From contig CAZFOM010000001.1 of NCBI GenBank assembly GCA_964520155.1, positions 1-33,701 on the forward strand: a DNA stretch of 33,701 nt, given 5' to 3'. The notes under the pieces are model-generated. The model was not told the origin of the DNA. It did no database searches and was given only the letters and a program-made list of their open reading frames with translations. The position numbers and the translations under genes were made by a program. Below are positions 1-33,701 of this stretch, piece by piece (position 1 is the first letter of the stretch; each line of letters opens with the position of its first letter). This stretch comes from an uncultured Rickettsiales bacterium. GTDB taxonomy: Bacteria > Pseudomonadota > Alphaproteobacteria > Rickettsiales > JABCZZ01.

Positions 1-851
1 TCAATGCACTGGGACACCACAAATTCGATGGGCAGTTGCAAGAAACGATCAAGAATGCCGAGGTTGATTTCCTTATATTCCTTGAGGGTCAGTATCGCCC
101 CGAAGCGCCGCTTTCCGTCTTCGTTGCGTACTTCCATGGCGTTGTAGCCGAAGGTCACGTCGTAATCGGTTAGCATCCGCGAAATATCCGCATCGGGCAA
201 CGGCCAGGGATGATCGGTGAGCGTGGTGAGTTTGCCCAGAAACGAGCAGAGCTGCGAATAATACACCCCGTCGCGCTCGACCACGCCGAGGCGGCGGGCG
301 CCATAGCTTTCCAGTACACCGAGCATGGTTTCAACCACAGCAGCAAGCTCGCCCGCAGCGTTTTCGAGATAGGAAAACCGGTATTTATGCTGTGCGCCTG
401 GCACCAGACCAATCAAAAATTCTTTGGGGTTTGTCAGTGCAGCGGACTGCCCTTCCTTGACGACCGTGATATATACTTCGTTGGTATAGCCATCCTCAAA
501 ACGATTGCGCTCGCGCCAGCACTGGTTCAGGTAACCGGAGAAATCCTTGCGGAAAATACCCTTCGGCGCGATGTTTTTTTTGCGGCGGATGGTATGAAAC
601 CACACGGCATAGTCGGTGGTGTGAATCGCTTCACGCAGCGCATCGCGGATGGTGGTGCGCAGATCCCGATCGTCCTGCGCGATGTCCTCATGCGCAAAGC
701 CGGTGATCTTGATGGTTTGCAGCAGCTCACCGTTTTTGGTGAGAATCGTCTCGGGGTCGTAGTGAATGGCGAACGGAACAAAATCCGACTCTGTGACATC
801 CCCTGCGATGTCGCGTTCCGCTTCCAGATTATTATCTTTTTTTGCAAACAT
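1..851 (-). CDS. virB4: Type IV secretion ATPase VirB4/TrbE family, N-terminal part (gene runs off the window start)
   Basis: Absent from the supplied ORF track because it is open at the window edge. Hand translation of the minus strand from ATG 851..849 gives MFAKKDNNLEAERDIAGDVTESDFVPFAIHYDPETILTKNGELLQTIKITGF...YAVWFHTIRRKK...NEVYITVVKEG...GAILTLKEYKE... with no stop down to position 1. This fits the conserved N-terminal CagE/TrbE/VirB4 domain as I recall it. Listed ORFs 210..869(+) and 527..880(-) are off-frame shadows of this gene. Confidence 0.8.
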   Translation of the reverse strand, partial: MFAKKDNNLEAERDIAGDVTESDFVPFAIHYDPETILTKNGELLQTIKITGFAHEDIAQDDRDLRTTIRDALREAIHTTDYAVWFHTIRRKKNIAPKGIFRKDFSGYLNQCWRERNRFEDGYTNEVYITVVKEGQSAALTNPKEFLIGLVPGAQHKYRFSYLENAAGELAAVVETMLGVLESYGARRLGVVERDGVYYSQLCSFLGKLTTLTDHPWPLPDADISRMLTDYDVTFGYNAMEVRNEDGKRRFGAILTLKEYKEINLGILDRFLQLPIEFVVSQCI

Positions 852-917
852 GCACGCCTGTATGGGTAATGGTTATACAAAAAACAGGCAACGAAAATGA
901 AAAAAGTGGGTGGTTTT

Positions 918-953
918 TTATAAAACTGTCCCCTCTCGAGAGAGAGGGGACAG
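918..953 (-). terminator. Stem-loop between the pilin gene and virB4 (intrinsic terminator or attenuator candidate)
   Basis: Perfect 12-bp inverted repeat ctgtcccctctc (926-937) / gagaggggacag (942-953) with a 4-nt loop. On the minus strand it begins 28 nt after the pilin stop and is followed by TTTTATAAAAAA. The U-tract is short, so termination is probably partial. Confidence 0.55.
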
Positions 954-980
954 GCCGATAATGTAAGTAATCTTAAGTGA

Positions 981-1358
981 TTATCGTGTTGGAGGTGTGA
1001 TCACAGAACCCGTTGCACAAGCACCCGTCGAACCACCTGCGACTGCATCTACAATCGTTCCTGCACCAAATACCAGAGCGATACCTAACGCAACGATCAG
1101 TGCCAGTCCCCAGGACACTTTGCCCATCAATGCGCCGATACCGACAACAATAACCGCCAGTGTTGCAATTGCTCTACCGGTAGCGGACGTTAGCAAAGCC
1201 GTCACGTTACACAGTGCTTTCTCAATAGCGTTACCCGCGCCCGTTGCGAATGCTTCATACGGAATCATGGTGGCACCGACGATTACGGCGAATGCCAGAA
1301 AGATCTGCCACGATGTATCCACCATGGACTTGCTGTTTTGAATGTGAGAATGATTCAT
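981..1358 (-). CDS. virB2: TrbC/VirB2-type T4SS pilin precursor
   Basis: 125-aa ORF. A long leader ends in an AFA|TG signal-peptidase-like site. It is followed by two hydrophobic helices (RAIATLAVIVVGIGALMGKVSWGLALIVALGIALVFGAGTIV) typical of VirB2/TrbC pilins. It lies directly upstream of virB4 on the same strand. A GGGG tract sits 7 nt before ATG 1358; ATG 1325 is an alternative start. Confidence 0.7.
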   Translation of the reverse strand: MNHSHIQNSKSMVDTSWQIFLAFAVIVGATMIPYEAFATGAGNAIEKALCNVTALLTSATGRAIATLAVIVVGIGALMGKVSWGLALIVALGIALVFGAGTIVDAVAGGSTGACATGSVITPPTR

Positions 1359-1801
1359 AAAAAAACCCCTATGTTTAAGTTAGAACGAATGAAGTTCCCG
1401 TAGCTTCATGATTAACATGTACCATGGTAATGTGACAGATCCTTTGCGATACCATGACAAATTCATCACTTCACAAAAGCTTCAAAGTGGTTTCTGAAAC
1501 TTTAACTTCGATAGGGTAAGCGCTAGCGCCGTATTGTTAAAATTTTATTAAAACCCATCGGTTTCGGTAAATTTAAGTCAATAGATGCAGTTTTGTTGCA
1601 AAAATACACCTATGCGTAGCTGAGGGTAGGGGATTTAACGTTAGAAAACCTCACAGAGCATAAACAGTAGGAATATCAGGCGGGTTGATAGAGATCGCTC
1701 CAAATTGCAAAAAGAGCCAAAACTGTCACAAAAGCTTAATTTGTTCTTAAGTGATTACGCGGTAGAATCACCCCATATGATTTCATGAATGGAGATTCAT
1801 C

Positions 1802-2611
1802 ATGGCGGTATACAAAGAAGGCGAAGGAATAGAGTTTGGTAAAGTAGGCACTGACCAAGAGCAGTTTGAAATATCAACGCCGCGGGGTAATCTGGTATTT
1901 AGAAAAGTGATCGGGCCCGTCGCTCTGGCAGCAACGGTGTTTGCGGGTGAAAGAGCACAGGCACAAGATGCGCACAAAGTGGATCTAGGTCGTGGATCCG
2001 GAAATGTCGCTGCTACCGCTACACAGATTACGGCAGAAAACATGCCACTCACGGCTTCAGAAATAAAGGCATGTCGGGTGGAAGCAGCGCAGGTAGTGGC
2101 TGAGGAACAGAAAATTTTGAGTGAACGCGAGAGGCAACAGGAAAAAGATCAACGCAAACGCGCAATCATCGCGGGAGCAGCCGGCGTTGGTGGCGCAGTT
2201 GCTGGTAATATTGGCAGAAATGGTGGATGGGGTGCTCAAGTGGGTGGACAGATCGGAGGCGCTATCGCCACCGCAGGCGCACGACGCGACTCGGAACCCG
2301 TGAAAAGTGAAACTGAAAATTTGGCTGGAGTGTCGCGTGCTGCATACGAGGATTGTAGGAAGGGTAAGCAAAACGAAAAGTTTCTGCAGTTTCTCGCCGC
2401 ACAGCGTGGCGGAGGATCTGAACAACAGAAGGGTTCACAAGATGCCAGAGTTATTACTGCTGAGGATGGAAAAAAATATCTTCTGATCGGAGATAAGGCG
2501 GTGCCACTTGATGAAAAGCGTGAAACTCAGGTACCAGACCCAGTCAAGCCTCTGGACACGCCAAACAAAAAGCCTGATACTAATGAAAGAGGCGGATGGC
2601 GCAGACAATAA
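1802..2611 (+). CDS. Hypothetical protein with a glycine-zipper block
   Basis: GGAG (1791-1794) lies 7 nt before ATG 1802. The protein has one hydrophobic segment (VIGPVALAATVFAG) and a charged helix (EEQKILSERERQQEKDQRKR). It then has a Gly-zipper stretch, AIIAGAAGVGGAVAGNIGRNGGWGAQVGGQIGGAIATAGA. No family is assignable by eye. Confidence 0.6.
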   Translation: MAVYKEGEGIEFGKVGTDQEQFEISTPRGNLVFRKVIGPVALAATVFAGERAQAQDAHKVDLGRGSGNVAATATQITAENMPLTASEIKACRVEAAQVVAEEQKILSERERQQEKDQRKRAIIAGAAGVGGAVAGNIGRNGGWGAQVGGQIGGAIATAGARRDSEPVKSETENLAGVSRAAYEDCRKGKQNEKFLQFLAAQRGGGSEQQKGSQDARVITAEDGKKYLLIGDKAVPLDEKRETQVPDPVKPLDTPNKKPDTNERGGWRRQ

Positions 2612-2620
2612 CAGGTCTGA

Positions 2621-3172
2621 CTAACCGTCTTTGTCCACCACCACGAACCGTTGCATACGGATCATCTGAAAAACAGTGAAGGCGAGGGTCATGGCCATCA
2701 CGCCGAAGACTTTGTAATTCACCCAGAAATCGGTGGGGAATTGCCGCCAGACGATTTCGTTGGCGACCGCCAGAAACAGAAAAAAGAATCCCCAGTTGCG
2801 CGAGAGTTTGAGCCAGCCTTCCTCGGTGAGTTGAAACGCGGCTGCGAGCAGGTATTTGAGTAGCGGTTTTTTATAACCGAACACGCCCACGAGTAATATG
2901 CCCGCAAACAGGCAGTTGACGATGGTCGGGCGGATCTTGATGAAGGTTTCATCCTGAAGTAGCAACGTCAGTCCGCCAAACACCGTCACCAATACACCGG
3001 ACACCAGCGGCATCATGGCGAGCTTCTTTTCGATGATCCAGATAATCAGTAATGTAAGTATCGTCAGTGCGATAATGGCGGCGGTCGCCACAAACAGATT
3101 ATAAAAATGATAGCCCGCAAAAAAACCGGCAAGCGGCAGGAAATCCAGAATAAATTTTAATGCGGCGGACAT
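2621..3172 (-). CDS. yciB: Intracellular septation protein A (YciB/IspZ family)
   Basis: 183-aa polytopic membrane protein. The N-terminus KFILDFLPLAGFFAGY and the block FIKIRPTIVN match my recollection of the YciB/IspZ family. The ORF is clean with ATG at 3172. Confidence 0.8.
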   Translation of the reverse strand: MSAALKFILDFLPLAGFFAGYHFYNLFVATAAIIALTILTLLIIWIIEKKLAMMPLVSGVLVTVFGGLTLLLQDETFIKIRPTIVNCLFAGILLVGVFGYKKPLLKYLLAAAFQLTEEGWLKLSRNWGFFFLFLAVANEIVWRQFPTDFWVNYKVFGVMAMTLAFTVFQMIRMQRFVVVDKDG

Positions 3173-3361
3173 AGCGGGATCTACTCATACTGACTTTGCG
3201 GAGTGGATGCAACACAAGTTGCGCGCCGGACACAGGCAATCATCAAACCAGTTGACGCGCCAGACAAAACGTTATTTATTAATCCTTTAGTAAAGAACAA
3301 TTGCGAGAGTAATCGCTCCCGTAAAGTTTATAACTGTGAGGCGCCTGTGAGTCGAGATAGC

Positions 3362-4087
3362 ATGGAAACCAAAATCCTGATCGTGGAGGACGAAGTCGCG
3401 ATCGTCACCATGTTGCGCTATAATCTGGAGCGTGAGGGATACAAAGTGTTTTCCACCGGCGATGGCGACGAAGCCGTATCGCTCGTCAAGGCACATAAGC
3501 CGGATGTGATCGTGCTCGACTGGATGCTGCCTGGCATGTCGGGCGTGGATATCTGCGCAACACTGCGCCGTCAGGAAGAAACCAAGGCCGTGCCCATCAT
3601 TATGCTGTCGGCGCGCGGTGAGGAATCGGATCGCATTCGTGGACTCGATGCCGGTGCCGATGATTATATGGTGAAGCCGTTTTCCCCGAGCGAGCTGATC
3701 GCGCGCATCAAAGCCGTGCTGCGCCGCATCCGCCCAGCGCTGTCGGAAAAATCGCTGAGCTTCAAGGAAATCAAAATGGATATGGTGAGCCACAAAGTGT
3801 GGCGCGGTACCCGCGAGATTCACCTAAGCCCGACTGAATTTGGCCTGCTGCGTTACCTGATGGAACACCCAGGCCGCGTGTTTTCGCGTGAGCAACTGCT
3901 CGATGCGGTGTGGGGGCACGATATCTATGTCGAACTGCGCACCGTGGACGTGCATATCCGCCGCCTGCGCAAAGGGCTCGATCCCGAAGGCAAACTCCCC
4001 GAACTGATCCGCACCGTGCGCTCTGCCGGCTATGCGCTGGAGGAAGTGCCGATGGGTGAGAAGCAGCCCGATTCGCCGGATCATTGA
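3362..4087 (+). CDS. phoB: Phosphate regulon response regulator PhoB (OmpR family)
   Basis: From ATG 3362 the protein starts METKILIVEDE. PhoB-typical blocks are LDWMLPGMSG, IIMLSARGEESDRIRGLDAGADDYMVKPFSPSELIARIKAVLRR and SPTEFGLLRYLMEHPGRVFSREQLLDAVWG...RTVDVHIRRLRKGL. The 53-aa N-terminal extension of listed ORF 3203 (GTG start) has no receiver-domain counterpart. Confidence 0.9.
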   Translation: METKILIVEDEVAIVTMLRYNLEREGYKVFSTGDGDEAVSLVKAHKPDVIVLDWMLPGMSGVDICATLRRQEETKAVPIIMLSARGEESDRIRGLDAGADDYMVKPFSPSELIARIKAVLRRIRPALSEKSLSFKEIKMDMVSHKVWRGTREIHLSPTEFGLLRYLMEHPGRVFSREQLLDAVWGHDIYVELRTVDVHIRRLRKGLDPEGKLPELIRTVRSAGYALEEVPMGEKQPDSPDH

Positions 4088-4093
4088 TGAGGT

Positions 4094-4171
4094 GTCAGCT
4101 TTCAGCTGTCAGCTGTCAGCTTTGAGATGCATATTAAGCTGAAAGCTGATAGCTAAAAGCTGGTAGCTTTT
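4094..4171. repeat. Inverted heptamer arrays forming a long imperfect hairpin between phoB and phoX
   Basis: Four tandem heptamers KTCAGCT occupy 4094-4121 (gtcagct ttcagct gtcagct gtcagct). After a 15-nt spacer come five tandem heptamers AGCTNNN at 4137-4171 (agctgaa agctgat agctaaa agctggt agctttt), roughly the reverse complement. The structure starts 7 nt after the phoB stop and ends 3 nt before the phoX ATG. Confidence 0.8.
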
Positions 4172-4174
4172 CTC

Positions 4175-6073
4175 ATGAAAACCCGCACACCAACCCTTCA
4201 GGAACTGATGCAGCACCGGCTGTCGCGTCGGGAGTGGTTGCGCGGTGCGGGAAAATTCCTTGCGGCAACTGCGGCATTCAGCGCTTTACCACTATCGGGT
4301 TATGCGAAGCCCCAGACGCCAACAGCCCGCAACCTGGCCTTTCGTGAAATCGCCAAGAACACCTCTGCGACGCATCACGTTGCTGATGGATACGATGTGC
4401 AGATCCTCCTACGCTGGGGTGATAAAATCACGCCGGATGCACCGGTGTTTGATGTGTTTCGTCAAACACCCGCCGCACAAGCGAAACAATTTGGCACCAA
4501 TTGCGATTATACGGCTTTCTTTCCGCTGCCACTGAACAGCAACGGATCGAGTCGCGGGCTTCTATGGGCGAACCACGAATATCCCGATCCAAAGCTGATG
4601 TTTCCACAAATCGAGGAGGAAACACACTATGCACCGGAGCTTAAAGTGCGGATAGAAATGGCGTCGGTGGGCGGCAGTTTAGTGGAGTTGCGACGAGAAA
4701 AACACATCTGGAAACCGGTGCTGACCAGCGAATATAACCGTCGCATCACTGCCGATACGCCGATTCGCATTTCAGGGCCTGCCGCGGGACATGCGCGCAT
4801 GAAGACCGGATACGATACGAGCGGCACCCGCGTGCTAGGTACCTTGGCCAATTGTGCCGGTGGCGTGACGCCTTGGGGTACGGTTCTCACTTGTGAAGAA
4901 AATTTCCACGATTATTTTTCCGGCAATGCGCGCAAGGATTTTGCCGAGTTTGATTCGAATCACCGGCGCTATAGCGTCGGCAGAAGCCGCCATCCGCGCA
5001 ACTGGGGTGATCATGTGAAGCGCTTTGATTTGGGGCACGAGCCGCGCGAGCCAAACCGTTTCGGCTGGGTGGTGGAACTCGATCCCTATGACCCGCACAG
5101 TATGCCGGTGAAACGCACTGCGCTTGGGCGTTTTAGGCATGAATCCGCGACCGTCGCACTGGCGCCTGATAACCGCGTGGTTGTCTATTCAGGGGATGAT
5201 GAGAAGTTTGAATATCTCTATCGCTTTGTCAGCGAAAAACCGTTCCGGCCAGATGACCGCGCCGCCAATCGCGATCTGTTAGATACAGGCGAGTTGAGCG
5301 TTGCGCAGTTCGATGCGGAGGGAAATCTGACATGGATCCCGCTGGTGTATGGGGTGGAGCCATTCACCAAAACCAACGGATTTTCCTCGCAGGCGGAGCT
5401 GTTGATCGAAACCAGACGTGCGGCGGATCTCGTGAATGCTACCCCGATGGATCGTCCGGAAGATATCGAAGTGCATCCACACACCGGCAAGGTCTATGCG
5501 ACGATGACCAAAAACGAAGACCGCAAATTGAGTCAGACCGATTCCGCCAATCCCAGAGCATTTAATCGCTTCGGACATATTCTGGAGTTAATTCCTCCAG
5601 AAAAACAAGGCAAAGCCGATCACGCCGCGCGTGTGTTTGCGTGGGAGATGTTCATCCTTGCAGGTGATCCGGATGATGCGGAATCCGGCGCGCATTACCC
5701 CACACCTCCTTCTACCAAAGGGTGGTTTGCCAATCCCGATAATCTTGCTTTTGATCCGAAAGGAAATCTCTGGATTGCAACCGACGGACAGCCAGGCAGT
5801 ATTGATAAAAACGATGGGTTATACGCGTGTGAAACCGAAGGCGAATTTCGCGGTGCGACGAAATTATTTTTTACTGCCCCACTCGGGGCAGAGGTCGCTG
5901 GCCCCAGTTTTACACCGGACGGTACGGCATTATTTCTATCGGTGCAGCATCCGGCCGAAGACAGTTCGATAGATACACCCGATACGCGCTGGCCGAATTT
6001 TGGCAAGGATTCCGTGCCGCGCTCTTCGGTGGTGGTGATCACGAAGAAGGATGGTGATATAATAGGCGGTTAG
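4175..6073 (+). CDS. phoX: Tat-exported alkaline phosphatase, PhoX (DUF839) family
   Basis: Twin-arginine signal LSRREWLRGAGKFLAATAAFSALPLSGYA. Conserved blocks are NCAGGVTPWGTVLTCEEN, ALGRFRHE, DRPEDIEVHP and NPDNLAFDPKGNLWIATDG, as I recall them for PhoX. It sits next to phoB. Confidence 0.85.
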   Translation: MKTRTPTLQELMQHRLSRREWLRGAGKFLAATAAFSALPLSGYAKPQTPTARNLAFREIAKNTSATHHVADGYDVQILLRWGDKITPDAPVFDVFRQTPAAQAKQFGTNCDYTAFFPLPLNSNGSSRGLLWANHEYPDPKLMFPQIEEETHYAPELKVRIEMASVGGSLVELRREKHIWKPVLTSEYNRRITADTPIRISGPAAGHARMKTGYDTSGTRVLGTLANCAGGVTPWGTVLTCEENFHDYFSGNARKDFAEFDSNHRRYSVGRSRHPRNWGDHVKRFDLGHEPREPNRFGWVVELDPYDPHSMPVKRTALGRFRHESATVALAPDNRVVVYSGDDEKFEYLYRFVSEKPFRPDDRAANRDLLDTGELSVAQFDAEGNLTWIPLVYGVEPFTKTNGFSSQAELLIETRRAADLVNATPMDRPEDIEVHPHTGKVYATMTKNEDRKLSQTDSANPRAFNRFGHILELIPPEKQGKADHAARVFAWEMFILAGDPDDAESGAHYPTPPSTKGWFANPDNLAFDPKGNLWIATDGQPGSIDKNDGLYACETEGEFRGATKLFFTAPLGAEVAGPSFTPDGTALFLSVQHPAEDSSIDTPDTRWPNFGKDSVPRSSVVVITKKDGDIIGG

Positions 6074-6086
6074 GTCGTGCGAACAT

Positions 6087-6218
6087 TTACTACTATGCCG
6101 TGCTGCAAACGCTGTTTTCTGCGCTTCCTCTCCTCACGTACTTTTATGTACGCTGCGGCGAGGTTCTCGAAAATCAGCGTTTTCGCTTTCGGCCTAGCGA
6201 AATGTTCACACGACCTAG
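6087..6218 (+). repeat. ~130-bp palindromic intergenic repeat, copy A
   Basis: Aligns by eye over its full length with 11513-11645. Shared blocks are ttactacta, tgctgcaaac, ttttctgcgcttcc, tatgtac, ggttctcgaaaa, gttttcgc, tagcg and tcacac..cctag. Internally it is an imperfect long hairpin centred on gtac-ttttat-gtac (6138-6151). Confidence 0.7.
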
Positions 6219-6269
6219 GTTCCCCCACCAGATTTTCCAGTCTCGCTACGCGAGAATAAGAAAATCTTG

Positions 6270-6291
6270 CCTCCCCCGCTTGCGGGGGAGG
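6270..6291. terminator. GC-rich hairpin between convergent phoX and cca (bidirectional terminator candidate)
   Basis: cctcccccgc (6270-6279) pairs with gcgggggagg (6282-6291). Effectively this is an 8-bp G/C stem with a 6-nt loop. It lies between two convergent stop codons (6073 and 6314). There is no clear U-tract on either side. Confidence 0.45.
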
Positions 6292-6313
6292 GTAGGGAGG
6301 GGGTGAAACGTAT

Positions 6314-7528
6314 TTACTTTAACCTCGCCAGCAACTCTGCCTTGCTTAACCGATAATCACTTTCTTCCCATAGTGTTTCGAGTGTTCGCAAGCATTCTCC
6401 CAGTGCTGCACCCTCGGGAACACCGTGCTTGAGCAAATCATCCCCCGTGATGGGGAAGATAGGCGGTTGCCAATCCGACACTAATGCCATGTATGAAGCA
6501 AGCTCGCCCATCTGCTCGGGATATATTACGGCAGACAACAAACAGCGATCGGCAAAAAAACGCGCCCCGCGCGTTCGGATGAGATGTTTGGCGTCTTTCT
6601 CCGTTGGCAAAGTGTTCGTCAGCGGTTCGGTAAAAGCGGCAAGCCGCTTGCGTTCGGCATTCGAGAGTTTCCAGCGCGATGCTATAAATGCCAGTGTATC
6701 AGAAGGGTTGGGTGTGGCGGCAATTAACACACCCAGCAGGAATAATGGATCCTGCGTGTGTGCATAATGGGGTGACAAATGCTTTGCGGTCTGGAAGTGA
6801 GACAATGTGACTTCCGCATGAAATAAAGCGTGCAGCACCTCGTTTTTTTTCATTGCTGTGAGCGCATCGAACGCGCGCGCCTGCGGGAGGAGCTTCAGCA
6901 TCTCGGTGTGAATCCGCTCACCGGACAGATGTGTAATCTCATCGCGCAACCGCCCGCATGCCGCATCGCCTGCAGCATCAAAGGCACCTTTGGCAAAGCG
7001 GGCGCTGAACCGGTAGAAACGCAGAATACGCAATACATCTTCACGGATCCGCGCCTCCGGATCCCCGATGAAGCGCACGATTCCAGACCGCGCGTCTTTC
7101 ACCCCGCCGAAATAATCATACAGCGTGCCGTTCTGATCGGCATACAGGGCATTCAGGGTGAAATCGCGCCGCTGCGCATCCTCTTTCCAATCATCGGTGA
7201 AAGCGACTTCCGCGTGTCGTCCATCGGTTGATACATCTTTGCGCAGCGTAGTGATTTCAAAATGCTTGCCACCCAATACGGCGGTTACGGTTCCATGCTT
7301 CACACCCGTTGGAATGGCTTTGATCTGATGTGATTCTAGTAACGCCATCACTGCATCCGGCGTGGCGGGCGTTGCAATATCCACATCGGCTATGGAACGC
7401 GCAAGCAACGCATCGCGGACGCACCCGCCTACAAACCGGCACTCGGTACCAGATGCGCGAAATGCCGCGAGCAGGTGGCGGGTTTCTTCCCACTCCATCC
7501 AGGGAAGATGAGGCAGCGATTCGCTCAT
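6314..7528 (-). CDS. cca: CCA tRNA nucleotidyltransferase (class II nucleotidyltransferase, PcnB/Cca family)
   Basis: Motifs present: FVGGCVRDALL...DVDIAT, GTVTAV, TTLRKD and RRDFTLNALY. The likely start is ATG 7528 (MSESLPHLPW...), which overlaps the upstream gene's stop by 4 nt (ATGA). The longer listed ORF (to 7744) would overlap that upstream gene and adds a low-complexity N-terminus. Confidence 0.85.
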   Translation of the reverse strand: MSESLPHLPWMEWEETRHLLAAFRASGTECRFVGGCVRDALLARSIADVDIATPATPDAVMALLESHQIKAIPTGVKHGTVTAVLGGKHFEITTLRKDVSTDGRHAEVAFTDDWKEDAQRRDFTLNALYADQNGTLYDYFGGVKDARSGIVRFIGDPEARIREDVLRILRFYRFSARFAKGAFDAAGDAACGRLRDEITHLSGERIHTEMLKLLPQARAFDALTAMKKNEVLHALFHAEVTLSHFQTAKHLSPHYAHTQDPLFLLGVLIAATPNPSDTLAFIASRWKLSNAERKRLAAFTEPLTNTLPTEKDAKHLIRTRGARFFADRCLLSAVIYPEQMGELASYMALVSDWQPPIFPITGDDLLKHGVPEGAALGECLRTLETLWEESDYRLSKAELLARLK

Positions 7529-7803
7529 GGGCGCTCGATACGGCCTGGAATCACGCGACCGTCCCGATCCAGTTGCGGAGGAGAGTAGGCACCCTGTTCC
7601 GGTTCGATCTGCACTCGCCAGAAAACAAAACAGATCATCGCAATGGCGAGTGAACTGACAATCATCCACACCCACGGGCCTTCGGTAAAACGCGTTATCG
7701 GAAGCCCTTTTTTCTTCGCTTGATGGCGCGCGTAGGTCAGCCACAGAAAATAGATGATGACCGGAATCAGCACCGGCCAGAATTTCAGTAGTCCTGCAAT
7801 CAT
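7525..7803 (-). CDS. Small two-helix membrane protein (hypothetical)
   Basis: 92 aa with two hydrophobic helices (LLKFWPVLIPVIIYFLWLTY; WVWMIVSSLAIAMICFVFW) and a basic loop between them. It starts 1 nt after the glnD stop and overlaps the cca start by 4 nt, which suggests an operon. Confidence 0.55.
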   Translation of the reverse strand: MIAGLLKFWPVLIPVIIYFLWLTYARHQAKKKGLPITRFTEGPWVWMIVSSLAIAMICFVFWRVQIEPEQGAYSPPQLDRDGRVIPGRIERP

Positions 7804-7804
7804 G

Positions 7805-10525
7805 TTATCCTGCCTTCTTGAGTTTGTCGGGCACGACAGGAGTCAGTGCTGCTGTCAGTCGCTCGCGAATCTCCTGCAATTTTCCTTCGTGATACACTTT
7901 CATTCCGAATACGTCTTTTACATAAAACACGTCCACCGCCCGTTCGCCGTAAGTTGAAATGTGCGCGGTGGAAATGGTAAGCCCCAGATCGGATAAGACC
8001 CGCGTGACGCTGTAGAGAAAGCCGATGCGATCCTTGCCGCCCACCTCGATCACCGTATGGTGCGCACTCACTTTGTTTTCGATGAACACACGCGGCGGCA
8101 CCTTGAACGCATCGTAGCGCGAAGGGTAGGGTTTGGCGTGTTTGCTGAATTCTCTTTCAAGGCTCATCTGTCCGCTCAATACCTGTTCAATCACAACCGC
8201 AAGTTTGGCCAGCCGGTCGGGCTTATCAAACGCCCTGCCCTCGGAATCCTGTACCTGAAAGATCTCGACCGCGACCCCGTTTTTGAGCGTAAAAATTTTG
8301 GCGCCCATAATGTTCACATCGCACAGAGCCAGCGCACCGGAAATCTGACTGAAAAGCCCGTGCTGATCGGGTGTGCATAAAATCATGTCGGTGATGGCGC
8401 GAAACCGATCCACCCGCGTATCGAGCTTGAGCGGGAAGGGCAGGGTAGGAAGCTCTTTCACCATGCGGGCGATGCGCGCATGGGCTTCGCCGTCCAGCCC
8501 TGACCAGAATCCGGTATTGCCGAGTTCCAGATAGTCGTGGATTGCATCGTCACTCCAGGTAGGAAGTGCAGTTTTCATTTCGGCAATCAGTTCCTCGCGC
8601 CGGCGTTTTTCCGAATGGATGTCGCTTGCGCCCATCAGCGATTCGGCGCGGTAATACAGATCGCGCAGCAGCGCTCCTTTCCAGCCATTCCAGATGGTGG
8701 GGCCGACCGCGCGGATGTCGGATACAGTGAGCACCAGCAGCAAGCGCAAACGCTCCGGCGATTGCACCTGCGCGACAAAATCGGCAATGGTTTTGGGATC
8801 GTTGATATCGCGCTTGAATGCCGTATGGCTCATCAACAGATGGTAGCGCACGAGCCACGCCGCGGTTTCGATTTCGTCCTCAGTGCAGGCAAACCGCCGC
8901 GCCATCTTGCGCACGATTTCCTCCCCGAGCGTCGAATGATCGCCGCCGCGGCCTTTGGCGATATCGTGGCACAGCATTGCTAAAAACAGTGCACGGCGCA
9001 TTTTTATCAGTGGAAAAATCTGCGTGGCGAGCGGCAGTTCGGAAGATAGCGTGCCGGTCGAAATCTGGTGCAGAATGCGAATCGCATTGATCGTGTGCTC
9101 ATCCACCGTGAACACATGATACATATCAAACTGCATCTGCCCGATCGTATGCCCGAAATCGGGCAGAAACACACCGAGTAAACCGGTTTCATTCATGCGG
9201 CTGAGTGTCTGATCCGGATTGGTTTTCGACAGCAGAATATCCATGAACAACTGATTCGCGCGCGGATTTTTCATGAGTTTACTGTCGACGAGATCCAGGC
9301 TGCGCGATATAAGCTGCCAGGTCTGCGGATGGATATCGAGCTTGTGATGGTGCGCGATGTGAAACAGCTCGATCAGCTGCACGGGATCCTCTTCAAACAG
9401 CTTCGGATCCGTCACATTCAGACGGTCGCCTTCGACGATAAACGCACCCAGCTCACGCGGTTTTTCCACCAGCGAGCCTTTGGGTTTGCGTTTTTTATGT
9501 TCTTCGAGCACCGCACACAGCGTGCGCGTCAGGTTGCCCACGATCTTCGCCATCTGAAAATAGCGCTTCATGAACCGCTCAACCGCGCGCGAGAGCTTGT
9601 CATCGGTATAGCCCATCTTCTCCGAGATCTGGCGCTGCATGTCGAAGGTGAGGCGTTCTTCGGCACGTCCGGCAAGGTAGTGCAGATGGCAGCGCACATC
9701 CCACAAAAATCGCTCGGCACGGTGATAGGCCGATAACTCTTCTTTGGTCAGAAATTTAAGCGTCACCAGATCTTCGACCGACTCGATATGATAGATATAA
9801 CGCGCGATCCAGTACAGCGTATGCAGGTCACGCAACCCGCCTTTACCCTCTTTGATGTTGGGTTCGAGTACATAGCGTGAATCGCCCGCTTTTTTGTGCC
9901 GCTCATCTCGCTCGGCCAGTTTTTTCTCCACGAACTCCATCGCGCTTTCCTGTTCGATCGCAGCAAAGAACTGCTGATGAAATTCCGCAAATAACGATTT
10001 CGATCCGCAGACAAAGCGCGCATCGAGCAAGGCGGTTTTGATGGTCACGTCTTGCCGTGCGAGCGTGAGCGATTCCTCGATGCTGCGCAGGCTGAATCCG
10101 ACCGTTAGTCCCAAATCCCACAGGCAGTGGGTGAGAAATCCCGACACGGCTTCTGCTTGTTCACGCTGTGTGGGCTGGTAGAGCAGGCAAATATCAATAT
10201 CGGAATGCGGGAACAATTCTTTGCGCCCGTAGCCGCCACTAGCGAAAAGCGACAGCTTGCATCCGGCATCGAGCGCGTGGTGAGTTCGCGCGGTTGTGTA
10301 AATCGTGTCGAGCACGGCATCCAGAATGCGCGCCAGATCCCGCACCAGTGACGCGGCGGTGCCGCCGGAAAGAAACTGCTCCCTTCGCTCGCACCGTGCC
10401 GATTCCAGAAGCGGCCTGAGCGCCGCAACCAGCGCACGCTGGCGCGCATCGGTGGGCAGCTGGGGTTCCATCACCCTTGCCGCTGCGTTTTTTAGGGTCG
10501 CCTGTATATCCGAAAGTCTTGCCAC
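7805..10525 (-). CDS. glnD: [Protein-PII] uridylyltransferase/uridylyl-removing enzyme GlnD
   Basis: 906 aa. Nucleotidyltransferase motif ASGGYGRKELFPHSDIDI, HD domain LCHDIAKGRGGDH, and two C-terminal ACT-like segments. The listed start is GTG 10525; ATG 10471 is an alternative. Confidence 0.9.
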   Translation of the reverse strand: MARLSDIQATLKNAAARVMEPQLPTDARQRALVAALRPLLESARCERREQFLSGGTAASLVRDLARILDAVLDTIYTTARTHHALDAGCKLSLFASGGYGRKELFPHSDIDICLLYQPTQREQAEAVSGFLTHCLWDLGLTVGFSLRSIEESLTLARQDVTIKTALLDARFVCGSKSLFAEFHQQFFAAIEQESAMEFVEKKLAERDERHKKAGDSRYVLEPNIKEGKGGLRDLHTLYWIARYIYHIESVEDLVTLKFLTKEELSAYHRAERFLWDVRCHLHYLAGRAEERLTFDMQRQISEKMGYTDDKLSRAVERFMKRYFQMAKIVGNLTRTLCAVLEEHKKRKPKGSLVEKPRELGAFIVEGDRLNVTDPKLFEEDPVQLIELFHIAHHHKLDIHPQTWQLISRSLDLVDSKLMKNPRANQLFMDILLSKTNPDQTLSRMNETGLLGVFLPDFGHTIGQMQFDMYHVFTVDEHTINAIRILHQISTGTLSSELPLATQIFPLIKMRRALFLAMLCHDIAKGRGGDHSTLGEEIVRKMARRFACTEDEIETAAWLVRYHLLMSHTAFKRDINDPKTIADFVAQVQSPERLRLLLVLTVSDIRAVGPTIWNGWKGALLRDLYYRAESLMGASDIHSEKRRREELIAEMKTALPTWSDDAIHDYLELGNTGFWSGLDGEAHARIARMVKELPTLPFPLKLDTRVDRFRAITDMILCTPDQHGLFSQISGALALCDVNIMGAKIFTLKNGVAVEIFQVQDSEGRAFDKPDRLAKLAVVIEQVLSGQMSLEREFSKHAKPYPSRYDAFKVPPRVFIENKVSAHHTVIEVGGKDRIGFLYSVTRVLSDLGLTISTAHISTYGERAVDVFYVKDVFGMKVYHEGKLQEIRERLTAALTPVVPDKLKKAG

Positions 10526-10546
10526 CGCTACTCTTCTTCGTTACTC

Positions 10547-11488
10547 ATGCACATTCTATACCCTCACTATACGCGCGTCATGGCACTTCCATCAACTGCA
10601 AAACCGCTGCACGGCTGCTTATATATGCTGCTGGCCATGTTCTGTTTTTCCGCCATGAACAACCTGATCCGACTCGCCTCCGAAGACCTCCACTCCACCC
10701 AGATCGTGCTGCTGCGCAATCTGTTCAGCGTGTTGATTTTTGTGCCCTGGCTGCTGCGCGAGGGGCTGGGGGTGCTCAAAACCGAGCGGCTGAGCGGCCA
10801 TTTCTGGCGCGCGGCGCTTGGTAGCATTTCCATGCAGATGTGGTTTTACTCGCTCGCGCACATGAATCTCGCACAGGCCACGGCGCTTAATTTCACCACC
10901 CCGATTTTCGTCGTGCTCATCGCGGTATTTTTCCTCAAGGAAAAAGCGAATATCTGGCAATGGCTGGGGGTGGGAATCGGGTTTGTCGGCACGCTCGTCA
11001 TCATTCAGCCTGGCCATGCTCCGGTCGATCATCTCGTGTTCATGGTGCTTGCCTCGTCGGCGATCATGGCCATCGTGAGTGTGTTGGTTAAAACGCTCAC
11101 GCAAACGGAAAAATCGGCGTTGATTGTGTTCTACATGGCGTTGTTCATGACGCCCTTGTCTGTGCCGCCCGCGATCCCGTTTTGGAAACCGATCCCGTTT
11201 GATACGGGGCTGGTGATTTTTGCGGTGGCGCTGCTATCCACCATCGCGCACTATGCCATGACCATGGCGTACCGGAATGCGGATATGGTCGTGCTCATGC
11301 CCATTGATTTCGTGCGCCTGCTCTTCACCTCCGTCTTTGCCTATTATCTGTTTGATCAGACACTCGGGATCCATACACTCACCGGTGCGGCGCTCATCGT
11401 TATCGGCGTGATCATCGGTACCGGCCTGCACGATAAGTGGCTGCTCGCCCGCATCCGCTATGTGGGTAAAACCGACGCCAAAGAATAG
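10547..11488 (+). CDS. EamA/DMT-family permease
   Basis: About 10 hydrophobic helices in two EamA-like halves (LYMLLAMFCFSAMNNLIRL...; ...GVGIGFVGTLVIIQP...). Divergent from glnD. The start is uncertain (ATG 10547 or ATG 10580). Confidence 0.8.
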   Translation: MHILYPHYTRVMALPSTAKPLHGCLYMLLAMFCFSAMNNLIRLASEDLHSTQIVLLRNLFSVLIFVPWLLREGLGVLKTERLSGHFWRAALGSISMQMWFYSLAHMNLAQATALNFTTPIFVVLIAVFFLKEKANIWQWLGVGIGFVGTLVIIQPGHAPVDHLVFMVLASSAIMAIVSVLVKTLTQTEKSALIVFYMALFMTPLSVPPAIPFWKPIPFDTGLVIFAVALLSTIAHYAMTMAYRNADMVVLMPIDFVRLLFTSVFAYYLFDQTLGIHTLTGAALIVIGVIIGTGLHDKWLLARIRYVGKTDAKE

Positions 11489-11512
11489 CTTCCATGTAGG
11501 GTATGTCATCCG

Positions 11513-11645
11513 TTACTACTAAGGCTTGCTGCAAACAGTATTTTTCTGCGCTTCCGTTACGCATGTACTATATGTACACTTGCGTTACGGTTCTCGAAAA
11601 ACGCTGTTTTCGCCTCGCCTTAGCGTAACTGATCACACACCCTAG
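11513..11645 (+). repeat. ~130-bp palindromic intergenic repeat, copy B
   Basis: Second copy of the element at 6087-6218, in the same orientation. Like copy A it starts within 14-25 nt of the stop of a plus-strand gene. Central dyad is ccgttacgcatgtac-tata-tgtacacttgcgttacgg. Confidence 0.7.
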
Positions 11646-11678
11646 CATTATCGGATGGAAGCACTATAGTGTAGCGCT

Positions 11679-12518
11679 ATGATTGTGACCCAAACCCACT
11701 CTGCAAACCTGACTGACTGGCTTCATACACTCTGGCAGAAACGCAGCCTGCTGTTTCAACTCACCAAGCGCGATGTGGCGGGGCGCTATCGTGGCTCAGC
11801 ATTGGGGTTGACATGGACGTTGCTGAACCCGCTGCTGCTGCTTGCGGTGTATACGTTTGTGTTCACGGTGGTGTTCAAGGCGCGCTGGGGAGCGATCCCG
11901 ATGTCGAGCGCGCAGGATACGGGGATGTTTGCGATCATTTTATTTACCGGACTTATGCTGCACATGCTGGTGGCCGAATGCCTGGTGCGCGCGCCTTCGA
12001 TCATTTTACACAATGAAAATCTCGTCAAAAAAGTGATTTTTCCGCTGGAGTTGTTTCCGGTGATGCTACTTGCATCGGCCTTGTTTCATCAGGCGATGGT
12101 ATTTGTCATTCTGCTGGTAGCAATCGTAGTGGTCACCGGCCATCTCAACGAAACCATCCTCTATCTTCCACTGATCTGGTTACCTTTCTGGTGCCTGCTG
12201 CTCGGGCTTACGTATATAGTGGCGTCTCTCGGAGTCTATCTGCGCGATATCGGTCAGATCATGCAACTCTTTATCACCGTGCTGCTGTTTATCAGTCCGG
12301 TGTTTTACCCAATCGAGGTTCTGCCGGTTGAGTATCAGCGCTTCATGCTCATCAATCCGCTTACCACCGTGATCGAGCAGACGCGGGATGTGCTGTTGTG
12401 GGGACGCGCACCGCACTGGAACCACCTTTCGATCTTCGCTGGTATTTCGCTTCTCACCCTGATGATCGGGATCTTCTGGTTCCAGAAAACACGCAAAGGA
12501 TTTGCGGATGTCCTCTGA
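11679..12518 (+). CDS. wzm: ABC-2 type polysaccharide export permease (Wzm/TagG/KpsM-like)
   Basis: 279 aa with six hydrophobic helices. N-terminal block LLFQLTKRDVAGRYRGSALGLTWTLLNPLL is typical of ABC-2 permeases. It overlaps the following ATPase gene by 17 nt. Confidence 0.8.
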   Translation: MIVTQTHSANLTDWLHTLWQKRSLLFQLTKRDVAGRYRGSALGLTWTLLNPLLLLAVYTFVFTVVFKARWGAIPMSSAQDTGMFAIILFTGLMLHMLVAECLVRAPSIILHNENLVKKVIFPLELFPVMLLASALFHQAMVFVILLVAIVVVTGHLNETILYLPLIWLPFWCLLLGLTYIVASLGVYLRDIGQIMQLFITVLLFISPVFYPIEVLPVEYQRFMLINPLTTVIEQTRDVLLWGRAPHWNHLSIFAGISLLTLMIGIFWFQKTRKGFADVL

Positions 12519-13812
12519 CGCGATGATCTCACTGGACGGCGTGAGCAAAACCTATCTGCTGTATCCGTCGCCTGCCTCGCGCCTGAAACAATTTCTGTTT
12601 CGCGGACTCAAAAATTATTATCGACCCGTTGAAGCGCTGAAACCGCTCTCTCTTACACTGCATAAAGGCGAAACGGTGGGAATCGTAGGACGCAACGGCT
12701 CGGGCAAATCTACCCTTTTGCAATTGATCTGCGGTACGCTTGCAACCACCACCGGAGAGATTCAGGTGCATGGGCGCGTGGCGGCGCTGCTCGAGCTTGG
12801 CGCCGGATTCAACATGGAATTTTCCGGCCGCGAAAATATCTATCTGAATGGCAGCGTGATGGGGCTCACGCACGAGCAGATCAAAGCCAAGGAGTCTCAG
12901 ATCGAACAATTCGCGGCGATCGGTCATTTCATCGAGCAACCCGTGAAAACCTATTCGAGCGGAATGATCGTTCGTCTTGCTTTTGCGATCGCCACCGCGG
13001 TGGATCCGGATATTCTGATTGTCGATGAAGCACTCGCGGTGGGGGATGAAGCGTTCCAGCGTAAATGCTATGCGCGCATCCGCGACATGCAGCGTAACGG
13101 GGCGACCATCCTGTTTGTCTCGCACGCGTCACAGGCGATTGTCGATTTATGTGATCGCGCGCTTCTGATTGATCGCGGCGAGCTGCTGATGGATGCAACG
13201 CCCAAGCAGGTCATCACCGCGTACCATAAACTCATTTATGCTTCACCCGATAAGGAACCTGAAATTCGAGAATCCTTACGCAAAGGCGCGTGGGAACATG
13301 AAGCCGCCTCATCGCCTGCCGAGCAGGGCGCGCGTTTGAGCGAATCTATGACCGAATATCCCAAACGCGGCGGCGAGATTTCATCACCGATGCTACTCGA
13401 TGGGCAGGGACGTGCGGTGAGTGTGTTTGAGCAGGGAAAGAGCTACCAATTCCGCTACCGCTTTACCCGCACGACCGAAGCAGAAAGACTGCGTTTTGGT
13501 ATGTTCATCAAAACCCGAACCGGTGTGGAGCTGGGCGGTGCGGTGCACGAAATTGACGCGCTCCCGCTCCATCAACCCGTCTGGATGCAGTTTACCTTCA
13601 CCGCGAATATGTTGCCTGGAACCTATTTCATCAGTTGCGGCGTGACCGGATATGTCGGCGGCGAAGAACTGTATCTGCACCGCTTGGTGGATGCGCTCGA
13701 AATGCGGGTGATGAACCCATCGAGTCGAAACGCGCATGGGCTGCTGAATGCAGGGCTTGTGGATTTCGACTTTCGTGCCGTGCTCAACACATCGGAAGAA
13801 CGTGCCGCATGA
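12502..13812 (+). CDS. wzt: Polysaccharide ABC exporter ATPase (Wzt/TagH-like) with a C-terminal extension
   Basis: Walker A GRNGSGKST, signature YSSGM, Walker B ILIVDEAL. After the NBD (ending around residue 250) comes a beta-rich C-terminal extension of about 185 aa (...YQFRYRFTRT...MFIKTRTGVELGG...FTFTANMLPGTYFISCGV...). It resembles the Wzt C-terminal glycan-binding module. The start could be ATG 12502, 12508 or 12523. Confidence 0.85.
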   Translation: MRMSSDAMISLDGVSKTYLLYPSPASRLKQFLFRGLKNYYRPVEALKPLSLTLHKGETVGIVGRNGSGKSTLLQLICGTLATTTGEIQVHGRVAALLELGAGFNMEFSGRENIYLNGSVMGLTHEQIKAKESQIEQFAAIGHFIEQPVKTYSSGMIVRLAFAIATAVDPDILIVDEALAVGDEAFQRKCYARIRDMQRNGATILFVSHASQAIVDLCDRALLIDRGELLMDATPKQVITAYHKLIYASPDKEPEIRESLRKGAWEHEAASSPAEQGARLSESMTEYPKRGGEISSPMLLDGQGRAVSVFEQGKSYQFRYRFTRTTEAERLRFGMFIKTRTGVELGGAVHEIDALPLHQPVWMQFTFTANMLPGTYFISCGVTGYVGGEELYLHRLVDALEMRVMNPSSRNAHGLLNAGLVDFDFRAVLNTSEERAA

Positions 13813-14504
13813 GTTCCGATCCTAGTAGCTATTATGACCCGCAGGCAGTGGCACAAACGGTGGCGCGTGGAGAACACCGCGAAGCGATCGGTGGCATGTG
13901 GGAAGAAATCGGCGCACTGCAGATGCAGTTTCTTATCCGCGAGGGACTGAAGCCGCATCATCGTTTGCTCGATGTCGGATGCGGTTCGCTGCGCCTCGGT
14001 GTGAAAGCGATTTCGTATCTCGACCATGAGCACTATTACGGTCTCGATATATCCGAAGATCTGGTGAAAGCGGGATACGATAAAGAATTATCTTCTGAAC
14101 AACGCGCAAAATTTCCGTGGCGTAACGTCGCAATTTCGGATGCGTTCGATGTCAGTACATTTGCGGTGGAATTCGATATGGCGATTGCACAATCGGTATT
14201 TACCCATCTGCCGCTCAACCATATTCGCCGGTGCCTTGCGATGATTGCGCCGAAACTCAAACGCGGCGCGCATTTCTATGCGACTGCCTGGATGGTGCCC
14301 GATGCTCATCCGCTGCACGAACCTTATACGCAAAACGCTATGCTCGGCGAGCATTCCATCACAACGTATGATACACACGACCCGTATCACTATCATATGC
14401 GTGATCTATTGTTTGCGGCTGAGAATCTGCCGTATCAGGTGCATGTGATCGGTGCGTGGGGACATCCGCGTCACCAGTCGATGCTGCGGTTTGAGAAACG
14501 ATAA
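13809..14504 (+). CDS. Class I SAM-dependent methyltransferase
   Basis: ATG 13809 overlaps the wzt stop (ATGA at 13809-13812). Motif I is LLDVGCGSLRLG, with an acidic post-I residue in YYGLDIS. The listed ORF start at 13635 lies inside wzt in another frame. Confidence 0.75.
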   Translation: MSSDPSSYYDPQAVAQTVARGEHREAIGGMWEEIGALQMQFLIREGLKPHHRLLDVGCGSLRLGVKAISYLDHEHYYGLDISEDLVKAGYDKELSSEQRAKFPWRNVAISDAFDVSTFAVEFDMAIAQSVFTHLPLNHIRRCLAMIAPKLKRGAHFYATAWMVPDAHPLHEPYTQNAMLGEHSITTYDTHDPYHYHMRDLLFAAENLPYQVHVIGAWGHPRHQSMLRFEKR

Positions 14505-14762
14505 CCTCTCTGCTAGACAGGCATATTCGCTAACGAATTTTTAATGATATCACATGCTTCGAAGTACTCTAAATTTCTATTAATTCCGTGCTGTGATTTT
14601 TTCGCAACAAACGCGACAAGTTAGAAACACAATGCGATGTAGTCCGCAGAATTACTAAGCAATTCCATGGTTAATAATGCGTTAAATTTTATGATTGCAA
14701 TTAATCCGTCGAAAAACACTCGCAGTTACGCACAGCGCAAAACATTTCGATACTTTTTTCAC

Positions 14763-14790
14763 TTGCAATTGCATCATGCGAGCATATTAA
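14763..14790 (+). promoter_or_regulatory. Candidate sigma70-type promoter for the RTX surface-protein gene
   Basis: TTGCAA (14763-14768), a 16-nt spacer, then TATTAA (14785-14790), inside a 371-bp AT-rich intergenic region. It would give a 5' UTR of about 80 nt. Pattern match only. Confidence 0.3.
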
Positions 14791-14875
14791 TGAGTCCCAT
14801 TTCAGGGATGTTTCTAGAAACACTTCCAAAGAATTTGTCTATTAACCAAAGCTAACTAACAAAGAGGTTTTTCAC

Positions 14876-17737
14876 ATGGCTACTTTCAATTTTACCAGCC
14901 TGATCGGTCAGACGATTCCGAATTTTAACGTCGCCGCAGATACGCTGGCTATTCTGGACACGTCTTCTAACGTGCGCCTTACGCAGAATGGTGCAAACCT
15001 GCAGGTGACCACCAGCGCAGGCACCGTCACCATCGCGAACATGACGCTTGCTCAGGCTACCACCTCTAACATTTCTGGTGTTGGCGGACAGATCTTTGTG
15101 GGTGACAACAACACCGGCACCGTGTTCGATGATGTCGGTAACACGATCAACCCAGGCTCCGGCGCCAACCTGATTTACGGTATGGGCGGTGCTGACACCA
15201 TCACGGTGGGTGATGGTAACAACGTGGTATTCGGTGGCACGGGTCTGACCGACACTACGGACGGTGGCGATACCATGACCATCGGCACGGGCGCAAATAC
15301 CATTTATGGTAACGCGGGTAACGATGCTCTTACGCTTACCAACGGTACAGCTGCTGGAAATACCTCGACTGTGTTCCTCGGTCTTGGCGACGATTCTTAC
15401 ACCGCTACCGCCGCACACGCGGGTAACCACAACATTACCGGTGGTTCGGGTGCTGATACCATCAACGTGTTTGGCACGACTGGCGACGTAACCATCATCG
15501 GCGGTATTGCCATCACCGATACGACTGACGGTGCCGACACCGTTACGCTTGGCACGGGAAGCGTTTCCGCATTCCTGAACGCAGGCAACGACAACGTAAC
15601 CGGTGGCGCAACTGCTGCTGGTAAAACGGCAAACCTGAACCTCGGTCTGGGTAACGATACCTACGGTAACGCAACGGCAGTAGCGGGTGCTACCACCGTG
15701 ACCGGCGGTTCTGGCAATGACAACATCACCTTCAACGGTGCTGCAACCGCAGACATCACCATTTTCGGCGGAAACGGTATCACGGACACGACCGATGGTA
15801 ATGATACCATCACCTTGGGTGGTACTTTTGCGGGCAACGCAACCATTTATGGTAACGCAGGTAACGATACGTTTGCGACCATCGCAACCGTTGCTGGCAA
15901 AACCATCACCATCTTTGGTGGTCTGGGCGACGATGCTGTGACTCTTTCCACTCAGGCTGGCGATGATCGCTACACCCTGAACATGGGTACGGGCAACGAT
16001 ACCATCAACGCAAACCTTGGCACCTCTGCCGATGTAACGATCACCGCGATCGAAGCAACCGACATCACCAACGTGACGCTCGGTGGCGGTGCAGGCCGCA
16101 ACGCAGCGGCACTGACCGCTCAGGTTGCCGGCAGCACCATCGTACTGGTAAACGATCGCGGCTCCGATGGTACCTACACCGTGGGCACGGACGAGCGCAT
16201 CACGCTGCTTAACCAGACGGCTTCGCTCACCAATACCAACTTCATCATTACGGACGGTGACGGTAACGCCAGCCGCCTGCTGGTAAACACCACCACGACC
16301 GGCACGACCATGACGGGTAGCGCATTCGGTGACCAGATCATCGGTGGTTCGGGCAACGACACCATCGTCGGTGGTAACACGGCTGCAACTAACAACGACC
16401 GCATCAATGCGGGCGCTGGTGATGACCGCATCCAGTATCTGGCTGCTGCTGCGACCGACCTGCAGAACGACACCGTGGACGGTGGCGACGGTACGGACAC
16501 CTTCGAAGTGACCGATACGAACGCTGCAACCTTTGCCGCAAACGACGTGGCTGCGCTTGTAAACGTGGAAACGCTGCTCCTCAGCAACGCTTCGCACACG
16601 GTTCAGGGCGTGTTCGCTTCGGGTCGTCTCAACACCATCAATGCAACGGCTCTCGCTGGCACCAACACGCTCAGCGTGACGACGGATTCAGGTAGCTCCA
16701 ACAACCTGGTCGTCAACGCAAACAGCAACTCGACTGGTGCTATCACTGTGAACCTGTCCAACCTGACCGGTAACGGTACGGTTACCACGGCAGGCGGTGC
16801 AGACGTGATCACTGCAGGTTCGGGTAACGACAACATCTCGACCGGTGCCGCAGATGACACGATCAACATCGCTGCTGCAAACTTCACCTCTGCTGACACC
16901 ATTGCTGGTGGTCTGGGCACGGGTGATGCGATTGCTCTGTCCTCTGTTTCGGCAGGTGCAGATGCAGTTGTGGATGCTGATTTCAGCAACGTTTCCGGTC
17001 TGGAAACGCTGACCATCTTCAACGGTGCTTCGAATCAGACCTTCACGCTGGGTTCCGCGGCTTCTTCCGCTGGTATCAACAACGTGAACGGCGCGGCTGA
17101 GAACACGGGTACTGAGAACCTGACGATCACTGCAACCGGCATGACCACGGCCGTTACCATCACCGGTGGTTCTGGTAACGACTCCCTCACGGGTGGTGGC
17201 CAGGCAGACAGCATCGATGGCGGTGCGGCTAACGATACCATCATCGGTGGCGCAGGTAACGACACCCTCATCGGTGGCGCAGGTAACGACACCTACGTCA
17301 TGCTCGCAACTGGCGGCGGTGTGGATCAGATCGCAACCGCAAACTGGGTGCAGGCCAACGACCTGTTCGACTTCCGCATCGGTGGCTGGAGCTTTGCTGG
17401 TGGCGTGACCGAAACGGTTTCCGCACAGGCTGCTCTGGGTACGCTCGGCAACAACGGTACGCTCGTGTACACTGCAAACGCAGTGGGCAACGCCAGCGCA
17501 CTGAAAGTGCTGCTCGATGCAGACACCAACTTCGACAATACCAACATTGGTAACCGTGTGGTGGTGTGGGAAATCGATGGTACCAACGTAGGTGTCGGCG
17601 TGATCAACAACGCAGATACCTTGGACAACAACAGCGTGACCGTGACGCAGGTTGCTCAGATCACCGGTCTTGCCAACCAGGCAGCGGTGGACACTCTGAC
17701 CGGTGCTCTCGCAGCTTCCAACTTCGACCTGTTCTAG
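14876..17737 (+). CDS. Large acidic RTX-repeat surface protein (S-layer/RsaA-like T1SS substrate)
   Basis: 953 aa, rich in Thr/Gly/Asn/Asp/Ala, with no Cys and few Lys/Arg. GGxGxD-type repeats run throughout. A canonical five-unit nonapeptide block sits about 145 aa from the C-terminus, and the acidic/hydrophobic C-terminal tail is ...ALAASNFDLF. AAGAGG (14862-14867) lies 8 nt before the ATG, a strong terminator follows the stop, and T1SS genes lie immediately downstream. Confidence 0.85.
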   Translation: MATFNFTSLIGQTIPNFNVAADTLAILDTSSNVRLTQNGANLQVTTSAGTVTIANMTLAQATTSNISGVGGQIFVGDNNTGTVFDDVGNTINPGSGANLIYGMGGADTITVGDGNNVVFGGTGLTDTTDGGDTMTIGTGANTIYGNAGNDALTLTNGTAAGNTSTVFLGLGDDSYTATAAHAGNHNITGGSGADTINVFGTTGDVTIIGGIAITDTTDGADTVTLGTGSVSAFLNAGNDNVTGGATAAGKTANLNLGLGNDTYGNATAVAGATTVTGGSGNDNITFNGAATADITIFGGNGITDTTDGNDTITLGGTFAGNATIYGNAGNDTFATIATVAGKTITIFGGLGDDAVTLSTQAGDDRYTLNMGTGNDTINANLGTSADVTITAIEATDITNVTLGGGAGRNAAALTAQVAGSTIVLVNDRGSDGTYTVGTDERITLLNQTASLTNTNFIITDGDGNASRLLVNTTTTGTTMTGSAFGDQIIGGSGNDTIVGGNTAATNNDRINAGAGDDRIQYLAAAATDLQNDTVDGGDGTDTFEVTDTNAATFAANDVAALVNVETLLLSNASHTVQGVFASGRLNTINATALAGTNTLSVTTDSGSSNNLVVNANSNSTGAITVNLSNLTGNGTVTTAGGADVITAGSGNDNISTGAADDTINIAAANFTSADTIAGGLGTGDAIALSSVSAGADAVVDADFSNVSGLETLTIFNGASNQTFTLGSAASSAGINNVNGAAENTGTENLTITATGMTTAVTITGGSGNDSLTGGGQADSIDGGAANDTIIGGAGNDTLIGGAGNDTYVMLATGGGVDQIATANWVQANDLFDFRIGGWSFAGGVTETVSAQAALGTLGNNGTLVYTANAVGNASALKVLLDADTNFDNTNIGNRVVVWEIDGTNVGVGVINNADTLDNNSVTVTQVAQITGLANQAAVDTLTGALAASNFDLF
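15185..15991 (+). repeat. Three tandem ~89-aa (about 267-nt) protein-level modules inside the RTX gene
   Basis: The motif (L/I)TDTTDGxDT recurs with Thr at residues 125, 214 and 303 (nt 15248, 15515, 15782), exactly 89 residues apart. The flanking segments align: DTI.V......V.I.GG..ITDTTDG.DT.T.G.G.......NAGND......T(A/V)AG.T....LGLG(D/N)D.Y....A.AG.....TGGSG.D. A degenerate fourth start follows. Confidence 0.7.
17165..17299 (+). repeat. Canonical RTX nonapeptide block (5 units)
   Basis: GGSGNDSLT GGGQADSID GGAANDTII GGAGNDTLI GGAGNDTYV (residues 764-808). The last two 27-nt units (17246-17272 and 17273-17299) are identical at 24 of 27 positions. Confidence 0.85.
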
Positions 17738-17760
17738 GCCTGAGTTGAAGTTCCAAAAAC

Positions 17761-17791
17761 GGGGGCGGCCTTCGGGTCGCCCTCTTTTTTT
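17761..17791 (+). terminator. Rho-independent terminator of the RTX gene
   Basis: gggggcggcc (17761-17770), loop ttcg, ggtcgccctc (17775-17784). This is a 10-bp stem (8 Watson-Crick plus 2 G-U pairs) with a TTCG tetraloop, followed by seven T (17785-17791). It starts 24 nt after the stop codon. Confidence 0.85.
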
Positions 17792-17928
17792 GAGCTTCCG
17801 GCGATTAGCCATCGGCTGTCAGCGTTCAAATCTCAATGCTTTTTTGAATTTCAGGAACTTCATTGTAAATCCGCGTCACCTGTCCTATATAGCCGTATCC
17901 ACTTACGTTATTAATCTCTTGTCCGTTC

Positions 17929-19668
17929 ATGAATATCCCTGCCGCGCAGCCGAGTGACACTCTGGTCAAGGAATCCTTCCGCAAGACCAAAAAGGCCTTC
18001 ATCTATATCGGCGTCTTCAGCCTGTGCATGAACATCATGCTGCTTGCTCTGCCGATCTACTCGCTGCAGGTGCTTGACCGCGTCATGTCAAGCCACAGCT
18101 TGAGTACATTGTTCTGGCTGACGGTGGTAATTGTGGGGCTGTTGGTGTTTTACGGTCTCTTTAATGCCATTAAAACCGCGATCTTAAACAAGATGGGCGA
18201 ATGGATGGAACTGAGTGTGGCGCCCGAATTGCTAAGCAACGCCATCACCCGCTCCTCTCTTGCGGTGTTTTCGAGCGGTTCACAGTATTACCGTGACCTT
18301 GGCGCAGTGAAATCCTTTGTCACCGGCGGTGGCGTTGCTACACTGTTCGATGCGCCCTGGGCGATTCTCTTTCTGCTTGTGGTGTATCTGATTAATCCGG
18401 TGCTGGGCTTTGTCACACTGCTCGGCTGCTTCATGCTGCTGGGTCTTGCAGTGCTTACCGAACTAACCACCAAGAAACCGACAGATCTCGCCAGTAAATC
18501 CTCGATCCGAGTGAATACCATCGCTGAAACCGCAACCCGCAATGCGGAGATGATCGAAGCGATGGGGCTGATGCGCAACATTCTGGAAGACTGGAAACAA
18601 CATAATCAGCGCAGTCTTGATCTACAGGCGATCGCAGCCAACCGCTCGAATGTACTCTATTCCACTTCGCGCGTGTTGCGTATGGTGATGCAGGTTGCGA
18701 TCACGGGGATCGGCGCGTGGCTCGCACTCAATAATCAGATGACGATCGGCGGCATGATTGCGTCTTCGATTCTCGCCGCGCGCGCGCTCGCTCCGTTTGA
18801 GTCCGCGATAGGCGTATGGAAAAGCTGGGTGATCGCGCGCGAATCCTATCACCGCCTGGATAAATCCTTCGCGCATGTAAACAGCCTGCGTGGTAATGTG
18901 GATCTGCCGGCACCGCGCGGCATTGTTCAGGTGGATCAACTGATGTACCGTCCGGCCACCTCGGACAAGCCGATCATCAAGGGGGTCTCGTTTGACATTA
19001 AACCCGGGGAATCGGTGGGTATTATTGGCCCGTCCGCGGCTGGTAAATCGACACTTGCCAAGTTACTGATGGGCATTCTGCCGCCTTCGCATGGGACTGT
19101 GCGGCTGGACGGGGCGGATATTTTCAAATGGAACCGCGAGTATCTGGGGCAATATGTGGGCTATATGCCGCAGGATGTGGAGCTGTTTTCGGGCACCATC
19201 AAAGATAATATCGCGCGCATGGATAAACAAGCGCCGATCGAAAAGGTCATCGAGGCCGCGCGCAAAGCACATGTGCACGAAATGATCCTGCAACTGCCGC
19301 GCGGGTATGAGACGGAATACAGCTATGGCAATATCAATCTGTCGCCCGGGCAGCGTCAGCGCATCGGGCTTGCGATCGCGCTGTATGGCAATCCCCGTTA
19401 TGTCGTGCTCGATGAGCCCAACGGTAACCTGGACGGTGAGGGCGAACGCGCACTGGTTCAGACCATGCACTACATCAAATCGCAGGGCATCACGTTGGTG
19501 GTGGTGGCGCACCGCCCATCGATCGTGGGCTTTGTCGATAAAATTCTGGCGCTGCGCGGCGGGCTGATCGAAGCGTTTGGGCCACGCGAGGAAGTACTCA
19601 AACGCTACACGGCACCGCAACAGCCGCCCGCACAGGCGCAACTCGCAGCCGGAGGTGCGGCGGCATGA
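17929..19668 (+). CDS. Type I secretion system ABC exporter (PrtD/AprD/RsaD class, no N-terminal C39/CLD domain)
   Basis: 579 aa. The N-terminal transmembrane domain begins almost at the N-terminus (FIYIGVFSLCMNIMLLALPIYSLQVLDRV, typical of PrtD-type exporters). Walker A GPSAAGKST, signature LSPGQRQR, Walker B VVLDEPN. Confidence 0.9.
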   Translation: MNIPAAQPSDTLVKESFRKTKKAFIYIGVFSLCMNIMLLALPIYSLQVLDRVMSSHSLSTLFWLTVVIVGLLVFYGLFNAIKTAILNKMGEWMELSVAPELLSNAITRSSLAVFSSGSQYYRDLGAVKSFVTGGGVATLFDAPWAILFLLVVYLINPVLGFVTLLGCFMLLGLAVLTELTTKKPTDLASKSSIRVNTIAETATRNAEMIEAMGLMRNILEDWKQHNQRSLDLQAIAANRSNVLYSTSRVLRMVMQVAITGIGAWLALNNQMTIGGMIASSILAARALAPFESAIGVWKSWVIARESYHRLDKSFAHVNSLRGNVDLPAPRGIVQVDQLMYRPATSDKPIIKGVSFDIKPGESVGIIGPSAAGKSTLAKLLMGILPPSHGTVRLDGADIFKWNREYLGQYVGYMPQDVELFSGTIKDNIARMDKQAPIEKVIEAARKAHVHEMILQLPRGYETEYSYGNINLSPGQRQRIGLAIALYGNPRYVVLDEPNGNLDGEGERALVQTMHYIKSQGITLVVVAHRPSIVGFVDKILALRGGLIEAFGPREEVLKRYTAPQQPPAQAQLAAGGAAA

Positions 19669-21068
19669 GCCAGATTCCTGCAACTAAAACCGAATGGATC
19701 CGTTATCTGCGCTCCTACAGCGAGGCGCTCGATCGCTGGTCGGCGATGATTTCGCCCGCGCGGCCTGAATCTTCTGACAAGCCGGAATACAGTGCGCGTA
19801 TGCCTATTCAGGCTGGCCTGTGGATGATTGTGGCCGTGTTTGGCGCGTTTGGTCTGTGGGCGGGGCTTGCGCCATTGGATAGTGCGGCACTGGCGCCTGG
19901 CTATGTGGTGCTCGATTCCAACCGCAAATCCATCCAGCATCTCGAGGGTGGGATCGTAGAAGAAATTCTGGTGCGTGAAGGCTCGCAGGTGAAAGCGGGT
20001 GAGGCACTGGTTCGCCTCAACCCGACGGCGACTGAAGCGCGGCTTGATCTCTTCCGCAATCAGTATTTTGGCAATAAAGCGATTGAAGCACGGCTGTTTG
20101 CAGAGCGCGACGGCAAGGAAAAGATCGAGTTTCCCAAAGAGTTGCTTGATAAAGCTAACGATCCGGTGGTGAAAGAACAGATCGAGAATCAGCAGCAGCA
20201 GTTCAAAACCCGCAGAGACTCTCTCAACAGTCAGTTGGGTATTCTTAGGCAGAAGGCCGAACAATCGAAAAAGGAAATTGAAGGGCTGGAAGCGCAGATC
20301 CGTTCTGCCGACGATCAGATCAAATACCTGAATGAAGAAATCAAAACCGTGCAAATCCTCCTGTCGCAGGGTAACGCACAGAAGCCGAGATTGCTTGCGC
20401 TTCAGCGCAATAGGGCGCAACTCGAAGGGCAGCGGGGTGAGAATAAATCCTCCATCGCACGCGCCGAGCAGATGATCGCCGAATCCGAACTGGCGGTGCA
20501 GAGCCAGATCAACGATTTTCAGACCCGTGTTGCGGCGGAACTCAAGGACACGCAGCTCCAGCTCTCCGATCTTCAAGAGCGGGTGCGTGCCTCCGAAGAT
20601 GTGAAAAGCCGTATCGTGATTACCTCGCCGGTGGATGGGATCGTGACAGGGCTTGCGGTGCATACGGTAGGCGGTGTGATCAATCCGGGCGGGCGGATCA
20701 TGGATATTGTGCCGCTGGGGGATAAACTCATTGTGGAAGCGCGCGTGAATCCTCAAGATATTGATGTGGTGCACAAAGGCTTAACCGCGCAGGTGCGCCT
20801 GACGGCGTTCAAATCGCGCACGGTACCACCCGTGAAGGGCACGGTGGAAAATATATCGCCGGATCGTTTTACCGACGAACGCACGGGAATTTCCTATTTT
20901 GTAGCGCGGGTCGAGATACAGCAAAAAGAGCTGGACGCGCTGAAGGATGTCGAACTTTCCGCAGGGATGCCCGCCGATGTCATGATTCTCACCGGATCTC
21001 GCACCTTGCTTGGCTATATCCTAAGCCCGATTGGTGAGTCGTTCCATCAGGCCTTCCGCGAACAGTGA
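19665..21068 (+). CDS. Type I secretion membrane fusion protein (HlyD/AprE/RsaE family)
   Basis: ATGA overlap with the ABC gene (19665-19668). It has a single N-terminal TM helix (LWMIVAVFGAFGLWAGLAPL), a long coiled-coil middle, and a C-terminal block GMPADVMILTGSRTLLGYILSPI typical of HlyD-family adaptors. Confidence 0.9.
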   Translation: MSQIPATKTEWIRYLRSYSEALDRWSAMISPARPESSDKPEYSARMPIQAGLWMIVAVFGAFGLWAGLAPLDSAALAPGYVVLDSNRKSIQHLEGGIVEEILVREGSQVKAGEALVRLNPTATEARLDLFRNQYFGNKAIEARLFAERDGKEKIEFPKELLDKANDPVVKEQIENQQQQFKTRRDSLNSQLGILRQKAEQSKKEIEGLEAQIRSADDQIKYLNEEIKTVQILLSQGNAQKPRLLALQRNRAQLEGQRGENKSSIARAEQMIAESELAVQSQINDFQTRVAAELKDTQLQLSDLQERVRASEDVKSRIVITSPVDGIVTGLAVHTVGGVINPGGRIMDIVPLGDKLIVEARVNPQDIDVVHKGLTAQVRLTAFKSRTVPPVKGTVENISPDRFTDERTGISYFVARVEIQQKELDALKDVELSAGMPADVMILTGSRTLLGYILSPIGESFHQAFREQ

Positions 21069-21791
21069 TTAGCGTTTCAGCCCCAACGCTTTCCACCGAT
21101 ACGGCGGGCGGTCGAGTTCGTCGAGCTGGCCGCTTGTGCCGGTGGGTTGCGGCGGGACAAATTTATCAAAGAGCACAATTTTGTCGTTACGCACGATCGT
21201 GCTTGTCGCTCCAATTTTATAGGCCAATCCCCATAGTAACCATTCTTCGCGCTTGATTTCGATATTGCTGAACCCTGCGGCTTTGAAAGCCTTTCCGAGC
21301 GTGGCGGTGGTGAATATGGTGCGTGATTCCACACCCATCCGCATACTTCCATAGAGCAGTTCTAACGGGCTGAGCGTGGCGCCGCCTGGCAGGCGCGCCA
21401 GCGGTTCATCGAGCGCGCGTCCTTCCCACAGATACTTGGCAATCGTCTGCACCTCCACGGTGTTAAGCAGTATCATTCCATCATCGCGCAATACCCGAGG
21501 GATTTGCTTTAACACCTCTACGACTTCCGTAGCGTTGAGGGATTGCAGGCGCTGCGAAAACCAAACAGCCTCGACGCAGGCATTTGGCAAAAGTGCCAGC
21601 GTGTCAAATCCGCCCAGTATATCTGGCGCATTTGCGTGCTGGGGATCTACGCGAATTTCCTCCCACGCATCCGCTGTAAATTGAACATGCAGGCGTTTTT
21701 CCCGCGCCGCACCTGAAAACAGATGCAGTACGCGCTTCTTATCCGATGCCGTCGAGAACCGTTTCATCTGTGCAGACGTGAGTTTTTTCAT
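21069..21791 (-). CDS. Methyltransferase-fold protein with an atypical SAM motif I
   Basis: The pattern RVLHLFSGAA...EIRVDP....PDILGGFDTLALLPNACVEAVWFSQRLQSL...VLKQIPRVLRDDGMILLNT resembles Methyltransf_11/23-type enzymes from LPS loci. The usual GxGxG is replaced by FSGAA. There is a 4-nt ATGA overlap with the upstream GT4 gene, and its stop abuts the HlyD stop (21068/21069). Confidence 0.5.
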   Translation of the reverse strand: MKKLTSAQMKRFSTASDKKRVLHLFSGAAREKRLHVQFTADAWEEIRVDPQHANAPDILGGFDTLALLPNACVEAVWFSQRLQSLNATEVVEVLKQIPRVLRDDGMILLNTVEVQTIAKYLWEGRALDEPLARLPGGATLSPLELLYGSMRMGVESRTIFTTATLGKAFKAAGFSNIEIKREEWLLWGLAYKIGATSTIVRNDKIVLFDKFVPPQPTGTSGQLDELDRPPYRWKALGLKR

Positions 21792-23047
21792 GCGGCCCTG
21801 CGTGCGAGTTGCGCGTGGGTGGAGGGCGGGATCTGCCCGCTTGCCAGCTCCCGAATCAACGCCAGATGATGCGGTAGCACCACGCTCAGATCGTAACGCT
21901 CCAGTATCGTCTGCCGCGCTGCTTTACGCATGGATTGGTATTGCTCGGGGTTTCGCACCGCATGAAGAACTTTTTCCGCTAATTCCTGCGGTGAGAAGAA
22001 ATCCACCAGCACGCCGTTTTTCCCATCCGAGATGACTTCCTCCACGGGTGGGGTGCGCGAGGCGACCATCAGGCATTCGCAGGCCATGGCTTCCATCATC
22101 GACCAGGACAGCACGAACGGATACGTTAGATAGATATGCGCGGCCGAAACTTGCATGATCTTGAGCATTTCGCGGTAAGGCAGCGGAGCAACGAAATGCA
22201 ATCTCCGAAGATCCGGTTTCAATTCTTCCGTAAACATCTTGCGATATGTCGTGCCCGTTGGTGGGGTGCGTCCGTAGCTCACCTCATCCGCACCAACGGC
22301 AATCACATGCACGTCCGGATCCATCTCTTGCAGTCGCTTCACCGCTTTCATGAACGTTGGAAAGCCCCGATAATGCTCAAAATTCCGTGCGACATAGGTC
22401 ACCACCGGATCCCCTTGTTTGAAGCTGATCCCGTCGGGCATCTGAATGCGAACATTGGGATTCGGTGCCGCAACCGTTGCGTCTATTCCATCGTGAAGGA
22501 CACTCATTTTACTGTGAAACAGGGACGGGTATTGACGAAGTTGCCACTCGGTCGGCGTAATACCCCAGTCACAAGCCTCAAGCGCCAGCAGATTGACGCT
22601 GTTTTTTACCCGCAGCCGTGCTTTGTCGTCTTCTGTTATGGGGTGCTCAAACCCCATATCCGATCCCGCGGTGCGGTAATAAAACTCAAAAAAGTTCAAC
22701 AATTTGGTGTCTGGAAAAATATCTTTAACAAACAACGAATCGCCCCATCCCGGGTGCGCGCATATTACATCAGGTATAAACCCTTCCGTATCGCGTAATG
22801 CCTTGAGCATCCGCCAAGTTTCCTGACCCTGGAGCACGGAGCGTTCAGTGCCGGTCAGGTAGCGATGCGTGTATTGTGAAGGTTCACGAAACACCTCGTA
22901 TTCCAACTTGGTCACACCTTCGATGGTTGGAGCTTTAGCGTTGACCTTACTCAGAAACACCACCTGATTGTTAGGATCTTGTGCAAGGGTGCTGCATAAA
23001 TGTTTATATTGTCCCGGGAAATTCGGGTGCATGAAGAGGATTTTCAT
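21788..23047 (-). CDS. GT4-family (GT-B fold) glycosyltransferase
   Basis: C-terminal EX7E-type block SWSMMEAMACECLMVASRTPPVEEVISDGKNGVLVDFFSPQELAEKV. The probable start is ATG 23047 (MKILFMHPNFPGQY...). The listed ORF begins at an upstream GTG (23092). Confidence 0.8.
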   Translation of the reverse strand: MKILFMHPNFPGQYKHLCSTLAQDPNNQVVFLSKVNAKAPTIEGVTKLEYEVFREPSQYTHRYLTGTERSVLQGQETWRMLKALRDTEGFIPDVICAHPGWGDSLFVKDIFPDTKLLNFFEFYYRTAGSDMGFEHPITEDDKARLRVKNSVNLLALEACDWGITPTEWQLRQYPSLFHSKMSVLHDGIDATVAAPNPNVRIQMPDGISFKQGDPVVTYVARNFEHYRGFPTFMKAVKRLQEMDPDVHVIAVGADEVSYGRTPPTGTTYRKMFTEELKPDLRRLHFVAPLPYREMLKIMQVSAAHIYLTYPFVLSWSMMEAMACECLMVASRTPPVEEVISDGKNGVLVDFFSPQELAEKVLHAVRNPEQYQSMRKAARQTILERYDLSVVLPHHLALIRELASGQIPPSTHAQLARRAA

Positions 23048-23156
23048 AGGCCAGACCGCTATCGAAGCCGCAGTTTTATCGCCTAAATTCACGATTTACA
23101 ATATCTTAATACATTCCCATTTATAGTAGGAGCATTAGCACATCAGGGAGGATTTC

Positions 23157-24755
23157 ATGTGTGTCTTGTGCGCTCAGCGTTCACTGGCAAATGGGCAGTT
23201 TTCTGGCCATGTCGAGATGAATTTTGCCACCCTTACTCCCACGCTCACACCAACCACTCCCACCGGCACCAGCACAACAACTGCCGCGGTTGCGACGTTA
23301 CTCGAAACATTTAACTGGAATGGGACGATCGGCACAGCTGCCATGGTACCTTATTCCTTTGGTCTCAGCTTTGAAGGCGGCACACTGTTCAACGCGACCG
23401 AGCGCACTGCGGCACTCAGCGCCATGCAGCAATGGGCAAACGTCGCCAATATCAATTTTCAGTCCGTGACCAATAGCAGCGCCAAACTCGCATTCTCAAA
23501 AACCACGTTCGGCCCCGATCTTGCCGGACTGACCACCACGTTTTTCAGCGGCACGCGGATTGCGCAATCCGAAGTGCAGATTGATTCCACCGTTACCAGC
23601 TTTGGCAATGGCACGTTCGGACATCTCGTCATGCTGCATGAGATTGGCCATGCACTCGGTCTCAAACACCCGGGCGCTTACGGCCCATCAGATACTGGGC
23701 CATACCTGACCAGCGCCGAGGATACGATCCAGAACACGGTCATGTCGTATAACGACAGCGCGCTGGTTAACGCATCGAACTATCCGGTGACGCCCATGAT
23801 CTACGATATTGCCGCCATGCAATATCTGTATGGCGCCAATATGGCCTTCAATGCCGGTGATTCGAACTACACATTTAATGGCAGCACCACGGCACAAACC
23901 CTGTGGGACGGCGGTGGGTTTGATACGATTCAGGTTGCGGGCTTTACTGGCAACACCACGATTGATCTCAACTCCGGCATCAACAACGCCACCTCCATTG
24001 GTGGCGCACGGATCTGGATTGCATTTAATGCCAACATCGAAAACGCGATTGGCAACAACGGCAACGACCGCATTACTGGCAATGCGCTGGGTAACCATCT
24101 GTATGGCTCCGGCGGGCTGGATACGATTAATGGCGGTGCAGGGAACGATCTGATCTTCGGCGGTAACGGCGTGACGGATCCCACCGACGCCTCGGATCTG
24201 ATCTTCGGCGGATCGGGTGTGGATGAAATTTATGGTAATGGCGGCAATGATACGATTTACGGCGGTGCCAGCGAAACGGATGGATCGGACGCGGCCGACC
24301 TGGTTTACGGCGGTCTGGGTGTTGATTTCATTGCCGGAAATGCCGGAAACGATACGATTTACGGCGGAGGCAGCACCACGGATCCATTCGATCAGGGAGA
24401 TACGATTTTCGGCGGGCTGGGTAACGATCTGATCTACGGCAATGGCGGCGGCGACCAGATTTTTGGCAGTGTTGGAAACGATACGATGCACGGTGGCCTG
24501 GGAGATGACCAATACCGTATCAGTTCCGGCGAGGGGCAGGATCTGATTTTATTCTTTGAAGGCGCGGGTGTTGCCGGTGGGGATGTGATCGTCCTGTCGT
24601 CCAATATCAACGGAATCGGTGTTGGCAGTGGCGCAGGGATGATTCCACAGATCAGTTACGGAAGCGGCAATGCCCTGATCAATCTCGGGGGCGGGAATAA
24701 CCTCACCGTGTTTGGCGTGACTAGCTTTACCGCCGACGATTTCGCTTTTGTATAG
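23157..24755 (+). CDS. Serralysin-type (metzincin M10B-like) zinc metalloprotease with a C-terminal RTX domain
   Basis: AGGGAGGA (23145-23152) precedes ATG 23157. Zinc motif HEIGHALGLKH at 23637-23669, and the Met-turn with Tyr is TVMSY. RTX-type repeats span about 24051-24515 (GGAGNDLIFGG, GNGGNDTIYGG, GNAGNDTIYGG, GGLGNDLIYGNGGGDQIFG). The C-terminus FTADDFAFV resembles the acidic-hydrophobic T1SS tails of secreted proteases. Confidence 0.85.
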   Translation: MCVLCAQRSLANGQFSGHVEMNFATLTPTLTPTTPTGTSTTTAAVATLLETFNWNGTIGTAAMVPYSFGLSFEGGTLFNATERTAALSAMQQWANVANINFQSVTNSSAKLAFSKTTFGPDLAGLTTTFFSGTRIAQSEVQIDSTVTSFGNGTFGHLVMLHEIGHALGLKHPGAYGPSDTGPYLTSAEDTIQNTVMSYNDSALVNASNYPVTPMIYDIAAMQYLYGANMAFNAGDSNYTFNGSTTAQTLWDGGGFDTIQVAGFTGNTTIDLNSGINNATSIGGARIWIAFNANIENAIGNNGNDRITGNALGNHLYGSGGLDTINGGAGNDLIFGGNGVTDPTDASDLIFGGSGVDEIYGNGGNDTIYGGASETDGSDAADLVYGGLGVDFIAGNAGNDTIYGGGSTTDPFDQGDTIFGGLGNDLIYGNGGGDQIFGSVGNDTMHGGLGDDQYRISSGEGQDLILFFEGAGVAGGDVIVLSSNINGIGVGSGAGMIPQISYGSGNALINLGGGNNLTVFGVTSFTADDFAFV

Positions 24756-24766
24756 TCAGAGGTATC

Positions 24767-25801
24767 CTACTTAACAGCTTCCGGCGCCTGAACGATCACG
24801 CCTGTCCAGCCCAGCCCGTCATATTCCTGATAACCAAGGGTTCTCGCGAAGGCAATCACGGTGCCATCCTCGAGTTTGTAATAGCCCTTTTTCTGCCCTG
24901 AGGTCTGAAGCGCGAAAGGCTCAAGCAGATTTTTCCCGTCGGATGCCGCGATAATACGTTGTTTGGCATCGAGCAGCAACACACGCGTGCGCTTCCATTC
25001 TTCCTGCGACAGATTGGGTTCGTCCTGCACAATGGAGCGCGACTGTTCCTGCCAGTCAAAAAATACCCCGAGCACTCCAAGTGATTCTCCCTGTAGATCG
25101 CCGCCGCGACGTACCGCTGCAGAATAGACTGCCACCGGACGATTGTGATGCAAGCTGCAATTGAATATATCATCGACCACATACTCGTCGCCACGCGCGG
25201 TATTCATCGCACCTTTGAACCAGTAGGTGCTACTGACATCCGCCCCGAGCGAGGCAGGAAATTTCGACGGTTCGGAGACGGCAATCACGCGACCGGACTT
25301 ATCCGCGAGCAACAGATTGATATACACCGAGTAGAACCGGTTGATGATGCCCAGACGCTTGATCGCATGGGTGGCGCTTTCGGTGGAGATTTTCTCCAGG
25401 CAGCTATACATCGCCTCATCCGTTGCCCACCACCGCACATCGGCCGTGCGCTCATAGAGGTTGCGCACGATCAGCTGCACCAGTGTTTGTGCCATTTCGC
25501 TCAAACGACCATACTCGCGCACTTCAAACTGCTCGGCGAGTGCCATGGTCTGCGATTGGATTTTACTAAAGATTGTGGTGCGAAATTCCTTGGAATTGGT
25601 GGCTGCCTGTGTGGCCAGTGACTTCACTTCGGAGGCTACTACCGCAAAGCCTTTGCCGTATTCACCGGCGCGCGCTGCCTCAATCGTTGCGTTCAGCGCC
25701 AGCAAATTGGTGTGGCTCGCGATGGTTTCGTTGCTCTTTGCAAATTTCTGCACTTCATCCTGAATCGTATGGATGATGGACTGAATCTGCTGACTCGACA
25801 T
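24767..25801 (-). CDS. Soluble protein: minimal MCP signalling-tip segment fused to a C-terminal Cache-like sensor domain
   Basis: The N-terminal ~95 aa contain the MCP hairpin-tip signature [33 protein letters not shown]. The rest ([16 protein letters not shown]...[16 protein letters not shown]...STYWFKGA...VAVYSAAV...GVLGVFFDW...[16 protein letters not shown]) has the helix plus beta-sheet pattern of Cache/PAS-like ligand-binding domains. No TM segment is present. AAGGAA lies 6 nt before the ATG. Confidence 0.7.
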
Positions 25802-25912
25802 AGATTGTTCCTTTGTTCAATTTTTTTGTTTGTTGTACTTCTTGTGCGCGCTGTATGATGCGGGATTTTGAATGATGATGAGGGGCAGAAGCCCCCCATA
25901 CCAAAATTTGGC

Positions 25913-27286
25913 TTAGTGGTGGATTTTTTCGCCATGCATGGCCATGTCCAGACCCTGCGCTTCGGTGTTTTCATCCACACGCAGCCCCATGATTCCATCA
26001 ATGAGTTTCAGCAGGATAAAGCTCACGACACCAGCATAGACCAGCGTGACCACCACACCTTCAATCTGTGCCAGCACCTGTGCCATGCTGCCGGTTTCAA
26101 GCAGGCCGCCCACGCCGCCAATTGCGGATACGGCAAACACGCCGGTCAGGATCGCACCCGCGATACCGCCGACACAGTGAATACCAAATACATCCAGCGT
26201 ATCGTCGTAGCCAAATCGGTATTTGAGTTGCGACCCGTAGAAGCACAACGCACCGGCGATGAAACCGATTGCCATCGCGCCACCCACACCGACAAAGCCG
26301 GAAGCGGGTGTAATCGCCACGAGTCCAGCCACGGCGCCGGAAATCAGACCCAGTACAGTGGGCTTTTTAACGGTCAACCACTCGACAATCATCCAGCTCA
26401 ATCCCGCACAGGCGGTGGCCACATGCGTCACCAGCATGGCCATACCCGCGCGCTCACCAGAAGCAACTGCTGAACCGGCATTGAATCCGAACCAGCCCAC
26501 CCACAGAAGCGATGCGCCGATCAGCGAGAACGCGATATTGTAGGGAGGTGTATTCTTGCGGCGCTTATCGAAATCATGCCCTTTACGAATGAGCAGGGCA
26601 GCCATCAGGCCAGCGATACCGGCGTTGATATGCACCACCGTGCCGCCGGCAAAATCCAACGGTACGCCAAAACCCAGCAGACCTTTATTATCAGGATTGT
26701 TGACGCTGCTGAGCAACCCACCAGGCCCCCAGACCCAGTGGGCAATTGGCGCATAAACAAGAGTCATGAACAAACCGGCAAACACCAGCATCGAAGAAAA
26801 CTTGATGCGTGTCGCCACCGCGCCCATGATGAGTGCTGTTGTGATGATCGCAAACGTCATCTGGAAGAAAACAAAGACGGTTTCTGGAATAGTGCCGCTC
26901 AGCGTGGACATTTCCATACCGTTTAAGAAGAAGCGGCTGGTTCCGCCGATAAATGCTGAGCCTTCGGTAAAGGCGAGTGAGTAACCATAGGCTACCCACA
27001 GCACCGAGATCAGACAGCATATGCTGAAACTTTGGGTGAGTACCGCAAGCACGGAGCCTCGCTGTACCATGCCGGCATAAAACAGAGCCAGCCCTGGGAT
27101 CGTCATCATCAGCACGAGTAGGGTGGATACCATCATCCAGGCGGTATCAGCGCCGTTTGCGGTTGGTGTTGGCGCGGCGTCCTGAGCAATGCCTGCGATT
27201 GGCAGCGCCACAGACATCAGTGTAAGGGCGCAAAGCGCCAGTGTTCTTTGCAAGAGGTTCGCCCCTGTTTTGTTGTTGTTTTTCAT
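25913..27286 (-). CDS. amtB: Ammonium transporter (Amt family)
   Basis: Signal-like N-terminus, conserved blocks DFAGGTVVHINAGIAGLMAALL and DVFGIHCVGGIAGAILTG, and 11 TM-type helices. AAGGAG is better spaced for ATG 27286 than for the listed ATG 27292. Confidence 0.9.
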   Translation of the reverse strand: MKNNNKTGANLLQRTLALCALTLMSVALPIAGIAQDAAPTPTANGADTAWMMVSTLLVLMMTIPGLALFYAGMVQRGSVLAVLTQSFSICCLISVLWVAYGYSLAFTEGSAFIGGTSRFFLNGMEMSTLSGTIPETVFVFFQMTFAIITTALIMGAVATRIKFSSMLVFAGLFMTLVYAPIAHWVWGPGGLLSSVNNPDNKGLLGFGVPLDFAGGTVVHINAGIAGLMAALLIRKGHDFDKRRKNTPPYNIAFSLIGASLLWVGWFGFNAGSAVASGERAGMAMLVTHVATACAGLSWMIVEWLTVKKPTVLGLISGAVAGLVAITPASGFVGVGGAMAIGFIAGALCFYGSQLKYRFGYDDTLDVFGIHCVGGIAGAILTGVFAVSAIGGVGGLLETGSMAQVLAQIEGVVVTLVYAGVVSFILLKLIDGIMGLRVDENTEAQGLDMAMHGEKIHH

Positions 27287-27489
27287 TAGCATATCTCCTT
27301 ATTGGGTTAAGCGAGTGAATGCCAACGATTATTCCAGACGGTTTTTATTATTTTAATGTGTTGGCCGATCACTAACACACCGCACCGGCTTTGTCAAAAT
27401 GACATGCCCTAAAGAGGGAAATAGAGTAAGCGGCTCTAATTCCTTCTATTATTCGTGCAATTTCTTTTGATGTGGCTATAGTGCGCCGC

Positions 27490-28146
27490 ATGAAAAAACG
27501 CGACGCAAACTTTCTGTGGCTGATTCTGCTTTCCCTATGGTTTGCCTGTATTGCAAGCGATGCTTCTGCCGAACGTATTTCCTATTTTGTCAATCACGAG
27601 ACCCGCTACGATAACCTTTCCAATTTTCCGAAATGGAATGGTGTATTGTCGCGTTATTTCGAAAAATCCGACATCATGAATCAGCCATGCGGAAGCGCGC
27701 GATTTAACCCCTGCAAATTAAAGGAATGGCAAGATTTTCTGGATACTCAGCAAGGCAAACCGCTGCGTGAACAGCTGGTGGCCGTCAATGCCTACATTAA
27801 CAAAAGTCCATATATACTGGATATTGATAACTGGGGACTGAATGATTATTGGGCAACACCCTACGAGTTTCAGGATCGCAGCGGCGATTGCGAAGATTAC
27901 GCGATTGCGAAATTCATCTCTTTGCGGGCACTCGGCGTTTCAAACGACCTCATGCGCGTGATTATCGTACAGGATTTCAATCTGGGCGGCATTATTCACG
28001 CCGTACTGATTGTATTCGTGGACGGCAAGGTCTTGGTGCTCGACAATCAGGCGCAGGAAGTGAAGAGCGCGCTCGATATCTACCACTACAAGCCCATTTA
28101 CTCGATCAATGAAACCCATTGGTGGAAACATATCCCGATTCAGTAA
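27490..28146 (+). CDS. Periplasmic transglutaminase-like cysteine proteinase (BTLCP, LapG family)
   Basis: From ATG 27490 there is a classic signal peptide, MKKRDANFLWLILLSLWFACIASDASA. The C/H/D triad contexts are RSGDCEDYAIAKF, GIIHAVLIV and VLVLDNQ, as in the BTLCP/DUF920 family. The listed ORF starts at an upstream GTG (27472). Confidence 0.8.
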   Translation: MKKRDANFLWLILLSLWFACIASDASAERISYFVNHETRYDNLSNFPKWNGVLSRYFEKSDIMNQPCGSARFNPCKLKEWQDFLDTQQGKPLREQLVAVNAYINKSPYILDIDNWGLNDYWATPYEFQDRSGDCEDYAIAKFISLRALGVSNDLMRVIIVQDFNLGGIIHAVLIVFVDGKVLVLDNQAQEVKSALDIYHYKPIYSINETHWWKHIPIQ

Positions 28147-28239
28147 CCCTATGACACACGTATCCCGATCTTTATCAACAGAGGGTTGTAAACCCCACCC
28201 CATCACGATAGTATCCTTTATCCATCAGGAGAGATTCTC

Positions 28240-30375
28240 ATGACCGACGCATCCCGAATCATCACCGACACCGTGCGTGAATCCGGCGCCAAACGCACAA
28301 TCAGCGCGGCGCATCTGGTGCTGGTGCTCATTATGCTGGCGCTTGCAAGCCTCGTACTGATTTCACGCTTTTCGGGTGCGGAATTGCAGCGCGAGGTCAA
28401 TAACTGGCAGGTGCGCCTTAATCTGATTGCGGATAGCCGCGTGCGCGACGTGAATCAGTGGTTATCTTCGCAGTTTGGCGAATTACAGGCGCTTGCAGAC
28501 AATGCCTCTTTGCAGCTCTATGTGACGGAACTGGAAACCAATCCGCAGGTGGCACAGGCCGAATCACCGGCAGAGCGCAGTTACCTGCGCAACCTCCTGC
28601 TCTTTACTGCACAGAAAGCCGGATATGGTACCGCCCAAAGCGACCCCATTAACCAGATCCCTGCCAACGTCAATCGCGCAGGCCTGGGAGGCATTGCGGT
28701 GATAGACAATACGGGTAAAGTGCTCGTGGCTACTCCGGAAATGCCCGCTGTGGAAGGTGCGCTGCTACAGAAATTACAGGCACAGGAATTTGGAAAATCC
28801 GCGATTTTAGATCTGGAGCGCAATCCAAACGGCCAACTGACGATCGGCTTCGTCGTGCCCGTGTTTGCCATTCAGGGCGATCGTGATGCAAACTCGCAGA
28901 TCGGAAGAGTCGTGGGCATCCGCACGGTGGGAGAGGATCTGTTTGGCCGCCTCATCCATCCAGGTGTAACAGAAAAAACGCTCGAAAACCTGCTCGTGAA
29001 AGCCGACGGAGAAAATGTCGTTAATCTCTCCCCGCTCAAGGATGGAAGCAAGCCGCTTGAGAAGCCGATCAAATCTACTACGGAGGTGGATGTCACTTAC
29101 GCCGTTTCCAACCCGGGAAACTTCTCGGAAGCCAAGGGTATTTCGGGGCGTGAGGTGCTCATGACCAGCCGCACGGTCAGCGGCGCACCGTGGGTGCTGC
29201 TCACGCGCATCGACCGCAAGGAAGCGCTGCGCGATGGGAATCTCTGGCGTACTCGCATGACGACGATTCTGGCATTGATGCTGGCGCTCATGATCGCCAT
29301 CATCGGCGCGGCCTGGTGGTATGGCACCTCGCGCCGTGCCATGCAGTTGTCGCTGCGCAGCAATCAGCTCGCCGCGCAATACGCCCAGCAGGAGAAACTC
29401 CTGCGGCTCGTGACAGACAACCAGCCCGAACCGATTTTCATAACGGATCGTTTCAGCAAAGTGTGGTTTGTCAATGATAGGGCTGCGCGTACGTTCAAAG
29501 CACCGGCGAGCGAACTGATCGGCAAGGAACTGCCCCATGTGATGGGGCCTGCTACTGCGCAAGATTATATGGAAGCGAATAAATCGGCGCTTGAAATGGA
29601 TAAGGCGGTGTCGCGCACCAGTCGTCAGTATGAGGAAAATGAACTGCGCATCATCCGTTCCGAACATATTCCTCTGAGCCATATCCCAATTGAAACACTG
29701 CCCTATCCGACTGCTGGCGTGCTTGTCGTGGATCAGGATATCACCGAAGCGGTGATTGAACGTGAGAAGCGTTCAGACACCTTGAAGCAGATCGTGGATA
29801 CGCTCGTGAAAATGATGGATCAGCGTGATCCTCACGCGGCGAATCACTCGGCACTGGTGGCGATGATTGCGCGCGAAATGGCCGAAGAAATGGGGCTTGA
29901 TACGCGCACCGTCGAAACAACAGAAACAGCGGGCAACCTGATGAATATCGGTAAAATTGTCGTTCCGAGTGAAGTGCTCACCAAATCCGTGGCATTAAAC
30001 GAGAACGAGCTCAGTGCCGTGCGTCGCTCGCTGAAACAGAGTGCGGATGTACTGCGCGGTATCGTGTTCGACGGGCCGGTGGTGGAAACCCTGGAGCAGG
30101 CACAAGAACATTGGGACGGCACGGGGCCTGGCGGACTTAAGGGCGACAGTATTCTGGTCTCCGCACGCATCATCGCGGTGGCGAATGCCTTCGTCGGTAT
30201 GGTCAGCTCGCGCTCCTACCGCGCCGCGCTGCCGGTCGAGCAGGTTCTTAAAGCCATGCTCGATCAGATCGAAACACGGTTTGATCGCCGCGCAGTGGTC
30301 GCACTCATCAACTACATCGAAAACAAGGGTGGTCGGGCGGAGTTATCGAAGCTCACGCTGGGCAAAGCGGCTTAG
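28240..30375 (+). CDS. Membrane signalling protein: TM, periplasmic double-Cache-like domain, TM, PAS, degenerate HD-GYP domain
   Basis: AGGAGAG (28227-28233) precedes the ATG. TM1 is LVLVLIMLALASLVLI, followed by about 290 aa outside with a Cache-like pattern, then TM2 ILALMLALMIAIIGAAWWY. A PAS-like segment follows (PEPIFITDRFSKVWFVNDRAARTF...). The HD-GYP-like domain has HD replaced by MN (LMNIGK, nt 29941-29946) and GYP replaced by GPG (EHWDGTGPGG, nt 30124-30132). Confidence 0.75.
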   Translation: MTDASRIITDTVRESGAKRTISAAHLVLVLIMLALASLVLISRFSGAELQREVNNWQVRLNLIADSRVRDVNQWLSSQFGELQALADNASLQLYVTELETNPQVAQAESPAERSYLRNLLLFTAQKAGYGTAQSDPINQIPANVNRAGLGGIAVIDNTGKVLVATPEMPAVEGALLQKLQAQEFGKSAILDLERNPNGQLTIGFVVPVFAIQGDRDANSQIGRVVGIRTVGEDLFGRLIHPGVTEKTLENLLVKADGENVVNLSPLKDGSKPLEKPIKSTTEVDVTYAVSNPGNFSEAKGISGREVLMTSRTVSGAPWVLLTRIDRKEALRDGNLWRTRMTTILALMLALMIAIIGAAWWYGTSRRAMQLSLRSNQLAAQYAQQEKLLRLVTDNQPEPIFITDRFSKVWFVNDRAARTFKAPASELIGKELPHVMGPATAQDYMEANKSALEMDKAVSRTSRQYEENELRIIRSEHIPLSHIPIETLPYPTAGVLVVDQDITEAVIEREKRSDTLKQIVDTLVKMMDQRDPHAANHSALVAMIAREMAEEMGLDTRTVETTETAGNLMNIGKIVVPSEVLTKSVALNENELSAVRRSLKQSADVLRGIVFDGPVVETLEQAQEHWDGTGPGGLKGDSILVSARIIAVANAFVGMVSSRSYRAALPVEQVLKAMLDQIETRFDRRAVVALINYIENKGGRAELSKLTLGKAA

Positions 30376-30405
30376 TATAGTCATTTGGTGCCACTTCGCT
30401 GCGTC

Positions 30406-30525
30406 ATCCCGTGGCTTGACCACGGGATCTGAAGACTCAAGTACCGTTCTGTATTGATGATGAAATTCCATCGTCTCGAATAGATTTTAACATGCAGCCA
30501 GAGATCCCGCGATCACGTCGCGGGA
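30406..30525. repeat. Two related small GC-rich hairpin repeats in a convergent intergenic region
   Basis: Hairpin 1: atcccgtgg (30406-30414) / ccacgggat (30420-30428), a 9-bp stem. Hairpin 2: tcccgcga (30505-30512) / tcgcggga (30518-30525), an 8-bp stem. They share the core TCCCG.G...C.CGGGA. Confidence 0.5.
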
Positions 30526-30603
30526 AGACGGTGGAGGATAGGCAAAAGCGGCATAATAGAGTTATTTTCTGGATTGCCGCGGTCGCTCACAATCAACCAT
30601 CAA

Positions 30604-30888
30604 CTATATCTCCACATCCGCGCAGAATCGTAGCTCTCTTAGTGGTCGCACCACGCGAACCGATTCCTCATAGATCGGGTGCGCCTGATAGGCCTTCAAA
30701 TCGGTAAGCGTTTCAAACTCACCGTAAACGACGACATCAATTTCGTTGCTGATACCATCGTGTTTCAGATTTTCACGCACGGAAAAATTTCTCACCTGCG
30801 GTATCTGTCCCAGTGCGGAAAGCCCTTTGAGAATGGCCGTAAGATCTTCTTTATTTTTTGCGCTGAAGAAAACAATATGCCGAATCAT
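30604..30888 (-). CDS. Dabb-family stress-responsive alpha/beta-barrel protein
   Basis: 94 aa. MIRHIVFFSAK..., ...DVVVYGEFETLTDLKAYQAHPIYEE... and the overall length match the Dabb domain pattern. Confidence 0.8.
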   Translation of the reverse strand: MIRHIVFFSAKNKEDLTAILKGLSALGQIPQVRNFSVRENLKHDGISNEIDVVVYGEFETLTDLKAYQAHPIYEESVRVVRPLRELRFCADVEI

Positions 30889-30942
30889 ATAGTTATTTAA
30901 TTTTTATCATTTCCGGTGAGCGAAAATGATAAAGGTGAATGA

Positions 30943-31410
30943 CTATATTTGCGATTGCAGATACAATTCTTCGCCCAGATTTTTAATGAGATCGAGTTGG
31001 GTGCGCAGCCAGTCGGAGTGCTCTTCCTCGCTCGTGAGAATATCTTCGAGCAGGTTTACGGTGACATTGTCTTTGGCGGTTTCCGCTGCGGCAATCGCGG
31101 CAAGCAGATCTTTATGCGCGGTCTGTTCGATCTTGAAATCGCACTCGAGCATTTCCTTGGGCGTTTCACCGATAAACAATTTTCCCATGTCCTGAAGGTT
31201 GGGCAATCCTTCGAGAAACAGGATGCGCTTGATCAGCGCATCGGCATGTTTCATCTCGTCAATGGATTCCTTGTATTCGAGTTCTTCGAGTTTCTTATAC
31301 CCCATATATCCGAACATACGCGAATGCAGGAAATACTGATTGATTGCAGTCAGCTCGTTTTTCAAAATGACGTTTAGGTGCTTGATCACATTTTTATCGC
31401 CGCGCGGCAT
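30943..31410 (-). CDS. bfr: Bacterioferritin
   Basis: 155 aa. Matches to Bfr include VIKHLNVILKNELTAINQYFLHSRM, the heme-ligand Met context ESIDEMKHAD, and EEEHSDWLRTQLDLI. GAGG lies about 7 nt before the ATG. Confidence 0.9.
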   Translation of the reverse strand: MPRGDKNVIKHLNVILKNELTAINQYFLHSRMFGYMGYKKLEELEYKESIDEMKHADALIKRILFLEGLPNLQDMGKLFIGETPKEMLECDFKIEQTAHKDLLAAIAAAETAKDNVTVNLLEDILTSEEEHSDWLRTQLDLIKNLGEELYLQSQI

Positions 31411-31506
31411 GGGAACCTCAGTGTAAGTGAAATATGGGGGAACTCTTATCAGAAAAGATGAAAAACGAAATGAGGAAATGGGAGATTGCGAAGCAGTTGC
31501 AGAAAT

Positions 31507-31680
31507 CTAATTGTGACAGCCGACTTTCAGGATTTCTTCCTGCACATATTCGGTGCATTTGCCGCATTGTACCTTGCAGCCCATGCAGTGGTACAAATCC
31601 TTCACCGATGACGCCTGTACCTTCTGCGCCGTCTCGAGAATCTGCTGCTCACGCAGCCGGTTGCATACGCAAATAATCAT
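31507..31680 (-). CDS. bfd: Bacterioferritin-associated ferredoxin (BFD-like [2Fe-2S] protein), 57 aa
   Basis: Not in the ORF track (below 60 aa). The minus-strand translation from ATG 31680 is MIICVCNRLREQQILETAQKVQASSVKDLYHCMGCKVQCGKCTEYVQEEILKVGCHN, ending at TAG (31509-31507). The CxC...C..C cysteine spacing and its position directly upstream of bfr fit Bfd. Confidence 0.75.
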   Translation of the reverse strand: MIICVCNRLREQQILETAQKVQASSVKDLYHCMGCKVQCGKCTEYVQEEILKVGCHN

Positions 31681-31703
31681 AAGCCCTCAACTCAGGAGGC
31701 GAT

Positions 31704-31722
31704 GATACTAATAATCATTCTT
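31704..31722. promoter_or_regulatory. Fur-box-like operator upstream of bfd
   Basis: gatactaataatcattctt matches the classical 19-bp Fur consensus GATAATGATAATCATTATC at 15 of 19 positions (hand count). It lies 24-42 nt upstream of the bfd start codon. Confidence 0.45.
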
Positions 31723-31747
31723 ATTTGCAAGAGGGAAATGTGGCAGT

Positions 31748-31901
31748 TAGTCCCTAGTCCCTCATGACTAGTCCCTAGTCATGAGTGTAGGGTTTGAATA
31801 GTGCTGTATGTGTAACGTTGGTGGATTTTAAGTATAGATTGCCTCAACAAGACGATCTACTACACACCAAAGACCAAGGACTGAGGACTGAGGACTAAGG
31901 A
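31748..31901. repeat. Inverted heptamer arrays plus a perfect 11-bp hairpin between typA and bfd
   Basis: Left array, 31748-31782: tagtccc tagtccc tcatgac tagtccc tagtcat. It contains the perfect hairpin ctcatgactag (31761-31771) / ctagtcatgag (31775-31785). Right array, 31874-31901: ccaagga ctgagga ctgagga ctaagga, approximately the reverse complement of the left heptamer. Confidence 0.7.
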
Positions 31902-31909
31902 CACCCCTA

Positions 31910-33701
31910 CTAAGCCGCAGCGTCTTTGTCTTTCTTGGCGCGGTCGGCGCGTTTGCGCTCGTTCGGATCGAGTTGTTTCTTACGCAGGCGCAAGGATTTT
32001 GGGGTGACTTCCACGAGTTCATCGTCCTCGATGTAGGAAATCATCTGCTCGAGTGTCATGCGCAGTGGCGGCACGAGGCGGATCGCTTCGTCCTTACCGG
32101 CGGCGCGGATGTTGGTGAGCTGCTTGGCGCGCAGCACGTTGATCTCTAGATCATTATCGCGGTTATGCTCTCCCACGATCATGCCCTGATAGACCTTATC
32201 CTGCGGGTTTACGAACATGATGCCCCGATCTTGCAGGTTGAAGATGGCGTAGGCCACGGCTTCGCCCTGATCGGTGGAAATGAGCGCGCCGTTGCGCCGT
32301 CCCGCCAGATCGCCTTTATAGGGGCCGTAGCCATGAAACAGCCGGTTCATGATGCCGGTGCCGCGCGTATCGGTTAAGAACTCGCTTTGATAGCCGATCA
32401 GCCCGCGCGAAGGAACGAGGAATGTGATGCGGGTTTTGCCGCCGCCGGAGGGACGCATATCCTGCATCTCGCCTTTGCGAAGCGAAATTTTTTCGACCAC
32501 CGTGCCGGTGAATTCTTCATCCACATCGACAAGCACTTCTTCCATCGGCTCGGTGAGGTTGCCATGATCGTCCTTCTGGAACAACACGCGCGGGCGCGAC
32601 ACGGAAAGTTCAAACCCTTCGCGGCGCATGGTTTCGATCAGCACGCCGAGCTGCAACTCGCCGCGCCCACCGACTTCAAACGCATCCTTACCGTCGGTTT
32701 CCTTTACCGTGATGGCAACATTCGATTCCGCCTCGTCAAACAGACGTTGTGCGATCATACGCGAAGTGACTTTCGTACCTTCCTGCCCTGCAAACGGCGA
32801 ATCATTCACGCTGAGCGTGATGGCCATGGTGGGCGGGTCAATCGGGGTGGATTGCACCGGTGTGTTGCAGGAAATATCGCAGATTGTGTCCGATACCGTG
32901 GTTTTTTCCACGCCTGCAATCGAGATGATATCACCCGCAACCGCTTCATTCACCGGCACCTGTTTGATACCCTGAAACGTGAGCAGTTTGGTCAGGCGCC
33001 CTTGTTCAATCACTTCGCCTTTGAGGTTCATGCTTTTGAAAGGCATCCCGACTTTGGCGATACCGGAAAACACGCGCCCCGTGAGCACACGACCCAGATA
33101 GGAGTCACGGCCTAAGATCGAAGACAGCATCGCAAACGGTGCGTCCATATCCACATCCGGTGGTGGCACATGGGCGATGATGAGATCAAACAACGGATCG
33201 AGATTGCCGCGTTCGTCCTCCAGATTCTTGATCGCCCAACCATTGCGACCCGAGGCGTAGAGAATCGGGAAATCCAGCTGCTGTTCAGATGCTTCAAGCG
33301 CCACGAACAGATCGAACACTTCGTTTAACACCTCATCGGGGCGGGCGTCCGAACGGTCGATTTTATTGATGACCACGATCGGGCGGATCCCGAGATTGAG
33401 TGCTTTGGTGAGCACGAATTTGGTTTGTGGCAACGGGCCTTCGGCAGCGTCCACCAGCAAAAGCACCCCGTCCACCATCGACAATACACGCTCGACTTCA
33501 CCGCCGAAATCCGCGTGTCCCGGGGTATCGACGATGTTGATTTTCACATCCCCGCGCTGGATCGCGGTGCATTTGGCTAAGATGGTGATTCCACGCTCTT
33601 TTTCGAGATCGTTCGAATCCATGATGCGCTCGGCAATCTGCTGATTATCGCGGAACGTACCGGACTGGCGGAAAAGCTGGTCAATGAGGGTTGTTTTGCC
33701 A
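31910..33701 (-). CDS. typA: Translational GTPase TypA/BipA (N-terminus runs off the window end)
   Basis: The listed ORF starts at an internal Met. The frame stays open to 33701, where it reads GKTTLIDQLFRQSGTFRDNQQIAERIMDSNDLEKERGITI (end of the G1 motif). DTPGHADFGGEVER and NKIDR motifs follow. The C-terminal end is lysine/alanine-rich, as in BipA. Confidence 0.9.
   Translation of the reverse strand, partial: GKTTLIDQLFRQSGTFRDNQQIAERIMDSNDLEKERGITILAKCTAIQRGDVKINIVDTPGHADFGGEVERVLSMVDGVLLLVDAAEGPLPQTKFVLTKALNLGIRPIVVINKIDRSDARPDEVLNEVFDLFVALEASEQQLDFPILYASGRNGWAIKNLEDERGNLDPLFDLIIAHVPPPDVDMDAPFAMLSSILGRDSYLGRVLTGRVFSGIAKVGMPFKSMNLKGEVIEQGRLTKLLTFQGIKQVPVNEAVAGDIISIAGVEKTTVSDTICDISCNTPVQSTPIDPPTMAITLSVNDSPFAGQEGTKVTSRMIAQRLFDEAESNVAITVKETDGKDAFEVGGRGELQLGVLIETMRREGFELSVSRPRVLFQKDDHGNLTEPMEEVLVDVDEEFTGTVVEKISLRKGEMQDMRPSGGGKTRITFLVPSRGLIGYQSEFLTDTRGTGIMNRLFHGYGPYKGDLAGRRNGALISTDQGEAVAYAIFNLQDRGIMFVNPQDKVYQGMIVGEHNRDNDLEINVLRAKQLTNIRAAGKDEAIRLVPPLRMTLEQMISYIEDDELVEVTPKSLRLRKKQLDPNERKRADRAKKDKDAAA

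Follow-up and report, generated by a model that had tools for sequence, protein, structure and literature searches.

Results

Gene content of the locus

The window, that is the whole stretch of 33,701 nucleotides analysed here from an uncultured Rickettsiales bacterium, carries a block of genes for glycan export, methyl and glycosyl transfer and type I secretion of RTX proteins (Table 1). All the genes named in the original prediction were present close to where it had placed them, with only small corrections of coordinates, and the tight junctions it described were borne out: neighbouring genes overlap by 4 nt at wzt/MT1, ABC/MFP and GT4/p240, while MFP and p240 meet stop codon to stop codon. 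The family assignments of Wzm, Wzt, the ABC exporter, the MFP, GT4 and the RTX protein are secure. Genes for sugar-nucleotide synthesis, a polymerase and an outer-membrane factor had been reported as missing from the window, which is correct; our search of the window turned up neither a gene for sugar-nucleotide synthesis nor one for a polymerase, a ligase or a TolC-like protein.

Table 1. Features of the gene block and of its surroundings, with positions in the window.
Feature	Position	Strand	Basis
EamA/DMT-family transporter	10547-11488	+	Pfam EamA, 110 bits
Wzm, ABC-2 permease, glycan exporter	11679-12518	+	ABC2_membrane, 75 bits
Wzt, ATPase with C-terminal carbohydrate-binding domain	12502-13812	+	ABC_tran and Wzt_C
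MT1, class I SAM methyltransferase	13809-14504	+	Methyltransf_12, 43 bits
Promoter-like element of the RTX gene	14754-14790	+	Conservation in orthologous upstream regions
RBS AAAGAGG of the RTX gene	14861-14867	+	Sequence read directly; conserved in relatives
953-aa RTX protein	14876-17737	+	HemolysinCabind, 82.5 bits
Intrinsic terminator of the RTX gene	17761-17791	+	Stem and T7 run
ABC exporter, PrtD type	17929-19668	+	TIGR01842
MFP (HlyD adaptor)	19665-21068	+	TIGR01843
p240, methyltransferase-fold protein	21069-21791	-	Orthologues match Methyltransf_11
GT4 glycosyltransferase	21788-23047	-	PF12000 (Glyco_trans_4_3), 197 bits
Serralysin-like RTX metalloprotease	23157-24755	+	Active-site motif, Met-turn, RTX repeats, tail
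BTLCP/LapG-like protease	27472-28146		

Glycan export and methyltransferase genes

In 6/6 orthologous loci, the EamA gene adjoins glnD and lies just 5' of wzm, the two genes overlapping or standing 3-8 nt apart in L002, L006 and L008, and wzm is directly 5' of the RTX gene. In L090 and L093 too, EamA adjoins GT4 and the type I secretion genes, and the transporter is possibly part of the block. Wzt has a Wzt_C domain (83.5 bits) and in PDB came closest to the O-antigen transporter Wzm-Wzt of Aquifex (E 8.8e-67); among the orthologous loci, wzt was found only in the window, L001 and L002, and is missing in 3/6. The methyltransferase gene predicted next to it is real; it starts at the ATG at 13809, which overlaps the wzt stop as ATGA, and MT1 is translationally coupled to wzt. 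MT1 shares 28% identity (E 5e-12) with a methyltransferase ORF in the expE operon region of S. meliloti, had no WbdD match in a search against PDB and was carried by none of the relatives examined; the enzyme may cap or modify the glycan.

The RTX protein

As predicted, the 953-aa protein is acidic and Cys-free (pI 4.05, no Cys); its composition is 16.6% Thr, 15.4% Gly, 13.4% Ala and 10.9% Asn. The start of its gene stands as predicted, but the coding sequence stops at 17737, and the end first given, 17791, takes in the terminator, which is real (a 10-bp stem, 8 of its pairs G-C, ahead of a T7 run). Upstream, a T-run, TTGCAA (14763-14768), a 16-nt spacer and TATTAA (14785-14790) form a promoter-like element that is kept in 5/6 orthologous upstream regions; a generic promoter scan did not pick it up, and we infer that it would act as the RTX gene promoter. 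The RBS sits 8 nt 5' of the ATG. The 89-aa modules were confirmed in three copies (about aa 100-366), and so was the layout of an RTX block (about aa 760-812) followed by a long C-terminal part with a hydrophobic/acidic end, predicted at about 145 aa and found to be 141 aa ending in SNFDLF. The AlphaFold2 model (pLDDT 84.6) is all beta, and its Foldseek matches include the RTX part of CyaA, RsaA and MpAFP; at the N-terminus it has a small beta domain that resembles part of type I-secreted lipases. Homologues form a family of 900-970 aa seen in metagenomes only. N-x-S/T sites are in excess (39 observed versus 22.8 ± 3.9 expected) because of the RTX motif GNDT. Of the predicted type I secretion substrates this protein is the main one, and it would be surface- or glycan-associated.

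Type I secretion system and protease

The predicted dedicated type I secretion system of PrtD class, next to an RTX gene that looks strongly expressed, was supported, both components being above the model cut-offs: the ABC exporter scored 671 bits against TIGR01842 (PrtD type; cut-off 510) and the MFP 439 bits against TIGR01843 (cut-off 209). The exporter has no N-terminal C39 or C39-like domain, ABC_membrane beginning at residue 24. Acidic-hydrophobic C-terminal tails are of the type used by PrtD-class exporters, and both the RTX protein (SNFDLF) and the protease (DDFAFV) carry one. The protease also has the motif HEIGHALGLKH, a VMSY Met-turn and RTX repeats, with a score of 167 bits against the NCBI Zn_serralysin model, which is under its cut-off of 500. 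Identity as a Sap orthologue was considered and rejected (SapA model, 107 bits versus a cut-off of 1200). Its gene is present in L005 and truncated in L006, and tblastn on L001, L002 and L008 gave no protease-domain match, only RTX-repeat cross-hits within the RTX gene. The protease gene is thus a variable accessory one, and its product is likely a second type I secretion substrate; the quality-control editing originally attributed to it found no support: some relatives lack the gene or have it truncated, and orthology to Sap was rejected.

GT4, p240 and their neighbourhood

The database gene call for GT4 begins at M16 of our ORF. Its partner p240 has no Pfam match of its own; in an alignment with relatives its glycine-rich SAM motif is partly degenerate (LHLFSGAA in the window versus LHIGCG), the DELDxPP tail is conserved, and it shares 31% identity (E 7e-23) with the methyltransferase adjoining GT4 in Aureimonas. 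Neighbourhoods were counted in 72 controls and in the 48 metagenomic loci anchored on GT4 that had 6 kb of flank or more: a HlyD-type adaptor and/or RTX ORF stood beside GT4 in 25 of the 48 loci (52%) versus 3 of the 72 controls (4%; Fisher p = 1e-9), and 17 loci had an ABC or MFP gene at most 500 nt from GT4, in several different gene orders. Over all 80 GT4-anchored loci, G+C ranged from 37 to 72%, and wzm was seen in only one. The RTX ORFs of the GT4-anchored loci carried no enzyme domains. ABC-MFP-OEP, GT4 and wzm-wzt occur together in metagenomic locus L145, GT4 stays with ABC-MFP and no wzm in L090 and L093, and the GT4-methyltransferase pair occurs alone, without type I secretion genes and in housekeeping contexts, in L169 and L170.

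Conservation in relatives

The comparison of synteny in related genomes that the original prediction called for found the core of the block (EamA, wzm, RTX, ABC and MFP) in 6/6 orthologous metagenomic loci. The methyltransferase-like/GT4 pair is kept in five of them, L008 having no pair nearby, while wzt, MT1 and the protease come and go. Identity among these loci is 35-49% for the RTX protein, 55-77% for ABC, 53-74% for MFP and 52-65% for GT4, and the faster divergence of the RTX protein would fit an exposed surface protein.

Discussion

Our results support the view that the glycan genes are more than chance neighbours of the RTX and secretion genes, because the core is syntenic and the GT4 family is enriched beside type I secretion and RTX genes. 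We favour the reading that the block is an envelope module coupling a surface polysaccharide to type I-secreted RTX proteins, of the S. meliloti exp/wg kind, with a probability of roughly 0.5. In such a module, the ExpC-like GT4 and its paired methyltransferase-fold protein would make or decorate a lipid-linked glycan on the cytoplasmic side of the inner membrane. Wzm and Wzt, assigned to glycan exporters by family, would export this glycan, whose terminal modification, possibly added by MT1, is probably recognised by Wzt_C. The PrtD-type ABC exporter and the HlyD adaptor, again assigned by family, would work with an outer-membrane channel encoded elsewhere and secrete the 953-aa RTX protein and probably the serralysin-like protease too. 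Outside the cell, the RTX protein would fold on calcium into a long beta-roll and remain associated with the glycan, where it would either supply the protein of a coat or matrix or be required for glycan production or retention, a role that genetics has established for ExpE1. Since the block has one glycosyltransferase, the glycan is not deducible from it.

A crystalline S-layer is possible, although we regard it as doubtful. The RTX protein would then form a calcium-dependent two-dimensional lattice on O-antigen exported by Wzm/Wzt, with the protease editing defective monomers. The acidic, Cys-free, Thr/Gly/Ala/Asn-rich composition, the monocistronic gene with its conserved promoter-like element and strong terminator, the rapid divergence of the protein relative to neighbouring genes and an exporter of PrtD type, like RsaD, are all consistent with this proposal, and S-layers built from other type I-secreted RTX proteins, with the secretion genes linked to them, are known (PMC3034196; PMC13274458). 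The all-beta calcium-binding architecture, with an RTX block and then about 140 aa, also recalls RsaA. RsaA was among the top Foldseek matches of the model (E 8e-6 to 1e-3), but with a TM-score of about 0.2 and with CyaA and other RTX proteins equal or better; the family profile matched RsaA (E 4e-7) in a region outside the canonical RTX block, but other RTX proteins scored far above it, and a phmmer search with the RTX protein gave no RsaA match. The N-terminal part is unlike RsaA, as had been predicted: the model has a small beta domain there, whereas the N-terminal domain of RsaA is one that we take to be helical. It is this RsaA domain that binds O-antigen (PMC11026435). Moreover, wzt and MT1 are not conserved alongside the RTX protein, the protease is dispensable in relatives and not a Sap orthologue, and sequence alone cannot imply a lattice. 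The link to RsaA, through the all-beta calcium-binding architecture and the profile match, is weaker than that to the exp system.

It is unlikely that functional coupling is absent altogether and that a general locus for LPS or polysaccharide simply lies next to an ordinary secretion cassette of the protease type near glnD in this clade. The synteny may be inherited rather than selected, because the six loci are orthologous and share one glnD-EamA flank; the variable presence of wzt, MT1 and the protease, the absence of the GT4 pair in L008 and the lone pairs of L169 and L170 would also fit. However, the 52% versus 4% association of GT4 with type I secretion/RTX genes occurs in unrelated contexts and gene orders, the module recurs in Sinorhizobium, Phaeobacter, Aureimonas and Azospirillum, and S. 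meliloti genetics link the secretion system to the polysaccharide (PMC1403797).

GT4 and its methyltransferase partner might instead glycosylate the RTX protein in the cytoplasm before type I export, giving a product like the glycosylated RTX surface proteins SwmA, oscillin and Sll1951, but we consider this quite improbable. To our knowledge, no GT4 enzyme glycosylates a type I secretion substrate. GT4 homologues do adjoin type I secretion/RTX genes far more often than glycan exporters, in L090 and L093 GT4 accompanies ABC-MFP where wzm is missing, the RTX protein is Thr- and Asn-rich, and glycosylated RTX surface proteins are known (PMC3034196; bioRxiv 10.1101/414151). Nevertheless, the N-x-S/T excess is accounted for by GNDT, homologues in cultured organisms sit among polysaccharide genes, and the characterised homologue ExpC belongs to polysaccharide synthesis (PMC1403797). 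Finally, a LapA-like adhesin, held by an N-terminal plug in the secretion channel and released by the LapG-like protease under an HD-GYP sensor, is very improbable, for while a LapG-like protease and a dCache-PAS-HD-GYP protein lie 2.7 kb past the block, TAAG motifs occur at aa 158 and 246 and LapG-like genes lie near GT4 in L096 and L157, the RTX protein matches no retention-module family, the AA dipeptide is not conserved in its family and sits within repeated beta-roll modules, the exporter lacks the C39-like domain of LapB-type exporters, the neighbour is no GGDEF-EAL receptor of the LapD type, the score against the LapG equivalog is 97 bits versus a cut-off of 320, and no LapG-like gene was found in the approximately 10 kb sampled 3' of the RTX gene in relatives.

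The favoured comparison with the exp system had been the alternative in the original prediction (ExpE1/ExpD1D2), and GT4, ABC, MFP and MT1 now give it direct homology support. Over 412 aa, 97% of its length, GT4 shares 39% identity (E 4e-94) with the gene that occupies the ExpC position in the galactoglucan (EPS II) cluster of S. meliloti. For the ABC exporter and MFP, the counterparts there are the genes at positions ExpD1 (40% identity over 550 aa) and ExpD2 (35% over 456 aa). An identity of 35-40% is ordinary among PrtD-family exporters, and what is specific to exp is solely the GT4 homology in combination with synteny. Counting against a module of this kind, wzt is missing in three orthologous loci, L008 has no GT4 pair nearby, and the GT4-methyltransferase pair also stands alone elsewhere. 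The 219-aa ExpE1 and the 953-aa RTX protein have RTX repeats alone in common, and the pyruvyl transferase and dTDP-sugar genes of the exp cluster are missing from the window. Conversely, the exp cluster lacks Wzm/Wzt while the window has both, and glycan export by this pair would be an added feature here. On pSymB, the annotated neighbours of the ExpC-position gene (PF12000) are a MarR regulator, a type I secretion ABC, a HlyD adaptor and a 219-aa calcium-binding protein. ExpE1 is secreted by ExpD1/D2, all three are required for EPS II, and ExpC is assigned to polysaccharide synthesis (PMC1403797). The same module is found on Phaeobacter biofilm plasmids (PMC5030684), Aureimonas pAU20a and Azospirillum pAB510f, and in cultured organisms the GT4 homologues accompany polysaccharide pyruvyl transferases, flippases and sugar-nucleotide genes.

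Results

Gene content and surroundings of the block

Every gene that the original prediction had named in the block was recovered when gene identities were checked with an ORF list and with Pfam and NCBIfam scans. Three descriptions needed amendment, that of the protease being taken up below. The RTX gene is present, but its coding sequence stops at position 17737, and the end first assigned to it took in the terminator. The methyltransferase fold of p240 and its place with GT4 in a convergent pair on the minus strand stand, but p240 itself has no Pfam match and its SAM motif is partly degenerate. As predicted, sugar-nucleotide, polymerase and outer-membrane factor genes are missing, and neither these nor TolC-like or ligase genes were found within the 33.7-kb window. 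A Rfam scan of the window returned zero matches.

Features of the block, with the evidence for each assignment
Feature	Coordinates	Strand	Evidence
wzm	11679-12518	+	ABC2_membrane
wzt	12502-13812	+	ABC_tran plus Wzt_C, 83.5 bits
MT1, class I methyltransferase	start ATG 13809	+	ATGA overlap with wzt stop codon
RTX protein, 953 aa	14876-17737	+	HemolysinCabind, 82.5 bits
RTX gene terminator	17761-17784	+	10-bp stem, then T7 run
PrtD-type ABC exporter, 579 aa	17929-19668	+	TIGR01842, 671 bits (cut-off 510)
HlyD adaptor (MFP)	19665-21068	+	TIGR01843, 439 bits (cut-off 209); 4-nt overlap with ABC gene
p240, 240-aa methyltransferase-fold protein	21069-21791	-	convergent pair with GT4
GT4	21788-23047	-	Pfam family PF12000
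Serralysin-like RTX metalloprotease	23157-24755	+	HEIGHALGLKH, VMSY Met-turn, DDFAFV tail

On its 5' side the block is preceded by genes for a PhoB/OmpR-type regulator, PhoX, a poly(A) polymerase-family protein, GlnD and an EamA transporter; on its 3' side lie a short MCP-like gene, amtB, and genes for a LapG-like BTLCP protease, a dCache-PAS-HD-GYP protein, a ferritin-like protein and BipA. The response regulator (3203-4087, +) and PhoX (4175-6073, +) precede the island by 5.6-8.5 kb; the orthologous loci L002 and L005 carry PhoX too. In S. meliloti, phosphate limitation induces the exp cluster via PhoB. Near the start of the window, a TrbC/VirB2-type pilin gene (981-1358, -; PF04956, 66 bits) is flanked by two ORFs without Pfam match (210-869 and 1802-2611). 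The MCP-like gene (24767-25801, -) encodes a conserved protein of about 345 aa, with counterparts in L005 (22158-22814) and L006 (20132-21178), in which a partial MCP signalling domain is N-terminal to a dCache domain, the inverse of the usual chemoreceptor arrangement.

Conservation of the core within the clade

The synteny set consisted of the window and five metagenomic orthologous loci (L001, L002, L005, L006 and L008; L003, L004 and L007 duplicate L002 and L006). Each of the six adjoins glnD-EamA, and the order EamA-wzm-RTX-ABC-MFP is common to all of them. Linkage of the glycan-export genes is not consistent beyond this core: wzt was found in three of the six (window, L001, L002) and MT1 in the window only. 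The methyltransferase-like/GT4 pair is kept nearby in five, the exception being L008. The protease is intact in the window and L005 and truncated in L006, and its domain gave no tblastn match in L001, L002 or L008. In L005 (8945-9730), L006 (8846-9664) and L008 (8951-9757), wzm lies immediately 5' of the RTX gene, and an ATPase gene beside it is missing.

In a glnD-anchored scan with one genome per GTDB species, the closest GlnD proteins (about 53% identity) came from Stellaceae and Rhodospirillales MAGs, and the island was absent from all 80 loci; it is specific to the clade of the source organism, an uncultured alphaproteobacterium of Rhodospirillales-like appearance. Across the orthologous loci, identity is 35-49% for the RTX protein, 55-77% for the ABC exporter, 53-74% for the adaptor and 52-65% for GT4. 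The RTX protein therefore diverges faster than its neighbours, the pattern expected of an exposed surface protein.

A second RTX protein occurs in some relatives. L005 encodes one of 638 aa after the protease (20217-22133, +), and on the 554-kb contig k141_870551 the family is represented twice, by proteins 868 and 838 aa long (P0033, P0056). Large proteins of 935-1404 aa without Pfam match adjoin the GT4-methyltransferase pair in L001 (18633-22847, -), L002 (18806-22213, -) and a further GT4 locus, L171 (12067-14874, -), followed in each by TadE-like genes; in L001 and L002 they fill the position of the window's protease.

The RTX protein and its expression signals

The RTX protein has a pI of 4.05, zero Cys, and 16.6% Thr, 15.4% Gly, 13.4% Ala and 10.9% Asn. 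Its layout agrees with the first reading: three copies of an 89-aa module at about aa 100-366, and a canonical RTX block at about aa 760-812 followed by a tail of 141 aa (predicted, about 145) ending in SNFDLF. It belongs to a family of 900-970-aa members known only from metagenomes. An AlphaFold2 model built from 26 homologues (mean pLDDT 84.6) is nearly all beta, and Foldseek matched it in the PDB to the CyaA RTX domain (E 1.7e-6) and also to MpAFP, a calcium beta-helix antifreeze protein (E 3e-3). An ice-binding reading of the latter match was set aside, as it mirrors the calcium beta-helix common to both. The N-terminal 76 aa were modelled as a small beta domain whose best match, a weak one, is part of family I.3 lipases (E 7e-3); when this domain was sought in other GT4-linked RTX proteins, weak matches only were obtained. 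No catalytic domain was detected in the protein by Pfam, phmmer or Foldseek, and a role as epimerase, lyase or hydrolase was discarded, the matches being to RTX modules only. It is best seen as a structural protein with a calcium-binding beta-roll. Its N-glycosylation sequons (39 observed, 22.8 expected) are uninformative, because the RTX motif GNDT produces the excess.

Upstream of the gene, a T-run, TTGCAA, a 16-nt spacer and TATTAA are conserved, as is a strong ribosome-binding site; together, they suggest that the RTX gene probably has its own strong promoter. A generic promoter scan found sites no more often than in shuffled sequence and missed this conserved element. At the distal end of the upstream region (14590-14610), an invariant TGTG is followed by about 8 variable bases and G-C-(A/C)-A-C-A-(A/G), mostly GCAACAA. 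This element, also present in L001, L002, L005, L006 and L008 (alignment A4, columns 88-106), may be a regulator-binding site.

Secretion system and protease

The ABC exporter is a fused TMD-NBD protein with ABC_membrane starting at residue 24 and no N-terminal peptidase or C39-like domain; with its adaptor it forms a type I secretion pair of the PrtD/AprD class. No OEP or TolC gene lies in the 33.7-kb window (the GT4 locus L145 has one), and the outer-membrane channel must therefore come from elsewhere in the genome. RTX repeats (HemolysinCabind scores 80.8 bits in the protease) and the C-terminal tails make the RTX protein and the protease predicted type I substrates.

The protease, first called serralysin-type, has the zinc site, the Met-turn and six RTX stretches, but it falls under the NCBI serralysin cut-off (NF035945, 167 bits vs 500). 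Peptidase_M10 gave 24.8 bits (cut-off 24), and Peptidase_M10_C stayed under its cut-off; the protein is a divergent relative. The idea of a Sap-type editing protease was not borne out: NF051884 (SapA) scored 107 bits against a cut-off of 1200, and the protease was not found in L001 and L002.

A LapA/LapG/LapD adhesin reading was rejected as well. There was no retention-module match, the AA dipeptide is unconserved (TAAG at aa 158 and 246 sits within repeat modules and varies across the RTX family), the exporter has no N-terminal domain, the adjoining protein is of HD-GYP type, and the LapG score is below cut-off. The LapG-like BTLCP cysteine protease itself (27472-28146, +; Peptidase_C93 66 bits; LapG equivalog 97 vs cut-off 320) adjoins the dCache-PAS-HD-GYP protein (28240-30375, +) 2.7 kb past the island. 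LapG-like genes were also seen near ExpC-like GT4 genes in two metagenomic loci, L096 (about 5019-5816) and L157 (3478-4326), of which L096 holds type I ABC and adaptor genes as well.

Glycan export genes

Wzm, an ABC-2 permease, and Wzt, an ATPase with a C-terminal Wzt_C domain, are predicted to form an O-polysaccharide exporter; among solved structures, Wzt comes closest to the Aquifex Wzm-Wzt O-antigen transporter (E 8.8e-67). MT1 is translationally coupled to wzt and has no kinase or coiled-coil region. As a candidate WbdD-like chain terminator, it gave no PDB match to WbdD.

GT4 genes adjoin type I secretion genes in many lineages

GT4 is the informative gene of the block. Metagenomes were searched with the aligned GT4 proteins of the island, which gave 80 loci at 42-54% identity and 37-72% G+C. 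In an unbiased clustering of their neighbours, the commonest families by far were the type I ABC (16 loci), the HlyD adaptor (14) and giant RTX proteins (8). Flanks of at least 6 kb were available for 48 loci, and 25 of these contained an HlyD-type adaptor and/or an RTX ORF (five or more RTX motifs), against 3 of 72 glnD-anchored controls (Fisher p = 1e-9). An ABC or adaptor gene lies at most 500 nt from GT4 in 17 loci, on the same strand in 10 of them. Gene order varies between loci; the RTX ORFs range from 180 to 3300 aa, and five that were scanned contained no enzyme domains. A p240-like methyltransferase adjoins GT4 in 10 of the 80 loci, and wzm was present in a single one, L145, where a complete ABC-MFP-OEP set, divergent from GT4, adjoins wzm-wzt. 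L145 is a second, independent composite of the window's kind. Two distant glnD-linked loci (L090 and L093) keep GT4 with ABC-MFP and have no wzm or adjacent RTX gene; tandem DUF2336 pairs, a NAD kinase and a second EamA gene flank their GT4/type I block (L090 5715-8081, L093 47-2240). The GT4-methyltransferase pair was also found alone in housekeeping contexts, and beside TadE genes and a large protein without Pfam match. A literature search on PF12000 function gave nothing useful.

Cultured carriers and the exp cluster

A tblastn search of PLSDB with GT4 gave 270 records, including Sinorhizobium (69), Phaeobacter (58), Ralstonia (44) and Azospirillum (17). The S. meliloti match falls in the exp/wg galactoglucan cluster of pSymB. 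The order there is a 219-aa calcium-binding protein (ExpE1 position), an HlyD adaptor (ExpD2), a type I ABC (ExpD1), a MarR regulator (ExpG) and a PF12000 glycosyltransferase (ExpC position), followed by DUF6212 and more glycosyltransferases, a pyruvyl transferase and rfbA/rfbC. As the record has generic product names, exp names were assigned by gene order and the published cluster description (PMC1403797). The homology of the window GT4 to the gene in the ExpC position is specific: both are PF12000 members and share 39% identity over 412 aa (E 4e-94). The ABC exporter (40% over 550 aa, E 1e-133, to the ExpD1 position) and the adaptor (35% over 456 aa, E 1.5e-86, to ExpD2) also match, at levels that are unspecific within the PrtD family, and MT1 resembles a methyltransferase ORF in the expE operon region (28%, E 5e-12). 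A likeness of the 953-aa protein to ExpE1 did not hold up: the RTX repeats alone align (51% over 53 aa), and no ExpE1 orthologue was found in the window. Of the further exp genes, ExpA/ExpE glycosyltransferases, the pyruvyl transferase, dTDP-sugar genes and ExpG, none occurs in the window.

Three other cultured organisms carry this module too. A Phaeobacter inhibens plasmid of about 70 kb encodes a PF12000 glycosyltransferase, a 771-aa RTX protein and a type I ABC with adaptor. On Azospirillum sp. B510 pAB510f, the ABC gene is divergent from GT4 and followed by pseB, an aminotransferase, a flippase and an 827-aa RTX protein. On Aureimonas pAU20a, a pair of SapC-family genes (L176 6724-8321) lies directly 5' of a series that encodes, in order, a methyltransferase, GT4, a pyruvyl transferase, an ABC and an HlyD adaptor; the sap S-layer secretion locus of Campylobacter fetus is where SapC was originally described.

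Discussion

The original prediction had put forward an RsaA-like S-layer island as its headline and an ExpE1/ExpD1D2-like system as its alternative. In view of the GT4 match to the ExpC position, it is the alternative that we favour. In S. meliloti, ExpC has a putative role as galactosyltransferase, ExpE1 binds calcium and is secreted, and genetics showed that polysaccharide production depends on a secreted protein and its exporter, as ExpE1 secretion and EPS II both need ExpD1/ExpD2 (PMC1403797). On this reading, a surface glycan would be made and exported by GT4, its methyltransferase partner and Wzm/Wzt/MT1, the type I system would export the 953-aa protein and the protease, and the former may associate with the glycan outside the cell. 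Since the PF12000 family lies beside type I/RTX genes in very different bacteria (52% of loci vs 4% of controls), coupling between polysaccharide and type I secretion is probably general. A stronger proposal is that ExpC-like PF12000 proteins and type I secretion form a widespread, conserved unit in many bacterial lineages, in which the RTX protein is an obligate extracellular partner of the polysaccharide, as a scaffold, retention or assembly factor, or else the substrate of GT4; we give it a probability of roughly one in four. If true, it would generalise the dependence of galactoglucan on ExpE1, and the window would represent a variant in which export runs through Wzm/Wzt and a large RTX protein serves to build a coat of protein and glycan.

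The headline reading, a crystalline S-layer anchored by O-antigen, is possible but less probable. Architecture, composition and expression signals (the conserved promoter-like element, ribosome-binding site and terminator) agree with it, but an RsaA-type N-terminal domain, a Sap-type protease and a consistently linked wzt all failed to appear. RsaA gave no phmmer match to the RTX protein. With the family profile it reached E 4e-7, at profile positions 560-735, outside the canonical RTX block, and it was outscored by CyaA, lipases, AlgE modules and serralysins. With Foldseek it scored E 8e-6 to 1e-3 (19% identity, TM-score about 0.2), and generic RTX proteins did as well or better. The likeness is architectural and at most very distant. 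The N-terminal domain of RsaA is helical, and no domain of this type was matched in the N-terminal 76 aa of the structure model. In Caulobacter, that domain binds O-antigen (PMC11026435).

Direct glycosylation of the RTX protein by GT4 is less likely still, since polysaccharide synthesis is what both the characterised homologue and the gene neighbours in cultured organisms suggest. Its precedents are SwmA of Synechococcus, oscillin of Phormidium and Sll1951 of Synechocystis (PMC3034196; bioRxiv 10.1101/414151), which are glycan-associated RTX-repeat surface or S-layer proteins; compared by description, they differ from the window in being cyanobacterial and in bearing the glycan on the protein itself.

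Each component family, like the exp and RsaA paradigms, is already known. New are an uncharacterised family of RTX proteins of about 950 aa, a core of exp-type GT4 and type I secretion genes joined to Wzm/Wzt export, and the tie of ExpC-like glycosyltransferases to type I secretion/RTX genes across many lineages. To our knowledge, why making or exporting a polysaccharide needs a type I-secreted calcium-binding protein has had no explanation since ExpE1 was described. The coupling is open to testing in tractable organisms, and for the uncultured clade the block predicts the chief components of the cell surface.

Several known systems resemble the block in part. With the Caulobacter system it shares an acidic, beta-rich RTX protein about 1000 aa long that depends on calcium and on type I secretion (here by prediction), an adjoining gene for a PrtD-type exporter, and the bipartite logic of surface protein plus glycan (PMC11026435). 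It differs in that a Sap orthologue is missing and that the glycan exporter genes are inconsistently linked in the window's relatives; a lattice of the window's RTX protein would be hypothetical. The E. coli O8/O9a WbdD and Aquifex Wzm-Wzt systems share Wzm, Wzt_C and a wzt-coupled methyltransferase gene, but no similarity to WbdD was seen in MT1, and the window has no polymerising or initiating glycosyltransferase and no ligase. In the Roseobacter group, the 65-kb biofilm plasmids of Phaeobacter inhibens encode a type I secretion ABC exporter 36% identical to that of the window, with polysaccharide genes on the same small replicon; plasmids of this type are needed for biofilm and have an ABC-type polysaccharide exporter aboard (PMC5030684). 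Unlike the block, the Phaeobacter module is plasmid-borne and accompanied by a rhamnose operon, a pyruvyl transferase and LuxR regulators. Finally, the exp cluster has neither Wzm/Wzt nor a protease, has a pyruvyl transferase, dTDP-sugar genes and several additional glycosyltransferases that the window lacks, and is controlled by PhoB and the MarR-type ExpG (PMC1403797), a regulator without counterpart in the block. The two nevertheless have in common a PF12000 GT4, a PrtD-type ABC with HlyD adaptor, an adjoining gene for a secreted RTX protein and a methyltransferase matching MT1.

Follow-up and report, generated by a model that had tools for sequence, protein, structure and literature searches.

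The two adjacent genes described here probably constitute an alphaproteobacterial DvhG/DvhD system, a putative functional analogue of LapG/LapD, as judged from sequence homology, structural modeling, and analogy with the published system. They lie in a window of 33,701 nucleotides (the whole stretch of DNA that was analyzed) and encode a protease and a membrane receptor. DvhD and DvhG are DVU1020 and DVU1019 of Desulfovibrio (Nitratidesulfovibrio) vulgaris Hildenborough (PMC10990149, PMC13090378; PDB 9RBZ, 9RC0, and 9RC2), and the adhesin-release switch that they form was published in PNAS in 2024 and in Nat Commun in 2026 (PMC10990149, PMC13090378). DvhD binds c-di-GMP with a Kd of about 0.1 to 0.3 µM without hydrolyzing it with any metal, and its control over DvhG has been demonstrated by reconstitution; crystal structures exist for all three soluble modules (PMC10990149, PMC13090378). 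A sequence-only reading of the window had proposed that the pair could work inside-out in the manner of LapD, but with a degenerate HD-GYP domain and a Cache periplasmic domain, and had taken this combination to be uncharacterized. Homology to DvhG/DvhD supports the proposed switch, while the claim of novelty is out of date (PMC10990149, PMC13090378). The features to which the analysis refers are as follows.

14876-17737, upstream of the pair: RTX953, a 953-aa RTX protein
23157-24755, upstream of the pair: RTX serralysin
27490-28146, + strand: protease ORF, 218 aa from ATG, predicted DvhG/LapG-family periplasmic cysteine protease (BTLCP, Peptidase_C93)
27490-27570, + strand: predicted Sec signal peptide MKKRDANFLWLILLSLWFACIASDASA, read from sequence, with cleavage after ASA and E next
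27886-27897, + strand: D133-C134-E135-D136, predicted catalytic Cys between calcium-site acidic residues, aligning to GDCEDYAIAK of LapG 4U65/4FGO
27997-27999, + strand: predicted catalytic His170, aligned to the LapG His
28042-28044, + strand: predicted catalytic Asp185, aligned to the LapG Asp
28147-28239, + strand: intergenic spacer of 93 bp, containing an AGGAGAG ribosome-binding site
28240-30375, + strand: receptor ORF, 711 aa, with TM1, dCache, TM2, PAS, stalk, and degenerate HD-GYP
28303-28368, + strand: TM1, residues ~22-43 (hydropathy segment 17-49, mean 2.81)
28369-29250, + strand: periplasmic dCache, residues 44-337; N-terminal helix interrupted (alpha1/alpha1')
29251-29325, + strand: TM2, residues ~338-362 (hydropathy segment 337-364)
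29386-29754, + strand: cytoplasmic PAS, residues ~383-505 (Pfam PAS_4 393-481, PAS 388-460)
29803-30288, + strand: degenerate HD-GYP, residues 522-683 (Pfam HD_5, E = 2.1e-32)

Both ORFs were found on the + strand, 93 bp apart, where the sequence-only reading had placed them, and every string that it quoted (SGDCEDYAIAKF, GIIHAVLIV, VLVLDNQ, HSALVA, LMNIGK, AQEHWDGTGPGG, and VANAFVGM) is present in the translations. An alternative GTG start at 27472 would yield a protease of 224 aa. Since the 93-bp spacer (28147-28239) contains no terminator-like hairpin on the + strand, cotranscription of the two genes is plausible. Promoter and terminator scans returned matches at chance level only, and an Rfam scan for riboswitches, such as c-di-GMP riboswitches upstream of RTX genes, returned none. 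The pairing of a BTLCP gene with a degenerate HD-GYP gene is kept in related genomes: a BTLCP gene lies within 10 kb of the receptor gene in 70 of 80 genome loci, and at 35 of the surveyed loci it is codirectional with and immediately upstream of the receptor gene, as in the window. Clustering of the ORFs across the 80 loci gave housekeeping genes only, with no other conserved neighbor of the pair. The protease and receptor genes are thus a conserved pair.

The protease matched Pfam PF06035 (Peptidase_C93/BTLCP) with an E value of 3.1e-18 and 66.5 bits against a gathering cutoff of 27. By phmmer, it is homologous to LapG of P. fluorescens (4U65, E = 1.4e-22) and of L. pneumophila (4FGO, E = 2.1e-18), yet its score of 97.5 bits against the NCBIfam LapG equivalog NF045674 is far under the cutoff of 320. 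Export was called from sequence reading and hydropathy rather than with a dedicated signal-peptide predictor; the N terminus carries a basic-hydrophobic-ASA/E pattern, with a hydrophobic segment at residues 5-27 (Kyte-Doolittle). The Pfam match, the LapG alignment, and hydropathy all agree with the signal peptide and the Cys/His/Asp contexts that had been read from the sequence. Among 49 paired proteases, the catalytic Cys and His170 are each kept in 45, and Asp133 and Asp185 each in 47. By these alignments, the protein is a secreted, predicted catalytically competent BTLCP whose Cys-His-Asp triad and calcium motif are intact. The window pair resembles DvhD/DvhG in the adjacency of its genes and in having a BTLCP protease with this triad and motif; residues D316, C317, and E318 of DvhG are essential (PMC10990149, PMC13090378). 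DvhG possesses a TM anchor and a 180-aa linker, whereas most of its orthologues have signal peptides instead (PMC10990149, PMC13090378), and the window protease, unlike DvhG, has a plain signal peptide without anchor or linker.

Hydropathy, the Pfam matches HD_5, PAS_4, and PAS, and the AF2 and Foldseek results converge on the TM1-Cache-like-TM2-PAS-HD-GYP layout suggested earlier for the receptor, although the Pfam dCache_1 match itself is subthreshold (24.9 bits versus 45). The AF2 model of the periplasmic domain (pLDDT 86.4, pTM 0.82) has helices at 2-43 and 46-57. Foldseek ranked the structure of the DvhD periplasmic domain (9RC2) first among PDB entries (E = 4.9e-11, TM 0.74), and the next-best dCache follows at an E value of 1.9e-7. 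Periplasmic identity to DvhD is only 17%; sequence and profile searches of this domain against the PDB missed 9RC2, and the fold search alone linked the two. Periplasmic conservation is highest on alpha1/alpha1' and the next helix, with maxima in WQVRLNLIADSR (56-67), LADNASLQLYVT (85-96), and YLRNLLLFTAQK (115-126). This peak on alpha1/alpha1' fits the published AF3 model, which places the DvhD-DvhG interface on alpha1' (PMC10990149, PMC13090378). The lobes of the ligand pocket, on the other hand, show the lowest conservation in the domain.

The cytoplasmic half is related to DvhD at the sequence level. The receptor HD-GYP domain matched that of DvhD (9RBZ) by phmmer with an E value of 4.6e-36, the receptor family profile matched the DvhD PAS/HD-GYP structure (9RC0) over both domains (positions 386-709, E = 3.4e-66), and BLASTP aligned the receptor to the crystallized 320-aa DvhD fragment with 32.7% identity over 330 aa (E = 1.7e-43). 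The best PDB matches of the receptor, by sequence as well as by fold, are therefore DvhD structures. Like DvhD, it comprises a TM segment, a dCache domain with a broken alpha1, a second TM segment, PAS, a stalk, and an HD-GYP domain devoid of metal ligands. On the basis of these matches and the model, the receptor is predicted to be built like DvhD throughout, each of its modules having a homologous counterpart there. In the published work, DvhD orthologs are defined by a BLASTP match to the full-length protein with E <= 1e-50 and a coverage of 85% or more, and alphaproteobacterial genera are already in the published list. A search with the crystallized DvhD fragment as the query returned partial relatives of at most 59% identity.

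LapD/LapG of P. fluorescens, with orthologues in Legionella, Bordetella, Vibrio, and Shewanella, exerts the same inside-out c-di-GMP control over a BTLCP protease that releases T1SS adhesins. The LapD receptor, however, is unrelated to the window receptor, in which LapD_MoxY_N, HAMP, GGDEF, and EAL gave no Pfam match at E <= 0.1; an assignment of the receptor as LapD was rejected on these grounds. Docking of a LapD Trp into the pocket is reported to be absent in the Dvh type (PMC10990149, PMC13090378).

HMMER alignments to solved HD-GYP structures confirmed the loss of metal ligands that had been aligned by eye. In place of HD and HH the receptor has M568-N569 and A621-Q622, respectively; the GYP motif has lost its Tyr, leaving G629-P630, and N649 occupies the Asp position in the D..D helix. 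N569 is shared by all 120 homologues, which extend to 40% identity, and none of them has HD or HH, so that the degenerate residues do not reflect chance decay. The absence of HD and HH also holds across 123 representatives, and the GYP Tyr is lost in all 120 homologues. By alignment, the receptor would be unable to coordinate the metals needed by an HD-GYP phosphodiesterase. An active phosphodiesterase is accordingly a barely conceivable reading: the Pfam HD_5 match is strong (E = 2.1e-32), and the fold and nucleotide-binding face are shared with the active enzymes PmGH (4MCW, E = 3.6e-17), V-cGAP3 (5Z7C, E = 4.2e-22), and PA4781 (4R8Z, E = 2.9e-08), but every catalytic metal-ligand motif of these enzymes (HD dyad, HH dyad, GYP Tyr, and helix Asp) is replaced, and DvhD, which keeps more of the motif, nonetheless hydrolyzes c-di-GMP with no metal.

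We compared the eight residues of the canonical c-di-GMP site of DvhD (Y523, L577, K582, Y621, M646, R650, Y652, and E668) with the window receptor and carried out a ligand-site census over 120 homologues, repeated over 123 representatives. As in DvhD, L586, M654, R658, Y660, and R661 are present in the window receptor (DvhD L577, M646, R650, Y652, and R653); at the bridging site P576 is kept (DvhD P567) and K520 is represented by R529, while the peripheral R569 is replaced by Glu. Across the 120 homologues (DvhD numbering), R650 and R653 are invariant, M646 is kept in 117 and L577 in 111, position 652 carries an aromatic residue or His throughout, K520 is replaced by Arg in 119, and P567 is kept in 94. 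The positions whose mutation impaired c-di-GMP stabilization or dimerization of DvhD are all kept in the window receptor, with K520 as Arg. Strong purifying selection thus appears to have maintained residues with which DvhD touches c-di-GMP at its canonical and bridging sites. Unlike in DvhD, Y621 is deleted and K582 is replaced by L591, so that two of the eight canonical contacts, both touching the phosphodiester, are missing; Y523 and E668 are likewise replaced, by H532 and Q676. Because of these four changes, the affinity or ligand preference of the receptor may differ from that of DvhD.

The degenerate signature of the window receptor is [M/L]N, AQ, and G-P, unlike the SQ, MN, and GYP of DvhD. 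Grouped at 50% identity, the alphaproteobacterial subfamily to which it belongs forms at least 312 clusters; it is represented at 503 or more genome loci, is marked by the [M/L]N dyad and the missing GYP Tyr, separates cleanly from the DvhD type, and varies at the K582 position. Its members are currently labeled in databases as 'HD-GYP phosphodiesterase' or 'PAS domain S-box protein'.

These differences bear on what the receptor reads. With the same architecture and the same control of a protease, the [M/L]N/Tyr-less subtype might respond to a nucleotide other than c-di-GMP (3'3'-cGAMP or pGpG, for example) or to none, in which case the dCache domain would sense a periplasmic cue. The clean separation of the subtype and the loss of the Y621 and K582 phosphate contacts, the Tyr in 120 of 120 homologues, favor this idea, as does the binding of 3'3'-cGAMP by DvhD itself (Kd about 0.5 µM; PMC10990149, PMC13090378). 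We nevertheless regard it as unlikely, given that the mutationally relevant R650, Y652/R653, M646, P567, and K520 are conserved, that the guanine-clamping pair L577/Y652 is kept, and that periplasmic conservation is lowest in the pocket lobes of the dCache domain. Far less probable is an ordinary outside-in sensor in which the dCache domain binds a small molecule, the degenerate HD-GYP domain serves as a protein-interaction output, and the protease is functionally unrelated. Regulatory, nonenzymatic degenerate HD-GYP proteins are known, for example, PA2572 of P. aeruginosa. Bd1817 (3TM8), also degenerate and presumed regulatory, gave a weak profile match to the receptor family (E = 4.5e-5). 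Both, unlike the window receptor, are soluble or response-regulator proteins that lack a periplasmic dCache domain and a protease partner. While dCache domains are usually ligand sensors (PMC10990149, PMC13090378), the pairing of protease and receptor in 70 of 80 genomes amid varying neighbors, the DvhD homology in every module, and the conserved nucleotide-site residues all argue against this reading.

The substrate was sought in the window and beside the pair in relatives, and neither a LapA-type protein (a retention module followed by [T/A/P]AAG) nor an LssB/LapB-type T1SS was recognizable in either. The sequence-only reading had pointed to a T1SS with an RTX surface protein about 10 kb upstream, and RTX953 or the RTX serralysin could in principle be the surface protein that the protease releases. 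RTX953 has TAAG at residues 158 and 246, the serralysin has TAAV at 42, a T1SS ABC/MFP gene pair lies 6.4 kb upstream, T1SS and GT4 genes are often near DvhDG in the published neighborhood survey, and linkage of the serralysin gene persists down to 64% identity. However, the upstream ABC protein is PrtD-type (TIGR01842, 671 bits versus a cutoff of 510) and scored 357 bits against the LssB/LapB-type model TIGR03375, with a cutoff of 693. Both TAAG sites fall inside repeat units, with 1.16 expected by composition and no recognizable retention module, helix, or DP motif ahead of them, and only about 40 residues precede the serralysin TAAV. Moreover, of 80 related genomes, a single one carries T1SS genes no more than 10 kb from the receptor gene and none carries an RTX953 homologue there, and the T1SS/RTX cluster has already been replaced by other genes in relatives at 70% and 64% identity. 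The suggested linkage is therefore weak; the RTX953/T1SS cluster was rejected as a conserved partner, and we rate a role of these RTX proteins as substrates as decidedly improbable. Since 79 of 80 relatives lack this linkage, the upstream T1SS/RTX genes are probably unrelated to the pair. Large ORFs near the receptor gene in relatives were also rejected as LapA-like adhesins, their sequences being those of carbamoyl-phosphate synthase, PAS histidine kinases, TPS-type hemagglutinin-like proteins, and AsmA-like proteins. Unlike at DvhDG, then, neither an adhesin nor a LapB-type T1SS operon adjoins the window pair, and the gene for the protease substrate probably lies elsewhere in the genome.

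For the preferred DvhG/DvhD reading, the published system suggests how the pair would work. At high cytoplasmic c-di-GMP, the HD-GYP dimer would bind the ligand and the stalk helices would splay; the change would be relayed via the PAS domain and the TM helices into the periplasm, where the conserved alpha1/alpha1' helices of the dCache domain would hold or inhibit the protease. Falling c-di-GMP would free the protease, and a surface protein anchored in its T1SS would then be cut at a di-alanine site that follows its periplasmic retention module, and so be released from the cell. It is conceivable, though doubtful, that the [M/L]N/Tyr-less subtype represents a distinct receptor class, with another nucleotide or a new c-di-GMP pose, and that a stand-alone pair lacking a cis-encoded LapA-type adhesin could gate a different surface protein, for instance, an S-layer-like RTX protein exported via a PrtD-type T1SS.

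The gene pair is real, but it is not new, and no new question is opened, since the DvhDG concept, mechanism, and structures have already been published. Its host is an alphaproteobacterium, unlike the sulfate reducer that carries DvhDG. c-di-GMP-controlled adhesin release of the DvhDG type, which has a dead HD-GYP domain and a dCache domain where LapD has GGDEF-EAL and a LapD/MoxY domain, would thus be widespread beyond sulfate reducers, in free-living, mostly uncultured Alphaproteobacteria. Members of the subfamily should be annotated as predicted noncatalytic receptors paired with a protease, and a comparison based on their missing GYP Tyr, [M/L]N dyad, and variable K582 position would be a natural way to learn which of the DvhD contacts are indispensable.

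The pair consists of a protease gene and a receptor gene:

27490-28146, + strand: BTLCP/LapG-family protease ORF (218 aa from the ATG)
28240-30375, + strand: receptor ORF (711 aa; starting 93 bp 3' of the protease ORF)
Receptor residues 85-100: dCache helix, LADNASLQLYVTEL

The protease, which would gain six residues from an alternative GTG start at 27472, matched Pfam Peptidase_C93/BTLCP (E = 3.1e-18, exceeding the gathering score) and two solved LapG structures, 4U65 from P. fluorescens (E = 1.4e-22) and 4FGO from L. pneumophila (E = 2.1e-18). Its GDCEDYAIAK Cys/calcium motif, catalytic His (IIHAVL), and catalytic Asp (VLDNQ) aligned exactly with both LapGs, and an alignment of the relatives' BTLCPs showed the triad and the D-C-E-D motif kept in 45 to 47 of 49 paired proteases. 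The N terminus, MKKRDANFLWLILLSLWFACIASDASA/E, resembles a Sec signal peptide. A LapG-family secreted protease with these coordinates had been proposed in a sequence-only reading, which was right on this point. The receptor ORF is preceded by an AGGAGAG ribosome-binding site, and a scan of the 93-bp gap found no terminator-like hairpin between the two ORFs. Hydropathy analysis placed two strong hydrophobic segments at residues 17 to 49 and 337 to 364, with a sub-threshold dCache_1 match between them, and Pfam placed PAS matches at residues 388 to 481 and an HD_5 (HD-GYP) match at residues 522 to 683 (E = 2.1e-32). The ORF check, Pfam, and hydropathy thus bear out the TM/Cache/TM/PAS/HD-GYP layout suggested for this gene. 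In HMMER alignments to solved HD-GYP structures, the HD dyad reads M568-N569, A621-Q622 takes the place of the HH dyad, the tyrosine of GYP has been lost by deletion (G629-P630), and the helix Asp is replaced by N649. The loss of metal ligands previously read by eye was reproduced, and that sequence observation is confirmed in full.

In the PDB, the receptor's C-terminal domain matched best, by sequence, not active phosphodiesterases but 9RBZ and 9RC0 (E = 4.6e-36), both titled "HD domain/sensory box protein" and with motifs degenerate in a similar way. A literature search traced both to DvhD, encoded by DVU1020 in Desulfovibrio vulgaris Hildenborough. A profile built from 31 homologues of the window receptor matched 9RC0 across PAS and HD-GYP (E = 3.4e-66), and BLASTP between the crystallised DvhD fragment and the window receptor aligned 330 residues at 32.7% identity (E = 1.7e-43). 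Sequence and profile searches of the PDB with the receptor's periplasmic domain did not reach 9RC2, the periplasmic module of DvhD. An AlphaFold2 model of residues 44 to 337 was confident (mean pLDDT, 86.4; pTM, 0.82), and Foldseek ranked 9RC2 first in the PDB (E = 4.9e-11; target-normalised TM score, 0.74; 17% identity), compared with 1.9e-7 for the next-best dCache domain. The N-terminal helix of the model is broken into segments 2 to 43 and 46 to 57, and the DvhD periplasmic domain is likewise described with a broken N-terminal helix. The dvhD gene adjoins that of a LapG-like protease, DvhG (Karbelkar et al., PNAS 2024, PMC10990149). DvhD showed no hydrolysis, whatever the metal, and has two c-di-GMP sites, canonical and bridging; inside-out signalling through splayed stalk helices was proposed, with helix alpha1' of the dCache domain as the AF3-predicted DvhG-binding surface (Font et al., PMC13090378).

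We found 503 genomic relatives in the GTDB species set and fetched the best 80 with 10-kb flanks. A BTLCP gene was present at 70 of these 80 loci; 35 of the 70 repeat the window arrangement, co-directional and directly upstream, and in most of the remaining loci with a BTLCP gene it is divergent and directly upstream. The pairing of BTLCP genes with degenerate HD-GYP receptors, for which a survey had been suggested, is therefore kept. The window neighbourhood includes the following genes:

210-869 (219 aa) and 1802-2611 (269 aa), + strand: ORFs without a Pfam or NCBIfam match
3203-4087: OmpR-type response regulator (nutrient status)
4175-6073: PhoX alkaline phosphatase (nutrient status)
7805-10525, - strand: GlnD uridylyltransferase (nutrient status)
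11679-12518 and 12502-13812: Wzm/Wzt O-antigen-type ABC-2 transporter
13635-14504: methyltransferase
14876-17737: RTX953, a T/A/G/N-rich RTX protein of 953 aa
17929-19668: PrtD-type T1SS ABC protein (TIGR01842)
19665-21068: HlyD MFP
21069-21791, - strand: 240-aa protein without a Pfam match
21788-23092, - strand: GT4 glycosyltransferase
23157-24755: RTX serralysin (weak NCBIfam SapA match, 107 bits)
24767-25801, - strand: 344-aa MCP-Cache protein (partial MCP signalling domain, residues 10-92; Cache-like region, 99-249)
25913-27292, - strand: ammonium transporter (Amt), directly upstream of the protease ORF

Nutrient-status genes thus lie on both sides of the locus (3203-10525 and 25913-27292). 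The gene at 24767-25801, whose MCP-before-Cache order is reversed relative to usual chemoreceptors, also adjoins Amt-protease-receptor in loci L081 to L085 (relatives at 64 to 83% identity). The neighbourhood of the 83% relative is as in the window, while at 54% identity (L086) the Amt-protease-receptor order still holds and is all that is left. In the 70% and 64% relatives (L084 and L085), the T1SS/RTX953 genes are swapped for two TadE-like genes and a large Pfam-less protein (L084 1-3533 and L085 1-2975, - strand; >1135 and >1404 aa, with the locus ending inside), which could be a surface protein and a candidate protease substrate. Loci L012 (14667-17621) and L014 (14281-17187) carry another class of surface protein near the pair, a ~970-aa hemagglutinin-like two-partner-secretion protein 2 to 2.5 kb 3' of the receptor gene. 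Since the T1SS/RTX linkage is lost among relatives, the protease-receptor pair is a stand-alone two-gene module in this alphaproteobacterial clade.

We regard it as improbable that the protease cleaves the neighbouring RTX proteins, a link hinted at by their position upstream of the pair. TIGR01842 identifies the ABC protein as PrtD-type (671 bits; cutoff, 510), and its 357 bits with the LssB/LapB-type model fall short of the cutoff of 693. RTX953 passes directly from a short N-terminal segment to glycine-rich repeats, and its TAAG sites at residues 158 and 246 occupy equivalent repeat-unit positions (1.16 expected by composition) with no helix or DP motif ahead of them. Furthermore, a T1SS lay within 10 kb of the receptor in 1 of 80 related genomes and an RTX953 homologue in none of the 80. 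With a PrtD-type ABC protein, no retention-type motifs in RTX953, and no conserved linkage, the suggested connection is weak, and the window T1SS is most likely a bystander. No TolC gene was found in the window. The stretch from 11679 to 24755 forms a surface-layer-like gene cluster, presumably closer to S-layer or protease-type loci (Caulobacter RsaA/RsaDE/Sap) than to Lap loci. Two long ORFs antisense to RTX953 (14852-16597, 581 aa; 16688-17812, 374 aa; - strand), without Pfam matches, most likely arise as artefacts opposite a coding strand that is repetitive and GC-rich.

We mapped the c-di-GMP site residues onto the window receptor and 120 homologues, after all twelve residues that the paper names had confirmed the DvhD numbering offset. 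Over the 120 homologues, R650 and R653 do not vary, M646 is retained in 117 and L577 in 111, and position 652 is aromatic or His in every one; at the bridging site, K520 is Arg in 119 of 120 and P567 is retained in 94. Mutation at such positions (R650, R653, M646, L577, Y652, K520, P567) weakened c-di-GMP stabilisation and dimerisation of DvhD (PMC13090378). Among canonical contacts, the window receptor has His for Y523 and Gln for E668; Y621 (the GYP Tyr) is deleted and K582 replaced by Leu, so that two phosphate contacts are missing. These losses would suit the main rival, a Tyr-less subtype with another ligand or binding mode, which we consider unlikely given the retained residues. An active phosphodiesterase is scarcely credible: source annotations name these receptors [quoted passage not shown] or "HD domain-containing phosphohydrolase," but the metal ligands are universally lost, making these labels a systematic mis-annotation. 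An unrelated outside-in sensor, as the Cache-type domain might suggest, is very improbable. The best-conserved periplasmic stretches, all helical, are WQVRLNLIADSR (56-67), LADNASLQLYVT (85-96, at the alpha1/alpha1' junction), and YLRNLLLFTAQK (115-126); their conservation equals that of the HD-GYP domain and exceeds that of the two PAS-like lobes, a pattern that fits docking of a protein or signal transmission better than it fits a conserved pocket for a small molecule. Altogether, the domain architecture, catalytic-ligand loss, selection on nucleotide-site residues, and conserved pairing computed for the pair suggest that it is probably a DvhDG-type switch, in which c-di-GMP would govern, from the inside out, the restraint of a periplasmic protease that releases a T1SS-anchored surface protein. 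By analogy with published DvhDG, the receptor would bind c-di-GMP, relay a conformational change across its length, and inhibit the protease, whose substrate class would be a T1SS-anchored surface protein.

A motif census split HD-GYP proteins cleanly into three groups: canonical enzymes (HD, HH, GYP), the nearest DvhD relatives (SQ, MN, GYP in 39 of 39 top matches), and the window family ([M/L]N, [A/W/S/C]x, G-P or GxP), which lacks the GYP-position Tyr in all 120 members. Searched exhaustively as a profile, the periplasmic domain by itself gave 312 clusters (50% identity; E <= 1e-30), nearly all with members of ~700 aa and the domain at a constant position; every full-length representative carries a degenerate HD-GYP and none an HD dyad. 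A few representatives that share this domain, such as P0375 (1074 aa) and P0382 (941 aa), exceed the family norm by 230 to 360 residues and may carry extra domains. The [M/L]N, Tyr-less subtype is alphaproteobacterial. Besides cultured Dongia and Virgifigura, the related genomes comprise MAGs that carry the labels Alphaproteobacteria, Rickettsiales, Rhodospirillaceae, or Dongiaceae, and the window TypA is 77 to 80% identical to proteins of such MAGs; one Sneathiellales MAG also has the window-type motif. The published DvhD ortholog list includes about twenty alphaproteobacterial species (Sneathiella, Kiloniella, Fodinicurvata, Pelagibius, Oceanibacterium, Denitrobaculum); therefore, the lineage is covered by the published distribution, and the available portion of that account does not discuss subtype differences. 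The sequence-only guess of a LapD-like switch with a dead HD-GYP was a good one, describing precisely the DvhDG system, but the combination was not, as believed, uncharacterised. The reading arrived again at a system that had been described in 2024 and 2026 with Alphaproteobacteria already in its reported range, and the motifs of the pair place it in a recognisable subtype of the DvhDG kind.
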